From an uncultured Pseudomonadota bacterium (GTDB lineage: Bacteria; Pseudomonadota; Alphaproteobacteria; Rs-D84): DNA of 64,000 nt. The notes beneath the pieces were generated by a model, which ran no database searches, was not told the origin of the DNA, and saw only the letters and a list, made by a program, of their open reading frames with translations. The stretch covers positions 12,197 to 76,196 of the forward strand of contig CACXVH010000001.1 in the NCBI GenBank assembly GCA_902771095.1, in the 5' to 3' direction. Positions 1 through 64,000 of the stretch are shown one piece after another. Made by a program: the position numbers and the translations under genes. Numbering within the stretch: the stretch's first letter is position 1; each line of letters begins with the position of its first letter.

Positions 1-13
1 GCCAAAATACACA

Positions 14-1525
14 TTGGAAGAATTAGAAGCGAAATTTCCCCCGCGTCAATTGAAAGAGGGCGCTTTTGTCACGCGTTTTGCACCAAGTCCAACGGGTTTT
101 ATGCATATTGGAAATTTGTATGGTGCATTGATTGATTATAAATTGGCACAACAATCAGGTGGTGTTTTTATGTTGCGTATCGAAGATACTGATACAAAAC
201 GCGAAGTAAGTGGTGTGGTTGAGGTTGTTAAAAACGCAATGGCTAATTTTGGTTTCAAATATAATAACGATGAAAAATATGGTCCATATTATCAATCAAA
301 ACGCAAAGATATTTATCATAGTGTCGCTGCATATTTATTGGAAAAAGGTCTGGCATACCCTTGCTTTTTAAAAGCCGAAGAGATGGATGAAATTCGTAAA
401 AAACAAACATCTGCTGGTTTTGCCACCGGTATTTACGGCGAATGGGCAAGGGACAGAAATTTAACAGATGATGAAATAATTGCGCATCTTGATAATGGCG
501 AAGTTCCATCGATTCGTTTATATTCAAATGGAAATCCAGAAAACAGAATTTATTGTAAAGATTCGGTGCGTGGTTCTATATCTTTTCCAGAAAATAATGA
601 AGATTTGGTGTTGATAAAATCTAATGATGGTTTGCCAACTTATCATTTTGCGCATCTTGTTGATGACCATTTTATGCGAACAACACATGTGGTGCGTGGT
701 GAAGAATGGTTGCCATCATTACCTTTGCATTATCAGTTGTTCCGCACAATGGGTTGGACACCACCGCTTTATATACATACATCTACATTGGATAAAATCG
801 ATTCGGAAACGGGCAAGCAGCGCAAGATGTCTAAACGCAAAGATCCCGAATGTAATGTTGATTTCTTTTTACAAGAAGGTTGGCCGACCGAATCAGTAAT
901 TGAATATTTGGGAAATATTTTGGCATCTGGTTACGAAGATGCCAAGATGAAAGGCGCGGTTAAAAATTATTGGGAATATGAAATGAAGCCGAAAAAGATT
1001 CCTATGTCGGGGGCTTTGTTTGATATGAAGAAATTAGAATGGTGGGCCAAAGAATATATCGCGACTATGTCTGTCCCCGATTTAGTAAAATCTGTTGTTG
1101 ATTGGGCGGGTGTTTATGGAAACGATGATAATAAAAAACAGGTTGAAAATATTGATTATTTAACATCTATATTATCTATTGAACGTGATAATCCAAAACG
1201 CATTCGTAAAGATTTCATTACTTGGCAGCAAACATTAAAAGAGATTGCGCCGTTCTTTGATTTCTTGTTTACACCAAATCGCGAATATGAATATAACATT
1301 GATGCTTTGCGTGAATTTTTGGCTGGCTTTAATGAATCAGATGATAAAGATTCTTGGTGGCAAAAAATCGTGTATACGGCGGAAAAACTGGGGTTAAAGC
1401 CAGGCGAGGTTGCAATGAATTTGCGTGTCGCAATGTTGGGTCGCACGAACACACCAGATTTATATTCTGTTATGCAGGTCTTGGGTGGCAAACGTGTTCG
1501 TGATAGAATCAGCATGATTATTTAA
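14..1525 (+). CDS. gltX: Glutamate--tRNA ligase (GluRS)
   Basis: 503 aa. Class I HIGH-type motif FMHIGN near the N-terminus and a KMSKR (KMSKS-type) motif; overall GluRS/GluQRS architecture. Confidence 0.9.
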   Translation: MEELEAKFPPRQLKEGAFVTRFAPSPTGFMHIGNLYGALIDYKLAQQSGGVFMLRIEDTDTKREVSGVVEVVKNAMANFGFKYNNDEKYGPYYQSKRKDIYHSVAAYLLEKGLAYPCFLKAEEMDEIRKKQTSAGFATGIYGEWARDRNLTDDEIIAHLDNGEVPSIRLYSNGNPENRIYCKDSVRGSISFPENNEDLVLIKSNDGLPTYHFAHLVDDHFMRTTHVVRGEEWLPSLPLHYQLFRTMGWTPPLYIHTSTLDKIDSETGKQRKMSKRKDPECNVDFFLQEGWPTESVIEYLGNILASGYEDAKMKGAVKNYWEYEMKPKKIPMSGALFDMKKLEWWAKEYIATMSVPDLVKSVVDWAGVYGNDDNKKQVENIDYLTSILSIERDNPKRIRKDFITWQQTLKEIAPFFDFLFTPNREYEYNIDALREFLAGFNESDDKDSWWQKIVYTAEKLGLKPGEVAMNLRVAMLGRTNTPDLYSVMQVLGGKRVRDRISMII

Positions 1526-1541
1526 TGAAAAGGAAAGGGAA

Positions 1542-2318
1542 ATGGTAAAAAATAAAAAGATAGTAAAACAAAAATTGCGTGCGGTTAAAAAGGATAAACA
1601 CGCATATGGTTTGTTGAAGTTATTACAGGCCACGGGACTTTTCCGTTGGGAACGTCCATCCACTAAATCCGAAGAAGTTTTAAATATTTTAACACATGGA
1701 ATAGGGATTGGTCTTGCCATGGCGGGATTGTGTTTATTGGTTGGCTGGGCTGTGTATTATCATAATGTTTGGGCGATTGTTGCATGCTCTATATTTGGGG
1801 TGACGATGTTTACGCTTTATTTTGGTTCAACCATGTGTCATGCAACAATTGGTGACAGGTGTGAATGTTTTTTCGAAGTGTGGGATTCAATCGCTATTTA
1901 TGCGCTGATTGCTGGGACTTATACACCATTTTTGTTGGTAAATCTAAATCGATGTGGACATACTGCATTGGGATGGACAATGTTTGGGATTCTTTGGGCG
2001 GTTGTTATTTTTGGCGCTGTTATGAAGATATCCAGTCCACATAAACAGCCAAAATGGATGGTTGCGCTTTATTTAATTATGGGCTGGGCGCTGCTTTTCA
2101 TATTGCCTGCGATGATAGAAACTATATCAGCGCGTGGAATGTGGTTCGTTTTGGCGGGTGGTTTATCTTATTCAATTGGTGTAATCTTTTATTTATGGCG
2201 GCGTCTTAAATTTGCACATGCACTTTGGCATTTGTTCGTAATTGGGGGTAGTGTGTGTTTCTTTTTCGCAGTGCTTTATGGGTCAATAATTGACTTTGCA
2301 CAAAAGTGTATAAGATAG
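1542..2318 (+). CDS. Hemolysin-III / PAQR family 7-TM membrane protein
   Basis: 258 aa with about 7 predicted TM helices. N-terminal EEVLNILTHGIG motif resembles the Hly-III family signature (ExxNxxTHxxG). The first ~40 residues are basic and may precede the true start. Confidence 0.7.
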   Translation: MVKNKKIVKQKLRAVKKDKHAYGLLKLLQATGLFRWERPSTKSEEVLNILTHGIGIGLAMAGLCLLVGWAVYYHNVWAIVACSIFGVTMFTLYFGSTMCHATIGDRCECFFEVWDSIAIYALIAGTYTPFLLVNLNRCGHTALGWTMFGILWAVVIFGAVMKISSPHKQPKWMVALYLIMGWALLFILPAMIETISARGMWFVLAGGLSYSIGVIFYLWRRLKFAHALWHLFVIGGSVCFFFAVLYGSIIDFAQKCIR

Positions 2319-2343
2319 AAAAACCGCCGTATGGCAGTTTTTT

Positions 2344-3669
2344 TTAATCAAATGGATTTGCGTCTTTTTTATATTCAATTATTATCGGTAAATGTTCCAG
2401 ATGCAGGGCATTTGCAATTCCACGGCGCAGATATCGTGTATAAGATTCTGGGATATCAGATGCGCCACCAACATTGATTGTGAATTTAATTGGGTGATGC
2501 CCCGTTTGGCGTGCAAACTTAATCTTCATCGGTCGTTTAAGGCGCGACATTGGTGGTTGACGGTCCGCAACCAATTTTTCAACAATTCTGTTAATCAAGC
2601 TGGTTGGGGTGTCTGTTTTTGAAATATCCCATTGTTCATAAATTCTTTTAAATAAATTTTGAACACCGGTTCCTTTTTCCGCAGATATCGCCAAAATCAT
2701 CGGCTTTATAATCTGATGAAAAGAATTAGTAAATTGATGTTTTAATTTTAATAATTTTTCATCCCGCTCTAATGGCTCAACCAAATCCCATTTATTAAGT
2801 GCAACACATAAAATTTTCCCCGCGTCATATACGCGCGCCGCAATTGATAATGCCTGGTTTTCAATGTTTTTTGTGGCATCGACTATTAAAATTACAATGT
2901 CCGATTTTTCAATTGCGTCCAATGATTTTAATGCAGACAAAGTTTCCACATCATCTGTCACACCCGCTTTGCGCCGCAGTCCCGCCGTATCCATTAATAT
3001 GATATCGCGACCATAAAAGTGTGTTGGTATTTTCACAGTATCGCGTGTGATGCCCGGGGCATCCATAACAATTTGTCGATTTTCACCCAAAACACGATTT
3101 ACAAATGTAGATTTTCCAACATTAGGTTGACCCAAAACTGCAATTTTTATTTTTGAATCATTTTCGCTGTATACGGCAGATTCTGTCGTATACAGCCCGT
3201 CAATAAATTCGTAAATTGTATCAAATCCGCGTTTGTGTTCTGCAGATATCAAAATTGGTTCACCAAATCCGAGTTTGTAAAAATCGTGTATATCAGCCAA
3301 TCTTTTTGTTGATTCAGATTTGTTGATTAAAAGTAGGGCAGGTGCCTTTGATTTTTTATGAACCAATTTTGCCCATTCAATATCCATTGGTGAAAGTCCC
3401 ACGCGACCATCGACAACAAATAAAATTGCATCCGCCGTTTCAATCGCATTTATTGCCATATCGGTTGAATTATGTGCGATACCTGTTTTTGCATTTTCAA
3501 GACCCGCGGTGTCAAATACCACCCATGGGCGATTTGGCATATTGCCAGAAATTGTATCGCGTGTGACACCAGGGCGGTCGTGAACCAGCGCGTCCCGCGA
3601 ATTAGTCAAGCCATTAAACAATGTCGATTTACCAGTATTTGGGCGACCGACAATAACCAATTTTTTCAT
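2344..3669 (-). CDS. der: Ribosome-associated GTPase Der (EngA)
   Basis: Two tandem GTPase domains (GRPNTGKSTLFN ... DTAG and GQPNVGKSTFVN ... DTAG) followed by a KH-like C-terminus. The 602-aa ORF in the track is spurious upstream read-through. The true start is the internal MKKLVIVG (ATG ending at 3669) or MEKNMKK (ATG ending at 3681). Confidence 0.9.
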   Translation of the reverse strand: MKKLVIVGRPNTGKSTLFNGLTNSRDALVHDRPGVTRDTISGNMPNRPWVVFDTAGLENAKTGIAHNSTDMAINAIETADAILFVVDGRVGLSPMDIEWAKLVHKKSKAPALLLINKSESTKRLADIHDFYKLGFGEPILISAEHKRGFDTIYEFIDGLYTTESAVYSENDSKIKIAVLGQPNVGKSTFVNRVLGENRQIVMDAPGITRDTVKIPTHFYGRDIILMDTAGLRRKAGVTDDVETLSALKSLDAIEKSDIVILIVDATKNIENQALSIAARVYDAGKILCVALNKWDLVEPLERDEKLLKLKHQFTNSFHQIIKPMILAISAEKGTGVQNLFKRIYEQWDISKTDTPTSLINRIVEKLVADRQPPMSRLKRPMKIKFARQTGHHPIKFTINVGGASDIPESYTRYLRRGIANALHLEHLPIIIEYKKDANPFD

Positions 3670-3739
3670 ATTTTTTTCCATTGATTTTTTATAATTATAA
3701 AGCAAAAATATAAATAAGCAAATATCCAGGGGGCGAAAA

Positions 3740-4381
3740 ATGAAATTAAGAAGAAATCCTAGAACTTTGAAACCGGCAAAACCCACAAAAATTAAAAAAA
3801 GGGGTTGGTTGGCTAAATTGACAGATATATTTTTTAAGCCCAAATACTTTTTTTCCCGCATTGTCGCAGACGGCAAAATGGAAGATGCGATATTAAAGGC
3901 ATTTCTTTGGGGCTTGGTTGGTGGAATAGTTGTTTTGATTTTGAATCTGGTTCGTGGGGATGCGTTTACAATATTTTCTTTGTTCCGTACATTGATTGGT
4001 TTCCCTGTGTTGGCGGTTATTTTATTGTTCGTGTTTGCTGGGTTGATGATGTTGGTATCCGAAGTGACAGGTGGCGATAGGGACTGGGAAATCGCGGTCA
4101 AAGGGATTGCATCTATGTTTTTTATATATCCACTTGCATTGATTTTGAACACATTGGCATTTAATTGTACATCTATGTGGTTGATAAGTGTGATTGTCGA
4201 TTCATATATGCTATTTTTGCTTTATAATATCGCAGTGTATTGTCTGCATGGGAAAAAGGTTAGTGTCCTTTTTGTTTTGATGGTATGCGCAATATTTTTG
4301 GCATGCCTTTATATGTCAGATTATCGAAATGTTTGGTTCATGGCAAAGAACATCCCCGCTACAATGACATGTTTGGGGTAA
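3740..4381 (+). CDS. Hypothetical polytopic membrane protein (Yip1-like topology)
   Basis: 213 aa. Basic N-terminal tail, then about 5 hydrophobic helices. No catalytic motif recognised. Confidence 0.4.
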   Translation: MKLRRNPRTLKPAKPTKIKKRGWLAKLTDIFFKPKYFFSRIVADGKMEDAILKAFLWGLVGGIVVLILNLVRGDAFTIFSLFRTLIGFPVLAVILLFVFAGLMMLVSEVTGGDRDWEIAVKGIASMFFIYPLALILNTLAFNCTSMWLISVIVDSYMLFLLYNIAVYCLHGKKVSVLFVLMVCAIFLACLYMSDYRNVWFMAKNIPATMTCLG

Positions 4382-4395
4382 TTGACTAATTTAGT

Positions 4396-4424
4396 AAAAA
4401 AACCGGCATTCGCCGGTTTTTTGT
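4396..4424. terminator. Bidirectional rho-independent terminator
   Basis: Perfect hairpin ACCGGC-ATTC-GCCGGT followed by a T6 run. It sits between convergent genes (3740..4381 + and 4438..5043 -). Confidence 0.8.
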
Positions 4425-4437
4425 TGATATATTTTCT

Positions 4438-5043
4438 TTACCATGTTGGGGCGTGGGTGCCTTCTTTGATAATTGGCTGTTCATCTTCCCAAACTGAAAG
4501 TCCTGTTTTCAAATCCGTTAATGTTAATTGTAAATAATATTCTACGCGTGTATCAACAGATGAAAACCAGCCCGAATCCAATTTTAAATTTCTTTGCAAC
4601 ATTTTTCCAGATAATGACATGTTCGGTGCAACCAATGTTCCGGTCTTTGCAATGGTTTCTTGGTCGTATTCTGCGTTTGTGCGCATGCTGCGCATTTTTT
4701 CTGTTGTTGTATCTTCGCCAGAGAAATTAGTTGCAATTTGTGCTGTGCCAGATTTCAACAATGTAGTTCTGATTTTTTTAATCAAAACATCTGTATCAAA
4801 TCTTTGTTGGGTATCGTTCACAATCGGACCCATCGCAATTACTGGATTTTGAACCCGACGAAAAGCATTGCTTTTTAACATCGATTCGGTCATCGTTTCT
4901 GCGGTCTTGGTCCAATCGCGATATTCCAATTCCATCACATCTTGCATTGCGGCAACTTCTTTTTCGTTGTTTAAATCAACAACGCGTGTTCCGCCGCATG
5001 CGCAAAGTGTAAGCATCAATGCAACAGGTATCATTTTTTTCAT
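4438..5043 (-). CDS. Lipoprotein, LpoB-like (possible penicillin-binding protein activator)
   Basis: 201 aa. Signal peptide with lipobox LTLCAC|GG. Size and the central conserved block (AMGPIVNDTQQ) resemble LpoB-family lipoproteins. Last gene of an operon with the two upstream genes (12 bp gap). Confidence 0.45.
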   Translation of the reverse strand: MKKMIPVALMLTLCACGGTRVVDLNNEKEVAAMQDVMELEYRDWTKTAETMTESMLKSNAFRRVQNPVIAMGPIVNDTQQRFDTDVLIKKIRTTLLKSGTAQIATNFSGEDTTTEKMRSMRTNAEYDQETIAKTGTLVAPNMSLSGKMLQRNLKLDSGWFSSVDTRVEYYLQLTLTDLKTGLSVWEDEQPIIKEGTHAPTW

Positions 5044-5055
5044 ATTTTTTCTCCT

Positions 5056-6237
5056 TTATTTCAGGTTGATTTGTTTGTTGTCTGTTATTCTACCATTTAT
5101 TATTCGTGTGTAAATTAAATTATTTTTCAAAGTGCCTGATTCGTTTTTACGAATTACATATATATATTTTGGTAATGTTGCCCATGTCCGAACATCTGTG
5201 TTTGATGAAGCAACTGTATAAATAGATGAAAGTATCCCAAGTATTGGTGCAGAATCACTGCCGGAATTGTACATGGTTGCTTGTAATGTTGCTTTGCTGG
5301 CCGCAGAAGTAAAAGAACGCAACACTTCATTTGTTTGATATTCGCGGTATTCTGTCATAAACATTGCGTCTACATTAGCCAGCAGTTGTGCATTTTGTGG
5401 TGCGCCAAAATCGTCATTCAAGTAAGGTTCAGAAAAAGAAAAATACACCATACCGATATTTGGTAAAAATATTCCTGCATTTTGTTCGCGAAGACGCGGC
5501 GCAAAACCAGAATCAATAAATTGCCAGGTTGTGTTTTTAGGTGCGATTCTTTTTTGCGCCATTTCAAGGTCTTGTTTAATAAAAGTGTTTTCTGGCATCA
5601 TACCATTTGCGCGTTTAAGGTATGTTATCGCGTTATCAAAATCACCATCGTTCAAAAAATATATTCCAGATAGATACATCAATGCTGGATTCATAATATC
5701 AGTGAACGCCACCCAATCGGCTGTGTTTTTATCAATAATTTCATTTAATTCCGAATTTTCCGAAATTTTATTTTTGTTTTCTTCTATCATTTTTTTGTAT
5801 TCAATCGACATATTCTGCTGACGCGCATAAGATTGATTTATAACCACGCGCGCGTTTGCCCAATCGGACAGCGCCAACAAATCCCATATCTGATAATAAG
5901 ATACAAAAAGCGAATCCATCATATACGGCTTATAAGAATTAACACCGCCACCAAGTAAAAGTCCGGTGGCTTCGCGGGAAATCGATGAAGAAGTTTCGCT
6001 TAGATTTCTTTTATTAAATTCTTCAAATTCTGCATCGCTTTCTTTGTATTTATCGGCATGAAATAGGGCGATACCATTTATTAACAAATCAAGATTGTTT
6101 TGTTCTGTCACATTTTTTTCAGATGCTTCAAAATTACCATTTGCAAAATTGTTTTGAATATTATTTAAATACGATTCTGTTGTTGATGCACATGCACCAA
6201 GAAATAAAAACAAACAAAAGCAAATTATTTTACGCAT
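5056..6237 (-). CDS. Hypothetical lipoprotein
   Basis: 393 aa. Lipoprotein signal LFLGAC|AS. Predicted soluble helical/TPR-like domain with no recognised motif. The gap to the upstream T4CP gene is 3 bp. Confidence 0.4.
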   Translation of the reverse strand: MRKIICFCLFLFLGACASTTESYLNNIQNNFANGNFEASEKNVTEQNNLDLLINGIALFHADKYKESDAEFEEFNKRNLSETSSSISREATGLLLGGGVNSYKPYMMDSLFVSYYQIWDLLALSDWANARVVINQSYARQQNMSIEYKKMIEENKNKISENSELNEIIDKNTADWVAFTDIMNPALMYLSGIYFLNDGDFDNAITYLKRANGMMPENTFIKQDLEMAQKRIAPKNTTWQFIDSGFAPRLREQNAGIFLPNIGMVYFSFSEPYLNDDFGAPQNAQLLANVDAMFMTEYREYQTNEVLRSFTSAASKATLQATMYNSGSDSAPILGILSSIYTVASSNTDVRTWATLPKYIYVIRKNESGTLKNNLIYTRIINGRITDNKQINLK

Positions 6238-6240
6238 ATT

Positions 6241-8511
6241 TTAATGCAATGGTTCCAAGATTTTTATTTCATTAGTATTTGGATTCAAAACGCATGGTGT
6301 CCCAGAATAACCCATAATTGCGTGATGAGATGGAATTAAAAATTCTGGTAATGGCGATGCTTCACCCATTGTAACTTTTTCGTACAATTTTTTCTCGATA
6401 TCTGTTTTGTTCAAGAACCATCTTTCTTGATCTGCTTCAATTGGACGATGATACCAACCCTGGTAAATAACGAGTTGTTTACCAGTTTTTAATCGCATTA
6501 TTTCGTATTCGCTGAATATGGGTTCTTCTTTTGGTTTTTTGACTTCTTTACCATCTTCACCTTTTTCAATTTTTTCTGTTTTTTTCATGCCCATCATTTC
6601 AGAAAATCTTTTTGCTGTTTCTGGGTCGTTTTGTCGCAAAACAATTTTTGCCGCGGTTGTAGATATAATCGTATCAGCCGCATCGGCACCGTATTTTTCA
6701 CGAATTTGATGGATATCTTGACCAATTATTAAATAAGACACATTACATCCACGCCCCAAATCTGGTCCCTGGATAACAGCATCCAGTTTTTGCATTTTTG
6801 GCATTTCATCCAACACGAATAACACAGGGCAAGGTCCCATTTTTATTCCGTCTATGGTTTGATTAATATTGTGTGCCAATAAATAACTGGACATCAATTC
6901 AATAAATATTGCGGTAATCGGATTTAATGCCTGGGCATCAACCATATTGATTGATAAGTAAACAGTTACAGGTTTAAATTGACCATCCCTTGGATCAAGC
7001 ATTCCGCGTAAATCAGAAAAATGAAAATCAGAGTGAGATGTTCTGTTTCGAACAGCGGCATTACGGAATATTGCCAAACCTTCAACCATTGTTGAAAGTA
7101 TAGAACCACGTTCTTTATCTGGTGTGTTCGCCAATTGTGTTAATTCAGAAACCGCACGATGTGCGTATGCATAACGGCGCGCTTCTTCGACAGCATTTAA
7201 TAAAACATCTTTCATCGGGTCTGCCATCATAACCATTTGATCGCCCTGGCGTCTGCGTTCTTCCATTTCTTCGGCAATCGCAACCTGGCTTGATGTCAAC
7301 CAATCAAGTATCATTGCAAAAGATGCCTCACGCCCATGCCATGAATCAGGTATGTTTGCCCATGTCCCAACATGAACATAATTCGTTGTGTTTAATTCGC
7401 CGCGTTGCAACATTGAATAGGCAGCATATGCATTTGGATCGTTCATCATTGATAAATAATAATCGCCCAAAAGTGCGGCATCATCCTTGCTTAGTGTGCC
7501 ACTGTTTATGCGGGAATAGAAATAATCGTCTGCCTTGGCGCGTTCTATCTTTGATACGATAAAATTTACCAATCCTGATAATCCGGCGCGTCCAGTATTC
7601 GCCCAGTGTGGGTCTGCATTTGCGCCCTTGCTGTCTGGAACCAAAACCTTGGCCATAGAATCAATATACAAATCGCGCTGTTCCGGATTATAAGGAAGAT
7701 GTTCTGGTGATAATGGATTCCATGATGGATAATATATCCCGCGTGCCGGGTCATCTTGCCCCGCCCAATTCATAATAAACACAGGTCCCACCGTCGAACG
7801 ATACCCAGATGTCAACTGTTTTAATTCTGGTTTTGGGTCATTAATAATCATTGAAACTGTATCGCAATCAAGAATTGTTGGTATTACAACACCGGCGGTT
7901 TTACCAGTTCCTGGAGGTGCCACACACAAAGTAGATAATGCTTCATCAAACATCAATGGTTTGTTTTCACCTTTGTATTTAAAGTATCCCAATACCATCA
8001 TAAAACCATTGAAAAGCCCTTCTTTGTTTTTAAAGTTTGTTCCCATCTTTTTTATATCATCAGCATTTGCCTTGCGCGCAGATTTTTCATCATAGTTATC
8101 TTTGCCGGCAGGATTAAATTCTGATTTTAATGTATCGTCTGCCAAGAAATAATATACAATTACAGGTATCAGTGGTGTCACACATGCAAAATCTGGGTTA
8201 TGAACAGTCCGTGATAACCAATACGGAATTTCCGCGATAACAGACATCCCCAATGTTGAAAACATATTTTTTATATACAGCCAAACCCAATGTGCAGATG
8301 CGGGGCCCCATCCATAACGCCACACATGTTCAACCGCAAAAGATAATCCAAAAGCAAAGGCGCATATCAACCACACCCCGATATTCCATCGGATGTTCCA
8401 AAATTTGCGCGCCACAGGTGCCTGTTCGTGTTCTTTGTATTTTGTTGAATCAAAGATACTTAAACCCTTGCCTGAACCACTGCCTGAGAAAAGGTTGAAC
8501 TTTATTTCCAT
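6241..8511 (-). CDS. Type IV secretion coupling protein, VirD4/TraG family (T4CP)
   Basis: 756 aa from the internal start MEIKF (the track ORF extends to 8580). N-terminal TM helices. Walker A VAPPGTGKTAGVVIPTILD matches the TraG/VirD4 pattern (APTRSGKGVGxVIPxLL). Walker B-like VLFVLDEMP and the LIIGQD motif are present. Length is typical of T4CPs. Confidence 0.7.
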   Translation of the reverse strand: MEIKFNLFSGSGSGKGLSIFDSTKYKEHEQAPVARKFWNIRWNIGVWLICAFAFGLSFAVEHVWRYGWGPASAHWVWLYIKNMFSTLGMSVIAEIPYWLSRTVHNPDFACVTPLIPVIVYYFLADDTLKSEFNPAGKDNYDEKSARKANADDIKKMGTNFKNKEGLFNGFMMVLGYFKYKGENKPLMFDEALSTLCVAPPGTGKTAGVVIPTILDCDTVSMIINDPKPELKQLTSGYRSTVGPVFIMNWAGQDDPARGIYYPSWNPLSPEHLPYNPEQRDLYIDSMAKVLVPDSKGANADPHWANTGRAGLSGLVNFIVSKIERAKADDYFYSRINSGTLSKDDAALLGDYYLSMMNDPNAYAAYSMLQRGELNTTNYVHVGTWANIPDSWHGREASFAMILDWLTSSQVAIAEEMEERRRQGDQMVMMADPMKDVLLNAVEEARRYAYAHRAVSELTQLANTPDKERGSILSTMVEGLAIFRNAAVRNRTSHSDFHFSDLRGMLDPRDGQFKPVTVYLSINMVDAQALNPITAIFIELMSSYLLAHNINQTIDGIKMGPCPVLFVLDEMPKMQKLDAVIQGPDLGRGCNVSYLIIGQDIHQIREKYGADAADTIISTTAAKIVLRQNDPETAKRFSEMMGMKKTEKIEKGEDGKEVKKPKEEPIFSEYEIMRLKTGKQLVIYQGWYHRPIEADQERWFLNKTDIEKKLYEKVTMGEASPLPEFLIPSHHAIMGYSGTPCVLNPNTNEIKILEPLH

Positions 8512-8564
8512 GGTTGCTATTATATCACAAAAATAGAGATTTTTATAATATAAAAGATTAAAAA

Positions 8565-9224
8565 ATGCAAAATGTGCCAAGAATATATTTGAACGAAAAT
8601 TTGGAATCTGGAAAAAGTTTTCCGATTGATAAAGATGTTGTTCATTATCTGCGTCGTGTAATGCGGCGGGATAATTGTTTGGTCTTTAATAAAGGCATAG
8701 AATATACCGCCATACTAAGTGATGATAACAAAAGTATAATTATTGGTGAAAAAACGAATCGAATTGATCCATCCAATGATATTGTTTTTTATTTTGCACC
8801 AATTAAGAAAATAGATGAAATGTTAAATATGGTGACACAAATGGGGGTTGCGGTATTACAACCTGTGATAACCGAACGTACAGTTGCCAATCATATAAAT
8901 TGGGTGCGTCAGAAAAAAATTATTGTTGAAGCATCAGAACAATCGAATCGCAACAGTATCCCAGAATTAAGAGAACCAATTAAATTCGTTGATTTAGATT
9001 TAAAAAATTTAATTGTTGCAGATGAACGTTTTGCACACGAATTAAAAGTAGAAAAAAAACAAATAAAAACGAATCGCATTTTTGTTGGCCCCGAAGGGGG
9101 CTTTTCCCCGAAAGAATTTGAAAAAATGGATGTGGCAGGGGTTTGTAGTTTGTCTTTGGGTAAAACTATTTTGCGTGCCGAAGTGGCGGCTGTGGTTGCG
9201 ATATCAAAGGTGTTAAATAAATGA
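8565..9224 (+). CDS. rsmE: 16S rRNA (uracil1498-N3)-methyltransferase RsmE
   Basis: 219 aa. N-terminal PRIYL motif and C-terminal GPEGGFS ... ILR-AE-A block are characteristic of RsmE (SPOUT family). Confidence 0.85.
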   Translation: MQNVPRIYLNENLESGKSFPIDKDVVHYLRRVMRRDNCLVFNKGIEYTAILSDDNKSIIIGEKTNRIDPSNDIVFYFAPIKKIDEMLNMVTQMGVAVLQPVITERTVANHINWVRQKKIIVEASEQSNRNSIPELREPIKFVDLDLKNLIVADERFAHELKVEKKQIKTNRIFVGPEGGFSPKEFEKMDVAGVCSLSLGKTILRAEVAAVVAISKVLNK

Positions 9225-9919
9225 ATATCAGGTTGGCTAAATTTATTGCAGATAGTGGTGTTGCTTCACGGCGCATGGCAGAAGATTTAATTAAATCTGG
9301 TCGGGTGTCTGTTGACGATAAAGTGATAGATACACCTGTGTTTTTTGTTAATGGAAATGAAAAAATTTGTGTCGATGGAAAAATAATAAAAAAAGAATCG
9401 GGAACAAAATTGTATATATTTCATAAACCGATAAACACTGTGACTACAACGCGTGACCCCCAAAATCGAAGGACTATATATGATGTCCTGGCTAAACGAT
9501 ACAGAAATTTAAAATATATTGGTCGTCTTGATTATAAAACTACGGGACTTTTATTACTAACTAATGATGGCGATTTTGCGCGTAAAATGTCTTTGCCAGA
9601 AAATCAAATACCAAGAACTTATATTGCAAAGGTAAGTAGTTTTACCCAAAACGGTTTGGATGCTGCGCGTCGCGGTGTTGTTGTTGATGGAATTAAATAT
9701 CTTCCAATGAAAATAGAAGTAATAAGTCAACATGATTTAAAGATAACGGTGGTCGAAGGCAAAAAAAACGAAATCAGAATCGTTTTGAAACATGTTGGTT
9801 CGCCTGTGATTAAATTACATCGTGTGAAATATGGACCTGTAAAGTTGGGAAATTTGGAACCTGGAAAAATTTTAGAAGTGGATAAGAAAACTATTGACCT
9901 GATTTCCAAAAATTTCTAG
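9221..9919 (+). CDS. Ribosomal pseudouridine synthase with S4 domain (RsuA/RluB/RluF family)
   Basis: 232 aa. N-terminal S4 RNA-binding motif (RLAKFIADSGVASRR) and catalytic-Asp motif GRLDYKTTGLLLLTNDG. Start overlaps the rsmE stop (ATGA). Confidence 0.85.
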   Translation: MNIRLAKFIADSGVASRRMAEDLIKSGRVSVDDKVIDTPVFFVNGNEKICVDGKIIKKESGTKLYIFHKPINTVTTTRDPQNRRTIYDVLAKRYRNLKYIGRLDYKTTGLLLLTNDGDFARKMSLPENQIPRTYIAKVSSFTQNGLDAARRGVVVDGIKYLPMKIEVISQHDLKITVVEGKKNEIRIVLKHVGSPVIKLHRVKYGPVKLGNLEPGKILEVDKKTIDLISKNF

Positions 9920-9949
9920 AATCAAGAAAAAGGGAAGAGGGAGTTTTAC

Positions 9950-10909
9950 ATGAAAAAAATAAAAACTACTAGAAATGTCAAGGTAAAGAAGGTTGTAACC
10001 AAGGGTTCAACTTGCCAGAATGTTATGTGGTCTTGGGCTATATATGTTTATTGGTTTATAATTTTGTTCTTTATCGCGGCTACTTTTTACATTATTGGTC
10101 GTGGTCATGAATTTTTAAGCCCGACAAATAGAAAATTCGTTGTTTCAGAAGAAGTTTTGCAACAATCTCAGGACTATGTTGATGCAGCCAAAGAAAAAAT
10201 AATCGCAGGCGATATAGAGGCGGCAATTGTTGATTTGGATGCAGCGATTGATGCTAATTCAAATGCAAATGTTTATATCTTGCGTGGTGAAGCATATATG
10301 CAAATGGGTGATTATCAAAAAGCGCTAAATGATTTTGATGCCGCACTAGATGTTGATGGTATGAATGCGGTTGCTTTTTATGATAGGGCTTTGTTGAATA
10401 TGCGCCTTGAAAATTATGAAGCGGCGTTGACAGATGTAAACAATGCTTTGGCGGCACAATCTATGAAACCGATGGATGTATTATCGATGCGTGATTTATA
10501 TGCAAAACGCGGTCAATTGAATTTATGGATGAAAAATTGGCAGGGTGCAATTGCTGATTATACCAATTCATTGGCGCGCGCCGAAGGAAGTGTATCTGCG
10601 GATGTTTATGCAGAAAGGGCAGAGGCATACACAGCAATGGGTGAATATGAAAATGCGATTAACGATTATACTTCGGCTGTGCGTGTGATTTCTGAACAAA
10701 TTCAGGCAGAACCAACACAAGAAGGACGCGAATCGCAATCAAGCAATGCAATGTCCTATTTTGAAAAATCTGCTGCACTGAATTTGCAATTGGGACGCAA
10801 TGCATTGGCAAAAAATGATTTGGAATCTGCATATGCTATTGCTGTTGCGTTGAATGATACGGAAAGTATGAACAGAATCCAAAATTTAATAAATGGGTTG
10901 AACAACTAA
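9950..10909 (+). CDS. TPR-repeat protein with N-terminal membrane anchor
   Basis: 319 aa. One TM helix, then repeated 34-residue blocks (A..Y.RG.AY...GDY.KAL.DF..AL). Confidence 0.6.
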   Translation: MKKIKTTRNVKVKKVVTKGSTCQNVMWSWAIYVYWFIILFFIAATFYIIGRGHEFLSPTNRKFVVSEEVLQQSQDYVDAAKEKIIAGDIEAAIVDLDAAIDANSNANVYILRGEAYMQMGDYQKALNDFDAALDVDGMNAVAFYDRALLNMRLENYEAALTDVNNALAAQSMKPMDVLSMRDLYAKRGQLNLWMKNWQGAIADYTNSLARAEGSVSADVYAERAEAYTAMGEYENAINDYTSAVRVISEQIQAEPTQEGRESQSSNAMSYFEKSAALNLQLGRNALAKNDLESAYAIAVALNDTESMNRIQNLINGLNN

Positions 10910-10913
10910 AAAA

Positions 10914-10939
10914 ATCCGCCAAACGGCGGATTTTTTTTT
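10914..10939. terminator. Rho-independent terminator
   Basis: Hairpin ATCCGCC-AAAC-GGCGGAT followed by a T9 run immediately after the TPR gene stop. Confidence 0.8.
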
Positions 10940-10966
10940 GACTTTTATTTCAAATAGTAATAATAT
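10938..10966 (+). promoter_or_regulatory. Sigma70-like promoter upstream of thrS
   Basis: TTGACT-N17-TAATAT, read directly. The -35 overlaps the terminator T-run. The predicted transcript would carry an approximately 140 nt leader before thrS. Confidence 0.5.
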
Positions 10967-11114
10967 GCAAATATGGTTTATAAATTATTTATCTTTGCCG
11001 CCACAACTACAACCCCTTTGGGGGTCTAGGTTTTCATTTGCGCTAAGATTTCGCGCGTATTATAATAAGCAAGCAATTTAATAAAATAATATACAAAAAA
11101 AGAAGGTATTTATT

Positions 11115-12848
11115 ATGTCTTATCCAATAGAAACGATTCGTCATTCACTGGCTCATGTGATGGCAGCAGCAGTTAAAAAATTACATCCAGATGTTAAATT
11201 TGCTGGTGGTCCTGCGATTGAAAACGGGTTTTATTATGATTTCGATACTGAATACAGATTCAGCGAATCGGATTTTGAACAAATTGAAAAAGAAATGAAA
11301 TCTTTGATTAAATCTGATGGTCGATTCGATAGACGCGAAATTACACTGGACGAAGCAAAGGAAATTTTTAAAGATCAACCATATAAAATGGAATGGTTAA
11401 ATGAATACGATGCAAGGGGTGAAGCATTATCTATTTATACTTTCCGTGACTTTGTTGATTTGTGTCGTGGACCACACGTTGAATCAAGTAAAGATTTACC
11501 ACGGGACGGCTTTAAAATAAGAACTGTCGCGGGTGCTTATTGGAAGGGTGATTCTAAAAATAAAATGTTGCAAAGAATCTATGTTGATGCGTTTGCAAAT
11601 GCCGAAGAATTGGCTGCGTTTTTGAAAATGCAAGAAGAAGCCGCCGCGCGAGATAATCGTAAGCTTGGTAAAGAAATGGATTTGTTTCATTTTGAACCAG
11701 AATATGCACCGGGTGCTGTATTCTGGCATGACAAAGGATATAAAATTTATCGCAGATTAATAGATTATATTCGTGCGCGTCAGGAAAAGGCCGGCTATTT
11801 AGAAATTTCAACCCCTTCTGTGATGGACAGATGTTTGTGGGAAAAATCAGGACACTGGGCGAAATATGGCGCTCATAATTATTCTGGAACAACTCAGGAT
11901 GGTAAGGTTTTCTGTGTAAAACCTATGTCTTGTCCTGGTGGAATGTTGGTGTTTGGTCAAGGTATTAAATCTTATAAAGATTTGCCATTATATTTGGCTG
12001 AATTTGGCAAGGTAAATCGTTATGAAGCCGCTGGTGCGTTGTCTGGTTTGATGCGTGTTCGTGAATTCACTCAAGACGATGCACATATATTCTGCACAGA
12101 AGAACAATTGGAAAGCGAAGTCGTAAAAATTTTGCGCTTCATTAAAGATATCTATAATAAATTTGGATTTGAAAAAATTACAATGAAATTGGCTACGCGC
12201 CCATTGTCTGAATTTAGAATCGGTAGTGACGAAGTTTGGGACAGGGCAGAAGGTGCACTTAAAAACGCATTGGATAAAAATGGTATCGAATATGAAATTG
12301 CTGAAAACGATGCAGCATTTTATGGGCCTAAAATAGATAATTATTTAAAAGATTCTATGGGACGCGTGTGGCAATGTGGTACTGTGCAATTGGATATGAA
12401 TTTGCCGGAAAGATTTGATTTATCTTATATTGGTGAAGATGGCGAAAAGCATCGTCCAATTATGTTGCATCGCGCTATGTTGGGTTCTATTGAAAGATTT
12501 ATGGGAATTTTGTTGGAATCCACAGGTGGTAATTTGCCATTGTGGTTGTCTCCAGAACCAGTAGTGGTCGCACCTGTATCTGAAAAGTATAAAGATTACG
12601 CGGAAAAAGTCGTAGCTGCATTAAGAAATGCGGGTGTTTATGCGCGTGCTGATTTGCGTGACGAAAAAGTTAATTACAAGGTTCGTGAATTATCATTATC
12701 CAAAACACCAATCATTGCCGTTGTTGGTGAAAAGGAAATGGAAAACGAATCGGTAACATTGCGTTATCTTGGCAAAGAAGGTCAAGATGTGAAATCTTTG
12801 TCTGAATTTGTTGATTATATGAAAGACGCAGTTAAATTGCCGTTATAA
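11115..12848 (+). CDS. thrS: Threonine--tRNA ligase (N1/TGS-domain-less form)
   Basis: 577 aa. Begins at the N2 editing domain (HSLAHVMAAAV ... GFYYDFD). Class II motifs FRDE, GLMRVREFTQDDAHIF and a C-terminal anticodon-binding domain. It lacks about 60 aa relative to E. coli ThrRS. Confidence 0.9.
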   Translation: MSYPIETIRHSLAHVMAAAVKKLHPDVKFAGGPAIENGFYYDFDTEYRFSESDFEQIEKEMKSLIKSDGRFDRREITLDEAKEIFKDQPYKMEWLNEYDARGEALSIYTFRDFVDLCRGPHVESSKDLPRDGFKIRTVAGAYWKGDSKNKMLQRIYVDAFANAEELAAFLKMQEEAAARDNRKLGKEMDLFHFEPEYAPGAVFWHDKGYKIYRRLIDYIRARQEKAGYLEISTPSVMDRCLWEKSGHWAKYGAHNYSGTTQDGKVFCVKPMSCPGGMLVFGQGIKSYKDLPLYLAEFGKVNRYEAAGALSGLMRVREFTQDDAHIFCTEEQLESEVVKILRFIKDIYNKFGFEKITMKLATRPLSEFRIGSDEVWDRAEGALKNALDKNGIEYEIAENDAAFYGPKIDNYLKDSMGRVWQCGTVQLDMNLPERFDLSYIGEDGEKHRPIMLHRAMLGSIERFMGILLESTGGNLPLWLSPEPVVVAPVSEKYKDYAEKVVAALRNAGVYARADLRDEKVNYKVRELSLSKTPIIAVVGEKEMENESVTLRYLGKEGQDVKSLSEFVDYMKDAVKLPL

Positions 12849-12854
12849 AACAGG

Positions 12855-12880
12855 GTGGGGCGATTTCGCCCCGCCTTTGA
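12855..12880. terminator. Putative rho-independent terminator after thrS
   Basis: Hairpin GGGGCG-ATTT-CGCCCC followed by TTTGAG. The T-tract is weak. Confidence 0.5.
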
Positions 12881-12898
12881 GAAAAAAAGGAAGTAAAG

Positions 12899-13042
12899 AT
12901 GAAAAAAATTGCCGTTTTGATTGCTTTGTGTTCGTTGGTTTGTGTGGTCGCTGGGTGTTCTTGCAAATGCGAAAATGAACCTATTGTCGAAGCCAATCAT
13001 AAACTAATAGTTCCACCTAATTTTGGAAATATGCCAAAATAA
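12899..13042 (+). CDS. Small predicted lipoprotein (47 aa), not in the ORF track
   Basis: ATG at 12899 with an upstream AAGGAAG RBS. Translation: MKKIAVLIALCSLVCVVAGCSCKCENEPIVEANHKLIVPPNFGNMPK. Lipobox VVAGC. Below the 60-aa track cutoff. Confidence 0.4.
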   Translation: MKKIAVLIALCSLVCVVAGCSCKCENEPIVEANHKLIVPPNFGNMPK

Positions 13043-13105
13043 TTTGGTGATATCGTTTTTTTATGGTATAATGCCCTTAGAATGTAAAACCAAGAGGGAC
13101 ATATC

Positions 13106-13876
13106 ATGGACAAAGATGAAAGTTTAGATTTATTAGATTTAGAAGATTCTAACGATGTTGATGCATTGCCAGAAGCAACACCGTTTTCCAATCCACGACC
13201 AAAAAAACCTTGGCTGTTGATGGGGCTTGGAATCGCAATTATCGTTTTGGCGACTTGGATTATCGTTGCGAAAATCGGTGGCGATTCGGGGACCGTTGTT
13301 AATATAGATTTGGATACCCCTGTGGAATCTGTGGACAAACCTGGTGAATCTGTGCCAGATTTAAATGTCCCACCAAGACCAGTTGAAGGGATGCCACAAC
13401 CGGGGACCGAACAACAACCAGCACCAGTTCCGGGACCAGCGCAACAGCCAGCGCCTGCACCGGTTGAAAGACCTGCGATAATGGTTCCTGTATCCGAAAG
13501 CGGAACACCTGTGCGTGTTGTCGAAGACAGAAAGGAAGTGACATTTAACCCAGATAAGCCAGCAACACAAAAACCTGTGGCGAAAAAGCCGGTGAAAAAA
13601 GCGACAACAACAAAAACTGTGGCTTCGGCATCTAGTGGTGATATTTATGTCCAATTTGGCTCTTACAGTACGCGCGCCTTGGCACAAAGTGCGGAACAAA
13701 AAATGCGTGCATCGCACAGCAATTTGTTTAGCGGAAAACAGTTTGTGATTTTGGCGGCCCAGGTTAAGGGTAAAACAACATACAGATTGCGTATCGCTTT
13801 CCATAGTGCTAATGAAGCAAATGGTTTTTGCAGAAATGCAAAATCTGATGGCTTAGATTGCTATGTGACAAAGTAA
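13106..13876 (+). CDS. SPOR-domain cell-division/peptidoglycan-binding protein (DedD/FtsN-like)
   Basis: 256 aa. Acidic N-terminus, single TM, Pro/Gln-rich linker and a C-terminal SPOR-like block (YVQFGSYSTRALAQ ... YRLRIA). Confidence 0.65.
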   Translation: MDKDESLDLLDLEDSNDVDALPEATPFSNPRPKKPWLLMGLGIAIIVLATWIIVAKIGGDSGTVVNIDLDTPVESVDKPGESVPDLNVPPRPVEGMPQPGTEQQPAPVPGPAQQPAPAPVERPAIMVPVSESGTPVRVVEDRKEVTFNPDKPATQKPVAKKPVKKATTTKTVASASSGDIYVQFGSYSTRALAQSAEQKMRASHSNLFSGKQFVILAAQVKGKTTYRLRIAFHSANEANGFCRNAKSDGLDCYVTK

Positions 13877-13893
13877 TAATTAAGGAGTTTGAT

Positions 13894-14085
13894 ATGAGAG
13901 GCGGCTTTTGGGAAATACTTTTAATTGTTTTGCTTGTTTTAATTTTGTTTGGTTCGGCAAAGATTCCAGCGATGGCGAAAAATATTGCAAATGGTATCAA
14001 GACCTTTAAAAAAGAAGTCAAAGACGAACCAGTAAAAAAACAAACAGTCAAAAAAAAGAAAGCACCAGTTAAAAAAAGTAAATAA
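13894..14085 (+). CDS. tatA: Sec-independent translocase subunit TatA/E
   Basis: Internal start MRGGFWEILLIVLLVLILFGSAKIP with a GGAG RBS. Classic TatA TM helix with the hinge FG and a Lys-rich tail. Confidence 0.85.
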   Translation: MRGGFWEILLIVLLVLILFGSAKIPAMAKNIANGIKTFKKEVKDEPVKKQTVKKKKAPVKKSK

Positions 14086-14203
14086 TAATAACCACCCATT
14101 CGGGTGGTTTTTTTATGTAAAAAAATCTATATTTTTGTTTTTTTCTCTTTTATTATAGTCATTTTTATGATAAAATAGATGTAAAGTAAAATGGAGAAAA
14201 GGG

Positions 14204-17200
14204 ATGAGAAACATCGTCAAAATACTTAGTTTATTGTCAATAATTGCCGTAATTCCGGCATCTTTTGCGGCTACTTCGCGTGTCAGTGTGACAAGTAAGG
14301 CATCGCCGCGTTTGCCGTCTATTGCGACCCGGTTGGTGTCTGGAACGGTGACAGGAACAACCACAACTTCGTCTACGGCTGCATATTATGGCGACAGCGA
14401 ATGTATTGAAAAATATACCGACTGTATCAAGGCAGATGATGTTTGTGGTTCTGATATGCAAGAATGTACGACAAATGTTTTGTTCCACGGACAAATGGCA
14501 AATTGTTTAAGTGTTTTGTATCAATGCTCTTCATCTGGTATTAACGCATTGTTTGGAACAACTGCGATAAACGCGTTGTCTAATGTTGCGGAATCGCATA
14601 CAATACCATCTGCGACCCGCAGTGGCGCGACAGAGGTTGTTGTCGATAGATATACATATCCGGCAAATGGTTCTGTATTGGGTCAATTGATTATCGGTGC
14701 CGGTATTACAAATAAATTAACAACCGAACAATGTGTCCGTCGTTATACAAATTGTTTGCAACGCGATGATATTTGTGGTGCTGATTTTGAATTGTGCACA
14801 TCGGCCAAGACATTTAAGAAGCAGGCATTGCTTTGTGATTCGACATTACAACGTTGCCAAGAAACCGGTAAAACACAGTTATTTGGTTCTGTTGCGAACG
14901 CAAATAATTTAACATATGCTGGTGATTCCAGAATTGGCACTTTGGTTGCCGAAGGGGCATCCACAGCGGCATTGAACGCGGTTAAGACCTGTCAAAAGGT
15001 AACAGATAACTGTTTGGTTAACGCGTGTGCAAAAAATCCATTAAGTTGTGTCGAAGGGACCAGCTTGGCATCAATCGACGCAGCCAATATTATTGCCGAA
15101 GGAACTGGTGCTTTGACAACTTCCCAGGTTATGCATGATGGTGTTGAAACAGCCAGTGCTTCGGATGTTCGTAAATTGTTAAAGACCGCGTGTTTGGAAA
15201 CAATCGGTTCGAACAGATATTGCCATATGACATATCGTGAAAAAGTTCCTTCTGACCGTGAATTGGGAGATCCAGATTTACAAGAAGAAGTATTTTCATT
15301 GGCTTATTCTGCACGTAAAAGTTATGCAAATACCAAGATTCAAGAAGCAATGAAAAAATTCGATACCAAGGCAAAGAATTCTTGTGTTGAAACAATCAAA
15401 GAATGTGCAATGCGTTCTTGCGGTGGGGGACTTGGTTCTGTGTGTTATACAAGGTCTAAATCTGGTGATGGTGTGCATGTGAACGATACCAGAACTTATG
15501 GTGATATTTTGTCTGGGTGTTCTGCGATTGTAAATGCTGATGCAAATTGTATCTATGCTGCGACATCTGCCGGAACAGATGGATACACATATACATATTA
15601 TGATGAAGATGGTTCAACATTTAGTACTTTGTTCCCATCTTATAATGAATCCGTATCTGATCCGATTGGTGCGGTTGCGACATTGAATTCTATACTCTCT
15701 ACATCTTATAATCCTGCGGCGATTGAAAATATGAAAAAACAATGTCAAACGATTGCTCTTTCTTGTGTAAAGGCCATGTGCGGTAAAGAATATGTTAATT
15801 GCTATCGCAGCAGAACAGATATTGTTTCTGGAACTTATGATACTGGTAATGCGAGATTGGATCGTAGCATGAATAAGATGGGCGGTGTCCTGGATTACAA
15901 TATTGTTATCGGTTTGTGTATGAATACGGTGAAAACATCATCTGTATGTGAAGAGCATTTGAAGATAGCAATTGCGGATCAATGGCCAGATGATAGAAGT
16001 GATACAACTTCATGGAATGGGTACACATCTGTTCGTGAAGCATGGCGTGGTGCGAATTCAACAGAAGTCGCAGCATACGAAGGTAAAGGTATCGTTGTTG
16101 CTTGTGCTGCTTCAAGTATTCAACAACTTGCTTCAACAGTAGCGGCTTTGGTCGGTGGAGAAGATGCAGCAGATTGTACAGGCACTATGGAACCGCTTGT
16201 TAACAGCGAAGGAATGACATATTGTGATCAGTCCGTGATCGATTCAGATACCGGGTGTATATATGATCAACCAGTTTACCAATCACAAACGGAATATTTG
16301 TTGACTAATGCTGGTACATCTTTGTTCCAAACATTGTTAGCGGATGTTGAAAAAGAAGTTCAGGCGATGTACAATGCCAAATTAAACAAAGAGCAACGTG
16401 TTTGTATGGCTAATAATAATGGTGGAATTATGGGTAACAAAGAAAGTGGTTCTACATTTTTGTGGGTAAAGTTGAGAAATAGCAAGGTACCAAAGAACTA
16501 TGTTTCGAAAGGTTTAACCACAAAACAATTCGTTGAATCAAATGATTTGTATGGTTCGTTCTGTCGTGCAAGAATTACTGTGCAATCTGACGACAAAGAT
16601 ATCCAAGATTTGTTGAAAAATAATTCTGTGGCATACTTTGCGGTTGGTGATTCATTTACCTGTGGTTCTTGGATAAGCGATGCTGATTTGCGCAAGATTT
16701 CGGATACAGTTGGTAACCGTGAATTGTGCAAACAGGGTTATGGTCAATGGGTTGATGGCGAATGTAAGGGCAGCAAATTATCAACCAAAGAGAAGATTGC
16801 TTATGCCTGGGGCACAGTCGCACCTGCGTTGGCTGGAACAGGAATTGGTTTGGGGTTGACTGAAAGTGGTTTACTTGGGGGATGGATGAATAGTGCTGAT
16901 TCTAAATTAAATGATGAGGCGACGAGAGGGAGAAGCAGAAACAGTTGTATAAATTATGCTAATTCGGCAAATACCGCATCTGATTTAAGCTTGTGTGAAA
17001 GTTATTTAAATTCTGCTGAGACATTGTGTGAAGAAGTCGGTGGTAATAGTAATCTTTGTTCACAATCGATACAAGGTAACAATGATGAAACAAAGTTGAA
17101 AGATTGTAAAAATAAAGCATTGATTGTCAAAGATGAATGTACATCGGCATATAAATCAAATATGAAAACAAATACGGCGGCACGTGTCACGATTCCAATT

Positions 17201-17389
17201 GTTACAGGGTTTGCTGCTGGTGGTTTGGGTGCTGGTATAACTGCTTCGGTTATTAAACAGAACAAAGAAAATATTAAAAATGAAGCGGCACAACAATGGA
17301 TGGATGAAATCGGTGAACATATCCAATGCTATATTGGCACCGAAGAATTGGGAACATACGGCGATGTCGTAAGTATCGAATTAGATTAA
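14204..17389 (+). CDS. Large secreted cysteine-rich repeat protein with C-terminal glycine-zipper/TM anchor
   Basis: 1061 aa. Sec signal peptide (AVIPASFA|AT). At least two tandem internal repeats of about 110 aa with spaced Cys (ECIEKYTDCIKADDVCGSDMQECT.. / QCVRRYTNCLQRDDICGADFELCT..). C-terminal hydrophobic Gly-rich segments (GTGIGLGLTESGLLGG; IPIVTGFAAGGLGAGITASVI) and a short tail. No known domain recognised. Confidence 0.5.
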   Translation: MRNIVKILSLLSIIAVIPASFAATSRVSVTSKASPRLPSIATRLVSGTVTGTTTTSSTAAYYGDSECIEKYTDCIKADDVCGSDMQECTTNVLFHGQMANCLSVLYQCSSSGINALFGTTAINALSNVAESHTIPSATRSGATEVVVDRYTYPANGSVLGQLIIGAGITNKLTTEQCVRRYTNCLQRDDICGADFELCTSAKTFKKQALLCDSTLQRCQETGKTQLFGSVANANNLTYAGDSRIGTLVAEGASTAALNAVKTCQKVTDNCLVNACAKNPLSCVEGTSLASIDAANIIAEGTGALTTSQVMHDGVETASASDVRKLLKTACLETIGSNRYCHMTYREKVPSDRELGDPDLQEEVFSLAYSARKSYANTKIQEAMKKFDTKAKNSCVETIKECAMRSCGGGLGSVCYTRSKSGDGVHVNDTRTYGDILSGCSAIVNADANCIYAATSAGTDGYTYTYYDEDGSTFSTLFPSYNESVSDPIGAVATLNSILSTSYNPAAIENMKKQCQTIALSCVKAMCGKEYVNCYRSRTDIVSGTYDTGNARLDRSMNKMGGVLDYNIVIGLCMNTVKTSSVCEEHLKIAIADQWPDDRSDTTSWNGYTSVREAWRGANSTEVAAYEGKGIVVACAASSIQQLASTVAALVGGEDAADCTGTMEPLVNSEGMTYCDQSVIDSDTGCIYDQPVYQSQTEYLLTNAGTSLFQTLLADVEKEVQAMYNAKLNKEQRVCMANNNGGIMGNKESGSTFLWVKLRNSKVPKNYVSKGLTTKQFVESNDLYGSFCRARITVQSDDKDIQDLLKNNSVAYFAVGDSFTCGSWISDADLRKISDTVGNRELCKQGYGQWVDGECKGSKLSTKEKIAYAWGTVAPALAGTGIGLGLTESGLLGGWMNSADSKLNDEATRGRSRNSCINYANSANTASDLSLCESYLNSAETLCEEVGGNSNLCSQSIQGNNDETKLKDCKNKALIVKDECTSAYKSNMKTNTAARVTIPIVTGFAAGGLGAGITASVIKQNKENIKNEAAQQWMDEIGEHIQCYIGTEELGTYGDVVSIELD

Positions 17390-17404
17390 TATAATTTGAT
17401 TAAG

Positions 17405-17435
17405 AAAAAAGGTTGCGGGAACGCAACCTTTTTTT
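17405..17435. terminator. Rho-independent terminator
   Basis: GGTTGCG-GGAA-CGCAACC hairpin followed by a T7 run, just after the large gene. Confidence 0.8.
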
Positions 17436-17607
17436 ATAGGTTATTATGGATTCCCACGGTCACTGATATATTCTAAGAATAATAACGTTTGCCTTTTGAT
17501 TGTTTTGTTTTTATAATCAAATAAAATTTGATTATGGTAAAAGTGGAAACCACCCCGGTGCTTCGCACCACCCCTCCATAGAGGGGAACTAAAAAAAGGA
17601 ATGCATC

Positions 17608-18657
17608 ATGTTTAAAAAATTATTACGGAAAATTTTTGGTCCACGCGGTAAAAAAATTACAGCTGGGGAATTGGCTAAAAAATTTGGTTTGGAATTAAAA
17701 GGTAATTCAAAACAGCTTGTTGACGGTGTTGCACCAATCGCTGATGCAAAACCTGGACAACTGGCTTTCTATTCCACAGAACGTAATTCAAATGCTTTTA
17801 AAATATTACCGATTGAGGTTTTGGAAAATACCAAGGCATCGGTCATTTTATTACAAAAAGAGCAAATTAAACATGCACCAAAAGGGGCTACTCTTTTGAT
17901 AACAGATTCCCCGCGTGGAAACATTGTTAAAATATTGGGGGAAATTTATGCTGAAAAACCGCGCTTTGGTGTGTCTTATTTTGCAACTGTGGAGCGCGGG
18001 GTTTTCTTTCGCAAAAAGCGCACTAATTATGTCGGTCAATACGCAACGATTGAAAAGGGCGCTGTGTTAGAGGCGGGGGTAAAGATTTATCCTGGTGCTT
18101 TTATCGGTCGTAATGTGATTTTGGGGGCAAACACAGTTGTTCATACTGGCGCACATATTGAAAATGCAACCATTGGTTCTGATTGCGTTATAAATGCGAA
18201 TGCTGTTATTGGTAAAGACGGTTTTGGATATACGCGTCAAAATGGGAAAAATGTGTTTATTCCGCATACTGGACGCGTGATTTTGGGTAATCGTGTATCT
18301 GTTGGTTCAAATACTTGTATCGACCGTGGTGCGATGACAGACACCATTGTTGGGGACGGAACAAAAATTGATAATTTGTGTCAGATTGCACATGGTGTTG
18401 TTATCGGCAAAGAATGTTTCTTGGCGGCTGGTGTTGGATTGGCCGGCGGTGTGGTCGTTGGTAATCGTGTGCTGTTGGCGGGGCAGGTTGGTATTCCAAA
18501 TGGTATTCATATTGGTGATGATGTTGAAGTTGGTGCAAAAAGTGGTGTGTTCCGTAATATTCCAAAAGGTGAAAGATGGATGGGATTGCCTGCGGGCCCT
18601 GGTATAGAATTCTTCCGTCATTATGCGTGGGTAAAAAAGAATATGGAAAAGAAATAA
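17608..18657 (+). CDS. lpxD: UDP-3-O-(3-hydroxyacyl)glucosamine N-acyltransferase
   Basis: 349 aa. N-terminal LpxD-type domain followed by many hexapeptide (left-handed beta-helix) repeats (IGxNVxIGAN...). Confidence 0.85.
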   Translation: MFKKLLRKIFGPRGKKITAGELAKKFGLELKGNSKQLVDGVAPIADAKPGQLAFYSTERNSNAFKILPIEVLENTKASVILLQKEQIKHAPKGATLLITDSPRGNIVKILGEIYAEKPRFGVSYFATVERGVFFRKKRTNYVGQYATIEKGAVLEAGVKIYPGAFIGRNVILGANTVVHTGAHIENATIGSDCVINANAVIGKDGFGYTRQNGKNVFIPHTGRVILGNRVSVGSNTCIDRGAMTDTIVGDGTKIDNLCQIAHGVVIGKECFLAAGVGLAGGVVVGNRVLLAGQVGIPNGIHIGDDVEVGAKSGVFRNIPKGERWMGLPAGPGIEFFRHYAWVKKNMEKK

Positions 18658-18687
18658 TCTGTCTTTATTTTCACAAAGCCACGACAA

Positions 18688-19188
18688 TTATTTTTTGAAA
18701 TATTTTTTCAAGGTTTCGTATGCAGCGGTTATACGCGTGAACTCGGCGGTTGATGATTTTTTGTTTTGTGCTGTATCTGGGTGATATTTTTTAGCAAGCA
18801 TTCTGTATCTTGTTCCAACTTCGCGCCAGGTGGCAGTGATTGGTAATTGAAACACTTGCATTGCAGAAACAATTTGTGAAGGCACAGTTTTTTTAGGTGG
18901 CATTTTATCAAAGTTAGAACGTCCCATTAAAAAGTCATTTAAAAATTGAACATATTCAGATTCTTTTTTGTTGATCGCTTCTTTGTCTTTATCGGCAATT
19001 CCAAAAGTTTCGCGTTCCCATTCTGCATCAATTTCATCAGCTGTCATATTTGCATAGTAATTCCAATTTTTATTGTATTCGGCGGCATGCTCTTTACAAA
19101 ACCACCAATACTCTTTTAAATCACGCGACTTTGGCGCACGACAAGTGCCGGCTTTACTACATCCAGGATGGTCACATTTGGTTATCAT
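18688..19188 (-). CDS. J-domain protein with N-terminal Cys/His cluster
   Basis: 166 aa. C-terminal J domain with the HPD tripeptide (KKYHPDTAQN ... AYETL). N-terminal CDHPGC ... C ... CKEH putative metal-binding cluster. Confidence 0.6.
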   Translation of the reverse strand: MITKCDHPGCSKAGTCRAPKSRDLKEYWWFCKEHAAEYNKNWNYYANMTADEIDAEWERETFGIADKDKEAINKKESEYVQFLNDFLMGRSNFDKMPPKKTVPSQIVSAMQVFQLPITATWREVGTRYRMLAKKYHPDTAQNKKSSTAEFTRITAAYETLKKYFKK

Positions 19189-19189
19189 T

Positions 19190-20053
19190 TTATAAATCCT
19201 TTATTCCATTATGTGCCAATGGATGTGCGCTTTCCACTGTGTCTTTTAATTTTTCTGGTAAAACATGAGTGTATATTTGTGTTGTGGAAATATCTTCGTG
19301 TCCCAGCATCGTCTGTATCACGCGTAAATTCGCCCCGCCTGCCAATAAATGTGATGCAAAAGAATGACGCAGAACGTGTGGCGAAACGCGTGATGGTTCA
19401 ATACCCGCCAATACAGCGCACTTTTTTAATATCTTGAAAAAGCCATCACGGGTTATATGTCCGGTTTGCGAATTTGATGGAAAGACATATTTCGAATCGT
19501 TATCGCCACGAAGTTCTAGCCATTTGTGTAATGCATGTTGCGCCGCTTCGTGCATGGGGACCAATCTTTCTTTGGCGCCTTTGCCATGTATCAATAATTT
19601 ATCGCCCAAATTTGCAGAAAGTGGTAATTCGCATAATTCAGATACGCGCAGTCCAGATGCATACAATAATTCCAGCATACATTTTAATCGAACCGATGTT
19701 TTTATATCCCCAGATGAAGATATCAATAATTCTATTTCTTCGGGTGATAAATATTTAGGTAGTGTGCGCCCGCGTTTTGGTAATTCCAAATTAGCAGTTG
19801 GATTTTTTGTTATGATTTTTTCCAACATTAAAAATTTGTAAAATGTGCGAAGTGCGCTGGCTTTGCGTGAAATAGATGATGGTTTATCTGGCAAATGTGA
19901 TAAATAATTTTGGATGTCATCAGCAGTTGCGCTTAATAAGTCGCCGATTTCATCTTCTGCATGATGCAAGTCAGATGCATACGCGCTTAGTGTCTTTTGA
20001 CTGCGACCCTTTTCTGCGGACAATGCCTCTAAAAATATTTCTATGTATTTCAT
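19190..20053 (-). CDS. xerD: Tyrosine site-specific recombinase XerD/XerC
   Basis: 287 aa. Catalytic R..HxxR..Y signature (LRHSFASHLL; IYTHV). N-terminal core-binding domain. Confidence 0.8.
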   Translation of the reverse strand: MKYIEIFLEALSAEKGRSQKTLSAYASDLHHAEDEIGDLLSATADDIQNYLSHLPDKPSSISRKASALRTFYKFLMLEKIITKNPTANLELPKRGRTLPKYLSPEEIELLISSSGDIKTSVRLKCMLELLYASGLRVSELCELPLSANLGDKLLIHGKGAKERLVPMHEAAQHALHKWLELRGDNDSKYVFPSNSQTGHITRDGFFKILKKCAVLAGIEPSRVSPHVLRHSFASHLLAGGANLRVIQTMLGHEDISTTQIYTHVLPEKLKDTVESAHPLAHNGIKDL

Positions 20054-20188
20054 GGATAAAGAACTACTTCGTTAAATTCAGGATTTGGCGCAAATGATAT
20101 TATCATCAATATTAACAATATGATTGCAATACCCCATATAATATATTTTTTATTACTTGTTTTTTTACGCAGTGGCATATTGTTCCCC

Positions 20189-21256
20189 CTATATTGTGTC
20201 AAAACTGGTTATGAACATACATGATCCAGCAATAATTATTATTTGTGGTGCAATGATTGCTATTAATGGTGGCAATGTTCCAGTATTCCCCAGCGCATTA
20301 AATAAATTCACAATGAAATAAAGCGCAAAACATGTTAATATCCCCAAACTGAATTTTAATCCAAAAGTATAATTACGACGTTGTCTTGTCTGTGAAAACG
20401 CGATTCCCAATGCAACCATTGCCATCATATTAAGCGGCAAGAAAAATAATGTCCAGAATTGCACCAAATGCCCCCGTGTCGGAACACCGATACCCTTCAT
20501 CTTTTGTATAAAGCCCGGCAATTTCCAGAAAGAAATTTGATCTGGTTGTAAATATCTGTCCAGAACAGTTGTTGGGGTTAATTTTGTGTTTATATGAGAA
20601 GGTTCTTTTTTTGTGACACCATCAGCAGTCGTAACATCAGCCATTTCAGTATCAAATCCCCATTCAGATAATGTCGCAGATTGTGCAAATACCTGCTTTT
20701 GTAATTTGAATGTGTTGTCTTGTAACAGTATTGTTATATTATCAAAAATAACATCTTTGTTTTTTGCTATGTGTAACCCTTCGGCACGGGCAGTCAAAAT
20801 CCCATCGTTAGTTTTCTCACGAAGCCATATTGCGCTGTCTATCAGTTTCAATTGATGGTTTGTTAAGTTTTTAGTTGTCAAATTTACAGAATAAGGATTT
20901 ATAACACATGATGCAAAAAGTCCGATTATAAATGCGCCAAACAAAAATGGACGCGATATTTGAAAAGGTGATAGCCCGGTTCCAGATGCAATTATCAGTT
21001 CTGAAGATTTAGTCAAATTATAAAACGCAACCAATGTCCCCATAAATACAGCCAACGGCAAAAACATTGGAATATATTCCAATAATCGCAGCCATGAATC
21101 AACAAGGGTAGATATTGCGTCTGGATTCGCAGAAAGTCGTTCTACAAATGTGACGGCAAAAATCACACCGCACACAGTTAACATTACCAAAAAGAAACTG
21201 GCAAAAAAACGGCGCAGTAGGAATAATGTCAAAACTTTCGGTTTTAATCTTATCAT
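20189..21256 (-). CDS. LPS export permease, LptF/LptG (YjgP/YjgQ) family
   Basis: 355 aa. Six-TM permease with a periplasmic beta-jellyroll-like insert between TM3 and TM4, typical of LptF/G. Confidence 0.7.
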   Translation of the reverse strand: MIRLKPKVLTLFLLRRFFASFFLVMLTVCGVIFAVTFVERLSANPDAISTLVDSWLRLLEYIPMFLPLAVFMGTLVAFYNLTKSSELIIASGTGLSPFQISRPFLFGAFIIGLFASCVINPYSVNLTTKNLTNHQLKLIDSAIWLREKTNDGILTARAEGLHIAKNKDVIFDNITILLQDNTFKLQKQVFAQSATLSEWGFDTEMADVTTADGVTKKEPSHINTKLTPTTVLDRYLQPDQISFWKLPGFIQKMKGIGVPTRGHLVQFWTLFFLPLNMMAMVALGIAFSQTRQRRNYTFGLKFSLGILTCFALYFIVNLFNALGNTGTLPPLIAIIAPQIIIIAGSCMFITSFDTI

Positions 21257-21331
21257 AAGTTACAGTATAATCGTTTCAAATCGTAATTGCAAAATTAAAA
21301 TTAATGTTATATTGTTAAGCAAAACATTAAG

Positions 21332-21811
21332 GTGATAGTTATGGAAAAGAAACCAATTTCGCGTCAGGGATTTGATACACTGTTGCGCGAATTAAAAGAT
21401 TTAAAAGAAAATCAAAGACCCGAAATATTAAAGGTTGTTCAATGGGCGCGTTCCCTTGGCGATTTGTCTGAAAATGCAGATTATAGCGCTGCCAAAGAAA
21501 AACAGCGCCAAATTGATAAAAGAATTCAATTTATAGAATCTACCATAGAAAATGCCCAGGTCATAGATATTGATTCGCTTTCTGGGAATCGTGTTGTCTT
21601 TGGGGCAAAGGTTATTACAGAAGATGAAGACGGTAATAAAATGGAATGCAGAATTTTATCAGATATAGAATCTGATGGAAAAATGATTATATCATGCAGT
21701 TCGCCTGTGGGGCGCGCTTTGATTGGGCATTGTGTTGGTGATACTTGTACGGTGCGTCTTCCCAGTGGTGAAAAAGAATTTGAGATAATTGATGTAAGTT
21801 TCAAGGATTAA
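21332..21811 (+). CDS. greA: Transcription elongation factor GreA
   Basis: N-terminal coiled-coil with conserved acidic residues (DLSENADY) and a C-terminal FKBP-like domain. The likely start is MEKKP at 21341. Confidence 0.9.
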   Translation: MIVMEKKPISRQGFDTLLRELKDLKENQRPEILKVVQWARSLGDLSENADYSAAKEKQRQIDKRIQFIESTIENAQVIDIDSLSGNRVVFGAKVITEDEDGNKMECRILSDIESDGKMIISCSSPVGRALIGHCVGDTCTVRLPSGEKEFEIIDVSFKD

Positions 21812-21812
21812 A

Positions 21813-23549
21813 ATGTCTATTCGCGTTTTGCCAGATTTTTTGATAAATCAAATTGCTGCGGGCGAAGTGGTTGAAAAGCCAGCAAGTGTTGTCAAAGAAT
21901 TGGTTGAAAATGCGCTGGATGCTGGTGCGGACCAAATAATGGTGGATGTTGTTGATGGCGGTCGTACAATGATATCTGTGATTGATAATGGTCGCGGTAT
22001 GAATAGGGAAGATTTGGCAAATTGTGTTTTGCGCCATGCGACATCTAAATTACCAGACGATGATTTGTTGAATATAAATTTTATGGGTTTTCGGGGTGAG
22101 GCATTGCCATCGATTGCATCTGTGTCAGATATGACAATTGATACTTTTCATGACGGGGCGCCAAATGGTTTGCAATTAAATGTTGATACAATGGAAATAA
22201 AACCGTCTGATTGGGAAAACGGAACAAGAATAAGGGTTGCAAATTTATTCGCAAAAACCCCGGCGCGATTAAAATTTTTACATACGGACAGGGCAGAGAT
22301 GTTGTCGGTTGTTGATACTGTAAAACGGCTTGCCATGGCGCGCGTGGATGTTGGGTTTGTTTTGAATAACAAATGGCGGTTTCCAAAAAATCAAGATTTA
22401 CTAGAACGCATAATTTCCATTATGGGTATCGAGGTTCGCGGTAAAATGTTGCCGGTGGATGCAACTTCGTCTTCATCAGATATGAAATTACATGGATATA
22501 TTTCAAATCCAACATTACGGCGTGCATCATCTATTGACCAATATTTGTTTGTAAATGGTCGACCGGTCAAGGATAAGGTTTTGGTTTCGGCACTTCGCGC
22601 TGCATATATGGATGTTATGCATGCGCGTGAATTTCCGTTATGTGCGCTTTATCTTGAATTGCCGTCACAATATGTTGATGTAAATGTGTCGCCCGCAAAA
22701 ACCGAAGTGCATTTCTTGGAACCAACACATGTGCGTTCTTTTATTATAAAATCTTTGCGTGAAGTATTGTCGAAAACATTAAATCAAAATTTACAAAATA
22801 ATAATATTGAAAAGAATAAAAATTTTGAAATTCCGTTAATACAAACTTTCTTTAATTCGCGCACGCAAGATTCAAATTTGTACGCAAAACATTTTGTATC
22901 TGAACCGTCGCTATACGACGGAAACCGCCGTATAGACAAAATTTATACACCCCAAGAAATTGTTAAACAAGAATCTGAATTTGATTTGCCATTGGGACGT
23001 GTTATTGGCCAATTAAATGACAAATATATTTTGGCAGAAAATGCAAATGGTTTTGTTATTGTTGATCAACATGCCGCACATGAAAGAATTACTTATGAAA
23101 AATTGCGTAAACATGAAATTAAAACACAACCACTATTAACACCGTTGGTTATAAAGTTGCGCAGTGAAGAAGTAGAATCGGTATTGATGATTGCAGATGA
23201 ATTAAAACAATGTGGTTTGCATATTGATAGTTTTGGTGATGGTGCAATTGCGATTTTTGAAAAGCCATCTGATTGGGATTTAAATTGGGAAAAGTGTTTC
23301 AAAGAAATTGCAGACGAAGTTCGCGCAAACGGTCATTCTTCGAAATTACAAGAAAAATTGCATCTTAAATTGGCGAATTTTGCATGTCATCATTCGGTGC
23401 GGGCGGGGCGCAAATTGAATATGGCGGAAATGAACGCGATTTTGCGTGATATCGAACAAACAGAGCGGGGCGGAGAATGCAACCATGGTCGCCCGGTTTA
23501 CCAGGTTATACCGATATCAAAACTGGATGCTTTGTTTGAACGGGGATAA
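21813..23549 (+). CDS. mutL: DNA mismatch repair protein MutL (endonuclease-motif type)
   Basis: 578 aa. GHKL ATPase N-terminus (LVENALDAGA, DNGRGM). C-terminal DQHAAHERITYE (the DQHA(x)2E(x)4E nicking motif) and CNHGRP. Confidence 0.9.
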   Translation: MSIRVLPDFLINQIAAGEVVEKPASVVKELVENALDAGADQIMVDVVDGGRTMISVIDNGRGMNREDLANCVLRHATSKLPDDDLLNINFMGFRGEALPSIASVSDMTIDTFHDGAPNGLQLNVDTMEIKPSDWENGTRIRVANLFAKTPARLKFLHTDRAEMLSVVDTVKRLAMARVDVGFVLNNKWRFPKNQDLLERIISIMGIEVRGKMLPVDATSSSSDMKLHGYISNPTLRRASSIDQYLFVNGRPVKDKVLVSALRAAYMDVMHAREFPLCALYLELPSQYVDVNVSPAKTEVHFLEPTHVRSFIIKSLREVLSKTLNQNLQNNNIEKNKNFEIPLIQTFFNSRTQDSNLYAKHFVSEPSLYDGNRRIDKIYTPQEIVKQESEFDLPLGRVIGQLNDKYILAENANGFVIVDQHAAHERITYEKLRKHEIKTQPLLTPLVIKLRSEEVESVLMIADELKQCGLHIDSFGDGAIAIFEKPSDWDLNWEKCFKEIADEVRANGHSSKLQEKLHLKLANFACHHSVRAGRKLNMAEMNAILRDIEQTERGGECNHGRPVYQVIPISKLDALFERG

Positions 23550-23617
23550 GGCACTTTTTTCTTTACTTATGCTCGTTTTTTTACTAGGGTTTATATATTA
23601 ACTTAAGGAGAATATTC

Positions 23618-23932
23618 ATGAATGAAACAATCGAAGTTGCAAATCAAGTGACGCAAACTGCACCAATGGCTCAACCCCAAGATGGTATGTGGGGTATGGT
23701 TATTTATTGTGTTGTTATAATGGCAATACTTTATTTCTTTATGATACGACCAAATAAAAAACGTATGGCGGAATATCAAAAGATGCTGGATTCTATTAAG
23801 GTTGGCAATCGCGTTTTGGCGGCTGGCATTTATGGAACTGTGAAAAAAATAAATGAAAAAAGTTTAGATGTTGAAATTGCCAAGGGTGTTGTTGTTGAAA
23901 TAAACAAAAATGCTGTTGCAAGTGTTGAATAA
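23618..23932 (+). CDS. yajC: Preprotein translocase subunit YajC
   Basis: 104 aa with one TM helix and a conserved YajC C-terminal block. It sits immediately upstream of secD-secF. Confidence 0.8.
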   Translation: MNETIEVANQVTQTAPMAQPQDGMWGMVIYCVVIMAILYFFMIRPNKKRMAEYQKMLDSIKVGNRVLAAGIYGTVKKINEKSLDVEIAKGVVVEINKNAVASVE

Positions 23933-23955
23933 TATTTTTTTAAGGTTGGGTTATC

Positions 23956-25515
23956 ATGTTTAAAAAATTAGCAATTATTTTTATTTCTTTGTTTGGATGC
24001 TTATTGGCTGTGCCAACTTTGTCGCCTAAATTGGCACCTTATTTTCCATCGTGGATTCAGCCGATTCCGTTGGGGTTAGATTTAAAAGGTGGCGCACAAT
24101 TATTGTTAGAGGTTGATACAGATGTTATGTTAAAAGAAAAATCTGCACAACTTTATGACGAAGTGCGCAGCGCGATGATTGACCGCAACAAAGGTGTTAT
24201 TCGTTTTTCTGATTTGCGTAATACTGGTAAAGAAGTTACTTTGGTCGTTCGTGATGATGGCGAAGTGTCAAAAGCCAAGGGGCGTTTGCGCAGTGTTTTG
24301 GGAAACAATGTTGATGTGTCATCAAGTGGTAAAACTTTGACCATATCTTATACATCCAAGGCGCGTGAAGAATTTATCAATGATGCGATGTCGCGCAGTA
24401 TTGAAATCGTTCGTCGTCGTATTGATGCGCTGGGGACCAAAGAACCTTCAATTCAATCCCAGGGCGGTAAATATATCTTGGTTCAATTGCCAGGTGTAGA
24501 TAATCCAGAACGTATCAAAGAGTTAATTGGAAAAACGGCAAAAATGTCTTTCCATTTGGTTAATGAAAATATCACTAGCGCGCAATTGCAATCTGGACAT
24601 GCACCAAGTGGGACTATGTTTTTGGAATATATGGAAAATCCAGGGCAACTTATTCCTGTGTATTCGCGTGTTGAAGTGTCGGGGGACAGTTTGAAAAATT
24701 CCCAGGCAGATTTTGACCAGAATAATATGCCGGTCGTGACGACTGAATTTGACGCAAGCGGAACACGCAGATTTGCAAAGTTAACGACCGAACATGTCGG
24801 TGAAAGATTCGCAATTGTATTGGATGACAAGGTTTTGTCTGCCCCAACAATTCGTGAACCAATTCCGGGGGGGCGCGGTCAAATCTCTGGTGGGTTTACT
24901 TTACAGGGGGCGAAAGATTTGGCGGTTTTGTTGCGTTCGGGCGCGTTGCCTGCACCATTAGAGGTTATCGAAGAACGCACAGTTGGTGCTGGATTGGGGG
25001 CTGATACAATCGCGACTGGGAAAATTGGTTCGGTTGTAGGTGTAATATTCATATTAGTATTCATGGCGATGATGTATGGAATCTTTGGCTTGTTCGCAGA
25101 TGTCGTTTTGATTGTTAATTTGCTAATGATTGTTGGTGTGTCTGCTTTGTTCGGTGCAACATTAACTTTGCCTGGTATCGCAGGTATCGTGTTGACATTG
25201 GGTATGGCGGTGGACGCAAACATTTTACCTTTTGAAAGAATCAGAGACGAAGTTCGCGAAGGTGTTCCGACATTACGTGCAGTTGATTATGGATTTACAC
25301 GTTCTACCAAGACAGTTATGGACGGTGAATTGACCAATTTAATCTGTGCATTGATTTTGTTCCAGTTTGGGGCAGGTCCGATTCGTGGGTTTGCTGTGAC
25401 ACTGTCTATTGGTGTGGCGACAACATTGTTCACTTGCTTGCTTTTGACACGTGTATTTGTTGATTACTATATGAACGGCAAAAGCAAGAAAATTGGTTAT
25501 ATAAGAATGAAATAA
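23956..25515 (+). CDS. secD: Protein translocase subunit SecD
   Basis: 519 aa. Large periplasmic domain followed by 5 C-terminal TM helices of the SecD/SecF family (GLGADTIATG ... LPGIAGIVLTLGMAVDANIL). Confidence 0.9.
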   Translation: MFKKLAIIFISLFGCLLAVPTLSPKLAPYFPSWIQPIPLGLDLKGGAQLLLEVDTDVMLKEKSAQLYDEVRSAMIDRNKGVIRFSDLRNTGKEVTLVVRDDGEVSKAKGRLRSVLGNNVDVSSSGKTLTISYTSKAREEFINDAMSRSIEIVRRRIDALGTKEPSIQSQGGKYILVQLPGVDNPERIKELIGKTAKMSFHLVNENITSAQLQSGHAPSGTMFLEYMENPGQLIPVYSRVEVSGDSLKNSQADFDQNNMPVVTTEFDASGTRRFAKLTTEHVGERFAIVLDDKVLSAPTIREPIPGGRGQISGGFTLQGAKDLAVLLRSGALPAPLEVIEERTVGAGLGADTIATGKIGSVVGVIFILVFMAMMYGIFGLFADVVLIVNLLMIVGVSALFGATLTLPGIAGIVLTLGMAVDANILPFERIRDEVREGVPTLRAVDYGFTRSTKTVMDGELTNLICALILFQFGAGPIRGFAVTLSIGVATTLFTCLLLTRVFVDYYMNGKSKKIGYIRMK

Positions 25516-25538
25516 AAATGCGTTGAAGGAGTTGTGTT

Positions 25539-26402
25539 ATGAAATTGCATTTTATGAAATATCGTAAATTATCGTATTGGATTTCTGCAATCTGTATTGT
25601 GTTGTCTATATTGTCCATCGTGTTCAAAGGGTTTAATTATGGTATCGACTTTTCTGGCGGTATATCAATGGAGGTTAAGCCAACATCTGCCGAATATACC
25701 ATTGATAAAATGCGTCATGAATTGGCGGAATTTAAACCAGAATTACAGGCGGTTGATGGTGATGCTATTTTGTTGCGTGTCGGTTTGCCAAAGGGTTCTA
25801 CTGACGAACAACAAAACGAACGTGTTGCACAAATTAAAAATATTTTGGGCGATCATGTAACTTATTCCCAGGTTCAAGTTGTTGGACCAAAAATCGGTGG
25901 GGAATTGATTCGTGGTGGTGTTTTGGCGATATTGGTATCGTTTATTATGATGTCTGTGTATATTTGGATTCGTTATCGTGGTGGATATGCGGTTGGGTCT
26001 TTTGTGTCGTTGATATTTGACCTTATCTTGATGTTTGGGTTCTTTTCGATTGCGGGATTGGAATTCAATCAGACAGCGATTGCGGTTATTTTGATGGGGG
26101 TTGGATATTCTGTTAATGATAAAGTTGTGAATTATGACAGAATTGATGAAAACCTTAAAAAATATCACAAAATGCCGGTTAGCGAAGTTATCGATTTATC
26201 TGTGAACGAAATGTTATACAGAACAATTATGACCAGTGTTTCGACTATTTTGGCGATGGTTGGTATTTATATGTTTGGCGGTCAAATGTTGCGTGAATTT
26301 GCGGTTGCGATGACTTTCTCCATCATAAGTGGAACATTAACAAGTATCTATATTTCTAATGTTATTTTGTATCACTTTAATTTGCGGGAAACAGATTATT
26401 AA
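25539..26402 (+). CDS. secF: Protein translocase subunit SecF
   Basis: 287 aa. SecF signature (GIDFSGG ... YSVNDKVV) and 6 TM helices. Confidence 0.9.
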   Translation: MKLHFMKYRKLSYWISAICIVLSILSIVFKGFNYGIDFSGGISMEVKPTSAEYTIDKMRHELAEFKPELQAVDGDAILLRVGLPKGSTDEQQNERVAQIKNILGDHVTYSQVQVVGPKIGGELIRGGVLAILVSFIMMSVYIWIRYRGGYAVGSFVSLIFDLILMFGFFSIAGLEFNQTAIAVILMGVGYSVNDKVVNYDRIDENLKKYHKMPVSEVIDLSVNEMLYRTIMTSVSTILAMVGIYMFGGQMLREFAVAMTFSIISGTLTSIYISNVILYHFNLRETDY

Positions 26403-26440
26403 AGGCAAATTAGACCAAACAAAGGAAAGGAGAGAAAAAT

Positions 26441-27952
26441 ATGAAAATAAAACAAATCTTTTTATTACTTGGTTTGGTCTGTTGGCCATTGTATGTTCAA
26501 TCTGCGACTTTGTTTTATGACAATGTTGAAATTCAAGACGATTTGGATGTTTATGCTGTATCTGATGTTTTTGCAGATATTTATGAAAAACTGGACGGTG
26601 TAAATTGGGCGGGTAAAAACATTGATGTTGCGATTGAAAGTTTGGAAAAATTAAATCCTGATGCGCATATTGCAGCAACTGGGGAAAGGGCTGTTTTGGT
26701 GTGGGGCGATGAATTGATTGCTAATTATCCATATCCAAAAAGTAAAGATTGGAAGGCATATGGTGAATTAACAACTACTTTGTTGTTGCGGATGCGTGAA
26801 AGAGATGCGCGGTTGCGTGCACTGAAAGATGCAGAATTATACCAGGTTGTTGTTAATGCTTTGCTTTCTGGAATTGATCAAAACGGAAATTATATTTATT
26901 CGCGTGATATGTTAAATGGCGATGATTCGCATATTTTAACGAGTTTGGGCTTTGATGGTGGTCGTGATTCGCGTGGCAATTTGCGCGTCACCGGGGTTTA
27001 TAAAGATTCGCCGGCTGATATGGTCGGTATAAGGGAAGGGGACATCGTTTCCGAAATCAATGGCGAACGTGTTGAAAGAATGTCTGACGAAGATATATCT
27101 GGAATATTGGCTGGGTATAATTCTGGCACAGAAAAATTAAAATTATTAACGCCATCTGGAAATAGATATGTGACTTTGCGCCGTGCAACAATTATGATGG
27201 CGGATGCAGATGTTATTTATCGCGCGCCGAACAAAGATGCCAAGGGTGGTATTTTGGAAATAATAATTCATAAAATTTCTGATGGCGCGGTTGACATCGT
27301 GAACGAAGCATTGGCAAAACATAGTGATGTTGCTGGTATTATTTTAGATTTAAGAACTGCCACCGGGGATAATGAAAAATCAGCGGCAAAATTGGCGGGA
27401 TTATTTATGGGACAAAAACCAATTATGCGTGCGATTGAAACGGCTGTGGACGAATTAGAAATTGTTCCGGGGGGCGATGCTGTGACAGGGGTTCCTGTGG
27501 TGGTTGTGATTTCAGATACTACGCGTGGCACAGCAGAGGCGCTGGCGGCATCTTTTAACGAAAACAAACGCGGTGTTTTGATTGGAACACCAACCGCAGG
27601 TCGCGCAAGAATCGCCAGTTTCATAGATTTGAAAAATGGCGGTGTTTTGGAGTTATTGAATAAATCTGTAAAGACCGGATATGGCAAGGTTCTTGATGGG
27701 CGCGGTGTTTTTCCAATTGTATGTTTATCTAATATAAGAAATTCAGAGCAGCAAGAATCTTTTCTTTTGAATGTAATCAATGGAAAATTCAATGCGCACG
27801 ATTATAACAATGATAAAAATGTCGATGTTAATGCCATGCGAAACGCGTGCCCAAAGATTGTAAGCGGAACAGATGAAGACGCCTTGGCGGGCGCGGTAAG
27901 TGTTCAAATATTAACAGATAGCAAGGTCTATGATCAACTAATGGATATATAA
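26441..27952 (+). CDS. C-terminal processing peptidase, S41 family (PDZ domain)
   Basis: 503 aa. Signal peptide, PDZ domain (YKDSPADMVGIREGDIVSEINGE) and an S41 catalytic region (GTAEALAASF; Ser/Lys dyad region). Confidence 0.75.
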   Translation: MKIKQIFLLLGLVCWPLYVQSATLFYDNVEIQDDLDVYAVSDVFADIYEKLDGVNWAGKNIDVAIESLEKLNPDAHIAATGERAVLVWGDELIANYPYPKSKDWKAYGELTTTLLLRMRERDARLRALKDAELYQVVVNALLSGIDQNGNYIYSRDMLNGDDSHILTSLGFDGGRDSRGNLRVTGVYKDSPADMVGIREGDIVSEINGERVERMSDEDISGILAGYNSGTEKLKLLTPSGNRYVTLRRATIMMADADVIYRAPNKDAKGGILEIIIHKISDGAVDIVNEALAKHSDVAGIILDLRTATGDNEKSAAKLAGLFMGQKPIMRAIETAVDELEIVPGGDAVTGVPVVVVISDTTRGTAEALAASFNENKRGVLIGTPTAGRARIASFIDLKNGGVLELLNKSVKTGYGKVLDGRGVFPIVCLSNIRNSEQQESFLLNVINGKFNAHDYNNDKNVDVNAMRNACPKIVSGTDEDALAGAVSVQILTDSKVYDQLMDI

Positions 27953-27953
27953 A

Positions 27954-28637
27954 ATGTTTATAAGAAAAGATAATACTTTGAAATGGAAATGGATTTTATT
28001 TGGCGCGATTTTAACAATTGCGCTGGTGTTGGGATGTGTGTTCGGTTGGGACAAGGATTTATATTCAATTTTACACAATCCACAATGTAACCCGTGGACA
28101 ATGGGTGATGGATTTTGGTGCGGCGTTGCATTTGTATTGGGAAAAATTTTTAGTACAAAAATGTGGTTTGTGGCATCTTTGTTGGCAGTGATAAGTTTCT
28201 TTGTATACAAAGCTGTCACGAATGAAAACGATTTCCGATTCGCTTTTGTAAAGATAAAGAACAGTTATGCTTTCTATTTATTGTGTTCTGTATTGATGGC
28301 GATTTTAACAACCGGTGTATTAAAGGTTTTAATTGGTCGTTCCAGACCCATTATTTACGAGGCATTAGATGCGACTTTCTTTGTCCCTGGGACATTTGAA
28401 AGTGTGTTTAATTCAATGCCGTCTGGACATACAGCGGTCAGTTTTGCCGGTCTTGTTATGATTGGAATGTTGCTTCCGAAAATTAAATGGGCAACATGGA
28501 CCTTGGCAATAATTATTGGTTTGTCGCGTGTTTATATCGGCGCGCATTGGGCGGGTGATGTTATTTTGGGTGCGTTTATCGGAATGTTATGCGCAGATTT
28601 GACCAAGGCATTGTTAAAGAAAATAAATACGAAATAA
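27954..28637 (+). CDS. PAP2-family lipid phosphatase (PgpB/LpxE/LpxF-like)
   Basis: 227 aa. Polytopic membrane protein with PAP2 motifs KxxxxxxRP (KVLIGRSRP), PSGH (MPSGHTA) and SRxxxxxHxxxD (SRVYIGAHWAGD). Confidence 0.75.
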   Translation: MFIRKDNTLKWKWILFGAILTIALVLGCVFGWDKDLYSILHNPQCNPWTMGDGFWCGVAFVLGKIFSTKMWFVASLLAVISFFVYKAVTNENDFRFAFVKIKNSYAFYLLCSVLMAILTTGVLKVLIGRSRPIIYEALDATFFVPGTFESVFNSMPSGHTAVSFAGLVMIGMLLPKIKWATWTLAIIIGLSRVYIGAHWAGDVILGAFIGMLCADLTKALLKKINTK

Positions 28638-28644
28638 AAAAATT

Positions 28645-28810
28645 CTCCCCCAGTGGGGGAGTACCGATGAAGGCGGGGAGGGGGGTGAACCCTCCCCACC
28701 GCAATGCGGTCCCCCCCCCTCCGGTGGAGGGGAATTCACACTCGTCGCGGACTTACATTCTCTCCCTGTGGGGGAGGGAACCACGAAGTGGTGAGGGGGG
28801 TAAAAAACTT
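28645..28810. repeat. GC-rich composite repeat, copy L (short G/C hairpins plus a direct repeat ending GGTGAGGGGGGTAAAAAA)
   Basis: In an AT-rich background there are palindromes CTCCCCC-AGT-GGGGGAG (28645..28661), CCGC-AAT-GCGG, a C9 homopolymer, CCTCC-GGT-GGAGG and CCAC-GAA-GTGG. The 65-bp block 28743..28807 is repeated at 29242..29309. Confidence 0.8.
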
Positions 28811-28846
28811 CTTGCTAGTTATGTTTATTTGTTTTACTTTTTTTGC

Positions 28847-29194
28847 ATGCATAATTATAACGGTAAACTTAAAAAATTAGCGCGCGCAAATCGCAGGGCG
28901 GGAAATTTATCAGAAGCATTGCTTTGGTGTGAATTAAAGAACAGTAAACTAGGGGTAAGTTTTACCAAGCAAAAACCGATTGGGAATTATATTGCTGATT
29001 TTTACTGTGCTGAAAAAAATATGGTTATAGAAATAGACGGTTGGTCGCACGATAATAAATACGAATATGACAAGGTGCGTGATGAATACATGAAAACACT
29101 TGGGATACATGTGTTGAGAATATCTGATATAGATGTAAAACGTGATATGTCAGGGACTCTTGATTGGATAAAGATAAATCTTGATATGTTGTAA
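28847..29194 (+). CDS. DUF559-type endonuclease-domain protein (very-short-patch-repair/Mrr-like restriction fold)
   Basis: 115 aa from the internal ATG at 28847. Motifs match DUF559 proteins (ALLWCELKN ... FTKQKPIGNYIADFYC ... IEIDGWSHD). The track ORF starts at 28589 only because the GC-rich repeat happens to be an open frame. Confidence 0.65.
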   Translation: MHNYNGKLKKLARANRRAGNLSEALLWCELKNSKLGVSFTKQKPIGNYIADFYCAEKNMVIEIDGWSHDNKYEYDKVRDEYMKTLGIHVLRISDIDVKRDMSGTLDWIKINLDML

Positions 29195-29309
29195 CCCCCC
29201 TCCGGCTGGCGCCGCACTCCCCCGGTGGGGGAGAATCCGCCCGCGACAGGGACTTATATTCTCCCCCTGTGGGGGAGGGGACCACGAAGTGGTGAGGGGG
29301 GTAAAAAAA
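29195..29309. repeat. GC-rich composite repeat, copy R
   Basis: C7 tract, palindrome CTCCCCC-GGT-GGGGGAG (29217..29233), and a 68-bp direct repeat (29242..29309) nearly identical to 28743..28807, including CTGTGGGGGAGGG, CCACGAAGTGGTGAGGGGGGTAAAAAA(A). Confidence 0.8.
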
Positions 29310-29377
29310 CACTTTTCATAAAAATTAAAATATGGTATAATATTCATATTGAATTCATATAAGAAAGGAGGAAAATT

Positions 29378-30412
<1,035 letters not shown>

Positions 30413-30427
30413 TAGATTTATAGTTCA

Positions 30428-30459
30428 TAAAAACACCGCCCGTTTGGGCGGTGTTTTTT
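30428..30459. terminator. Bidirectional rho-independent terminator
   Basis: ACACCGCCC-GTTT-GGGCGGTGT hairpin followed by a T6 run, between convergent genes. It overlaps the dksA stop codon. Confidence 0.85.
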
Positions 30460-30890
30460 CATTTCTTTCTTTTTTCGTATTCTTCTTGCTCTTCGGTGGT
30501 CATTGTCGCCAATGGTCGCGCCAACATGCGTTGTAAACCGATTTCATCACCGGAAATTATACTATATCCATATGTTCCGTTTTCAATTCTTTCCAATGCT
30601 GCATTTATCTTTTGTAACAAATTCGAAGCGCGTTCATTCATACGCAAATTCATGGTGATTTCTTGTTCCGCAGCCGCCTGGTCTTGTTCATCACCAACCC
30701 CAGCAGTTTCATTCTTTTCAGCCAAGCGAACATCACTTAATACAGAATCGCGGTCTTGTAAAATTTCATCGCGCTGATTATTCAATAACTGATAGAAATA
30801 CGCCAACTGTTCAGTACACATATATGGTTCTGATTTTTTTGGTTTGTATTTTGAATCCAATTCAATGTTTTTATAGTTCTTTTTTGCCAT
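30459..30890 (-). CDS. dksA: DksA/TraR-family RNA polymerase-binding transcription factor (Cys-less zinc-finger region)
   Basis: 143 aa. Coiled-coil with acidic tip residues (DEQDQAAAEQE) and a C-terminal DksA block GYSIISGDEIGLQRMLARP. The four Zn-finger cysteines are replaced. Confidence 0.75.
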   Translation of the reverse strand: MAKKNYKNIELDSKYKPKKSEPYMCTEQLAYFYQLLNNQRDEILQDRDSVLSDVRLAEKNETAGVGDEQDQAAAEQEITMNLRMNERASNLLQKINAALERIENGTYGYSIISGDEIGLQRMLARPLATMTTEEQEEYEKRKK

Positions 30891-30892
30891 CT

Positions 30893-31213
30893 TTACATCG
30901 CCTTTAATTCTTTAATCCATTGGGTTAATGTTTCGTCATCCATCAATCCTGTTCTGGCTTCTTTCAATTCGCCGTTTTTAAATGCCAAAACACTTGGGAT
31001 ACTGCGTATGCCGAACTTTGCCGGTGTGCGACGATTACCTTCGTCAATTTCAAATTTTACAAAATGAACATCCTTTTCTTTTTCAGATACATCTTCAAAT
31101 ATAGGTCCAAACATTTGGCACGGGCCACACCATGATGCCCAAAAGTCCACCAATGTCAAACCATCCCGTACCATTGAATCAAAGTTTTCATCGTTTGCGT
31201 GCTGTAATGCCAT
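30893..31213 (-). CDS. trxA: Thioredoxin
   Basis: 106 aa. WCGPC active site and conserved thioredoxin fold motifs. Confidence 0.9.
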   Translation of the reverse strand: MALQHANDENFDSMVRDGLTLVDFWASWCGPCQMFGPIFEDVSEKEKDVHFVKFEIDEGNRRTPAKFGIRSIPSVLAFKNGELKEARTGLMDDETLTQWIKELKAM

Positions 31214-31290
31214 ATTTTTCTCCTATTGAATATTATTGATATTTCATTTGAGTTTATTATAATCATAGCAAAAAGCAAGAGAAAAACGAT

Positions 31291-32400
31291 ATGAAAAAAA
31301 TCGTATATATGGACGCAAGCGCAAGTTGGCTTAAACCTCTATCACTGGTTGAGACAGAGGCAGAATTTCTGCGTAAATTTTATGCTAATGCAGGGCGCGG
31401 GGTCTGTGCGCGGGCGGGGCATGTTGACGAATTAATCGCAAATTCCAGAAAAATTGCTGCCGCTTTTATCGGTGCAAAGCCACAAAACATAGTTTGGACA
31501 TCTGGGACAACCGATGCTTTTAATAGAATTGTTAATATCATAAAAAATACATTGAATAAAAAAAATTTGATCGTTGCGGTATCTGATTTGGATCATCACA
31601 GTGCGCGTCTGCCGTGGGAAATGTTCGCAAAGAAAAGACAATGTAAAATAGTCGTTATGCCACTTGATAAAAATTTAAATATTGATACAAAAAAAATTCC
31701 AAATGCTGATGTTATGGTTATAACTGCGATGTCTAATGTGTTGGGAATTAAGCAAGATGTTAAATCAATAATTGCAAATGCACGCAAACAAAATAAAAAT
31801 GTTATTACAATCGTGGATGCGGCGCAATCTGTCGTACACAGCAAATTAGATGTTAAAAAATTAGATTGTGATTTTTTGTGTTTTTCGGGACATAAAATTG
31901 GTGCCGATACTGGTGTAGGGGTAATGTATATTAAAAATCCCGAAACATGGAGTGTTGATAAATTTGGTGGCGGCATGGTCAACAGAATTATCGGTGAAAA
32001 AATTGTGCTGAATAAATCACCAGAAAAATTCGAAGCGGGAACTTTGCCAATAACCCAGATTGTCGCTTTGCCAAAGGCGATTGAATATTTGTCATCCTGG
32101 GGTGGCGGACAAGATTTAATTCATTTTATGTATGATGAATTATCAAAATTAAAAAATATAAAAATATTAACAGTGCGCGATTCTTGTATGATATCTTTTG
32201 TCCCGAAAAATATGCATGTCCTTGATTTCGGGGCTTTGCTTGGTGCGCATGATATTTGTGTGCGTGCCGGAAATATGTGTGCATCTTGGATACACAAAAA
32301 ATTAAACATAGATGGGTCGGTTCGTATATCTGTCGGACCATGGAACACCAAGAAAGACGCCGTATACATCGTTAATGTGATTAAAAAATTGGTGAAATAG
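31291..32400 (+). CDS. sufS: Cysteine desulfurase, SufS-like class V aminotransferase
   Basis: 369 aa. PLP-Lys motif SGHKIG and active-site Cys in RAGNMCA (SufS-type RxGHHCA). It is the first gene of a sufS-sufT-sufE cluster. Confidence 0.7.
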   Translation: MKKIVYMDASASWLKPLSLVETEAEFLRKFYANAGRGVCARAGHVDELIANSRKIAAAFIGAKPQNIVWTSGTTDAFNRIVNIIKNTLNKKNLIVAVSDLDHHSARLPWEMFAKKRQCKIVVMPLDKNLNIDTKKIPNADVMVITAMSNVLGIKQDVKSIIANARKQNKNVITIVDAAQSVVHSKLDVKKLDCDFLCFSGHKIGADTGVGVMYIKNPETWSVDKFGGGMVNRIIGEKIVLNKSPEKFEAGTLPITQIVALPKAIEYLSSWGGGQDLIHFMYDELSKLKNIKILTVRDSCMISFVPKNMHVLDFGALLGAHDICVRAGNMCASWIHKKLNIDGSVRISVGPWNTKKDAVYIVNVIKKLVK

Positions 32401-32715
32401 ATGGCGATAAATCGTGAAGATATTATTAATGAAATTAAGAAAGTTTATGACCCAGAAATACCGGTTAACATCTGGGATTTGGGTTTGATATATGATATAT
32501 CTATAAATGATGATGGTGTCATTATTGAAATGACTTTTACCAGTCCAACTTGCCCCATGATGGAAGAAATTTTAAACGAAGTTAAAACAAATGTTGAAAC
32601 TGTAACAGATGGAAAACCAGTTGATGTAAAATTGGTCTGGGACCCAGCATGGGATTTGTCCAGAATGAGTGATGCGGCGCGAATCGAACTAGATTTAACA
32701 GACCAAGGGTGGTAG
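32401..32715 (+). CDS. Fe-S assembly DUF59/MIP18-family protein (SufT-like)
   Basis: 104 aa. DUF59 signature (IKKVYDPEIPVNIWDLGLIY ... TFTSPTCP). Confidence 0.6.
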   Translation: MAINREDIINEIKKVYDPEIPVNIWDLGLIYDISINDDGVIIEMTFTSPTCPMMEEILNEVKTNVETVTDGKPVDVKLVWDPAWDLSRMSDAARIELDLTDQGW

Positions 32716-33080
32716 TTTTGAATTACGAAAAAATAAAAAAATCTTTGGCATTAATTGAAAATCCTGTCGACAAATTGGAATTTGTTATGGATTTGGGTAA
32801 AAATTTGCCAGATATACCAGAAAAAGCCCAATGCACAGAAATTTTAGGGTGTTCTTCGTTTGTGGAAATCTGTCAAAAAGGGGGGCTTTTTTATGGTCGT
32901 GCCGATTCGTTAATGGTTCGCGGAATCGTTGCAATTATTTTGGCTATGGTTAAAGGAAAAAGTATCAAAGAAATTAAAAAAATAGATTTTGAAGCCGAAT
33001 TTAAATGCCTGAATTTGAACTTTGGTGCCGCCAGATTAAACGGTATTCAATCTATGATTAGTTTTTTTAAGAATTTGTGA
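32709..33080 (+). CDS. sufE: Cysteine desulfuration sulfur-acceptor protein SufE
   Basis: 123 aa. Conserved active Cys context ILGCSSFV (the SufE GCxS motif). Confidence 0.7.
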   Translation: MVVLNYEKIKKSLALIENPVDKLEFVMDLGKNLPDIPEKAQCTEILGCSSFVEICQKGGLFYGRADSLMVRGIVAIILAMVKGKSIKEIKKIDFEAEFKCLNLNFGAARLNGIQSMISFFKNL

Positions 33081-33112
33081 TAAAATACATATAGAAAAAA
33101 AGGAAAGGTTTT

Positions 33113-33400
33113 ATGCGAGACGATGAAAAAATGTTCAACATTGGTTTCACAATGGTTTTTGCTGTTGTATGTTTGACTGCATTTTTACAAGTGTGTTATC
33201 GTGTCCAAGAAAATAATTTGAAATCTGTGCGACAAAGTACGGAAACAACCAAACAAGAATATGATATTGCGGGGACAAAGTTTTCTGCACTGTCTTCGGC
33301 TGGCTTTTTGCGTGCATCGGTTGCAGAAACAAATCCAAAAATGGAAACAGTGTCTTTTAGCAAGACCGTTCACATAGATGAAATACCAATGGTGGAATAA
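33113..33400 (+). CDS. Putative cell division protein FtsL-like
   Basis: 95 aa bitopic protein (one TM, periplasmic coiled-coil-like tail). It lies directly upstream of and overlapping ftsI, as in mraZ-rsmH-ftsL-ftsI order. Assignment is by position only. Confidence 0.4.
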   Translation: MRDDEKMFNIGFTMVFAVVCLTAFLQVCYRVQENNLKSVRQSTETTKQEYDIAGTKFSALSSAGFLRASVAETNPKMETVSFSKTVHIDEIPMVE

Positions 33401-35066
33401 AATGCGTTTCAATATCGGACAAGATGTTTTGCCACACGAATACCAAGGTGAAATATATCACCGTGAAAGTGCTGCGCGTCTTCGTTGGATAATGTTCGGT
33501 TTTACGGTGATGTTCGGGATTTTTATCGCAAGAACACTGCAGCTGGGAATTCAAAGTAACGATATAAAAAAATACAGTTTGTATGGAAATGAAATAGAAG
33601 CCCGCGCAGATATTGTTGATAGAAATGGTGTTGTTCTGGCGAAAAGTGTGCGGTCTGGAAATATTAAACTTTATCCGCAAAAGGTTAAAAGCGAAGATAT
33701 AAATAATGTCGCTAATGTTATTCATGAAATTGCGCCTATGGATTACAGTGTTGTTGATGCACTTAATCTTATCCGTTCTGACAAGCGCGGTGTGTATATA
33801 AAAAAGAACGCGACCGAAGAACAAATAAAATTTGTTAAAGATGCACACAGAAAATATAACTGTTTCGAAGTAGAACAATTTACACATCGTCGATATCCGC
33901 AACGCAATGTTTTTGCGCACGTTGTAGGTTTTGCTGGTAAAGACGAAGGTTTGGAAGGTGTCGAATACACATATGATAAATATTTGCGCGAAAATAAAGA
34001 TCCACTACGACTTTCCATAGATTCACGTGTTCAAAATATTTTCTATGAACAATTAAGTTATGCAATGAGCAAATATCGTGCCAAAGGTGCTTTGGGTATG
34101 TTGATGAATTCCAGCACAGGCGAAATGATAGCAATGGTGCAATTACCTGACTTTGATCCAAATAATTATAATTCTAGTCCGGTTAGTGTACGCAGATTCA
34201 GGGCTTTGCGTGATAACTTTGAAATGGGGTCTATATTTAAAATCTTTAATACTGCGCTGGCATACAAAAATGGTTTGCAAAATAAAGATTATAAAATCAG
34301 TGAGCCGTTGATGATATATGATAAATATGGGCGACCTGCAATGCGAAAGCCAATTGATGATGTTTCGTCTTTTAAACGCGATGTTGTTAAAAAAATGGGA
34401 AAAAGAACATTAAAAGCCAAAGATATAATGTTGTATTCTTGTAATGTGGGTAGTGCGCGAATCGCTCTTGATTTGCCAGATGGCGCACAAAAGGAATTCT
34501 TTGAGACATTGCAATTTAATAAACCTTTGAATTTAGAGTTCGGAAAAACAGAAACAGGTTTGACTTATCGAACATGGGGGCCTACAGAAAGGGCAACTGC
34601 ATCATTTGGACATGGAATTGCTGTTACACCTATGCATTTATTGTTGGCTGTAAATTCTATGACAAATGGCGGAATATATATATATCCAACATTATTAAAA
34701 AGGAATATCGGCGCTGTGCGTGGGGAAAGAGTGCTTAGCCCTGAAATATCATCAACTTTGCGGACAATCATGTTTCATATTGCAGAAGAAACAACTGCCA
34801 AGAAAGCGCGGGTCAAAGGTATTGAAATCGGTGGAAAAACAGGAACCGCTGAAAAAAGAGGTGCGGACAGACATGTTGATAAAAACAGAAATACGACTGT
34901 GTTTACCGGAATTTTTCCAGTATCTGCACCACAGTATATTATTATGATTATGTTGGATGAACCCCAGGGAACAACAGAGTCCGGCGGATGGAAAACAGCC
35001 GCTTGGAATGCTGTGCCAACAGCAGGCGCAATATTAGATGGAATCATCCCATTGCTATTTGAATAA
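33378..35066 (+). CDS. ftsI: Peptidoglycan D,D-transpeptidase (class B PBP, FtsI/PBP3-like)
   Basis: 562 aa. N-terminal TM anchor, a dimerisation domain, and transpeptidase motifs SIFK (SxxK), SCN (SxN) and KTGTA. Confidence 0.8.
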   Translation: MKYQWWNKMRFNIGQDVLPHEYQGEIYHRESAARLRWIMFGFTVMFGIFIARTLQLGIQSNDIKKYSLYGNEIEARADIVDRNGVVLAKSVRSGNIKLYPQKVKSEDINNVANVIHEIAPMDYSVVDALNLIRSDKRGVYIKKNATEEQIKFVKDAHRKYNCFEVEQFTHRRYPQRNVFAHVVGFAGKDEGLEGVEYTYDKYLRENKDPLRLSIDSRVQNIFYEQLSYAMSKYRAKGALGMLMNSSTGEMIAMVQLPDFDPNNYNSSPVSVRRFRALRDNFEMGSIFKIFNTALAYKNGLQNKDYKISEPLMIYDKYGRPAMRKPIDDVSSFKRDVVKKMGKRTLKAKDIMLYSCNVGSARIALDLPDGAQKEFFETLQFNKPLNLEFGKTETGLTYRTWGPTERATASFGHGIAVTPMHLLLAVNSMTNGGIYIYPTLLKRNIGAVRGERVLSPEISSTLRTIMFHIAEETTAKKARVKGIEIGGKTGTAEKRGADRHVDKNRNTTVFTGIFPVSAPQYIIMIMLDEPQGTTESGGWKTAAWNAVPTAGAILDGIIPLLFE

Positions 35067-35108
35067 ATTTGTATTATAATTATTCCGATAATAAAAAAAG
35101 AGTATAGT

Positions 35109-36863
35109 GTGCGTAATATAGTAGAAAAGTCCATGCTGGGGAAAGTGTGGGCTGTGTCGGATGATTATAATATGGACAAGTGTCCAACCGATACAGAAAA
35201 TTTGATAAAAAATATTTTGACTTCGCGGGGGATTACCGGTGATGTTGCTGTGGCGCGTTTTTTGCACCCTTCTATCAAAGAATATATGCCTGATCCATCT
35301 GTTTTGAAAGATATGGATAAAGCGACACAAATAATCGCAGATGCTATTTGTAAAAATGAAAAAATCGCAATATATGGCGATTATGATGTAGATGGAATAA
35401 CTTCGACCGCAGTTTTTGTAAAATATTTACGTGAAATTGGTATTGATGTTTCGTGGCATTTGCCGACCCGTGAAGGAGAAGGATATGGGCTTAATATTTC
35501 TGCCATAGAACAAATCGCGCAAACTGGTGTAGATTTGATGATTACAGTTGATTGCGGTATTAGTGGTATAAAAGAAGTGCAGCGCGCCAAAGAACTTGGG
35601 TTAAAAGTAGTGGTGACAGACCATCATTCGCCTGATAATGTTTTACCAAATGCTGATGCTGTGGTGAACCCAAAACGCGAAGATGATACATCTGGATTAA
35701 CTTTCCTTGCTGGGGTCGGTGTTGCCTTTTTGACACTTGTTTCATTGAATCGCGAATTAAAAAAACGTGGATTTTTTGGTAATGGAAGAAATCAAATTAA
35801 TTTGTTGAATTATATGGATATGGTGGCATTGGGGACGATTTGTGATACTATGCCTTTGATAGATTTAAATCGTGCTTTTGTTTCAACGGGGTTAAAAGTT
35901 TTGGGGTTGCGCCAAAATCTAGGTCTTAGAACTTTGATGGATTTGGCGGGGATAAAAAATCCTTCGGTATATGCTGTGGGCTTTGCATTGGGACCACGTC
36001 TTAATGCTGCTGGTCGTCTTGATTCTGCATCGCCTGCGCTGGAATTATTATTAACAGATAATCCATTGGTTGCTAGTGATTTGGCAAACAAGTTGCATCA
36101 TATGAACCAAGAAAGAATAGATATTCAAAATGCAATCATGGTAGATGCGATAGATATGGCAAATAAATGTTGCGAACATGGAAATTGTAGTTTGTTTGTC
36201 TGTGGTGATAATTGGCATGGCGGTGTTATGGGAATTATCGCAGGGCGATTAAAAGATAAATATAATTTGCCAACTTGTGTCGCGACAAGAATAGACGGTG
36301 TTATTAATGGTTCAGGGCGTTCTATACCAGAAGTTGATTTAGGAAGAATTATCCACGAAGCATTAGCCAAAGGCATTTTATCCGAAGGTGGTGGACATGC
36401 TGCTGCTGCTGGGTTTTCATTAGATGCAGAACATGAAGAAGAGTTTTGCGGATTCTTGGAAAAATCTGTGGTTGAACAATTAAGTGGCGAAAAACCAAAA
36501 ACAGAAATAATTGTTGATGCAGAGATAGACGCAAGTGGTGCAAATATGAAATTGGTTGAAAAATTGGCTGATTTGGCACCGTTTGGACAATCTAATCCTG
36601 AACCTACATTGGTTTTACGCGGTTGTGTGCTGAAATTTGCATCTGTTATTGGAAGTGGCGCCCATTTGCGCGGTGTTATTAGGACGAGTAATGGTGGACA
36701 ATTATCTTTTGTGGGTTTTAATTTGGTTGGAACACCTGTTGGTAATTTTTTACTGGACGATGCGAATACAAATACTAAAATAATGATGTTGGGCAAGTTA
36801 AAAGAAAATGAATATAACGGTCGGGTCAGCGCTCAATTCACATTGGAAGATATAGCAATATGA
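35109..36863 (+). CDS. recJ: Single-stranded-DNA-specific exonuclease RecJ
   Basis: 584 aa. DHH motifs (GDYDVDGITS; VVTDHHSP), a DHHA1 domain (GGGHAAAAG) and a C-terminal OB-like domain. Confidence 0.85.
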   Translation: MRNIVEKSMLGKVWAVSDDYNMDKCPTDTENLIKNILTSRGITGDVAVARFLHPSIKEYMPDPSVLKDMDKATQIIADAICKNEKIAIYGDYDVDGITSTAVFVKYLREIGIDVSWHLPTREGEGYGLNISAIEQIAQTGVDLMITVDCGISGIKEVQRAKELGLKVVVTDHHSPDNVLPNADAVVNPKREDDTSGLTFLAGVGVAFLTLVSLNRELKKRGFFGNGRNQINLLNYMDMVALGTICDTMPLIDLNRAFVSTGLKVLGLRQNLGLRTLMDLAGIKNPSVYAVGFALGPRLNAAGRLDSASPALELLLTDNPLVASDLANKLHHMNQERIDIQNAIMVDAIDMANKCCEHGNCSLFVCGDNWHGGVMGIIAGRLKDKYNLPTCVATRIDGVINGSGRSIPEVDLGRIIHEALAKGILSEGGGHAAAAGFSLDAEHEEEFCGFLEKSVVEQLSGEKPKTEIIVDAEIDASGANMKLVEKLADLAPFGQSNPEPTLVLRGCVLKFASVIGSGAHLRGVIRTSNGGQLSFVGFNLVGTPVGNFLLDDANTNTKIMMLGKLKENEYNGRVSAQFTLEDIAI

Positions 36864-37810
36864 AGAAAAAAATAGAAATCTTAATAGAAAAAATAAAAAA
36901 TGCGAAAACAATCGCGATATCTGGACACAAAAATCCAGATGGAGATTCGTTATGTTCTGCATTGGCTTTGATGAAAATCATAGAATTAAATTTTAAAAAA
37001 AAGCCGGTGGTTATTCATGATGGTAATATACCAAAAGAATTAGATAATGTCCCTTTGCGTAAAGAAGTAATAAGCCATAATCATATCCCAGAAGATTCAA
37101 AGTATGATTTGTACATACTGGTTGATTATGGAACCAAGAAAAATTTGGGTGCGATTATAAAATTTGTGGAAAATTCTGATTTTGTTATTGAAATAGATCA
37201 TCATTATAACGATGAATTGATGGGAATTTTGTGTTTCGATAATACTGAAAAGGCGGCTACATCCCAAATTATTTATGATATTGTGCGTGATGCTAAATTT
37301 CAAACCAATCAAGAAATTATCAATCTTTTGACATTGGCTATTATTACGGATACAGGAAATTTTAAATTTGTTCGACACAGTGATGTTTTAAAGGATGCAG
37401 CACAACTGGTTGATGCTGGTGCTAATATGACATACCTTGTAAATTTGCTAAATAACAAAAGTAAAAAGACCGTATTGGTGGAATCAAAGACCGTTTCTAA
37501 TGCAGAGTTTTTTATGAAAGGACGTCTTGCGGTGGCAACGATTAATCATGATGATTATAAAAAATTAGATGGTCGTGGCGAATTGGTTATGCAGTTGTTG
37601 GGGCAGATTCACGGTGTTGAATATGTGGCATTGTTAAAGGAACAAAAAGAAAATCAAATTGGAATCTCTTTACGCAGTCGTAAAATACCAATTAATAAAA
37701 TTGCAGAATCTTTTGGGGGTGGTGGACATCTGTGTGCGGCAGGCGCTGTCGTATCGGACAGTTTGCAGAATGTCCATGATAAAATAATAAATGCTTTTAA
37801 GGGGATGTAG
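36860..37810 (+). CDS. nrnA: DHH-family phosphoesterase, NrnA-like (oligoribonuclease/pAp phosphatase)
   Basis: 316 aa. DHH motifs ISGHKNPDGDSLCS and DHH, and DHHA1 motif GGGGH. Confidence 0.7.
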   Translation: MKKKIEILIEKIKNAKTIAISGHKNPDGDSLCSALALMKIIELNFKKKPVVIHDGNIPKELDNVPLRKEVISHNHIPEDSKYDLYILVDYGTKKNLGAIIKFVENSDFVIEIDHHYNDELMGILCFDNTEKAATSQIIYDIVRDAKFQTNQEIINLLTLAIITDTGNFKFVRHSDVLKDAAQLVDAGANMTYLVNLLNNKSKKTVLVESKTVSNAEFFMKGRLAVATINHDDYKKLDGRGELVMQLLGQIHGVEYVALLKEQKENQIGISLRSRKIPINKIAESFGGGGHLCAAGAVVSDSLQNVHDKIINAFKGM

Positions 37811-37811
37811 A

Positions 37812-38426
37812 ATGAAAAAAATTATATCTGTGTTTTTCGGTTTGTTTGTTTGTTTTTCTGGTTATGCAGCGGTGGATAAAAAGTTGGTTGCAGATGCCGA
37901 AAAATACCTTAATTCCATAACTGGTTTACAAGGGGGATTTAGTCAAACTGCAAATGGAAAAACAGAAAAGGGAACATTTTCAATGTTGCGCCCAGGACGC
38001 GTCAGATTAGATTACAAAGATGCACCAATTCAATTGATTGCAGATGGTAAAGATTTATATTTTTATGATAAATCTTTGGATCAAATTACAACGGTTCCGT
38101 TGACTAGCACTCCGGCTGGGATTTTGGTTCGTAAAAAAATAGATTTACAAAATGCAGATATAAAAGTGACAGATACAAATTCTGATAAAAATACTTTTTC
38201 TTTAAAAATGCATTTGCGTGACCAAGAAGGTTTGGGACATATGGTTGTTGTTTTTGATAAAAGCCCTGTGAAACTGAATTCTTGGTCTGTGGTGGATGCC
38301 ACTTCAAATAAAACAGATGTGGTATTTAAAGATTTGAAATCAAAAACAGATTTTGGAAAAAATTATTTCCAATTATCGCGTCATAAAACTGTGTCAACCA
38401 GTGGCGGTGATGATTTCTATGACTAA
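37812..38426 (+). CDS. lolA: Outer-membrane lipoprotein carrier protein LolA
   Basis: 204 aa from the internal ATG. Signal peptide, then LolA-family block (GFSQT ... FSMLRPGRVRLDYKDAP ... LYFYDKSL). Confidence 0.8.
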   Translation: MKKIISVFFGLFVCFSGYAAVDKKLVADAEKYLNSITGLQGGFSQTANGKTEKGTFSMLRPGRVRLDYKDAPIQLIADGKDLYFYDKSLDQITTVPLTSTPAGILVRKKIDLQNADIKVTDTNSDKNTFSLKMHLRDQEGLGHMVVVFDKSPVKLNSWSVVDATSNKTDVVFKDLKSKTDFGKNYFQLSRHKTVSTSGGDDFYD

Positions 38427-38434
38427 GGCATAAT

Positions 38435-38716
38435 ATGTTCGGTATAAGTTGGACTGAATTTTTAGTGATTTTATTGGTGGCAATTTGTGTTGTGCCTGCG
38501 AAATATTGGCCCGAAGTTGCAAAATTTTTGGCGCATGTTGTTAAATATATAAGAAAAATAATCTGGCAAATTACCGATTTTTCAGAAGAAATTCAACATC
38601 GTATAGATTTAGAAAAGCCAATTGATGATTTGTTGCAAAATGCTAGTGATAATATGTTCGGTGAAAAAATAAAAACCAAAAAGAAAAGTGTTGTAAAAAA
38701 GGCGCGTAAAAAATGA
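38435..38716 (+). CDS. tatB: Sec-independent translocase subunit TatB
   Basis: 93 aa. TatA/B-type N-terminal TM (MFGISWTEFLVILLVAI) and an amphipathic helix. Located directly upstream of and overlapping tatC. Confidence 0.7.
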   Translation: MFGISWTEFLVILLVAICVVPAKYWPEVAKFLAHVVKYIRKIIWQITDFSEEIQHRIDLEKPIDDLLQNASDNMFGEKIKTKKKSVVKKARKK

Positions 38717-39423
38717 AAATGACTTTGATGCAACATTTTGCAGAATTGCGGCGTAGAATATTGTGGTGCGCGCTGGTTTTTGTCTTTGCTTTTTGTTTTG
38801 GGTGGGTTGTGTCGCCGTATGTAGAATTGTTTTTAACGCAACCTTTGTTAAATGTATGGGAAGATGCTGCATTGCTCTATACGGGGATTTCTGATGGTTT
38901 GATGATTCAATTTGCATTGGCTACATTGGTTGCTTTGGTAATCACAGTGCCTGCGTTATTGTGGCATATATGGGCATATGTTGCCCCAGGATTACATAAA
39001 AACGAAAAACAATTTTTAATTCCCATATTTTTATTGTCACCAATATTATTTATAACTGGTGCGGCTTTTGCTTTTTATGTTTTGTTTCCAACTGTGTTTA
39101 AGTTTTTCTTGGAATTGAATGAAAGCGCGTATGTGCCGACTGTTTTATTGCCAGCAATTAATGGGTATCTTGCTTTTTCTATCGGGATGTTAAAGGTTTT
39201 TGGTATCGCTTTTCAATTACCTTTGGTTTTAATTGGATTGAACAGAATAGGGGTGTTACCCAAAGATTCTGTGATAAAAAGTCGCAGATATGTTATTATT
39301 GCAGTGTTTATATTAGCCGCGATGTTGACACCACCTGATATTGTTTCCCAGATTTTATTAGCGATACCTATGTTGTTGTTGTTTGAAATCAGCATATTAT
39401 TTATGCGAAAAGATGCCGCATAA
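38713..39423 (+). CDS. tatC: Sec-independent translocase subunit TatC
   Basis: 236 aa. Six TM helices and TatC N-terminal signature (HFAELRRRIL). Confidence 0.9.
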   Translation: MKMTLMQHFAELRRRILWCALVFVFAFCFGWVVSPYVELFLTQPLLNVWEDAALLYTGISDGLMIQFALATLVALVITVPALLWHIWAYVAPGLHKNEKQFLIPIFLLSPILFITGAAFAFYVLFPTVFKFFLELNESAYVPTVLLPAINGYLAFSIGMLKVFGIAFQLPLVLIGLNRIGVLPKDSVIKSRRYVIIAVFILAAMLTPPDIVSQILLAIPMLLLFEISILFMRKDAA

Positions 39424-39469
39424 ATTCTTTTTTTATAGTGCTTTTTATGATATAATTTCTAATGTGAGA

Positions 39470-40990
39470 ATGTATAAGTTTTATTTACATGTGGTTGCTT
39501 TGTGCGCACTGGTTTTGTGTGCATGTGATTTGCAACCTAAAATTGCTTCTATCCCTGATAACATAGGTATGTTCATTGAAACGCGTTATCCAGCATTGTT
39601 GGCAGACCCGCAAAATCAACCAGAAATATATAATTCTGCGGTCACTGATTATGGTGTTTATGCATCGCCTGAATTATATGGTTCTGCAAACATAGAAGAT
39701 TATGTTTTGTATGCCAGTGTTGATGACTATGTTTTAACCCCCGAAGAAAAAGTTATAAATGTTGATACAGGAAAAGAAATTATCGAAGAAGATGATGAAC
39801 AAGATGAAGATTTTGTAGATCCAGAAATAATGTCTGAATATTTACTTGTGCCTCTATACGGCGGAAATACTGTGTTGGACGAAATTGAAGAAGAAAAAAC
39901 AACAGAAACAAAATCTGAAAAAGATAACAAAAAAGAATTTGTTCCAAATGAAAATAATAAACCTTTGGATGGTGATATGGTCACTGTTGAACGCGGGGAT
40001 ACATTGTATGCGCTGGCACGCAGAAGTAATACGACTGTTGCAGAATTGGCAAAATTAAACGATTTGAAAGAACCGTATACTTTATCTGTCGGGCAAAAGT
40101 TAAAGTTGCGTGTGGCAAAACCGGTCGAAAAAAAGATTGAAAAACCAGTGCCTAATGTGATTTCCGAAGAAAAAGTAAAACAAATCAAGGAAGAAAAGGC
40201 AAAAACCGTTCTCAAAGAAACCGTAAAACCAACATCTACGAAACGCGTTGATTTACAGGAAATAACAGTGGCAAAGGGTGATACATTGTATTCTTTGTCG
40301 CGCAAATATGAAATCCCTGTTAATGATTTGGCGGTCATGAATAAATTATCTGCGCCTTTTACTTTATCTGTGGGGCAAAAGTTAAAGGTTCCAAAATTGG
40401 ATACTGTTCAAACAAAACCGTCCGTGGTTGTGAAAAAAACTGTTGATAAAAAAACAGATAAGAAAATTACACCTGCAAAAACAACGACCAAACAAACAAC
40501 GACAACAAAGTCAAAGGCAGAAAAACAGCCGGATACAAAGGTCAAAGAAAAACAAAAAACGCAAACAAAAACAGAATCAAAAAATACTTCAAATAAAATT
40601 GTTGCACGGTCCAGTTCAAAGTTTTCTTGGCCAGTGCGTGGAACAATTTTGTCTGGATATGGTCCGAAAAATGGTGGTTTGGTTAATGATGGTATAAATA
40701 TATCTGCACCGCTAAATACTGTTGTCAAAGCGGCAGAAAATGGTGTCGTTGCATATGCTGGGAATGAAGTAAAGGGTATGGGTAATTTGATTATTATTCA
40801 GCACAGTGATGGTTGGATGACGGTCTATGCACACTTGAATTCAATGGATGTTCGTCGTGGTGCGCGGGTCAGTGTCGGTCAGGCAATTGGTAAAATTGGT
40901 AAAACGGGTAAGGTTGATAAGCCACAATTACACTTTGAAATTCGCAAAGGGACAAAATCGTATAATCCAACAAATTATTTAAAGAAATAA
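39470..40990 (+). CDS. LysM-domain M23 murein endopeptidase lipoprotein (NlpD-like)
   Basis: 506 aa from the internal ATG. Lipobox LVLCAC|D. Two LysM repeats (VERGDTLYALAR ... VGQKLKL; VAKGDTLYSLSR ... VGQKLKV). C-terminal M23 domain (HSDGWMTVYAHL ... GKVDKPQLHFEIRKG). Confidence 0.8.
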   Translation: MYKFYLHVVALCALVLCACDLQPKIASIPDNIGMFIETRYPALLADPQNQPEIYNSAVTDYGVYASPELYGSANIEDYVLYASVDDYVLTPEEKVINVDTGKEIIEEDDEQDEDFVDPEIMSEYLLVPLYGGNTVLDEIEEEKTTETKSEKDNKKEFVPNENNKPLDGDMVTVERGDTLYALARRSNTTVAELAKLNDLKEPYTLSVGQKLKLRVAKPVEKKIEKPVPNVISEEKVKQIKEEKAKTVLKETVKPTSTKRVDLQEITVAKGDTLYSLSRKYEIPVNDLAVMNKLSAPFTLSVGQKLKVPKLDTVQTKPSVVVKKTVDKKTDKKITPAKTTTKQTTTTKSKAEKQPDTKVKEKQKTQTKTESKNTSNKIVARSSSKFSWPVRGTILSGYGPKNGGLVNDGINISAPLNTVVKAAENGVVAYAGNEVKGMGNLIIIQHSDGWMTVYAHLNSMDVRRGARVSVGQAIGKIGKTGKVDKPQLHFEIRKGTKSYNPTNYLKK

Positions 40991-41020
40991 AAAGGGGCGA
41001 AAAATCGCCCCTGTTTTTTA
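40991..41020. terminator. Bidirectional rho-independent terminator
   Basis: AGGGGCG-AAAAAT-CGCCCCT hairpin followed by a T6 run, between convergent genes. Confidence 0.8.
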
Positions 41021-41031
41021 ACAATGATTTT

Positions 41032-41580
41032 TTATTGTTTTAATGTACCCCATGCAGCTTTGTATCCGCCATCGCGTGTCAGTATCAATTTAGCATTGTT
41101 TAATTGTGTTGCTGTTAATCCGCGAACTATATAGGTTTGTTGTAAGCGGTCGCCAGCATTGCTGACTGATAACTTTGGAAGGTCAACTGACATTGCTTCC
41201 GTTGCACAGCATGTGTTGTCGTTGCAAGCACCACATTGATAAATTTGTGCTGTGTAAATTGTGTTTGGACGCAAATATATTAAATCAGTGTTCATTTGTA
41301 AGCCGTCATTAGTTTCTGTGAACCAAATTGCCCCCATTTCTGCATCGCCACCTTGGGAACTGCGGGTTGCCATATTGGCTTTTACTCTTTTAACATCGGA
41401 GCCAGAATATGTCTGTTGGAATACCATTGGTTTTCCATCGTGTATTTTTTTATTATGTTTTTTGTGCTGTTGGTTATATGCACCACGGTCGTGCGTTTGT
41501 GTTGGGCATGTTGTGCAAGCACTTGTTAACAAAGTGACAGTACAAAGCGATGTCAGAACAAATAAAGTTTTATTTTTCAT
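41032..41580 (-). CDS. Hypothetical Cys-rich lipoprotein
   Basis: 182 aa. Lipobox LLTSAC|T and 10 Cys residues. No recognised domain. Confidence 0.4.
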   Translation of the reverse strand: MKNKTLFVLTSLCTVTLLTSACTTCPTQTHDRGAYNQQHKKHNKKIHDGKPMVFQQTYSGSDVKRVKANMATRSSQGGDAEMGAIWFTETNDGLQMNTDLIYLRPNTIYTAQIYQCGACNDNTCCATEAMSVDLPKLSVSNAGDRLQQTYIVRGLTATQLNNAKLILTRDGGYKAAWGTLKQ

Positions 41581-41673
41581 ATTTTTCTCCTTTTTTGGGT
41601 TTACAGAGTTATTTTATATTAAAGTATCGAAAATATCGCCAGGTTTGAATGCCTAGGGTTTTTGTGATAAAAC

Positions 41674-41701
41674 TTGCATTTTACGGAAAATGGTATATAA
41701 T
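41674..41701 (+). promoter_or_regulatory. Sigma70-like promoter for tRNA-Lys
   Basis: TTGCAT-N16-TATAAT, ending 20 nt upstream of the tRNA 5' end. Confidence 0.6.
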
Positions 41702-41720
41702 CTCGTTGCAAAAAAGTTCT

Positions 41721-41796
41721 GGATGCATAGCTCAGTTGGTAGAGCAACTGACTCTTAATCAGTGGGTCCAGGGTTCGAGTCCCTGTGCGTCCACCA
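41721..41796 (+). tRNA. tRNA-Lys (anticodon CUU), CCA encoded
   Basis: Cloverleaf folded by hand. The acceptor stem GGATGCA/TGCGTCC has one G-U pair. D-arm GCTC ... GAGC. The anticodon stem ACTGA/TCAGT encloses loop CTCTTAA (U33, CUU, A37). T-arm CAGGG-TTCGAGT-CCCTG. Followed by CCA. Confidence 0.85.
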
Positions 41797-41826
41797 GAAA
41801 TAGGCACGCCCATTTGGACGTGTTTT
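41777..41826. repeat. Direct repeat copy 1: tRNA-Lys 3' end plus terminator
   Basis: GAGTCCCTGTGCGTCCACCAGAAATAGGCACGCCCATTTGGACGTGTTTT. The terminator stem has one mismatch. Confidence 0.9.
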
Positions 41827-41953
41827 ATTTTTATGGCACGGGACGAGAACCCGAACAAAGTTGCGAAGCAACGAAGGGTTCGAAAACAAGTAGATTTTAC
41901 AAGCGAAGCGAAGTGAAATCGTCACGGTTTGCGCGCAGGCATTTATGCCGAGC

Positions 41954-42003
41954 GAGTCCCTGTGCGTCCACCAGAAATAGGCACGCCCGTTTGGGCGTGT
42001 TTT
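41954..42003. repeat. Direct repeat copy 2: duplicated tRNA-Lys 3' end plus perfect terminator
   Basis: GAGTCCCTGTGCGTCCACCAGAAATAGGCACGCCCGTTTGGGCGTGTTTTT. There are 48/50 identities with copy 1. The hairpin CACGCCC-GTTT-GGGCGTG is perfect and is followed by a T5 run. Confidence 0.9.
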
Positions 42004-42085
42004 TCTTTCGTTGAATTTAATCCCGTGTATCGCTTTTATATGAAATTTGTGATACAATAATTTCATATACAAAAGGATAAAGTGT

Positions 42086-44719
42086 ATGAAATATATGGGT
42101 CTGACTTCTAAACAAGTTTTTCAAAGCAGAAAAAAGTTTGGTTCTAATATTGTTCCAGGGGTAAAGCCAAAAAGTGCTTGGTATTTTTTTATGGAAACTT
42201 TCCATGACAAAATAAATCTTATTTTATTGGGTATGCTGGTTTTGTTTTTTGTGTTGGCTGTATTTGGCTTTGGCGGATATATTGAATCAATTGGGGTAGG
42301 GCTTGTTTTATTATGTGTTGGTATTATTGGAACAATTACTAAACTACGCGCACAGAAATATTCTTTGGATTTAAAAAATAAAACCGCTGTGCGATATGTC
42401 ATGGTTGTTCGTAATGGGAAATTCAAAACGATAAACACAGATGATATAGTTGTTGGGGATATCGTTTTTTTACAGTCCGGGGAAACCGTGCCTGCGGATG
42501 GTTATATCTTGGATGGTCGTATAAATGTGAATAATTCTGTGCTTAATGGGGAATCAGCAGAATGTCTAAAAGAACCAATAATCGGATTCAAGTATAACCG
42601 TAAAGCAACAATTACAGCTGATGATTATGTTAGTAAAAATTTGATGTTTTCTGGAACTACTGTGCAAAGCGGGGAATGCTTTATGGTTGTTGGCAAAGTA
42701 GGTATACATACTGAAAATGCAAAAACGTTGTTATCTATGCGAAACATAGAAGAAGTTAAAACTGATTTAGATATAAAACTGGATAAACTGGCGTTAACCA
42801 TAGGGCGCTTTGGCTATATTGGGGGAATCATAGTTGCGCTTGTATTGTTAATGGATACAGTTGTGATTGCAGGTGGTATACATGCTTTTTTATCAAGTGG
42901 AACATTGAATATAATTCATCAATGTTTAAATGTTTTAATTGTGTCTTTGACCATTGTTGTCGCTGCTGTACCCGAAGGATTACCTTTTATCATTACTATA
43001 ATCATATCACAAAATGCGCGTAATATGATAAAGCACAATGTGTTGGCAAAAAACACTCATAAAATTCCAGAGGCAGGAAATATACAAATCTTGTGTACAG
43101 ATAAAACGGGGACTTTGACATATGGTAATTTAATTCCAATTACGAATTATTTGGGTGATGGAAGCCAGGTTGATTTTAATTCTGATTTACCTATATCACG
43201 ATTTATTGCTGCTGATATTTTATTTAATACGGGTGCGAATTTTGATGAAAAAGGTAAGATTGTAGGCGGAACAAGTACACAACGCGCACTGTTGTCTGCG
43301 TTGGATAGAAATTCAAAATTATTCAAATCTGTCCAGAAAGAGATAAAAACTTTGGATAAAATCCCGTTCGATAGCGCGAATAAATTTTCTGCAGTACGCG
43401 TTATGCGACAAAAAGATAGAAAACAATTTGTGCTTTATACTGGTGCACCTGAAATTATACTTGAACATGTGACCAGGTATATTGATGTAAACGGCGTATC
43501 TCACCGTATAGACAAAAATAAGATGATGAAAATCATTCGTGAAAATGCTAAACAAGCAAAACGGATTTTGGCATTAGCTTTTGTATCTGGAAATAAATTG
43601 AATGCAAAATTACCTGATGATTTGACATTGATATCGTTGGTCAGTATTCGTGATGATGTCCGGCGCGAAGTCCCAAGTGCTGTGGCGCGTATGAGAAATG
43701 CTGGCATCCATGTGATTATGATGACTGGTGACATATTAGATACTGCGCGGGCAATTGCTGTGGACAGCGGAATTGTGAACAGCGATAATGATTTGGTTTT
43801 AACTGCACATGAATTAGATACAATGACTGACAAGGAAATAAAAAAGAATTTGTATAAAATAAAAGTGATTGCACGTGCTGTGCCAAAAACTAAATTGCGA
43901 TTGGTCAAAGTAGCTCAAGAAATGAATCTTTGTATCGGTATGTGTGGCGATGGGACAAACGATGCACCAGCATTAAGGCGCGCCGATGTCGGCTTTGCAA
44001 TGGGCAGCGGAACCGATGTTTGTAAAGAAGCGGGCGATATCATAATTACTGATGATAATTTTGTATCTATTGCAAATGCTGTATTATTTGGACGAACTTT
44101 CTTACATAATGTGACTAAGTTTTTATCTTTTCAAATGCCAATAAATATCACTTTGATTATATTAAGTGTTTTTTATCCTGTTGTTTTTTTGATTCCTGCG
44201 TTTGTGGCTGTTCAAATTCTGGTTATAAATATTTGTGAAGACAGTTTAAATTCGCTTGCTTTTGGTGGCGAACCCGCTAAAGCGGAATATATGAATATGC
44301 CACCGCAACCGAAGGGTGCTTCGCTTTTTGCTGGGGGGGCTTTGACTAAAATTATTGCATCTTCAATAGAATTTTTAATCATATTTTCTTTATTGTTTGT
44401 TCCGTCTATACGGCAGATTTTCGGCGATAGCGAATCTTTGAATTTAACAGTGCGTTTTGCTTTGATTATGCTGGTTGCTGCATTTAATGGCTTTAATGTT
44501 CGTGTTGATGATATGCATCTGTTCCGTGGCATAGGTAAAAATCCGATGTTTTTAGTGGTTGCTTTGTGTATTGTTATTGGCACAGTAGCCATTGTTAGTT
44601 TTGGTGGCGATTTATCCCAAGTTGTGCCGTTATCATATGAACAGTGGTTGGTTATCTTTGGGTTGGCTTTCTTGGTAATTCCAATGGATTTAATCAGAAA
44701 ACTGTTTGTCAAAAGGTAG
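42086..44719 (+). CDS. P-type cation-transporting ATPase (type II, Ca2+/Mg2+-ATPase-like)
   Basis: 877 aa. Phosphorylation motif DKTGTLT, nucleotide-binding MMTGD, hinge GDGTNDAPAL, about 10 TM helices with PEGLP in TM4. Confidence 0.85.
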   Translation: MKYMGLTSKQVFQSRKKFGSNIVPGVKPKSAWYFFMETFHDKINLILLGMLVLFFVLAVFGFGGYIESIGVGLVLLCVGIIGTITKLRAQKYSLDLKNKTAVRYVMVVRNGKFKTINTDDIVVGDIVFLQSGETVPADGYILDGRINVNNSVLNGESAECLKEPIIGFKYNRKATITADDYVSKNLMFSGTTVQSGECFMVVGKVGIHTENAKTLLSMRNIEEVKTDLDIKLDKLALTIGRFGYIGGIIVALVLLMDTVVIAGGIHAFLSSGTLNIIHQCLNVLIVSLTIVVAAVPEGLPFIITIIISQNARNMIKHNVLAKNTHKIPEAGNIQILCTDKTGTLTYGNLIPITNYLGDGSQVDFNSDLPISRFIAADILFNTGANFDEKGKIVGGTSTQRALLSALDRNSKLFKSVQKEIKTLDKIPFDSANKFSAVRVMRQKDRKQFVLYTGAPEIILEHVTRYIDVNGVSHRIDKNKMMKIIRENAKQAKRILALAFVSGNKLNAKLPDDLTLISLVSIRDDVRREVPSAVARMRNAGIHVIMMTGDILDTARAIAVDSGIVNSDNDLVLTAHELDTMTDKEIKKNLYKIKVIARAVPKTKLRLVKVAQEMNLCIGMCGDGTNDAPALRRADVGFAMGSGTDVCKEAGDIIITDDNFVSIANAVLFGRTFLHNVTKFLSFQMPINITLIILSVFYPVVFLIPAFVAVQILVINICEDSLNSLAFGGEPAKAEYMNMPPQPKGASLFAGGALTKIIASSIEFLIIFSLLFVPSIRQIFGDSESLNLTVRFALIMLVAAFNGFNVRVDDMHLFRGIGKNPMFLVVALCIVIGTVAIVSFGGDLSQVVPLSYEQWLVIFGLAFLVIPMDLIRKLFVKR

Positions 44720-44761
44720 GTAATTCTTGCAAAAATTGTGTTTTGTGATTAAATAATCTGT

Positions 44762-45448
44762 ATGAAAATCATAGATGCACATACACATATTGATTATATA
44801 ACCCCCATATTTCAAAAAGATGTTGTGGGGGCTGTCTGTTGTGCTACACAAGAATCTGATTGGCCAAAAATACTGGATTTAATGAAAGTGGATAATCATA
44901 TATATGGTGCTTTTGGCATTCATCCTTGGTTTGTTGAGGATGTTAATGATGATTTTGATAAAAAATTAAAACAATTATTACAAAGCAATTCGAATTATAT
45001 GGTCGGTGAAATCGGGGTGGATAAATATAAACCAGATATGGAAAAGCAGATGGATATTTTTATTAAACAATTTGAATTGGCTATTATATTAAAACGAATC
45101 GTTTGTTTACATTGTGTTGGTGCGTGGGATAAAATTTTGCGTGTTTTGAAACAGTATAATAAAGAAAATTTACCACCAATTATTGTTCACGGATTTAATG
45201 AAAACGAACAAATAATGACACAATTATTGCAATATAAAAATGTATTTTTTTCATTAAATAAAAATTCTGTATACGGTAAAAACTGTCGTATAGAGCAAAT
45301 ACCACAAAATAATATTTTAATAGAAACAGATGGTAAACCAGATGCGATATTGTCTGAATTGATTGATGTGATAGCCAAAAGAAAAAACAAATCGAATTTG
45401 CCAGAAATTATATATAATAATATGCAAAGGGTTTTAAATAATGAATAG
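44762..45448 (+). CDS. TatD-family metal-dependent hydrolase/DNase
   Basis: 228 aa. N-terminal IDAHTHID and further conserved His/Glu/Asp positions of the TatD/YcfH family. Confidence 0.75.
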   Translation: MKIIDAHTHIDYITPIFQKDVVGAVCCATQESDWPKILDLMKVDNHIYGAFGIHPWFVEDVNDDFDKKLKQLLQSNSNYMVGEIGVDKYKPDMEKQMDIFIKQFELAIILKRIVCLHCVGAWDKILRVLKQYNKENLPPIIVHGFNENEQIMTQLLQYKNVFFSLNKNSVYGKNCRIEQIPQNNILIETDGKPDAILSELIDVIAKRKNKSNLPEIIYNNMQRVLNNE

Positions 45449-46115
45449 ATTACACAGAATAACTTTGTTAATTGGGAATGAAGCAGTTAAAAAATTACAA
45501 AAATCAACAGTCATGGTTGTCGGATGTGGTGCTGTGGGATCTTTTGCAATTGAATCGTTGGCACGAAGTGGGCTGGGGCATATAATCTTGGTTGATTTTG
45601 ATAAAATTGAAGAATCAAATATAAACAGACAATTATTTGCATTAGATTCTACAATCGGTAAATCAAAAGTGGATGTTGCCAACATGCGAATCGCTGATAT
45701 AAATCCAAAAATCAAGGTTGATACATTTAATATGTTTTTTGATGAAAATACTGTATTAGATGTAAAACCAGATTTTGTCATAGATGCCATAGATACTGTT
45801 CCGTCTAAAATAGCATTATATAAATGGTGTTTTGATAATGATATTCCATTTATATCATCAATGGGGGCAGCGCGAAAAACCGATTTAACAAAAATAAAAA
45901 TAGGGACAATATCTAAAACGACAGTGTGCCCATTGGCATCCAAAATTAGGCATCAGATTCGTGATTTGAATATGAACGATTTTCCTGTTGTGTATTCAAT
46001 CGAATCTGCAACACCACAAAAAAATGTGGGCAAGGAATTTGGTTCTGTTATTACAGTAACAGGTATGTTTGGTTTAATGTTATCCGATTTTGTTATTAAA
46101 AAATTAATTTCTTGA
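45441..46115 (+). CDS. tcdA: tRNA threonylcarbamoyladenosine dehydratase (ThiF/MoeB-like, TcdA/CsdL)
   Basis: 224 aa. Rossmann GCGAVGS motif and the LVDFDKIEESNINRQ block of E1-like enzymes. Confidence 0.75.
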   Translation: MNRLHRITLLIGNEAVKKLQKSTVMVVGCGAVGSFAIESLARSGLGHIILVDFDKIEESNINRQLFALDSTIGKSKVDVANMRIADINPKIKVDTFNMFFDENTVLDVKPDFVIDAIDTVPSKIALYKWCFDNDIPFISSMGAARKTDLTKIKIGTISKTTVCPLASKIRHQIRDLNMNDFPVVYSIESATPQKNVGKEFGSVITVTGMFGLMLSDFVIKKLIS

Positions 46116-46244
46116 ATATTTTGTATACGGTAGATTCTGTCGTATATAAGAAATATATCCTATGGATACATGCCTATATAATTATCGCATATTGTTTGAT
46201 AGAATGGTTGTGTTGAGATTAATCAGCAACAAAAGGAGAAACTT

Positions 46245-46859
46245 ATGAAAAAACTTATTGCCGGTTCATTGGCAGTATTAGTAGCCGCGCCAGCTTTTGC
46301 AGGTGGGCAAGGTTATAAACAAGAAACAACAAATTTTCTTGGTTGGGACATTTTACCTTATGTCGCAGTACGTGGTGGTGCTACATATGGTAATTTGAAC
46401 TATAATTTCAATGATACCAAAAAAAGCGTGTCACAAGATTTGTATCAGGTGCGTGCCGCTCTTGGTTTAAGTATGTATGATACTGCACGTTTTGAAATCG
46501 AAGGTTCTTTCTTTACAAGGGGAAAGGATACCAAAGATTTTGGAACAATAGAAAATGTAAAGGTCACATCTGATAATATAGAATTGATGGCTAATGCATA
46601 TATGGATATCGGGCGTTTCCACTATATCCAACCATTTGCTGGTATCGGTGCCGGTATGGCATTTATTGATACAAAAGCAAGTGTAGCAGGTATATCTGAT
46701 AAAAAAGATAATACAAGATTTTCTGCAATGGCGACATTGGGCTTAGCAATGCCATTTGGGTGCTATGCTGTGGATGTAGCCGCACGTTATAACTATATTG
46801 ATGTTGCTTCTGGAATGCATGATTTCAGTGGAGATATCGGTATTCGTTATATGTTCTAA
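46245..46859 (+). CDS. Small outer-membrane beta-barrel protein (OmpA-like/opacity family)
   Basis: 204 aa. Signal peptide. Alternating hydrophobic beta-strand pattern. C-terminal aromatic residue (IGIRYMF). Confidence 0.6.
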   Translation: MKKLIAGSLAVLVAAPAFAGGQGYKQETTNFLGWDILPYVAVRGGATYGNLNYNFNDTKKSVSQDLYQVRAALGLSMYDTARFEIEGSFFTRGKDTKDFGTIENVKVTSDNIELMANAYMDIGRFHYIQPFAGIGAGMAFIDTKASVAGISDKKDNTRFSAMATLGLAMPFGCYAVDVAARYNYIDVASGMHDFSGDIGIRYMF

Positions 46860-46947
46860 GCTTTCCTTGTCTCGCTTTGAAATCCCGTTTTTACGGGATT
46901 TTTTTGTTGTTAGATGTTCAAATTATGTGCTAGTATAACTTAATGTT

Positions 46948-48519
46948 ATGAAAAGATTCCTTATACTTGTTTCATTGTTTTGCTTATGTACTGTTGCGCA
47001 TGCTGCGCAATACTTTGAAGCAGGGGTGAATTATTCTGGGATTTCTACTTTTTCAGATTCAATTGTTTATATCGATAGTGGGGCAATTGTTTCTTCAACA
47101 GGTAATAATATAATAATGAACGAACCTGTTTATTTATATAACAGTGGGCATATAGACGGAACAATAAACACAAATGGAAATACTTTGGTTGTTTATAATT
47201 CTGGACTGATGAATGGCGGGATAAATCCAAACGGTGGTTTGGTAAAACAGGTTATTACTGCGCCATCAGAAATAACAAATATTGGTATGCCCATGGGACA
47301 AAGTCCTGTTGTCGCAATAGAAAATTATGATAATTTTGATTTTAATAATTTGGATAGTATAAATGCGCAATCTTTTATCATAACTGATTCATCGATAGTT
47401 ATGGATAATTTTTCAGATTGGCAAATGTGTCCAGAAAATATAGAACTTAATGGCAATGTTTCTTTGATTATAAATAATCCGGACAGTGTCAATTCTGGTG
47501 AAGTTATAAAATACACAAAAAGCGGCACCAGAATTTTTGTTAAAATCAATAAGTTAGATAAAATGTATAAACCTGTATTAAAAGTTTCTAATGGTGGTAT
47601 TGTTTTGGATATCGTGCGTGAAACTGATTATAGTGTCATTTTTGGTAATGGTAATAGCGATGAGGATAAAAGAAATACTGCATTAGAAACAATAAGAGAT
47701 AATCATCCGAATGATAAATTATTAAAGGCTTTGGATGCAGCAGACAATTTGGGTGAAATAAAAAGATTAGAAAATTTATCGTATAGGTTTAATCATGGCA
47801 TTTTGTTGCGACCAATTAAAATGATAACGAAATTTTCAATGTCTGATTTAATAACCAATGAAAAAGATTTAGGGGTTGGTGTTATTCCGTATTATATCAT
47901 GTCAGATAAAATGGATGCAGTGGATGGGCATTTGTATATCGGGCATAAACACGATAATTTGTATTTCTATGCTGGGGTTAATTTGAATAAGTTTGAATAT
48001 AGTGATGAATTAAATGATTTTTCAGGGTTGTCTTATGGAATGGATTTTCAATCCAGACAAACATTTGATAAATTTTGGATTAACGAAGTATTGGGTTTTT
48101 CTTTGACAAGTTTCAAGGCAGATTATATTTCGATGGATGGCAAGATAAAAAATAATCCTTTGGGATTTTCTTGGTATGGTGATTTGTCTGTTGGGTATGA
48201 TTTTAATACGGATGAAAATATAATACTGACGCCAATTATGGGGCTTTCCTATCAACCGTATAATATAGCAGATGTTTCAGAAACAGATTCTTTTGTGCAT
48301 ATTGGAGCCGATGCAAAATACTTTTTTGTTGTGGATGGAATCAAATATGAATATGTTCTATCTGCTGCATACGGCACAAATGGTGATTTATTTGCTAATT
48401 TAAAAATAGGTTTTACATCTGTAATGGATGAAGCAGGTGTGTCGTTAAACACAGGTGTATTGAAAGATGATTTTGATTATCATTACAAAATATCACTAAA
48501 CGCAAAAGTAATGTTTTAA
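46948..48519 (+). CDS. Outer-membrane protein, autotransporter-like (beta-helix-like passenger plus C-terminal barrel)
   Basis: 523 aa. Signal peptide. N-terminal Asn/Gly-rich degenerate repeats (NSGxIDGTINTNGNTLVVYNSG). C-terminal amphipathic strands ending in the terminal Phe typical of OMP barrels. Confidence 0.45.
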   Translation: MKRFLILVSLFCLCTVAHAAQYFEAGVNYSGISTFSDSIVYIDSGAIVSSTGNNIIMNEPVYLYNSGHIDGTINTNGNTLVVYNSGLMNGGINPNGGLVKQVITAPSEITNIGMPMGQSPVVAIENYDNFDFNNLDSINAQSFIITDSSIVMDNFSDWQMCPENIELNGNVSLIINNPDSVNSGEVIKYTKSGTRIFVKINKLDKMYKPVLKVSNGGIVLDIVRETDYSVIFGNGNSDEDKRNTALETIRDNHPNDKLLKALDAADNLGEIKRLENLSYRFNHGILLRPIKMITKFSMSDLITNEKDLGVGVIPYYIMSDKMDAVDGHLYIGHKHDNLYFYAGVNLNKFEYSDELNDFSGLSYGMDFQSRQTFDKFWINEVLGFSLTSFKADYISMDGKIKNNPLGFSWYGDLSVGYDFNTDENIILTPIMGLSYQPYNIADVSETDSFVHIGADAKYFFVVDGIKYEYVLSAAYGTNGDLFANLKIGFTSVMDEAGVSLNTGVLKDDFDYHYKISLNAKVMF

Positions 48520-48522
48520 TGG

Positions 48523-49824
48523 TTATTTTATTATTTTACCACGTAGGGATGCTTTGTTTGCGTCTGTGATTTTTATCTTTTGCAAAGGTGTAATTTCAGA
48601 TTCTGGCTTTTCAACGATGCATTGTTGCATATATGGTGTGCGGAATACCAAATTGCGACCGGTCTTATCTGGACCTTCGCATAAACAAATCATCTCTTTC
48701 CCGATACAAGACATATTAAATTCGCGTTGATTTTCATTTAATAAAGAGTCGAGTTGTTGCAGCCGAACAGATTTAATTTGTTCACTTATTTGGTTCGGCA
48801 TTAGTGCAGCTGCCGTATGCGGCCGGGGGGAGTATTTAAATGAATAAGAATTTATATACTGTATTTCACGTGCAATAGACAGTGTTTGTTCAAAATCTTC
48901 GTCCGTTTCATCTGGAAATCCCACAATAAAATCAGATGAAATTTGTGTGTCTGGTCTGGCGTTTTTTAATTTATTTACAATATCTTTATATGCGTTTATG
49001 TCGTCTGGTCTGTTCATTTTTTTCAATATGCGTGGAGAGCCACTTTGTATCGGCATATTTAAAAATGGTAATAATTTTGATTCCGTCTTGAACATTTCAA
49101 TCAAATCATCTGTCATTTCTGTCGGATAACTGGACGTAAAGCGTATACGGTGGATTTCGGGCAGTTTAGCAGTTTCGCGTATTAAATCAGAAAGCCGATA
49201 TAGTTTGCCATTTTTATCTGTATATTTATATCCGTTTACATTTTGACCTAAAAAACATATTTCAATCGCGCCTGTTTTTGCGGCGTTAATTGTGTCGCGT
49301 ATAACATCATCAAATGGGCGCGATAATTCACGGCCACGCGTATATGGGACAATACAATATGTACAACAATGATTACAACCTTCTTGGATTGGTATATATG
49401 CCACAATTGGTGATTTTGTCATTTGTGGTAATTCATCAAATTTTTCAAGACCAGACATGTCAATATTTAATAATTTTGTATCCGGATTTTTAATTATTTC
49501 TGGCAATTTATGATAACTTTGTGGACCCAAAACAAAATTTAGTTCAGGTATGCGTTTGAAAGCATCAGCCCCCGATTCGCGCGCGACACATCCAACAATG
49601 CCGAGCAGGGCAGATTCTTTTTTTGCGCGTCTTATGCGTCCCAATGCAGAATATACTTTATCGGTTGCCTTGGCGCGCACAGCACATGTATTAAGTATGA
49701 TTATATCGGCATCTGCGACATCATCTGTGTGTGCAAAACCGTGTTTTTCAAGCATGGCGGCGATACGTTCACCGTCATAAACATTCATTTGGCAACCAAA
49801 AGTTTGTATAAAAAATTTCTGCAT
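48523..49824 (-). CDS. miaB: tRNA-i6A37 methylthiotransferase MiaB
   Basis: 433 aa. N-terminal MTTase motif TFGCQMN. Radical-SAM CNHCCTYCIVP motif. TRAM domain at the C-terminus. Confidence 0.85.
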   Translation of the reverse strand: MQKFFIQTFGCQMNVYDGERIAAMLEKHGFAHTDDVADADIIILNTCAVRAKATDKVYSALGRIRRAKKESALLGIVGCVARESGADAFKRIPELNFVLGPQSYHKLPEIIKNPDTKLLNIDMSGLEKFDELPQMTKSPIVAYIPIQEGCNHCCTYCIVPYTRGRELSRPFDDVIRDTINAAKTGAIEICFLGQNVNGYKYTDKNGKLYRLSDLIRETAKLPEIHRIRFTSSYPTEMTDDLIEMFKTESKLLPFLNMPIQSGSPRILKKMNRPDDINAYKDIVNKLKNARPDTQISSDFIVGFPDETDEDFEQTLSIAREIQYINSYSFKYSPRPHTAAALMPNQISEQIKSVRLQQLDSLLNENQREFNMSCIGKEMICLCEGPDKTGRNLVFRTPYMQQCIVEKPESEITPLQKIKITDANKASLRGKIIK

Positions 49825-49827
49825 TTT

Positions 49828-49998
49828 TTATTTGTGCTTAGTGTTTTCGCGTCTGATGTTCAAAGCATATTGTTGTTTTTTCTGTTGAACTTTGTTGACC
49901 AGATTTTTGTTTAATTTTTCATTTTCTGGGACGATTTCAACGGTTCCATATTTTACACCTGTAATAGGGCAATTTTCAGTCATAACTACTATTTCCAT
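49828..49998 (-). CDS. Small hypothetical ORF (56 aa), not in the ORF track
   Basis: Translation MEIVVMTENCPITGVKYGTVEIVPENEKLNKNLVNKVQQKKQQYALNIRRENTKHK. It shares the N-terminus (M-x-IVV) and C-terminus (TKHK*) with the adjacent 115-aa ORF. Confidence 0.3.
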   Translation of the reverse strand: MEIVVMTENCPITGVKYGTVEIVPENEKLNKNLVNKVQQKKQQYALNIRRENTKHK

Positions 49999-50010
49999 TT
50001 TATATCCTTT

Positions 50011-50358
50011 TTATTTATGTTTTGTTCTATTAAAAATTTTTTGTTTATATATTTGTTTAATTTGTTTGTATTTTTCGTTTGCTTGTGTGTATGATTTTTT
50101 GCGTGTCCCTTGCACTTGCGGTTTATTTATGTGTATTGAATCGATTAATTTATCAACTTCGGATAAACTTTTTTCTACAAGTTGTTCTGCCATTTCTTCA
50201 ACAGTCATATTTTTTTCCATTGTTTGTGGTTGTATAACAACAGTTGCACGATGTATATTGTTTGTTGTCGCTATATGGTGTATACGGAGTATTTCTGCGA
50301 TTTCCTGATTTTGCTCTGATGACAAACCTGTCCCAACATAAACGACAATATTATCCAT
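50011..50358 (-). CDS. Hypothetical protein (115 aa)
   Basis: Sits 1 nt downstream of the gatB stop. MDNIVVYVGTG ... ends KIFNRTKHK. No recognised domain. Confidence 0.35.
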   Translation of the reverse strand: MDNIVVYVGTGLSSEQNQEIAEILRIHHIATTNNIHRATVVIQPQTMEKNMTVEEMAEQLVEKSLSEVDKLIDSIHINKPQVQGTRKKSYTQANEKYKQIKQIYKQKIFNRTKHK

Positions 50359-50359
50359 A

Positions 50360-51886
50360 TTAACCCAACTTTTGTTTTAATAAATTACTTACCATTGCTG
50401 GGTTTGCCTGACCATGTGTTGCTTTCATAACATTACCAACAAAAAAGCCCAGTAATCCAACCTTGCCCGATTTATATTGTTCAACCTGGGCTGGATTGTT
50501 TTTTATGACTTCATCCACAGCTGATTCGATAGCGTCAGTGTCAGTAATTTGCTTCATGCCGTATTTATCGGCGATTTCATGAATTGTGCCACGTTCGCCG
50601 TCCAGCATTTTGATAAATATTTCTTTGGCTTGTTTACCGTTGATTTCGTTTGCTGCAATCATATCAACCAATTCAGCGATGTTTTCAGGTGTAATAATAC
50701 GCGGCGCATCTGGGTCAGTGTTTTCCGTAATCTTATTTTCTGAATCCCAATTTTCAGGATGTGCAAATAATTCAGAAATCAACCAATTTGCAACCGGCTT
50801 TGCGCGTTCTTTTTTACCGTTAACCGCTGCATCATACCAATGCGAAATATCAGTTGTTTCGGTTAAACGCGTTGCGTCATATTCAGATAAACCATATTCG
50901 TTGATATATCTGGCGCGGGTCGCAGTTGGCAATTCTGGCATAGTTTTACGAATGCGTTCAATGTCTTCATCGGTAATTTCCAGTTCCAATAAATCAGGGT
51001 CCGGGAAATAACGGTAATCAAGTGCATCTTCCTTGCTTCGCATAACAGTTGTTATTCCTTCGTCTGGATGATAGCGCATAGTGTCTTGGGAAACCGAACC
51101 GCCATTTTCAAGAATTTCTACCTGACGTTTTGCTTCATATTCAATAGCAGATTTAATGAATTTAAACGAAACCATATTTTTTGTTTCTGTGCGTGTGCCG
51201 AAAGTTTTTGAACCAACTGGGCGCACAGATACATTAACATCGGCGCGCATAGAACCTTCTTCCATATTAGCCTTTGATACACCAAGGGCACGTGCGATTT
51301 CACGAATTTGACGCAGATATCTTTCTGCTTCATCTGGCGAAGATATATAAGAATTATTTTCAGGATTTTTTGTATCCAAGAAAGTGACGATTTCAAGTAG
51401 TGCGACACCTGTTCGGTTATAATCAGCAAAAGATTTTGTCGGGTGGGCATCATGTTTTAATTTGCCAGCATCTTGTTCAAGGTGTGCGCGTTCAATTAAA
51501 ATCTTTTTTGGATTACCATCATCACCCATAATTTCAATATATCCACGACCTACAACCGGTGGTTCTTCGGCGGGCTGACTAATCTGATATCCCTGGGGCA
51601 GGTCAGGGTAAAAATACTGTTTGCGGGCAAAACGGCTGTGTTTAGAGATTTCAGCATTTATCCCAAGACCGAATTTAATCGCCTGTTCAACACAGTATTT
51701 ATTTAATACTGGCAACATACCGGGCATAGCGACATCGACCATACAGGTCTGGGTATTTGGGGCGACAGTTGGATTATAATCAGCAGATGCGCCACTGAAA
51801 ATTTTGCTGTTGGATAAAACTTCTATATGGGTTTCAAGTCCAATAACTACTTCCCAATCTTGTGTTTTGCCTTTTATTGTAAACAT
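50360..51886 (-). CDS. gatB: Asp/Glu-tRNA(Asn/Gln) amidotransferase subunit B
   Basis: 508 aa from MFTIKGKTQDWEVVIGLETH. The track ORF's N-terminal 27 aa run across the tRNA-Phe gene and are spurious. GatB/GatE catalytic and YqeY-like tail domains are present. Confidence 0.9.
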   Translation of the reverse strand: MFTIKGKTQDWEVVIGLETHIEVLSNSKIFSGASADYNPTVAPNTQTCMVDVAMPGMLPVLNKYCVEQAIKFGLGINAEISKHSRFARKQYFYPDLPQGYQISQPAEEPPVVGRGYIEIMGDDGNPKKILIERAHLEQDAGKLKHDAHPTKSFADYNRTGVALLEIVTFLDTKNPENNSYISSPDEAERYLRQIREIARALGVSKANMEEGSMRADVNVSVRPVGSKTFGTRTETKNMVSFKFIKSAIEYEAKRQVEILENGGSVSQDTMRYHPDEGITTVMRSKEDALDYRYFPDPDLLELEITDEDIERIRKTMPELPTATRARYINEYGLSEYDATRLTETTDISHWYDAAVNGKKERAKPVANWLISELFAHPENWDSENKITENTDPDAPRIITPENIAELVDMIAANEINGKQAKEIFIKMLDGERGTIHEIADKYGMKQITDTDAIESAVDEVIKNNPAQVEQYKSGKVGLLGFFVGNVMKATHGQANPAMVSNLLKQKLG

Positions 51887-51930
51887 TTTTATTTTTCCTT
51901 GCTTTTTTGTTTTTCTTACTTTATTATGCC

Positions 51931-52006
51931 TTCTACGGATGGCTAGATAGCTCAGTTGGTAGAGCAAGGGACTGAAAATCCCTGTGTCAGTAGTTCGATT
52001 CTACTT
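51931..52006 (+). tRNA. tRNA-Phe (anticodon GAA), CCA encoded
   Basis: Hand-folded cloverleaf. Acceptor GGCTAGA/TCTAGCC. D-arm GCTC ... GAGC. Anticodon stem AGGGA/TCCCT with loop CTGAAAA (GAA). T-arm AGTAG-TTCGATT-CTACT. Followed by CCA. Confidence 0.9.
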
Positions 52007-52021
52007 CTAGCCACCATTTTT

Positions 52022-53491
52022 TTATTCCCCCAAAATTTTTGTTGGACGATTATCAATTGCTGCTGCGGTTTCAATGTGCTTTGCCAATTGTAATACACGC
52101 ATATCATCAAAGCGACGACCAACTACTTGCATTCCCAATGGCAACCCGTTGCTTGCCAATCCACATGGAACAGATACCGCAGGAACACCGGCCAAATTCA
52201 TTGCCACGGTGAACAAATCAAGCGCATAGTATTCCAGTGGTGTCAAATCTGAATCAAGCGGTAATGCAGTCGAAGCACCAGATGGGCAAACAATTAAATC
52301 GCAATTATCAAACGCGGATGCGAAACTATCTGAAATCATACGGCGAACACGTGCGGCCTGCATAAAATATACTTCGTACGATTCGCTTGATAACACGGCT
52401 GTTCCAATCAACATACGGCGTTGGACCTCTTCGCCAAAGCCGGCTGCACGTGTCTTTTTGTATGTGTCTTCCAGGTCAACACCTTCAACACGCAGACCGT
52501 ATCTCATACCATCATAACGTGCAAGGTTTGAAGATGCTTCTGCTGGGGCGATAATGTAATATGCCGCCAACGCATCCAAAATATTCGGAATAGAAACCTC
52601 TACAATTTCCGCACCCAGAGATTTTAAATCTGCGATTCGCTTTTCAAACAGTGTTTTCATATCGTCAGAGATTTGAACATTGTTGAATTCTTTGATTACG
52701 CCAATACGCAATTTTTTCCCATCACCTAAAATTGGTTTTAATTCAGAATCAAATTCAAATTTTGCGTTTGGTGTGCTGGTCGAATCTTTGGTGTCATGTC
52801 CCGCCATTACGGATAAGAGCAAGGCAGCATCATTCACCGTTCTTGCAATTGGCCCGGGGGTATCAAGACTGGAAGCAAAAGCAACACAACCCCATCTTGA
52901 ACATAAACCATATGTTGGTTTCATACCAACCAGACCGGTAATGGAACACGGAAAACGAATCGAGCCACCTGTATCTGTTCCGGTTGCACCCATCGCCAAA
53001 CCGCCTGCAACTGCGCTGGTTGAGCCACCAGATGAACCACCAGCGGTTAAATGTTTTTCAATTTGCCATGGGTTGACCGGTGCACCAAAATAAGATGTCT
53101 TGGAAAATGTTCCCATTGCAAATTCGTCCAAATTAGATTTACCCAATAACACCGTTCCTGCATCAATAAATTTTTGTGAAATAGTTGATTCGTATTCTGG
53201 AACAAAGTTTTCCAACATACGCGAAGCAGCAGTTGTACGAATACCCTTTGTCGCAAACAAATCTTTCATCGCAATTGGAATACCATCAAGTGTCCGTGCA
53301 GTTCCATTAGCGATTCTTTCATCCGCAGCTGCTGCGTCAGCCAAGGCGCGTTCCGGTGTGCGCGTAATATAACAATTTAATTTATCGCCATATTTTTCAA
53401 TGCGTGAAAGATATGCATGTGTTAATTCAGTTGCACTGATTTCACGAGATTTTAATTTCTTTAATGCTTCGACTATGGTCAGGTTTATCAT
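52022..53491 (-). CDS. gatA: Glutamyl-tRNA(Gln) amidotransferase subunit A
   Basis: 489 aa. Amidase signature region (GGSSGGSTSAVAGG) and Ser-cisSer-Lys triad context. Confidence 0.9.
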   Translation of the reverse strand: MINLTIVEALKKLKSREISATELTHAYLSRIEKYGDKLNCYITRTPERALADAAAADERIANGTARTLDGIPIAMKDLFATKGIRTTAASRMLENFVPEYESTISQKFIDAGTVLLGKSNLDEFAMGTFSKTSYFGAPVNPWQIEKHLTAGGSSGGSTSAVAGGLAMGATGTDTGGSIRFPCSITGLVGMKPTYGLCSRWGCVAFASSLDTPGPIARTVNDAALLLSVMAGHDTKDSTSTPNAKFEFDSELKPILGDGKKLRIGVIKEFNNVQISDDMKTLFEKRIADLKSLGAEIVEVSIPNILDALAAYYIIAPAEASSNLARYDGMRYGLRVEGVDLEDTYKKTRAAGFGEEVQRRMLIGTAVLSSESYEVYFMQAARVRRMISDSFASAFDNCDLIVCPSGASTALPLDSDLTPLEYYALDLFTVAMNLAGVPAVSVPCGLASNGLPLGMQVVGRRFDDMRVLQLAKHIETAAAIDNRPTKILGE

Positions 53492-53512
53492 ATTTTGTCC
53501 TATTTATTTGAT

Positions 53513-53788
53513 TTAAATTGCGCGGTTGTTTGACAATGCGTTTAAATATGCGTTTTTTATAACGTTTTCTAAAGATAAACGGTCGTTTAATTCAACCTGT
53601 GGCACAGTATCAACATGTTGACCGATAGAATAAGAAAATCTATCAACATAGGTCGAAATCGCGTAAATGTTCCCTTTGTCAGTACGATATTCTTCAAGTT
53701 GATAAGTCGCGTTTTGTCTTGAACATGGATTAAACCGTGCATCTAATGAAGTATAATATAATCTTTGAGTAATAGTATGTCGTGTCAT
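53513..53788 (-). CDS. Hypothetical protein (91 aa) inserted between gatC and gatA
   Basis: ORF with no recognisable motif, in the 22-nt and 21-nt gaps between the gat genes. Confidence 0.3.
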   Translation of the reverse strand: MTRHTITQRLYYTSLDARFNPCSRQNATYQLEEYRTDKGNIYAISTYVDRFSYSIGQHVDTVPQVELNDRLSLENVIKNAYLNALSNNRAI

Positions 53789-53810
53789 AATTATTCCTTT
53801 TATTGTTTTT

Positions 53811-54107
53811 TTAATCTCCGTCCATAACCTTTGGTACTGCGAAATATCCGCGGGATACCCCTGTTTTATCGGGATCGTTTGCCAATATTTTATCGCGCAT
53901 ATTGGGTTCTGTTACAATATCTTCACGAAGAGGTAATTTGTGTTCAGCCGGGGATAACATTGGTTTAACACCCGTTGTATCAATTTTCTGTAATTTATCC
54001 AGCCATTCGATTACGCTGTCGATATTCATCTTTTCTAATTTTTCATCAGATATTTCAATTTTTATTAAATTTGCAAATTTATGTAATTGTTGCTTGCTAA
54101 ATGCCAT
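53811..54107 (-). CDS. gatC: Glutamyl-tRNA(Gln) amidotransferase subunit C
   Basis: 98 aa. Typical GatC size and motif pattern (KFANLIKIEISDEKLE ... DTTGVKP). Confidence 0.8.
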   Translation of the reverse strand: MAFSKQQLHKFANLIKIEISDEKLEKMNIDSVIEWLDKLQKIDTTGVKPMLSPAEHKLPLREDIVTEPNMRDKILANDPDKTGVSRGYFAVPKVMDGD

Positions 54108-54145
54108 TTTGAATCCTATTATTTAAAGCCAAGGGGTATTATACA

Positions 54146-54592
54146 ATGATTTTATCTGATTACAAGGATTTTCCGCGCAATGGGCGCATAATTGGTCTGG
54201 ATTGGGGACTGCGCAGATGCGGGGTTGCCATATCAGACGAAAATCGCGGTTTTGTCTTTGTTAGACCCCAAATAACTGTTAAAACCCAAAATGAATTAAT
54301 TCAAAAAGTTGTAGGTATAATTTCAACTGATAAAGTGTCTGGAATCGTATTGGGGTTACCTTTGCATGCGGATGGGACAGATTCTGATACAACAAAAATG
54401 GTGCGTGAATTTGCAAATTGTTTGTCTGAAAAGACAGATTTACCAATAATTTTTATCGAAGAAAATTTGACCAGCGCCGCCGCCCAAGAAGAAATAGGGC
54501 GCAAAAGCATACCTAAGATAAAACAAGAATTAGATTCTGTGTCTGCCAAAATAATTCTGGAAAACGCAATCGCTTTGTTAAAAAGGATTTAA
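54146..54592 (+). CDS. ruvX: Putative pre-16S rRNA nuclease YqgF/RuvX
   Basis: 148 aa. RNase H-like N-terminus IGLDWGLRRCGVAISD and conserved acidic residues. Confidence 0.85.
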   Translation: MILSDYKDFPRNGRIIGLDWGLRRCGVAISDENRGFVFVRPQITVKTQNELIQKVVGIISTDKVSGIVLGLPLHADGTDSDTTKMVREFANCLSEKTDLPIIFIEENLTSAAAQEEIGRKSIPKIKQELDSVSAKIILENAIALLKRI

Positions 54593-55635
54593 TCTGGCTG
54601 TGTTTCGTCTGGAATTTTTCCGTCTGTGGAAAGTAATGTCGCAATCCATCGTGTTGATTCGAATTGTGCTGTTGTGATATAAACAGCTGCCAAAATCGGA
54701 ACACTGAAAAACATACCTGCTGGTCCCCAAATCATTCCACAAAATACCAAGTTTATCAATATAGCCAGTGTTGATATATTTAATGTCTTTCCTGTTAATT
54801 TTGGGTCAATTATATTTCCAAAAACAATTTCTAGGGTAATCAAAGAAATGGCTGTAAATAAGGGCAGGTGCCATGTGTCACCACTTATCAATGCAAAAGC
54901 GATTGGTAATGCACACGACAATATAGAGCCAATGGTTGGTATATAGTTAAGAATAAATATTATAAATGCCCAGACACTGGCATATTCCAAACCAATTATT
55001 CTTAGTAATATATAAGCGCATAAACCAGTTGCAGCAGAAATAAATGTCTTGGTAAACAAATATTTTTTCATATTTTCATCAATGCTGTTCAATATATAAC
55101 GCAATTTTTTCGCCTTGATTTTTGACAATGGCATAGCATCAATTTTTTTGTTAAAAGAACTTTGTTCTATGAACATAAATATCAAATATATCAAAACCAT
55201 ACCAACAGATGTTGCGATGCCCGCCAAAGAAGAGCCGATATATCCAGCAATCTGGGGTAAATTCGGCACCAAATTCATATCTATTTTTATCCCTGTTTTA
55301 TCAGATAAATAATCAGAAAAAATAAACAACTTTTGTTGTAATACAGGTGTAGAATTGTATAGTTCAACCAACATTGGTTCGATTTGTGTTGCAAATAAAT
55401 ATATAATTCCACTGACTGTGGCAAAAGATAATATGCCAGATGTTATGTTGTATAATTTTGTTGGAACCTTGCATGAGCCAGTTGATGTTTTATAACATGG
55501 CATAATCTTTCTGTAATATGCAGCGATTGCATTTAACAAATACCATAAAAATGTTGCGAACAATAATGGAATAAATAAAGAACGACCAATCCACAAGAAA
55601 AATATTAAAGCAATGAAAAATACAAGGTTATTCAT
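54589..55635 (-). CDS. AI-2E family transporter (PerM/YhhT-like)
   Basis: 348 aa. About 8 TM helices. Conserved AI-2E pattern near the C-terminus (FSVPILAAV). Confidence 0.65.
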   Translation of the reverse strand: MNNLVFFIALIFFLWIGRSLFIPLLFATFLWYLLNAIAAYYRKIMPCYKTSTGSCKVPTKLYNITSGILSFATVSGIIYLFATQIEPMLVELYNSTPVLQQKLFIFSDYLSDKTGIKIDMNLVPNLPQIAGYIGSSLAGIATSVGMVLIYLIFMFIEQSSFNKKIDAMPLSKIKAKKLRYILNSIDENMKKYLFTKTFISAATGLCAYILLRIIGLEYASVWAFIIFILNYIPTIGSILSCALPIAFALISGDTWHLPLFTAISLITLEIVFGNIIDPKLTGKTLNISTLAILINLVFCGMIWGPAGMFFSVPILAAVYITTAQFESTRWIATLLSTDGKIPDETQPD

Positions 55636-55651
55636 ATTTTATTCCTTAATG

Positions 55652-56488
55652 TTATATGTATTGTATTATAACTGCCAATAATATGGCAAGGTTTATACCA
55701 ACAGCGGTTAAAGCATATCCTTTGTTAATATTCTTAACAAAATCTGATTTATGTTTCGTGTACCACAATGCATAAATAACCAGTGATATAATCGCCAGAA
55801 TCAAAGTTGCTGATCCAGCAATTAAACTTTTGAAAAATATTAACAGTAAAAATGCGAATAATGTATTGCCAAAATTAGACAACACCCATTTATTCAATTT
55901 TGAATACCATTGTGATTTGATTTCCAGTGCTGATTTTATCTCTTTATCTTTGATTAAATAACCCGGGGTCCACATCAATAAAAATGCAAAAGGCATGGAT
56001 AAAATAACCTTCCATGGGGATACACCCAATGTAACCACGCGTTTGTATTTTGCGTAAATTCCAGATAGGGCAACCCCAATTAAATACAAAGATGTCAACA
56101 TTACAAGCGATAACAAAGTATAAAATGTTGTCGGATGAGATATATACAACATCAGTATATCGCGTTGAATATTTGCCCCATAGCCACCTATGGTTAAAAC
56201 AGCAATAAAGGATGCAATAATTGAAATAAGTCCGGCACCATTTGTTATTGCGACGAAATCACTTTGATTCATTTTATCGCGTGGTAATTTTTGTATCGTA
56301 TAACACGCAGGCAAAATAAATGTTAATGCCAATAAAATATAAAGTGGTGTGATACTTTCAAAGTTAAATACACTTTGTATCACTGAATATCCAAAACCAA
56401 GTATTAACCCCAATATCAAAAACCAGAGTGTGAACATAAGTGGTTTGGTTAATAACCATGATTTCAAAGGTGTTTTTTCTATTTGCAT
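55652..56488 (-). CDS. Hypothetical polytopic membrane protein
   Basis: 278 aa, about 8 TM helices, no motif recognised. Confidence 0.4.
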   Translation of the reverse strand: MQIEKTPLKSWLLTKPLMFTLWFLILGLILGFGYSVIQSVFNFESITPLYILLALTFILPACYTIQKLPRDKMNQSDFVAITNGAGLISIIASFIAVLTIGGYGANIQRDILMLYISHPTTFYTLLSLVMLTSLYLIGVALSGIYAKYKRVVTLGVSPWKVILSMPFAFLLMWTPGYLIKDKEIKSALEIKSQWYSKLNKWVLSNFGNTLFAFLLLIFFKSLIAGSATLILAIISLVIYALWYTKHKSDFVKNINKGYALTAVGINLAILLAVIIQYI

Positions 56489-56513
56489 GATTTATCCTTT
56501 TTTATTGTCTTTG

Positions 56514-57191
56514 TTATTGTATCACAATTTTCCCGTCTGATAAAGTAGTTGTTTCGGTTATTTTTATAGACGATGAAAAATTATCTTGGTGTGATATGAA
56601 TAAAAATGTCGTTTTTTTCATTTTGTTTATTGTGTCAATTATTTGTTTTTGAACATCTTTGTCTGCACCAGAATCTGGTTCATCAAGAATTGCCAGTTTT
56701 GGTTGTGTTAGTAATAATCTTAACAACATAATGCGTTTGCGTTCACCACCAGAAAAACCGACATTTACATAACGGTTTAACCATTGTTTTGGGATGTTTA
56801 ATTCTTCGCGTGCCATTTCTAATTTTTCCAAGAATTCGCCCATTGATAAATCTTTGCCTGTTTCAAAATGTTTGTGTGCCGCCATAGAATGTTTAAGGAA
56901 ACCAAGAACTGTTAATCCCGGAATTTCTGGAACATTTTGGGCGCCCAAAAAAATTCCCATCAGCGCACGTGTTGTTGCGTTTTCATGTGTTATATCTTTT
57001 TTGTTAAAAATTATTTTACCAGAATCGATAGTGTATGAAGAATCGCCTGCTATGGTATTGACCAATGTAGATTTTCCAGAACCGTTATGACCAGCCAATC
57101 GATGACGCGCACCATTTTTGATAATCATATTGATATCTTTTAACAAAGGTTTCCCGTCCATTGATACGCAAAGATTTTTTATTTCAAGCAT
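56514..57191 (-). CDS. sufC: Fe-S cluster assembly ATPase SufC
   Basis: 225 aa. ABC ATPase with Walker A GHNGSGKST, signature LSGGERKR, Walker B ILDEPDSG. Located downstream of sufB. Confidence 0.85.
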   Translation of the reverse strand: MLEIKNLCVSMDGKPLLKDINMIIKNGARHRLAGHNGSGKSTLVNTIAGDSSYTIDSGKIIFNKKDITHENATTRALMGIFLGAQNVPEIPGLTVLGFLKHSMAAHKHFETGKDLSMGEFLEKLEMAREELNIPKQWLNRYVNVGFSGGERKRIMLLRLLLTQPKLAILDEPDSGADKDVQKQIIDTINKMKKTTFLFISHQDNFSSSIKITETTTLSDGKIVIQ

Positions 57192-57194
57192 TTT

Positions 57195-58535
57195 TTATTC
57201 CTTTGTTAAAGCCATTTGTATTAATTGTTTTGATTCTACCAAGAATTCCATTGGTAATCTAGAAATTATTGGTGATGCATTTGCCCCGATAATAAGTGCA
57301 ATCGCTTCGTCTTCATCAATTCCGTTTTGCATAAGATAAAGCAGGGTGTTTTTATCAATTGCACCTGTTGTTGCCTCATGCGATTGTTCGTTTAGACCGT
57401 TTGAATGAATTATCGTTGGAATCGTGTTCGCAGTCGCGTTGTCGCCGATAATACGGCTGTCGCACTTAGAAGCATTTTTTCCATTTTTGCCGGAAAAAGA
57501 AACTGTGCTGCGGAAAGTTTGTCTGGAATAATCTGTTGCCACACCATATGAAACAATATTAGATTTTGTATTATCGCCAATATGAATCATTTTTGTCCCC
57601 GTGTCCGCTTGTTGTATTCCACGGGTAATAGACAGAGAATAAAAATCACTATGCGAATTATCGCCATACAAAATTGTTGATGGATATTTCCAAGTCATGC
57701 TAGAGCCAATTTCAATTTGTGTCCAATCAAGACCTGCATTTTTGAAACATTTTCCGCGTTTAGTGACAAAATTTAATATACCATTTTTTGTGTTTTTAAA
57801 ATTGCTGTGTACGGCAGAATCTCCCGTATACCAGTTTTGAACAGTTGAATATTTTACATATGCATTGTCATGAACAATTATTTCTACTACACCACTGTGT
57901 AATTGATGATTTGGACGGCGTGGGGCGCTGCATCCTTCCATATAAGAAAGTGTGGAACCTTTTTCCGCAATAATCAATGTTCGTTCAAATTGTCCAATTT
58001 TTGCGGTTTCAATTCTGAAATAACTGGCTAAATCTATGGGGCATTTTGTGTCGCGCGGAATATAAACAAAAGTTCCATCTGAAAATACGGCTGCATTAAG
58101 CGCTGCAAAAAAATTATCGTTTGCCGGAACAACAGTCCCCAAATATTGTCTAACTAAATCTGGATATTTTTGCACTGCTTCGGATAACGGTAAAAATATT
58201 ATGCCTAATTTTTTTAATTCGTCAGTAAAAGATGTGTGAACAGATTTACTGTCGATAACTGTATCTGTTGCCATGCCAAGCAGGGCGCGTTGTTCAGATT
58301 CTGGTAACCCCATTTTTTCATAGGTCTTTTTCAAATCTGAATTATTAATTTTTTTCTTTTCGTTGTAATAATTCAATGAATCGTAATCGATTGGTTCGTA
58401 ATCAATTTCTGCCCAGTGTGGCTCTTGCATTTTTTTCCAAGTTTTGAATGCATTAAGTCGCCAATCTAGTAACCATTTTGGTTCGTTTCGTTGCGATGAA
58501 ATTTCGCGAATAAGTTTTTCGTTTAATTTTTTCAT
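57195..58535 (-). CDS. sufB: Fe-S cluster assembly protein SufB
   Basis: 446 aa. N-terminal NEPKWLLDWRL ... W ... M.EP.W ... IDY block matches SufB. C-terminal beta-helix region shared with SufB/SufD. Confidence 0.8.
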   Translation of the reverse strand: MKKLNEKLIREISSQRNEPKWLLDWRLNAFKTWKKMQEPHWAEIDYEPIDYDSLNYYNEKKKINNSDLKKTYEKMGLPESEQRALLGMATDTVIDSKSVHTSFTDELKKLGIIFLPLSEAVQKYPDLVRQYLGTVVPANDNFFAALNAAVFSDGTFVYIPRDTKCPIDLASYFRIETAKIGQFERTLIIAEKGSTLSYMEGCSAPRRPNHQLHSGVVEIIVHDNAYVKYSTVQNWYTGDSAVHSNFKNTKNGILNFVTKRGKCFKNAGLDWTQIEIGSSMTWKYPSTILYGDNSHSDFYSLSITRGIQQADTGTKMIHIGDNTKSNIVSYGVATDYSRQTFRSTVSFSGKNGKNASKCDSRIIGDNATANTIPTIIHSNGLNEQSHEATTGAIDKNTLLYLMQNGIDEDEAIALIIGANASPIISRLPMEFLVESKQLIQMALTKE

Positions 58536-59074
58536 TTATCGCTTGATGCCAATGCTTGTGCTTGGGCAAAAAATGTCAAAGATTGCCCCAGCAGACCATC
58601 TGTAAAGGTTGTTGATAATATGCCATCTGTGTCTGTAGCAGACATGTGCTGAAGAAACATATTTGTACGATTAAGGTAATGTGCGACATTGTGCGCTATG
58701 TTTGAATCTAGTTTTATTGCGCGACGCAATTTTTCCAAAACAAAAGGATTTTTTGCGTATTCGTCCATAATCCCACCCAATGCGCGCCAAAGCGGATGTT
58801 CCGAAGTTGTTCGTGGCATTACATCTATGGATGCCATGATTGGAATTAAATCTTGCAAAAGGTCTTGGTAAATTATTTCCGCCTTGTCCGTAGTTTCGTT
58901 GACTGTCGCCTTGCTTTTAAGGATATTCTGCATTTTCACAATCAAATTGTATTGGTGGGTCAAAGTTTTTGTCAATTCGCGTATATTTTTATGCAAATTA
59001 ATAAGTAAAAACAAAGAACTAACTATACATATTGTTGATACGATAAGCATGATTGTTATTGTTATATTTTCCAT
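58532..59074 (-). CDS. Hypothetical membrane-anchored protein upstream of sufB
   Basis: 180 aa, one N-terminal TM helix, soluble helical domain. Overlaps the sufB start by 4 nt (operonic). Confidence 0.35.
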   Translation of the reverse strand: MENITITIMLIVSTICIVSSLFLLINLHKNIRELTKTLTHQYNLIVKMQNILKSKATVNETTDKAEIIYQDLLQDLIPIMASIDVMPRTTSEHPLWRALGGIMDEYAKNPFVLEKLRRAIKLDSNIAHNVAHYLNRTNMFLQHMSATDTDGILSTTFTDGLLGQSLTFFAQAQALASSDK

Positions 59075-59181
59075 TTTTTTCTCCGATTTTCGGTTCTTTT
59101 TTGTCTTAGTATAACATGTTTTGTCGATTCGTGCGATTTTTTATCAAATTATATTTTTTTTAAAATTTGTGTTTTTAACTC

Positions 59182-59210
59182 TTGCACAGATTCGGTCAAA
59201 TTGATATAAT
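59182..59210 (+). promoter_or_regulatory. Sigma70-like promoter of the TcpQ-like/secretin operon
   Basis: TTGCAC-N17-TATAAT, about 30 nt upstream of the 59242 ATG (RBS AAAGGAAAA). Confidence 0.6.
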
Positions 59211-59241
59211 TAAATATAATAATTAAATAAAAGGAAAAAAA

Positions 59242-60129
59242 ATGTCCTGTAAGAATTGTTTTTTTGCTGTGATGGTCGGGTGTTTTTCATGGTCTGCTTT
59301 TGCCGAAATGCCCCAGGTTGTAACTTCTGAGGTTTTTGGTGATTCTCATCAGGAAGTGACAGAATACGTCCAAGAAGATTATGTTGAACCAGTTAGGGAA
59401 GAAGTGCCTGTGTGGCCATTGCCGGGGTCTGAGGCAGATGTTGAAATCGTTTGTGACGAAACAACTGGTTGTGGCGGTGAAGAAAAGATTGTCAACAGGA
59501 TTGGTTCCGGATTGATTATTGAAAACAATATTAATACTGTTGGGACAGGGTGGTCTGGTGGTCCAAATATTTCAAATGGCTATATGATACCCGAAGGTTT
59601 TGACTATGAATGTGCAAATGGTGCGGAAATGCCGTTAATGCGTCGTGAAATGATGGAAGATGATGGTGGTTCTGTGTTGGCTGTATCGCGCAGTGCAAGA
59701 AAAACTTGTGGTATGGCGGCAAATGCAGATTCTTATGCTGTGTTTGCACAACGCGCTGGATTTGCACCGGAAAAAACTTGTAATTCGGTAAACGGTATTG
59801 AAAATGGTGGTGTCGCTACAGAGGTTAGTGTTAACGGTTATATCGAAGAAGAAATCAATGACCCTGTTCAAGACCAGGTTCGTTCGTGGGTCGTTGCAGA
59901 TGGTCAAACATTACGCGAAGTTTTGCAATCTTGGTGTGATAAAGCGGGCTGGGATTTGGTCTGGACAACTGCGCGTGAATACCCGATTGAAGCAAGTGCT
60001 GTGTTCAAAGGCCGTTTTATGGATGTCGCTTCTGCTTTGGTTCGTAATTTTGAACGCGCAACACCAATTCCATATGCAAAATTTTACAAAGGTAATCGTG
60101 TAGTGGTCGTTTCAACTTCGGAAGAATAA
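59242..60129 (+). CDS. Secreted TcpQ/PilL-like protein (type IVb pilus / conjugative-pilus secretin partner family)
   Basis: 295 aa. Signal peptide (SWSAFA|EM). The C-terminal approximately 90 aa (WVVADGQTLREVLQSWCDKAGWDLVWTT ... FKGRFMDVASALV) match the W..G.TLR..L..W....GW.L.W pattern I recall for the TcpQ/PilL family. The N-terminal half is acidic/Gly-rich with Cys. Confidence 0.45.
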   Translation: MSCKNCFFAVMVGCFSWSAFAEMPQVVTSEVFGDSHQEVTEYVQEDYVEPVREEVPVWPLPGSEADVEIVCDETTGCGGEEKIVNRIGSGLIIENNINTVGTGWSGGPNISNGYMIPEGFDYECANGAEMPLMRREMMEDDGGSVLAVSRSARKTCGMAANADSYAVFAQRAGFAPEKTCNSVNGIENGGVATEVSVNGYIEEEINDPVQDQVRSWVVADGQTLREVLQSWCDKAGWDLVWTTAREYPIEASAVFKGRFMDVASALVRNFERATPIPYAKFYKGNRVVVVSTSEE

Positions 60130-60164
60130 ATTGCAGAAATATAGAAAGAGGGAAAGGGGAAAAC

Positions 60165-61796
60165 ATGAAAATGCGTTTAAATATATTCTTGGTTGGGTTG
60201 TTTTTTAGTGTGGTGTTGTCTGGGTGCACATTGCATGAATCAGCCAAAGTGTCCGCAGAAGTGGACCAAAATTTTGTCAACGCGTATGAGGCCTTTGAAA
60301 TGGCAAAAAATCCCCGTGCCAAGGTTTATGATGGTGATACTGTTTCTATGTCCGAAGGTGTTTGGTTGGGTAATAAATCTACACTATTGGAACACAAGAA
60401 TAGTTTGCCATCAAAATTTGAAACAGACACAGGTATTACTATATTGTTAAATGAACCTGTGACTTTACAGGTTTTGGCAAACGACATTAATTCTATTACT
60501 GGTATCCCGGTTAAAATAGACAGTCAGGTTGATAGTGAAAAATTAAGAAAGACCGTTGATGTTGCGTATACTGGAAAACTATCTGGTTTGCTTTCCCAGA
60601 TTGCGACAGATTTAGATTTGTTGTGGTATTATGACAAAGATTCAATCGTGTTTTATGAAACAGAAACAAGAACTTATACATTATATGCGCTGGGAACAGA
60701 TGTGTCTTATCAATCGTCTGTCCAAACAGATAGCGGTAATCAGGTATCATTAGAATCTACATTAAAAGAATGGGACGAAGTAGAAGCGACAATCAATTCT
60801 ATTATAAACAATTCAAAAAATGCTCAATTTACTGTATCGCGCAGTTTGGGAACAATAACCGTAACTGCTTCACCTTCGGTGTTGGCGCGTGTTAGTGATT
60901 ATATTGCGAAACAGAATAAACGACTTTCACAATTGGTAACGATTGATGTAAAAGTGTTACAGGTATCTTTATCTAATGAATCTGCGTTTGGTTTGAATTT
61001 AGCGGCGGCGATAAATTCTGCGTCTGGTTTAAATTTGGTTGCCAATCCAAAGAATAATTTGGCATCCACAGAAACATCTTCTATGAATATCGCGGTTTTG
61101 TCTAATGCAGTATCTGCTTTGACTGGGGCGACACATATTGATGCATCTGGTAATGTTGTCGAAGGTGCTTATACAAATGACCAAATCAATAATGGTTCAA
61201 TGGCACGAATCGCCGGAACAAATGCTTTGATTGAGGCATTGGCAAAGCAGGGTAAGGTGTCTTTGGTGACCAATGTTGGTGTGACAACGCGTAATAATCG
61301 TGTTGCGCCTGTGACGAATACAAAAACTACTGGATATATTAAACGTTTTGAATCGCGAACATTTACGACTGTGGAATCAAGTACAGTTGACCAAGACGAT
61401 TTGGAAACAGGATTTTCGATGCAATTGTTGCCGAATGTTTTGGAAAATGGCAAGATTTTGTTGCTGTTCAAAATGTCTGTGCGTGAATTGTTAAAGATGT
61501 CAACTCAGACAATTGGTGCGGTGACTTTGCAGTTGCCAGAGGTTGAAGAACGTTCGTTCATGCAAGAAGTTATTATGGAGTCCGGTCAGATGTTGGTCGT
61601 GTCTGGATTTGAAAAGCAAAAGAACAACGATACAAGATACGGTTTGGGTGATGCGGACTTTATGGCGTTGTCTGGGTCTCGTGATACGGCGGCTTCGCGT
61701 GAAGTGTTGGTTGTTATCTTGACACCGCAGGTTTTGGTTAGCCCGATGGATGCTGAACGCAGTATCCAACAACACTGGGGTACCCCTTTGAATTAA
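60165..61796 (+). CDS. Lipoprotein secretin (type IVb-pilus-type, PilN/TcpC/BfpB-like)
   Basis: 543 aa. Lipobox VLSGC|T. Central N-domain-like repeats. C-terminal secretin-domain pattern GQMLVVSGFEKQ ... YGLGDADFMALSGSRDTAASREVLVVILTPQVL (compare GG ... vP.LGdIP.lG.LF ... ELliFitP). Confidence 0.6.
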   Translation: MKMRLNIFLVGLFFSVVLSGCTLHESAKVSAEVDQNFVNAYEAFEMAKNPRAKVYDGDTVSMSEGVWLGNKSTLLEHKNSLPSKFETDTGITILLNEPVTLQVLANDINSITGIPVKIDSQVDSEKLRKTVDVAYTGKLSGLLSQIATDLDLLWYYDKDSIVFYETETRTYTLYALGTDVSYQSSVQTDSGNQVSLESTLKEWDEVEATINSIINNSKNAQFTVSRSLGTITVTASPSVLARVSDYIAKQNKRLSQLVTIDVKVLQVSLSNESAFGLNLAAAINSASGLNLVANPKNNLASTETSSMNIAVLSNAVSALTGATHIDASGNVVEGAYTNDQINNGSMARIAGTNALIEALAKQGKVSLVTNVGVTTRNNRVAPVTNTKTTGYIKRFESRTFTTVESSTVDQDDLETGFSMQLLPNVLENGKILLLFKMSVRELLKMSTQTIGAVTLQLPEVEERSFMQEVIMESGQMLVVSGFEKQKNNDTRYGLGDADFMALSGSRDTAASREVLVVILTPQVLVSPMDAERSIQQHWGTPLN

Positions 61797-61812
61797 TATA
61801 TATAATAAGATA

Positions 61813-61845
61813 AAAACACCGCCCGATTGGGCGGTAAATTTTTTT
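61813..61845. terminator. Bidirectional rho-independent terminator
   Basis: ACCGCCC-GATT-GGGCGGT hairpin followed by a T7 run, between the secretin gene and convergent rpsT. It is near-identical to the terminator at 30428..30459. Confidence 0.85.
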
Positions 61846-61855
61846 GCAATTTTAA

Positions 61856-62116
61856 TTATGCGATTTTGGCAACTTTTTTTGCCAAACGGGAAACCTTGCG
61901 TGAAGCTGCTTTCTTTGGCATTGTTTTGCCAGCCGCTTTCATAATTTTGCTTTCCGCAGCGCGCGTTGCAGCAATTGCCGCGGTTTTATCGCCAGATTCA
62001 ATTGCCTTAATCGCTTTTTTTGTTGCCGTCTTCACAGCACTTCTGCGCGCTGTGTTGATTTCGTTCTTTTTGGCCGTAACCAAAATTCTTTTTTTGCATG
62101 ATTTATGATTTGCCAC
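61856..62116 (-). CDS. rpsT: 30S ribosomal protein S20
   Basis: 86 aa. MANHKS.KKR ... helical basic protein matching bS20. Confidence 0.9.
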   Translation of the reverse strand: MANHKSCKKRILVTAKKNEINTARRSAVKTATKKAIKAIESGDKTAAIAATRAAESKIMKAAGKTMPKKAASRKVSRLAKKVAKIA

Positions 62117-62190
62117 TTTTTTTTCCTTTTGTTTTTAAGTGTTTTGGTGCTATTGTATAAAAAACAAATGTAAAATCAAGGAAAAATAAT

Positions 62191-62790
62191 ATGTTATATG
62201 TATTTGCAATCATTATTTCTTATTTATTGGGTTCTGTCCCTTTTGGTTTAATCATCGCAAAGTTGTTTAACAAGGGCGATATCAGAAAAGTTGGTTCTGG
62301 TAATATCGGTGCAACTAATGTTATGCGGGTCGGTGGTTTGCGTCTTGCTGGTTTGGTTTGGTTGCTTGATATGTTCAAGGCGATATTTGCGGTCTTAATC
62401 GGACAATATATTGGTGGTGATGCTTTTTCGGTGTGGTGTGGTTTTTTTGCGATAATTGGGCATTGCTTTCCGATTTGGTTGGGCTTTCATGGGGGCAAAG
62501 GTGTATCTGCGCTTTTTGGTGTGTTGATGGCGGTGAATCCGATTCTTTTTATTATATGTGGCGTTGAATGGTTAATTGTGGCTTTGTCCACAGGTTTTTC
62601 TTCGGCGGGTGCATTGGTTGTTTTTTGTATAATGCCTGTGCTCGGATTTTTCATAAGTTTCGGTGTAGGAATTGGATTTTTGGCGATATCTTTGCTTTGC
62701 GCTTGGCGGCTAATCTTTTTTTGTATTTATAATTTGTTTTTAACTCTATTTTGTGGTATAATGTGTATCATAAAGAGGAATGTAGTATGA
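62191..62790 (+). CDS. plsY: Glycerol-3-phosphate acyltransferase PlsY
   Basis: 199 aa. GSGNIGATN motif, HxFP ... GGKG motif (HCFPIWLGFHGGKGV), 5 TM helices. Confidence 0.85.
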   Translation: MLYVFAIIISYLLGSVPFGLIIAKLFNKGDIRKVGSGNIGATNVMRVGGLRLAGLVWLLDMFKAIFAVLIGQYIGGDAFSVWCGFFAIIGHCFPIWLGFHGGKGVSALFGVLMAVNPILFIICGVEWLIVALSTGFSSAGALVVFCIMPVLGFFISFGVGIGFLAISLLCAWRLIFFCIYNLFLTLFCGIMCIIKRNVV

Positions 62791-63548
62791 AATATTTTGT
62801 TTCTTTTGTCGTTTTGTCTATGTTGGTTTCTGGGGTAAATGCTGCCCAAAATGCCCGTCCGACAATGGTTGGAAAGATGGTGACAACAGCACCACGTTAT
62901 ACTGCTTCTGTGAACCAGTTGAATGGTGTCGGTATTAATCCATCAAATATTAATTCTGTGGCAGTAGAAACAGAGGTCGATAGACGCGAAGCAGAAAGAA
63001 ATGCGTGTATAAACAACAATATCGGTGTTGGGAATACTTTCGTCTGGGCATCCAAGTACAGTGATGTTTCTAATTATGCCAGTATGAACGAAGATGTTAA
63101 AAATCCAGAAAATAATGTTTGTTTTGTCCGTGTGGAATTAAAATCTGATGATGCAAAAATATCTGTGTCTGATGTTCCTGCAAAGTATTTTATGTGGGGC
63201 GAGAACATAGAATGCGGTTCTTGGGCAAATGAAAAAGATATGGAAAAAAGAATCTTGGATGCCAAAAAAGGTGCCCGTATTGGCGGTATAGTTGCTAGTA
63301 CCGTTGGTGGTGCTGGTCTTGGTGTTGGTATTATGGAAGCATTCGGAAATAGATTGATTGATGGCAAAGTCATGGGACAAAAATCATTAACCCCAACGGA
63401 ATTATACAGATCTCAATTGTTGGTATATAAAAATAAGAATAAATCAGAATATGACAGAATTTGTAACGCATTAAAGGTATTGGATAATAATAATGACACG
63501 ACTGTCAAAGGGGTTGATGTGAAAAGTTTAATAAGCGAATGTCGTTAA
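62787..63548 (+). CDS. Secreted Cys-containing protein, paralog of the C-terminal module of the 1061-aa protein
   Basis: 252 aa from the internal ATG (RBS AAAGAGGAA). Signal peptide. Blocks CINNNIGVGNTFVW, VCFVRVELKSDDAKISV and YFMWGENIECGSWANEKDMEKRIL, followed by a glycine-zipper segment (GGIVASTVGGAGLGVGIMEAFG). These align with residues approximately 730-880 of the 14204..17389 product. Confidence 0.5.
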   Translation: MKYFVSFVVLSMLVSGVNAAQNARPTMVGKMVTTAPRYTASVNQLNGVGINPSNINSVAVETEVDRREAERNACINNNIGVGNTFVWASKYSDVSNYASMNEDVKNPENNVCFVRVELKSDDAKISVSDVPAKYFMWGENIECGSWANEKDMEKRILDAKKGARIGGIVASTVGGAGLGVGIMEAFGNRLIDGKVMGQKSLTPTELYRSQLLVYKNKNKSEYDRICNALKVLDNNNDTTVKGVDVKSLISECR

Positions 63549-63574
63549 ATACTAATTAAAAAAAGGAATAAAAA

Positions 63575-64000
63575 ATGAAAAAGTTTTTAATTTTTGCTTT
63601 GTTGATTTTACCAGTGGCATCTTTTGGTGCTTCATCGGTTCGTGTTTTGGGAAGTGGTGCTGCAACACCAGCGGCTGGGGCGAAAACCACAACCACCAGT
63701 GCGGCAAAGGTTACCCCTGCAAAAGTGACGGCGGCGAAACCATCGGCTGCATCAACTGCATCAACTGCTACGACTTCGCGTATCGGAACAATTCGTGTAA
63801 AACCAAAGACGTCAACTGGAACAATATCGGCTGGGACATCTGGCGGGACAACCAGCACGGGTTCAAGATTTCCTGTGATTACGCCTGCACATTCTTACAA
63901 GGTTGTTAATACACAACAGGCGGCGGGTAATACTGGTGGCAGTAGTGGCGGAACACAAGTTGTTGGTGTAGATGATGACCCGCGTTTCGACATGATACAC
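63575..64000 (+). CDS. Secreted Ala/Thr/Gly-rich low-complexity protein (5' partial in window)
   Basis: ATG at 63575 after RBS AAGGAAT. Signal peptide MKKFLIFALLILPVASFG|AS. Reiterated AAKVTPAKVTAAKPSAAST-type low-complexity sequence. Runs off the window end. Confidence 0.45.
   Translation, partial: MKKFLIFALLILPVASFGASSVRVLGSGAATPAAGAKTTTTSAAKVTPAKVTAAKPSAASTASTATTSRIGTIRVKPKTSTGTISAGTSGGTTSTGSRFPVITPAHSYKVVNTQQAAGNTGGSSGGTQVVGVDDDPRFDMIH

Follow-up and report, generated by a model that had tools for sequence, protein, structure and literature searches.

A TcpQ-secretin operon of Candidatus Enterousia as the probable outer-membrane module of a dispersed type IVb pilus machine

The stretch of DNA analysed here (the window, 64,000 nucleotides) was assigned to Candidatus Enterousia, order Rs-D84, a group with genomes of less than 1 Mb. 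It contains a two-gene operon (Table 1) in which 35 nt separate the end of gene 1 from the start of the secretin gene, and the GC content of this operon equals that of the remaining window. The flanking genes are housekeeping ones, sufB/sufC upstream and rpsT and plsY downstream, and neither the window nor any of 84 related loci had a pilus, T2SS or T4SS gene within 10 kb of the pair. A preliminary description of the sequence had proposed a promoter and a terminator bounding the two-gene unit, flanks of the sufB operon, rpsT and plsY, and the lack of attached pilus, T2SS or T4SS genes; the flanks were confirmed by gene annotation, the isolation of the pair by the related loci, and both control elements proved to be conserved in relatives.

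Table 1. Features of the TcpQ-secretin operon and a related gene of the window.
Feature	Position	Strand	Basis or remark
Conserved box CGATTCGTGCGATTTT	59125..59140	.	divergent suf / secretin intergenic region
Sigma-70-type promoter, TGn extended -10	59182..59210	+	invariance across Enterousia upstream regions
Gene 1 (TcpQ/BfpG-family secretin partner)	59242..60129	+	295 aa ORF
TcpQ domain of gene 1, aa 209-295	59866..60126	+	PF10671, BfpG match, conservation
Gene 2 (lipoprotein secretin, PilN/BfpB/TcpC type IVb kind)	60165..61796	+	543 aa ORF
Predicted partner-binding region of secretin, aa 59-73, TVSMSEGVWLGNKST	60339..60383	+	HMMER alignment to BfpB
Secretin (beta-barrel pore) domain, aa 358-524	61236..61736	+	PF00263; BfpB alignment 352-524; pLDDT ~80
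Bidirectional intrinsic terminator ACCGCCCGATTGGGCGGT with T-runs on both strands	61818..61845	.	hairpin 61818..61835
LolA homologue	37791..38426

The promoter is composed of TTGCAC (59182-59187), a 17-nt spacer and TATAAT (59205-59210). By itself the match to the consensus was at chance level (14 sites vs 11.4 +/- 3.2 in shuffles); in 78 distinct Enterousia upstream sequences the block CTTGCACAGATTCGGTCAAATTGNTATAAT, spacer included, was at least 90% invariant, and the nearby intergenic DNA was variable. The conserved box further upstream also stood out when 78 distinct upstream sequences were compared, being invariant in at least 70-90% of them, with variable neighbouring bases, and the motif GATTCG is common to this box and the promoter spacer. 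The box may be a regulator site or a piece of the suf promoter. The terminator is common to the operon and to rpsT, which is convergent with it. Of 62 related loci, nearly all had a GC-rich hairpin with a T-run downstream of the secretin stop codon, its sequence differing between species.

The product of gene 1 starts with a putative Sec-type signal peptide (aa 1-21, with AFA preceding E, as read off the sequence), which is followed by an extension (aa 22-208) and the TcpQ domain. It matched Pfam TcpQ (PF10671) with 66.2 bits (cutoff 27) over aa 214-291 and the BfpG chain 9u5s_R with an E value of 1.4e-13 over aa 209-294. The C-terminal domain was 87% conserved, in comparison with 25-66% for the N-terminal parts. 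The TcpQ domain is expected to have an N0-like fold and, taking the role of BfpG in the BfpB-BfpG complex (PMC12531336) as a model, it would bind the LG domain of the secretin. No NCBIfam family, conj_PilL (TIGR03748) included, matched gene 1 at E <= 1. Thus, from the secreted protein of TcpQ/PilL pattern suggested earlier the TcpQ part was retained, while the conj_PilL part was not.

In case of gene 2, Pfam Secretin (PF00263) gave 49.4 bits (cutoff 27.5). The top NCBIfam model was by far TIGR02520 (PilN, type IVB) with 246.6 bits, followed by MshL with 94 bits; this score is under the curated cutoff of 287.65, and by sequence gene 2 is classed as a divergent relative of the TIGR02520 family, not as an equivalog under the NCBI rule. 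Within the lipobox LSGC the Cys did not vary among 19 sequences, and in a set of 42 reaching down to 23% identity it was kept in 90% or more of them; this Cys21 is the predicted lipidation site. The domain order is LG, N0, N3 and secretin, and an S domain is absent: the alignment stops 6-7 residues before the C-terminus of BfpB, therefore no space is left for it. Over its full length gene 2 was 25-30% identical to the PilN proteins of 2,932 plasmid records.

Both sequence and fold pointed to BfpB of the bundle-forming pilus of EPEC as the best match of gene 2. HMMER aligned the two proteins colinearly from the LG to the secretin domain (9u5s_A, E 2.3e-40) in three segments, gene 2 residues 33-117, 127-304 and 352-524 corresponding to BfpB residues 14-97, 144-337 and 352-528. 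The single-chain AF2 model of gene 2 was of moderate quality (pLDDT 70.6); when it was used in Foldseek, the top PDB match was again BfpB 9u5s_A (E 3e-31, TM 0.54/0.62), the next one was InvG (1e-16), and every T3SS, T2SS and T4aP secretin was surpassed by 15 orders of magnitude. Among the 53 PDB matches at E <= 0.001, the best 50 were all secretin chains or secretin N-terminal domains. These results uphold the preliminary description of gene 2 as a 543-aa lipoprotein (LSGC) with a C-terminal secretin domain of the TcpC/BfpB/PilN type IVb kind. In the HMMER alignment aa 59-73 of gene 2 coincide with the BfpG-binding region M39-F53 of BfpB, and V66-W67-L68-G69 with I46-Y47-I48-G49; W67, L68 and G69 were invariant or nearly so in the relatives. 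That these residues matter for function in BfpB has been reported (PMC12531336), and by analogy the TcpQ partner would bind the secretin at aa 59-73.

The TcpQ-secretin pair was intact and syntenic in all the 84 loci, which represent more than 80 species. The median identity of the secretin was 83.6% and never fell below 80.7%; this equals the conservation of GatA/GatB and exceeds that of SufB and RpsT. The secretin is under very strong purifying selection, and its conservation, comparable to that of translation enzymes, points to its importance for these bacteria. The synteny of the locus in more than 80 species means that it is not mobile at present.

The genes missing around the pair were found in relatives. 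In sister lineages the pair stands first in a contiguous cluster, TcpQ-secretin(PilN)-PilO(PF06864)-PilP-like-T2SSE ATPase-T2SSF platform, the secretins of which were 64% and 41% identical to the window secretin; a third contiguous example was also found. The canonical order on plasmids is TcpQ-PilN-PilO2-PilP-ATPase-GspF-pilin. In Enterousia RUG12958 the secretin is located at ~41.4-43.0 kb and a lipoprotein-PilO-PilP-ATPase-platform module at ~166.5-171.6 kb. These would be ~124 kb apart on one contig, as judged from the common length (261,885 bp) and common source of the two records and not from overlapping sequence. The same type of inner-membrane module was present in a second Enterousia species and, whole or in part, in about 25-30 metagenomic loci. 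On congeneric Enterousia contigs T2SSE (221.5 bits) and T2SSF (87 bits) adjoined PAP_PilO (38.8 bits), and the PilP-like protein scored 29 bits on TIGR03021, below cutoff. More than 120 homologues of the ATPase, 71-76% identical to that of the sister lineage, were obtained.

A pilin candidate of 154 aa, MNQESG followed by RSMIEMLGVLAIMGV, was present in two Candidatus Enterousia MAGs, where its gene stands alone at a third site; it was seen in two loci only because it falls outside the sampled regions in the others. Its best PDB match was TcpA (8uhf, E 6.9e-5) and it reached 16.7 bits on Pfam N_methyl (cutoff 21.2), with a leader of 6 aa and an Arg at +1 which are atypical for T4b pilins. The type IVb pilus model (TXSScan/Denise et al.) has as mandatory components the pilB ATPase, pilC platform, pilQ secretin, pilA pilin and pilD peptidase. 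With a single plasmid A24 peptidase as query, tblastn gave no match to a prepilin peptidase in the sampled Enterousia loci (2.9 Mb), and the surroundings of the machine genes in the congeneric loci showed no retraction ATPase. The window and 10 kb to its left were read; since the congeners have secretins 82-90% identical to that of the window, its own genome probably carries the inner-membrane module and the pilin, too. A type II secretion system was rejected as the identity of the machine: GspD models did not match gene 2, Pfam Secretin_N gave 13.8 bits against a cutoff of 28.2, and the ATPase scored 218 bits on TIGR02533, where the cutoff is 630.

The homologous pair together with the modules found elsewhere in congeners and sister lineages indicates, with high probability in our judgement, that the operon provides the outer-membrane module for a chromosomal, dispersed and vertically inherited type IVb pilus machine of Candidatus Enterousia. 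It would look orphaned only because the genes of the other machine parts lie at other places of the genome. It had been taken for a self-contained system of a composition not described before; neither view can be maintained, in light of the PilO-PilP-ATPase-platform module and pilin of the congeners, the contiguous cluster of the sister lineages, and the match of both genes to the EPEC BfpB-BfpG subunits. The pair belongs to a known class of T4b secretin complexes, and an undescribed system is not supported. The lesson for annotation is that when an "orphan" secretin is met in a rearranged, reduced genome, sister lineages should be compared before a new system is named.

In the proposed mechanism gene 2 would be exported by the Sec system, lipidated at Cys21 and then probably taken to the outer membrane along the Lol route (the window encodes a LolA homologue), where it would form a large, multimeric, gated pore of the BfpB-like LG-N0-N3-secretin architecture. 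Gene 1 would reach the periplasm, and its C-terminal N0-like TcpQ domain would clamp the LG-domain linker of adjacent secretin subunits, as BfpG does; we propose that the ring is stabilised by this clamping of neighbouring subunits. For BfpB-BfpG a 17-mer ring with 1:1 partner is known, and the stoichiometry here may be similar. The inner-membrane module, i.e. the small lipoprotein, PilO, the PilP-like protein, the GspE/PilB-family ATPase and the GspF-family platform, and the TcpA-like pilin, encoded at two other loci, would polymerise a pilus which exits via this pore. The pilus would most likely be used for attachment to partner cells or surfaces by a bacterium without amino acid, nucleotide and lipid synthesis, and it may also secrete proteins, as the TCP and CFA/III pili do.

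Such a use bears on the lifestyle of the group. Rs-D84/Enterousia are uncultured bacteria that are widespread in the guts of ruminants, horses, birds and humans. Rs-D84 genomes lack nucleotide biosynthesis, and amino acids and lipids are not made either. No route is known by which these bacteria acquire the metabolites that they cannot make. The sole genomic study of the group mentioned "hypothetical membrane proteins" as possible mediators of cell contact, and it reported type IV pili for a different lineage only. The scattered type IVb pilus machine and the co-resident T4SS genes offer a concrete, testable cell-interaction apparatus for these bacteria.

Several other explanations of the operon had to be weighed. 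The VirD4 gene at 6241..8511 is genuine (PF02534, 179.6 bits), and in the preliminary description it was an "orphan" possibly coupled to the pair, which would then stand alone as the outer-membrane conduit of a minimal or dispersed, VirD4-centred T4SS, or as a repurposed secretin without pilus machinery. In agreement with a minimal T4SS, no homologue of VirB6/8/9/10/11 was detected in the 2.9 Mb of sampled Enterousia loci by a search of low sensitivity, VirB3-like and VirB4 genes are found at another Enterousia locus, in many species 5-8 kb from the PilO-PilP-ATPase module, and on plasmids PilN-type pili go together with conjugative T4SSs. However, the existence of the VirB3-like and VirB4 genes means that VirD4 is not an orphan, it lies ~51 kb from the pair in its own operon with two lipoproteins, and we know of no described T4SS that uses a secretin. 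These points weaken the coupling of VirD4 to the pair. Since the cognate T4b inner-membrane module and pilin of the genus, contiguous in the sister lineages, fully explain the pair, the conduit for DNA transfer and the repurposed secretin are largely refuted, and we regard both as very improbable. That the pair stands apart from every partner gene, in a genome under reduction, could also suggest a decaying, non-functional remnant of a lost pilus cluster or integrated conjugative element. This is refuted by the conservation data, i.e. the intact ORFs in every locus, a secretin that ranks with the best-conserved proteins of its neighbourhood, the conserved promoter and terminator and the native GC content, and its probability is practically nil. 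Likewise, the pair was not found to be a duplicate remnant at the end of a complete cluster located elsewhere: the rest of the machine does lie elsewhere, but the pair holds the only secretin seen for it, and the duplicate is rejected on this ground and on the purifying selection.

The machine could also be mainly a protein-secretion device, T2SS-like or TcpF/CofJ-like, exporting the variable Cys-rich proteins with signal peptides. T4b pili are known to secrete soluble colonisation factors (PMC9565799, PMC6048534), and directly downstream of the operon there is a hot spot where about half of 62 congeners have same-strand genes of secreted proteins, frequently with a very high Cys content (as many as 91 Cys in 882 aa). 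The retraction ATPase not seen near the machine genes, the standard uptake transporters not found in the published analysis and the lack of a further secretion route noted would also fit such a device. However, the terminator that follows the secretin in nearly all loci makes the inserted genes separate transcription units, Cys-rich secreted proteins are also encoded far from the operon (e.g. 14204..17389), thus adjacency to the hot spot may just mean a permissive insertion site between convergent genes, and neither a TcpF/CofJ homologue nor a minor pilin was identified. We consider secretion as the main task unlikely. Even less probable is a DNA-uptake (competence) pilus with the secretin as the port for environmental DNA as nucleotide source. 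The missing nucleotide biosynthesis of Rs-D84, a DprA gene that is conserved in congeners at ~4 kb downstream from the pair, and the DNA uptake via secretin-dependent type IV pili in other Gram-negative bacteria (Denise et al., PMC6668835) are in its favour. However, the known competence pili are of the T4a/Com and none of the T4b kind, DprA is common in non-competent bacteria and lies outside the operon of the pair, ComEA and ComEC were not seen in the sampled regions, and the genomic study of the group found competence genes only in UBA9783, another lineage. As an extension of the type IVb pilus reading, the machine together with the dispersed VirB3/VirB4/VirD4 might be a domesticated conjugative-element apparatus (thin pilus and T4SS) and the central organelle of a partner-dependent Rs-D84 lifestyle, in which the pilus docks on a gut microbe or host cell and the machine serves either to extract or take in resources or to export the hypervariable Cys-rich proteins; we offer this as a speculation with a small, though not negligible, chance of being right.

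Among the known systems, T4aP machines typically have their genes scattered over chromosomal loci (Denise et al. 2019, PMC6668835), and the secretin locus here is likewise apart from the ATPase/platform locus, with the pilin as a loner. In contrast to the PilQ/PilMNOP/TsaP/PilF set of T4aP, the parts are of the T4b kind: lipoprotein secretin, TcpQ partner, PAP_PilO and TcpA-like pilin. The thin pili of IncI (R64-type) plasmids and of ICEs and other plasmids have the PilL/TcpQ-PilN pair, and the PilN family is that of the top, below-cutoff NCBIfam model of gene 2; their TcpQ-PilN-PilO2-PilP-ATPase-platform order recurs in the sister lineages, and they accompany conjugative T4SSs, and T4SS genes (VirB4, VirD4) are also carried by the Enterousia genus. 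However, the conj_PilL match is absent here, no PilV adhesin or shufflon was seen, and no relaxase or other signature of a mobile element was present nearby. The toxin-coregulated pilus (TCP) of Vibrio cholerae resembles the pair in having a lipoprotein secretin, TcpC, with a TcpQ-family partner, TcpQ, from which the Pfam family takes its name; the likeness to TcpC is drawn from these family features, and TcpA is the best solved relative of the Enterousia pilin candidate. The TCP machine makes a pilus and secretes TcpF, and its genes form a single operon on a pathogenicity island, whereas the machine here is spread over at least three loci, with no TcpF-like or minor-pilin gene identified.

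The closest system is BfpB-BfpG of EPEC (PDB 9u5s; PMC12531336), and each of its two subunits has a homologue in the pair (E 2e-40 and 1e-13). BfpB is a lipoprotein secretin of length equal to that of gene 2, with the same LG-N0-N3-secretin order without S domain; BfpG is a periplasmic TcpQ-domain protein like gene 1, and the partner-binding linker is Y-I-G in BfpB and W-L-G here. In both cases, and in the plasmid homologues, the genes are adjacent with the partner first. The identity is, however, ~22-27% only, and gene 2 has an extra insertion of ~35 aa ahead of the secretin domain. The bfp genes are located on the EAF plasmid, whereas the pair is chromosomal, vertically inherited, alphaproteobacterial and apart from the other machine genes. 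For the secretin field this adds a deeply diverged BfpB-like secretin with a TcpQ partner that has a long extra domain: gene 1 (295 aa) has an N-terminal extension of ~190 aa, compared with a BfpG chain of 114 aa in 9u5s. This long extension is specific for the lineage.

The delimited two-gene operon proposed in the preliminary description, between the suf operon and rpsT/plsY, is real. ORF1 (the TcpQ-like partner) and ORF2 (the lipoprotein secretin) are separated by 35 nt, a purine-rich ribosome-binding site stands ahead of each, and the two are bounded by a footprinted promoter and a terminator. Matches to the promoter consensus occurred at 14 sites in the window and at 11.4 +/- 3.2 in shuffled sequences, which taken alone is no better than chance, but phylogenetic footprinting argues for the claimed promoter: in 78 distinct upstream sequences of related genomes the block CTTGCACAGATTCGGTCAAATTGNTATAAT, spacer included, is at least 90% invariant, and the adjoining intergenic DNA is variable. 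On the 3' side of the secretin stop codon a GC-rich hairpin followed by a T-run was present at almost every one of 62 related loci. Since the hairpin is kept while the stem sequences differ, this is the pattern expected of a conserved terminator.

The intergenic region between the divergent suf and secretin units has two invariant elements, of which one is the box CGATTCGTGCGATTTT and the other the promoter spacer AGATTCGGTCAAATTGA; GATTCG is present in both. Sigma-70 recognition does not need an invariant spacer, so these elements suggest a predicted binding site for a shared regulator. The 180-aa gene on the other side of this region was considered as a member of the secretin operon and rejected, since it is divergent and its end overlaps the start of sufB by 4 nt; the suf operon apparently begins with it.

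Coordinates of the features in the window and in related loci from other assemblies (L numbers)
Feature	Sequence	Position	Strand	Remarks
VirD4 with two lipoproteins	window	4438..8511	-	trio
LpoB-family lipoprotein	window	4438..5043	-	same orientation, after VirD4
393-aa lipoprotein	window	5056..6237	-	same orientation, after VirD4; no family match
VirD4	window	6241..8511	-	first gene of the unit
Secreted Cys-rich protein	window	14204..17389		1061 aa, 46 Cys, no Pfam match
Secreted Cys-rich protein	window	29378..30412		344 aa, 16 Cys, one Listeria-Bacteroides repeat
LolA	window	37791..38426
180-aa protein	window	58532..59074	-	N-terminal membrane helix; no family match; syntenic in 83 loci
Invariant box	window	59125..59140
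Promoter	window	59182..59210	+	TTGCAC, 17 nt, TATAAT, TGn extension
Promoter spacer	window	59188..59204
ORF1	window	59242..60129	+	295 aa
ORF1 N-terminal extension	window	59305..59865		aa 22-208
ORF2	window	60165..61796	+	543 aa
ORF2 insertion	window	~61098..61202		aa ~312-346
Secretin stop-rpsT gap	window	61797..61855
Terminator hairpin	window	61818..61835	both	T-runs on both strands; common to secretin operon and convergent rpsT
Secretin	Enterousia RUG12958	~41.4-43.0 kb		261,885-bp contig
Inner-membrane module	Enterousia RUG12958	~166.5-171.6 kb		lpxK-lpxC, then 104-aa lipoprotein, PilO (448 aa), PilP-like (222 aa), ATPase (539 aa), platform (356 aa)
VirB3-like and VirB4	L093; L102; L113	1..2392; 9666..12391; 9679..12388		Enterousia genomes
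Loner candidate TcpA-like pilin gene	L076; L078	19882..20346; 18717..19181		between uvrC and rluC-like gene
RHH_4 block	L007; L090; L091	4944..6996; 3504..5470; 1..1126		in L007 ~5 kb left of window start

The assignment of ORF2 as a lipoprotein secretin of the type IVb kind was correct. The protein matched Pfam Secretin (PF00263) with 49.4 bits over aa 358-524, and its best NCBIfam model was TIGR02520 (PilN, type IVB pilus outer-membrane proteins), whose 246.6 bits far exceed the score of every other NCBIfam model and stay below the curated cutoff of 287.65. The lipoprotein signal ends in LSGC, with Cys21 invariant or nearly so in relatives as distant as 23% identity, and over its full length ORF2 is 25-30% identical to PilN in 2,932 plasmid records. 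A PDB sequence search matched both chains of 9u5s, in which the secretin complex of the EPEC bundle-forming pilus was solved by cryo-EM; ORF2 paired with BfpB (E 2.3e-40) and aa 209-294 of ORF1 with BfpG (E 1.4e-13). The lipoprotein secretin BfpB is built of LG-N0-N3-secretin domains and has no S domain; 17 BfpG subunits of N0-like fold clamp a short region of its LG domain, with Tyr47 and Ile48 as essential residues there (Pei et al. 2025, PMC12531336). Colinear segments link ORF2 33-117 to the LG domain (BfpB 14-97), 127-304 to N0/N3 (BfpB 144-337) and 352-524 to the secretin domain (BfpB 352-528). The AlphaFold2 model of ORF2 (42-sequence alignment, pLDDT 70.6) also had BfpB as its best PDB match (E 3e-31), followed by the T3SS secretin InvG (1e-16), while the T2SS/T4aP secretins came at 1e-14 or worse. 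The BfpG-clamped LG region aligns with ORF2 aa 59-73, BfpB I46-Y47-I48-G49 falling on V66-W67-L68-G69, of which W67, L68 and G69 are invariant or nearly so family-wide. Homology identifies ORF2 as the predicted lipoprotein secretin pore. Between its N3 and secretin domains lies an insertion of about 35 aa, modelled with low confidence, which is common to Enterousia and a 64%-identical sister lineage and missing in 40%-identical relatives.

For gene 1, the TcpQ-family assignment was confirmed by Pfam TcpQ (PF10671, 66.2 bits, aa 214-291) together with the BfpG match. The KFYxGN strand by which BfpG pairs with the secretin is conserved in ORF1 too, the C-terminal domain is 87% conserved, and a hydrophobic, signal-peptide-like N-terminal segment ending in AFA before E was read from the sequence. 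By homology ORF1 is the putative periplasmic TcpQ/BfpG clamp of the secretin. Its N-terminal extension of about 190 aa is acidic, lineage-specific, variable and missing in BfpG and the plasmid TcpQ homologues; it contains the conserved short motifs VVTSEVF, VPVWPLPGSEADV, IENNIN, GWSGGP and EMPLMxREMMEDDGGxVLAxSRS.

Gut assemblies from rumen, horses, birds and humans yielded hundreds of secretin homologues with 81-99% identity, several of them named Candidatus Enterousia. The window's secretin is 99% identical to that of the MAG Horse_feces298 (JAKSTD) and 98% to that of 82_22-119 (JBKSMS), a MAG of Begmatov et al. 2025 (PMC12306168). The order Rs-D84 comprises gut alphaproteobacteria with genomes below 1 Mb, without synthesis of amino acids, nucleotides or lipids, respiration or standard uptake transporters, and their dependence on partners is probable; type IV pili are given there solely for another lineage, and secretins and T4SS genes are unmentioned for Rs-D84 (Begmatov et al. 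2025, PMC12306168). In a comparison of more than 80 species, the median amino-acid identity to the window's proteins was 83.6% for the secretin (minimum 80.7%), 83.6% for GatA, 83.1% for GatB, 80.2% for RpsT, 76.8% for SufB and 70.2% for SufC; the values were 79-84% for the ATPase of the pilus machine and 45-56% for the TcpQ-like protein, PilO and PilP. The GC content of the operon equals that of the rest of the window. The gene pair is long-resident and strongly constrained, neither a remnant nor a recent import.

Neither the window nor 84 related loci had a pilus or secretion gene within 10 kb of the pair, and over this range the claim that no pilus, T2SS or T4SS genes are attached locally is right. 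Plasmid Pil and Trb proteins as tblastn queries brought up no more pil or virB genes in the vicinity of the pair, and a prepilin-motif scan of the 64-kb window had no hit. Throughout the genus the gene order is gatBAC...sufCB-unk180 <-> tcpQ-secretin -> [variable] <- rpsT plsY. All 80 loci in the scan around the secretin are at least 81% identical and belong to Enterousia species, so that they inform synteny and not distant contexts; the latter came out of contig look-ups that followed a profile search.

The pair is not self-contained, as had been supposed, for its partner modules are contiguous with it in sister lineages and lie at other loci in congeners. An exhaustive search of cluster representatives gave secretins with 38-43% identity. 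In two sister lineages, with secretins 41% and 64% identical to the window's (the 64% one with the lineage-specific insertion), the pair heads a contiguous chromosomal cluster of TcpQ, secretin, PilO (PF06864), a coiled-coil PilP-like protein, T2SSE ATPase and T2SSF platform; a third lineage has a like contiguous TcpQ-secretin-pil arrangement, and the order on plasmids is TcpQ-PilN-PilO2-PilP-ATPase-GspF-pilin. The split arrangement of Enterousia is already present in a termite-gut relative at 78% identity. Since the sister lineages are contiguous, the derived state is the split one. Type IVa pili normally have scattered genes, and MSH and Tad systems almost always occupy one locus (Denise et al. 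2019, PMC6668835).

A search with the ATPase of the sister lineage listed more than 120 proteins at 71-76% identity, one of them on a 261,885-bp contig. In Enterousia RUG12958 the secretin and the inner-membrane module were taken as lying on one contig because both contigs measure 261,885 bp and come from the same source; if so, about 124 kb separate them and their strand is the same. The lipoprotein-PilO-PilP-ATPase-platform module recurs in a second species and, in part or whole, in about 25-30 metagenomic loci, and none of the loci carrying it in these contained a second secretin. A motif scan of all fetched loci yielded a 154-aa candidate pilin in two Candidatus Enterousia MAGs, with the canonical type IV pilin N-terminus MNQESG followed by RSMIEMLGVLAIMGVITVG... 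and with two cysteines in its C-terminal part. Among solved structures TcpA is its best match (E 6.9e-5). It was sighted only in the two loci where rearrangements put the gene within sampled reach. Its leader is unusually short (6 aa), with Arg at +1 (MNQESG before RSMIEM). Prepilin peptidase was not found by tblastn in the sampled related loci (2.9 Mb). With the candidate pilin included, the machine of Enterousia is dispersed among three or more loci. The window's own genome was read over the window and a 10-kb extension to the left, and from the congeners we infer that it probably has the other loci as well. The view that the system is undescribed did not hold either: the pair adds a new and divergent member to the type IVb secretin/TcpQ kind, one from a new host group and with its partner genes located apart from it.

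As possible pilins we considered a conserved four-gene block ending in RHH_4 and, in L090, two small proteins encoded upstream of tcpQ; these were rejected, being without the G/xxxxE motif and without a long hydrophobic helix. The block consists of three proteins without family match (about 294, 168 and 144 aa) and an RHH_4 protein of 70 aa. Its distance upstream of the contiguous pil cluster is about 5 kb in L090 and about 8 kb in L091, where the block is partly cut at the locus edge.

The VirD4 gene is genuine, and the trio that it forms with two lipoproteins is conserved in the relatives L007 and L008. It had been described as an orphan, which is not the case at the genome level, since a VirB3-like protein (about 100 aa; Pfam VirB3 21.7 bits, weak and below cutoff) and VirB4 (804 aa; TIGR00929 402 bits), followed by a secreted protein of about 204 aa, are encoded elsewhere, at a locus whose distance upstream of the PilO-PilP-ATPase-platform module is 5-8 kb in many species. 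VirB6/8/9/10/11 were not found in an insensitive test of 2.9 Mb of redundant loci; with no other VirB genes near these two, the T4SS is dispersed or minimal. Nothing ties the secretin to it beyond the common pairing, on plasmids, of the PilN-type thin pilus with a conjugative T4SS.

In the mechanism that we propose, Sec would export the secretin, lipidation would occur at Cys21 and the Lol system, including LolA, would sort it. The secretin would then form a BfpB-like multimer ringed by the TcpQ-like partner, and the TcpA-like pilin could be polymerised through the pore by PilO/PilP, the ATPase and the platform protein. Attachment to partner cells or surfaces is ranked first as the role of such a pilus, since T4b pili usually serve this purpose and it suits a partner-dependent lifestyle. 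Protein export as the main role of the machine comes second. T4b pili do export TcpF and CofJ (PMC9565799, PMC6048534), and just behind the secretin is a hot spot of genes for secreted proteins, which are often very rich in Cys; however, the hot-spot genes stand behind the terminator and like genes occur elsewhere. DNA uptake, to which the nearby DprA and the absence of nucleotide synthesis could point, is placed third, since the class of pilus to which the components belong is the wrong one and ComEC was not seen.

The gap between the secretin stop codon and rpsT, 66 bp in the window, reaches up to 4.4 kb in the congeners (L001-L089) and is a hot spot of gene insertion. The terminator is still found 3' of the secretin, thus the inserted genes are separate transcription units. 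They lie on the same strand and encode signal-peptide proteins, many of them extremely Cys-rich, such as those of 882 aa with 91 Cys (L041) and 936 aa with 81 Cys (L086). The two large secreted Cys-rich proteins tabulated for the window are of a similar general kind.

Follow-up and report, generated by a model that had tools for sequence, protein, structure and literature searches.

The 253-aa protein encoded towards the end of the window, i.e., the whole 64,000-nucleotide stretch of Rs-D84 DNA that was analysed, and a 1061-aa protein encoded elsewhere in it are ancient paralogs. Common to both is a ~100-aa domain that is new to description, carries three invariant Cys as well as CG-W, SDD, and YF motifs, and is followed by a glycine zipper. 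This domain, here referred to as CG-W, represents a new domain family without a Pfam, NCBIfam, or PDB relative, and the small and the large protein are single-copy, strongly conserved core genes of the Candidatus Enterousia / Rs-D84 lineage. The function of CG-W probably lies in the cell envelope. Tentatively, and with a probability of roughly 40%, we read the two proteins as carriers of an exported, disulfide-bonded periplasmic CG-W domain, with glycine zippers that would keep it in the outer membrane or within an oligomer. The coordinates of the two genes and their parts are listed in Table 1.

Homology of the two proteins and the CG-W domain

Residues 68-194 of the small protein are homologous to residues 728-894 of the large protein. 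BLASTP aligned residues 70-185 with residues 730-888 (43.9 bits, E=5e-9, 28% identity over 159 columns), and this alignment contains all three colinear blocks on which a sequence-only reading of the window had founded its claim of paralogy. The Smith-Waterman score of the pair was 120, compared with 42.8 +/- 6.3 for 400 shuffles (z=12.3); without the Gly-zipper it was 106, compared with 28.1 +/- 5.3 (z=14.7), and the match is therefore not an effect of composition. Profile-profile comparison (hhalign) of the two ortholog families, represented by 38 small and 34 large sequences, gave a probability of 96% (E=4.3e-9, 123 columns). The formal alignments that the sequence-only reading had called for are thus significant and the two proteins are true paralogs, with the Gly-rich segment following the module in both, as had been described. 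Both also match a profile HMM of the combined families (167 and 265 bits) which included the two proteins themselves. A six-frame hmmsearch with the CG-W profile revealed no third copy of the module in the window.

Invariant across the small and large families (alignment A3) are E, C, N, G, G, F-x-W, Y, C, S(DD), YF, G, and CG-W, and the pattern of the module is an invariant C...F-x-W...Y...C-x-R/V...SDD...YF-x-G...CG-W, followed by the Gly zipper. The module of the small protein has invariant C74, C112, and C143, the motifs SDD, YF, and CGSW, a mean identity of 69%, and a length of 100-102 aa. Two parts of the earlier description needed correction. The module is not C-terminal in the large protein; it is internal, with ~165 residues beyond it that include a second zipper and a conserved hairpin. 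Nor is the small protein a stand-alone module, as a conserved leader motif of its own and a tail of 50-80 aa are also present, the tail recurring in the cassette of a third architecture (class 3, see below).

Neither protein had a Pfam or NCBIfam match at E<=1, and a Pfam scan of 108 family members returned only noise from the Gly-rich segment. Sequence searches of the PDB with three profiles (A3, A2, and A5) gave nothing below E=0.5, Foldseek found no match for the CG-W unit in the PDB or BFVD, and the literature on Enterousia / Rs-D84 makes no mention of the family. AlphaFold prediction of the small protein was poor with 38 close orthologs (pLDDT 57.5) and reached a pLDDT of 71.3 with 108 diverse members. 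The shared module, for which structure prediction had also been proposed, is modelled as an alpha/beta domain (pLDDT 71-87; elements H67-76, E85-89, E110-116, E133-136, and H149-172), and the signal peptide as a helix (residues 2-14). For the zipper (mean identity 68%) the model tells nothing, since the pLDDT is below 50 over aa 169-196.

Table 1. Features of the small and large CG-W genes and of the gene downstream of the small gene.
Feature	Coordinates	Strand	Remarks
Small CG-W protein gene	62787..63548	+	ORF: ATG 62787, stop 63546-63548, 253 aa
Promoter-like element 5' of small gene	62734..62762	+	TTGTTT 62734-62739, 17-nt spacer, TGgTATAAT 62754-62762 (extended -10)
Shine-Dalgarno-like AAGAGGA	62773..62779	+	7 nt 5' of ATG; identical in related loci L001 and L005
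Signal peptide, aa 1-19, MKYFVSFVVLSMLVSGVNA	62787..62843	+	Predicted cleavage after VNA; no lipobox Cys
Conserved leader motif, aa 20-46	62844..62924	+	A-x-x-A-R-P-x-M ... A-P-R-Y-T-A-S-V-N-Q-L
Variable linker, aa 47-63	62925..62975	+	Mean identity 11%, 15-50 aa (108 members); pLDDT <50
CG-W module of small protein, aa 64-163	62976..63275	+	Homologous to large protein; alpha/beta domain in model
Glycine-zipper segment, aa 164-199 (RIGGIVASTVGGAGLGVGIMEAFGN...GQK)	63276..63383	+	S171xxxG175xxxG179, G177xxxG181
C-terminal tail, aa 200-253	63384..63545	+	Helical hairpin in model, pLDDT 87-96; sequence variable
Next gene, partial in window	63575..64000	+	173 aa in L001; signal peptide, Ala/Thr-rich; not CG-W family
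Large paralog, 1061 aa	14204..17389	+	Signal peptide, leader motif, ~640-aa Cys-rich region, module, zippers, hairpin
CG-W module of large protein, aa 728-832	16385..16699	+	C734, C787, C820; mean identity 76%
Cys-loop insert, aa 833-860	16700..16783	+	RELCKQGYGxW..GxC; missing from some orthologs and from small protein
Glycine zipper B, aa 861-895	16784..16888	+	Aligned to small protein zipper; mean identity 72%
Hypervariable inter-zipper region, aa 896-994	16889..17185	+	Mean identity 22%, 76-229 aa, 34 orthologs
Glycine zipper A (aa 995-1018) and conserved C-terminal hairpin (aa 1019-1061, ...IGEHIQCYIGTEELGTYGDVVSIELD)	17186..17386	+	

Architectures, gene context, and conservation of the family

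Database searches returned 878 relatives of the small and 712 of the large protein, and a scan of 1.84 billion (1.84e9) representative proteins delimited 219 clusters at 50% identity, in agreement with the earlier proposal that the CG(S)W motif defines a family. Its taxonomic range comprises only small-genome gut Alphaproteobacteria (Candidatus Enterousia, order Rs-D84). Three architectures are found, namely, the small form, the large form, and a rare class 3 (~14 of the 150 best clusters; ~10 of 120 matches) with variable N-terminal domains, i.e., ankyrin repeats, a CarboxypepD_reg-like domain, or Cys-rich repeats. Class-3 proteins run from a signal peptide through a Cys-rich or ankyrin N-domain to zipper A, and the segment N-terminal to their module is homologous to zipper A plus hairpin of the large protein (hhalign probability 80%, E=1.4e-5). 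Each of the three architectures begins with a signal peptide, as does every full-length member; those of the small and large proteins are of the Sec type (signal peptidase I), in agreement with the secreted family first proposed, and end in VNA and SFA, respectively, each followed by A, with no Cys at +1. Conserved Cys number five in the small class (about 84% of its members have two Cys in the tail), six in the class-3 cassette, and 42 in the large paralog. In the leader motif of the small protein R24, R37, T39-S41, and Q44 are invariant (alignment A1), and this motif is weakly similar to 'TSRVSV..ASPRLPSIA' in the large protein (hhalign E=1.7e-4, 17 columns, probability 49%). As a lead, a putative post-signal-peptide sorting motif may be common to the small protein, the large protein, and, judged by eye, the product of the next gene.

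The small gene (X) lies in the fixed housekeeping order rpsT< plsY> X> dprA> dnaA> in 80 species genomes. The product of the next gene in the window has a conserved C-terminus (DDPRFD...YVFMWVEE), no CG-W module match in a profile search, and no Pfam or NCBIfam match, and the gene is lineage-specific, being found in 25 of 77 related loci. The idea of a surface-protein neighbourhood at this end of the window was thus abandoned. In favour of export, proteins of a classical diderm envelope are encoded elsewhere in the window, namely, LptF/G, LolA, LpxD, an OMP beta-barrel, an autotransporter, a PBP, and LpoB. Translational coupling of the small gene to plsY via an ATGA overlap was considered and rejected, as a deletion of 65 bp in this window created the overlap; in relatives, 65-110 bp with a promoter-like element separate the two genes. 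The element in the window is also kept in L001 and L005, is omitted by a consensus promoter scan (-35 matches 3/6), and is a putative promoter by its sequence.

Strong purifying selection acts on the CG-W module (dN/dS 0.05-0.08, ~0.07). For the small gene as a whole dN/dS was 0.09-0.16 versus five orthologs, and purifying selection persists in the tail (0.15-0.26). Identity levels of CG-W proteins are close to those of DnaA and DprA, a protein identical to the small protein was found on 10 contigs, and the small and large genes apparently lie on one contig in at least four genomes (equal longest contigs: 81356, 128464, 391738, and 261885). A fast-evolving surface antigen is ruled out by the dN/dS of the module, and an origin from a mobile element was rejected after tblastn searches of phage and plasmid collections had returned nothing.

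Glycine zippers and placement in the envelope

The zipper pattern (G/A/S)xxxGxxxG / GxxxGxxx(G/S/T) is present in IGGIVASTVGGAGLGVGIM of the small protein (positions in Table 1), and comparable glycine patterns are found in the zippers of the large protein. This transmembrane glycine zipper, known from oligomeric channels (Kim et al. 2005 PNAS, cited in bioRxiv 10.64898/2025.12.22.696046), is a motif, not a family. Summed Hessa dG values, which as simple sums ignore position effects, were +2.7 to +5.9 kcal/mol for the zippers (+3.4 for the small zipper, +5.2 for large zipper B) versus -1.8 to +2.3 for PlsY helices. The signal-peptide windows of the family itself lie at +1.9 to +5.2 on the same scale; therefore, marginal segments can still insert. 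Conserved Cys flank every zipper on both sides in small, large, and class-3 proteins. Across the zippers, conserved stretches give way to variable ones and vice versa, with identities of 76% (module), 22% (inter-zipper region), and 83% (hairpin) in the large protein, in which zipper A has 63%, and of 69% (module) and 29% (tail, 49-81 aa) in the small protein.

According to our main reading, the whole polypeptide would cross the inner membrane and the CG-W domain would fold with disulfides in the periplasm. The zippers, probably too weakly hydrophobic for reliable stop-transfer, would attach to the outer membrane, assemble into homo- or hetero-oligomers, or both, in a manner that may be likened to the helices of SlyB- and YfgH-type outer-membrane lipoproteins. 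The CG-W module and the C-terminal hairpin would lie on the periplasmic side, and the parts beyond the zippers, namely, the small tail, the large inter-zipper region, and the class-3 N-terminal domains, would be exposed and fast-changing. The family would then be an envelope element, structural or organising, that is specific to this lineage, and the small protein would be its minimal form. Against this reading, purifying selection also acts on the small tail, and no mechanism is known by which this tail or a class-3 N-domain would cross the outer membrane. Surface exposure and anchoring of CG-W proteins are putative. More doubtful is the specific version in which the zippers are alpha-helical outer-membrane spans, with CG-W and hairpin in the periplasm and the inter-zipper loop, small tail, and class-3 passengers displayed on the surface. 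In this version the small and large proteins may form a disulfide-linked complex, the conserved Cys of the small class being odd in number.

A precedent is provided by SlyB, YfgH, OsmB, and YiaD, whose GxxxG-repeat helices, of low hydrophobicity, are embedded in the outer membrane and bring about oligomerisation into ring-like assemblies (bioRxiv 10.64898/2025.12.22.696046). Like these proteins (PF05433 Rick_17kDa_Anti, 'glycine zipper 2TM'), CG-W proteins are exported envelope proteins, with a comparable Gly-rich segment after the module. Unlike SlyB/Pcp/Rick_17kDa_Anti lipoproteins, they lack a lipobox, and they have either one zipper of ~18-20 aa or two that are 100-300 aa apart instead of a tight 2TM hairpin; only 3 of 108 members reach E ~0.04 with PF05433, which is noise, and neither the small nor the large protein matches. 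The CG-W domain has no counterpart in SlyB-type lipoproteins. Because CG-W proteins are not lipoproteins and have no Pfam glycine-zipper match, the analogy with SlyB is one of motif only. Autotransporter or beta-barrel anchors do not fit either, since the C-terminal part of the small protein is predicted to be helical and has no Pfam match, whereas the true autotransporter in the window (46948-48519) was detected by the same Pfam search. Chlamydia has the cysteine-rich, disulfide-cross-linked envelope proteins OmcA and OmcB. The 1061-aa paralog may be likened to these as a large, exported protein with many conserved Cys from a reduced-genome, host-associated bacterium, although they belong to a different phylum and share no sequence or Pfam similarity with CG-W.

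The proteins may instead be bitopic in the inner membrane, with a cleaved signal peptide, a periplasmic CG-W domain, a zipper that serves as stop-transfer helix and possibly drives oligomerisation, and the small tail and large inter-zipper region in the cytoplasm. This is the simplest reading of a signal peptide, a domain, and a hydrophobic segment, and it agrees with a zipper core of 18-23 residues in the small protein and large zipper A (KD 1.6-1.7), with the basic residues next to the zipper (KKGAR before, K/K after), and with transmembrane glycine zippers being common in oligomeric inner-membrane proteins (Kim et al. 2005, cited in bioRxiv 10.64898/2025.12.22.696046). We consider it somewhat unlikely: the dG sums are positive, and the cytoplasm would be an unusual place for conserved Cys pairs and for such extreme variability in sequence and length (22% identity, 76-229 aa). 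Moreover, as the class-3 N-domain precedes zipper A, zippers spanning the inner membrane would leave the same Cys-containing domain cytoplasmic in class 3, yet periplasmic in the small and large proteins. Fairly improbable is a cassette of CG-W, zipper, and tail that fixes variable adhesin or partner-interaction passengers on a partner-dependent cell, with the small protein as a passenger-less or accessory form: class 3 does join the cassette to unrelated N-domains, and Rs-D84 bacteria are predicted to be partner-dependent, with many unexplained membrane proteins (PMC12306168), but class 3 is rare, universality is limited to the small and large forms, which are conserved like housekeeping genes, and no outer-membrane translocation device is linked to the CG-W genes.

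Membrane-damaging toxins can also contain glycine zippers, e.g., LXG-T2, a T7SS effector of Streptococcus suis, where, comparably to CG-W, a Gly-zipper hydrophobic segment is the likely membrane-active part (PMC12955049). Together with a type IV coupling protein encoded in the window (VirD4-like, 6241-8580) and a weak IpaB_EvcA match over zipper A in one class-3 member (E=0.0086, below the curated cut-off), this would suit a pore-forming toxin or secreted effector acting by insertion into target membranes, for example after delivery by a type IV secretion system. Such a role is very improbable, because CG-W proteins, unlike polymorphic T6SS/T7SS toxins with dedicated secretion and immunity genes, have Sec signal peptides, are encoded by single-copy genes of the syntenic core, each with a fixed housekeeping locus in all species, have no phage or plasmid match, and contain a module that is under strong purifying selection and not polymorphic (dN/dS 0.05-0.16 for module and small gene together). 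An adjacent immunity-like gene was not found, the neighbours being plsY and dprA, or the lineage-specific Ala/Thr-rich gene. Equally remote is an accessory role in the neighbouring TcpQ-secretin machine or in DNA uptake (with dprA located downstream). At least 57 of 80 loci keep the order secretin> rpsT< plsY> X> dprA>, and the secretin is exceptionally conserved (median 83% identity), but rpsT (on the other strand) and plsY separate it from the small gene, which has its own promoter-like element, and no homology to known pilotins or pilus proteins was detected in Pfam or NCBIfam. Proximity carries little weight here as synteny is region-wide in these small genomes.

Meaning for Rs-D84 bacteria

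Genomes of Ca. Enterousia / Rs-D84 measure ~0.75-1 Mb. These uncultured gut and rumen bacteria lack the usual transporters for nutrients and are believed to rely on partner cells (PMC12306168). Because the 1061-aa and 253-aa paralogs persist in all species of so small a genome, with a conservation similar to that of DnaA, they are probably important for the envelope or the lifestyle of these bacteria. The CG-W family has been delimited, its three architectures have been defined, and a testable topology model has been given. Should the helical outer-membrane model be wrong, two 'hypothetical' core genes would still be annotated as one exported envelope family. If it is true, the very short list of known alpha-helical outer-membrane anchors would grow, and if the surface-display reading is true as well, CG-W would constitute a new helical system for outer-membrane anchoring and display in a partner-dependent gut alphaproteobacterium.

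Paralogy of the small and large proteins

The small protein begins with a typical signal peptide, MKYFVSFVVLSMLVSGVNA, and its reading frame lies where the sequence-only reading had placed it. Its residues 70-185 align with residues 730-888 of the large protein by BLASTP (28% identity, 159 columns, 43.9 bits, E=5e-9), and this alignment contains all three blocks that had been matched by eye, together with the Gly-rich segment behind them. A Smith-Waterman score of 120 was obtained, against 42.8 +/- 6.3 for 400 shuffles (z=12.3); the match is not explained by composition, because z is still 14.7 without the Gly-rich segment. Profile-profile comparison of the two ortholog families gave a probability of 96% (E=4.3e-9, 123 columns). 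The proposed relationship is statistically solid, and the two proteins are paralogous. They share a ~100-aa unit (the module, or CG-W domain), for which the joint alignment gives the invariant skeleton E..C..N.G...G.F.W...Y...C...S(DD)...YF.G...CG.W, and a module profile HMM found no further copies in the six-frame translation of the window. The module had been described as C-terminal in the large protein; this position was wrong, as large proteins carry it at about aa 700-870.

No match for the family was found in Pfam and NCBIfam, in PDB sequence-profile searches, or in phage and plasmid collections. It does not belong to the autotransporters, nor does it resemble a polymorphic toxin. AlphaFold2 modelling of the small protein (108 diverse sequences, mean pLDDT 71.3) predicted an alpha/beta core at aa 60-165 (H67-76, E85-89, E110-116, E133-136, H149-172; pLDDT 71-87), no resolved fold for the Gly-rich zipper after the module (pLDDT <50), and a confident, helical tail (pLDDT 87-96).

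Coordinates of the features discussed (window positions unless another locus is named)
Feature	Position	Residues	Detail
VirD4/TraG-type coupling protein	6241-8580 (-)		779 aa
Large gene	14204-17389 (+)		1061 aa
Arg motif, large protein	14270-14350
Cys-spacing repeats, large protein	14204-16300	60-700
C-x6-C-x6-C-x6-C-x12-C-x6-C, twice		67-108, 177-218
C-x6-C-x4-C-x6/7-C, three times		263-282, 394-414, 514-533
Zipper B, large protein		861-895
Zipper A, large protein		995-1018
OMP beta-barrel and autotransporter beta-domain proteins	46245-48519		204 aa, 523 aa
TcpQ-domain protein and secretin	59242-61796
65-bp gap in plsY	about 62710		after ...GCTTGGCGGC
plsY stop TGA	62788-62790
Small gene	62787-63548 (+)		253 aa; ATG 62787, TAA 63546-63548
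Arg motif, small protein	62844-62924
Next gene	63575-64000		whole gene L001:10789-11310, 173 aa
Arg motif, next-gene product	63635-63700

Family extent and architectures

When scored against 1.84 billion representative proteins, in the suggested search for more family members, the module profile had matches in no more than 219 clusters (E<=1e-3), and 176 clusters remained at E<=1e-10. Three architectures occur among them. Small proteins (245-305 aa) consist of a signal peptide, a short conserved leader motif, a variable linker, the module, a zipper and a tail of 45-85 aa, with two Cys in the tail of most members; large proteins have 1035-1211 aa. A rare third class (374-862 aa) combines a signal peptide, unrelated N-domains (ankyrin repeats, a CarboxypepD_reg-like domain or Cys-rich repeats, e.g., in P0380, P0347 and P0381), a coiled coil, a first zipper with the hairpin motif GFEE(L/I)xC..G..IAD(F/W)(G/D)D.F.ISG, and then module, zipper and tail arranged as in small proteins. 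By hhalign (probability 80%, E=1.4e-5), the third-class first zipper with its hairpin is homologous to the final 95 residues of the large protein. From these architectures and this homology it follows that the small protein represents a cassette in minimal form rather than just a piece excised from the C-terminus of the large protein. Third-class genes are located at other loci, L085-L087 among them; at L085/L086 one follows rho, close to genes for a 1624-aa protein and an LRR_5 protein. P0381 shows a weak IpaB_EvcA match (E=0.0086) across its first zipper.

Databases hold 878 relatives of the small and 712 of the large protein, and those named belong to 'Alphaproteobacteria bacterium' MAGs and Candidatus Enterousia. 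Stretches with a relative numbered 111 in GTDB species genomes, and the 80 loci kept are labelled, for instance, Ca. Enterousia, uncultured Alphaproteobacteria or 'Rickettsiales' and come from the guts of humans, ruminants, horses, birds and termites. Enterousia, a member of the uncultured order Rs-D84, has genomes of 0.75-1.0 Mb that lack the TCA cycle, respiration and standard transporters, and is predicted to be partner-dependent (PMC12306168).

Conserved and variable regions alternate across the zippers of both proteins. The kind of selection implied by a surface-protein reading was not found: against five orthologs, dN/dS of the small protein is 0.05-0.08 in the module and 0.15-0.26 elsewhere. 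Over 71 loci, the small protein has a median identity of 53%, compared with 60% for DnaA, 62% for DprA and 68% for PlsY. Conserved Cys stand on either side of every zipper; the small class has five (three in the module, two in the tail), the third-class cassette six and the large protein 42. The Cys of the N-terminal repeats of the large protein are all invariant among 34 orthologs, and Pfam and PDB searches found no relative of this region.

Regional conservation (identity: mean, relative to the window protein; length: range)
Region	Identity	Length (aa)
Large: module	76%	105-110
Large: zipper B	72%	35-45
Large: inter-zipper region	22%	76-229
Large: zipper A	63%	24-25
Large: C-terminal hairpin	83%	43-47
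Small: module	69%	100-102
Small: zipper	68%	35-38
Small: tail	29%	49-81

Genomic setting

The 'surface-protein neighbourhood' proposed for this end of the window was not borne out. The order (secretin>) rpsT< plsY> small gene> [optional gene] dprA> dnaA> holds in 80/80 loci, and an 81-kb contig with an identical copy shows dprA and dnaA directly past the window end. The Ala/Thr-rich next gene is present in only 25/77 loci, and elsewhere dprA lies directly 3' of the small gene. The setting is a housekeeping one, not a surface-protein island. The large gene is flanked by thrS, a SPOR-domain gene and lpxD. A TcpQ-domain protein and the secretin are encoded two genes upstream of the small gene. 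No protein of the region is more conserved than the secretin (median identity 83%, 49 species; ribosomal protein S20, 82%), a level unusual for an outer-membrane protein.

An apparent ATGA overlap of plsY and the small gene is specific to the window; the spacer of other species measures 65-110 bp. The window (62700-62790) lacks 65 bp that are present in the related loci L001 (9790-10015) and L005 (3780-4015) and encode the PlsY C-terminus HHENIVRLFSGKESKVVWKWKK up to its stop; its plsY frame then reads through the spacer into a stop overlapping the small-gene ATG. The gap reflects strain variation or else an error of assembly, and PlsY is probably altered or damaged by it. The spacer carries the conserved element TTGTTT-17-TGgTATAAT and, as ribosome-binding site, AAGAGGA.

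The exported next-gene product has a conserved start, A(P/S)SVR(V/M)LG, and end, DDPR(F/I)D...YV(Y/F)(I/M)W(I/V)EE, and no family match (TUL4 lipoprotein, E=0.012, is far below cut-off). Like the small and large proteins, it carries an Arg motif just after the signal peptide and, ~10-15 residues on, (A/S)(P)R(Y/L/V)(T/P)x(S/I), as in ARP..GK...APRYTASV, in TSRVSV..KASPRLPSIA or in SSVRVLG...(ARVTPIK in relatives). Between small and large proteins this motif aligns at E=1.7e-4 (hhalign, 17 columns, probability 49%), and it could be a shared sorting or docking signal.

Genes for a classical diderm envelope are present in the window (LpxD, LptF/G, LolA, OMP beta-barrel, autotransporter, PBP, LpoB, SPOR, M23 peptidase), in which the adjacent OMP beta-barrel and autotransporter-domain proteins are the conventional surface/outer-membrane proteins. 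In this genome of about 0.9 Mb, the VirD4/TraG-type gene adjoins a gene for a 393-aa protein without family match, and no further type IV secretion genes occur among the window ORFs scanned.

Zipper topology

Both proteins are exported, as indicated by their signal peptides, Cys-containing and highly conserved, and the proposed CG-W family of exported, probably membrane-associated proteins is real. The main rival for the zipper, a conventional inner-membrane anchor, is rather unlikely, and the zippers are probably not stop-transfer segments, because their summed Hessa dG (+2.7 to +5.9 kcal/mol) exceeds that of the PlsY helices in the same window (-1.8 to +2.3). Moreover, since the first zipper of the third class comes after a signal peptide and an exported N-domain, spanning the inner membrane would place its module in the cytoplasm but that of small and large proteins in the periplasm. 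Conserved Cys pairs also stand beyond the zippers, and the stretches there are hypervariable, which is commoner for exposed than for cytoplasmic segments.

These four points favour, at a probability of about 0.4, full export of the polypeptide, whereby the CG-W domain would be periplasmic and the zippers would be associated with the outer membrane, packed into oligomers, or both. Display of adhesins by the cassette is less likely still than an inner-membrane anchor, and a pore-forming effector or an accessory of neighbouring secretin or DprA functions appears very improbable.

With full export, the zippers would resemble the GxxxG helices of SlyB-/YfgH-type outer-membrane lipoproteins (bioRxiv 10.64898/2025.12.22.696046). 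The likeness concerns a possible mode of action, not family membership: a generic glycine-zipper motif is present, but an HMM match to the Pfam glycine-zipper lipoprotein families and a lipobox are both absent. CG-W is a new domain family, narrow in distribution and from an uncultured lineage, and it would be of more interest if the helical outer-membrane topology is true.
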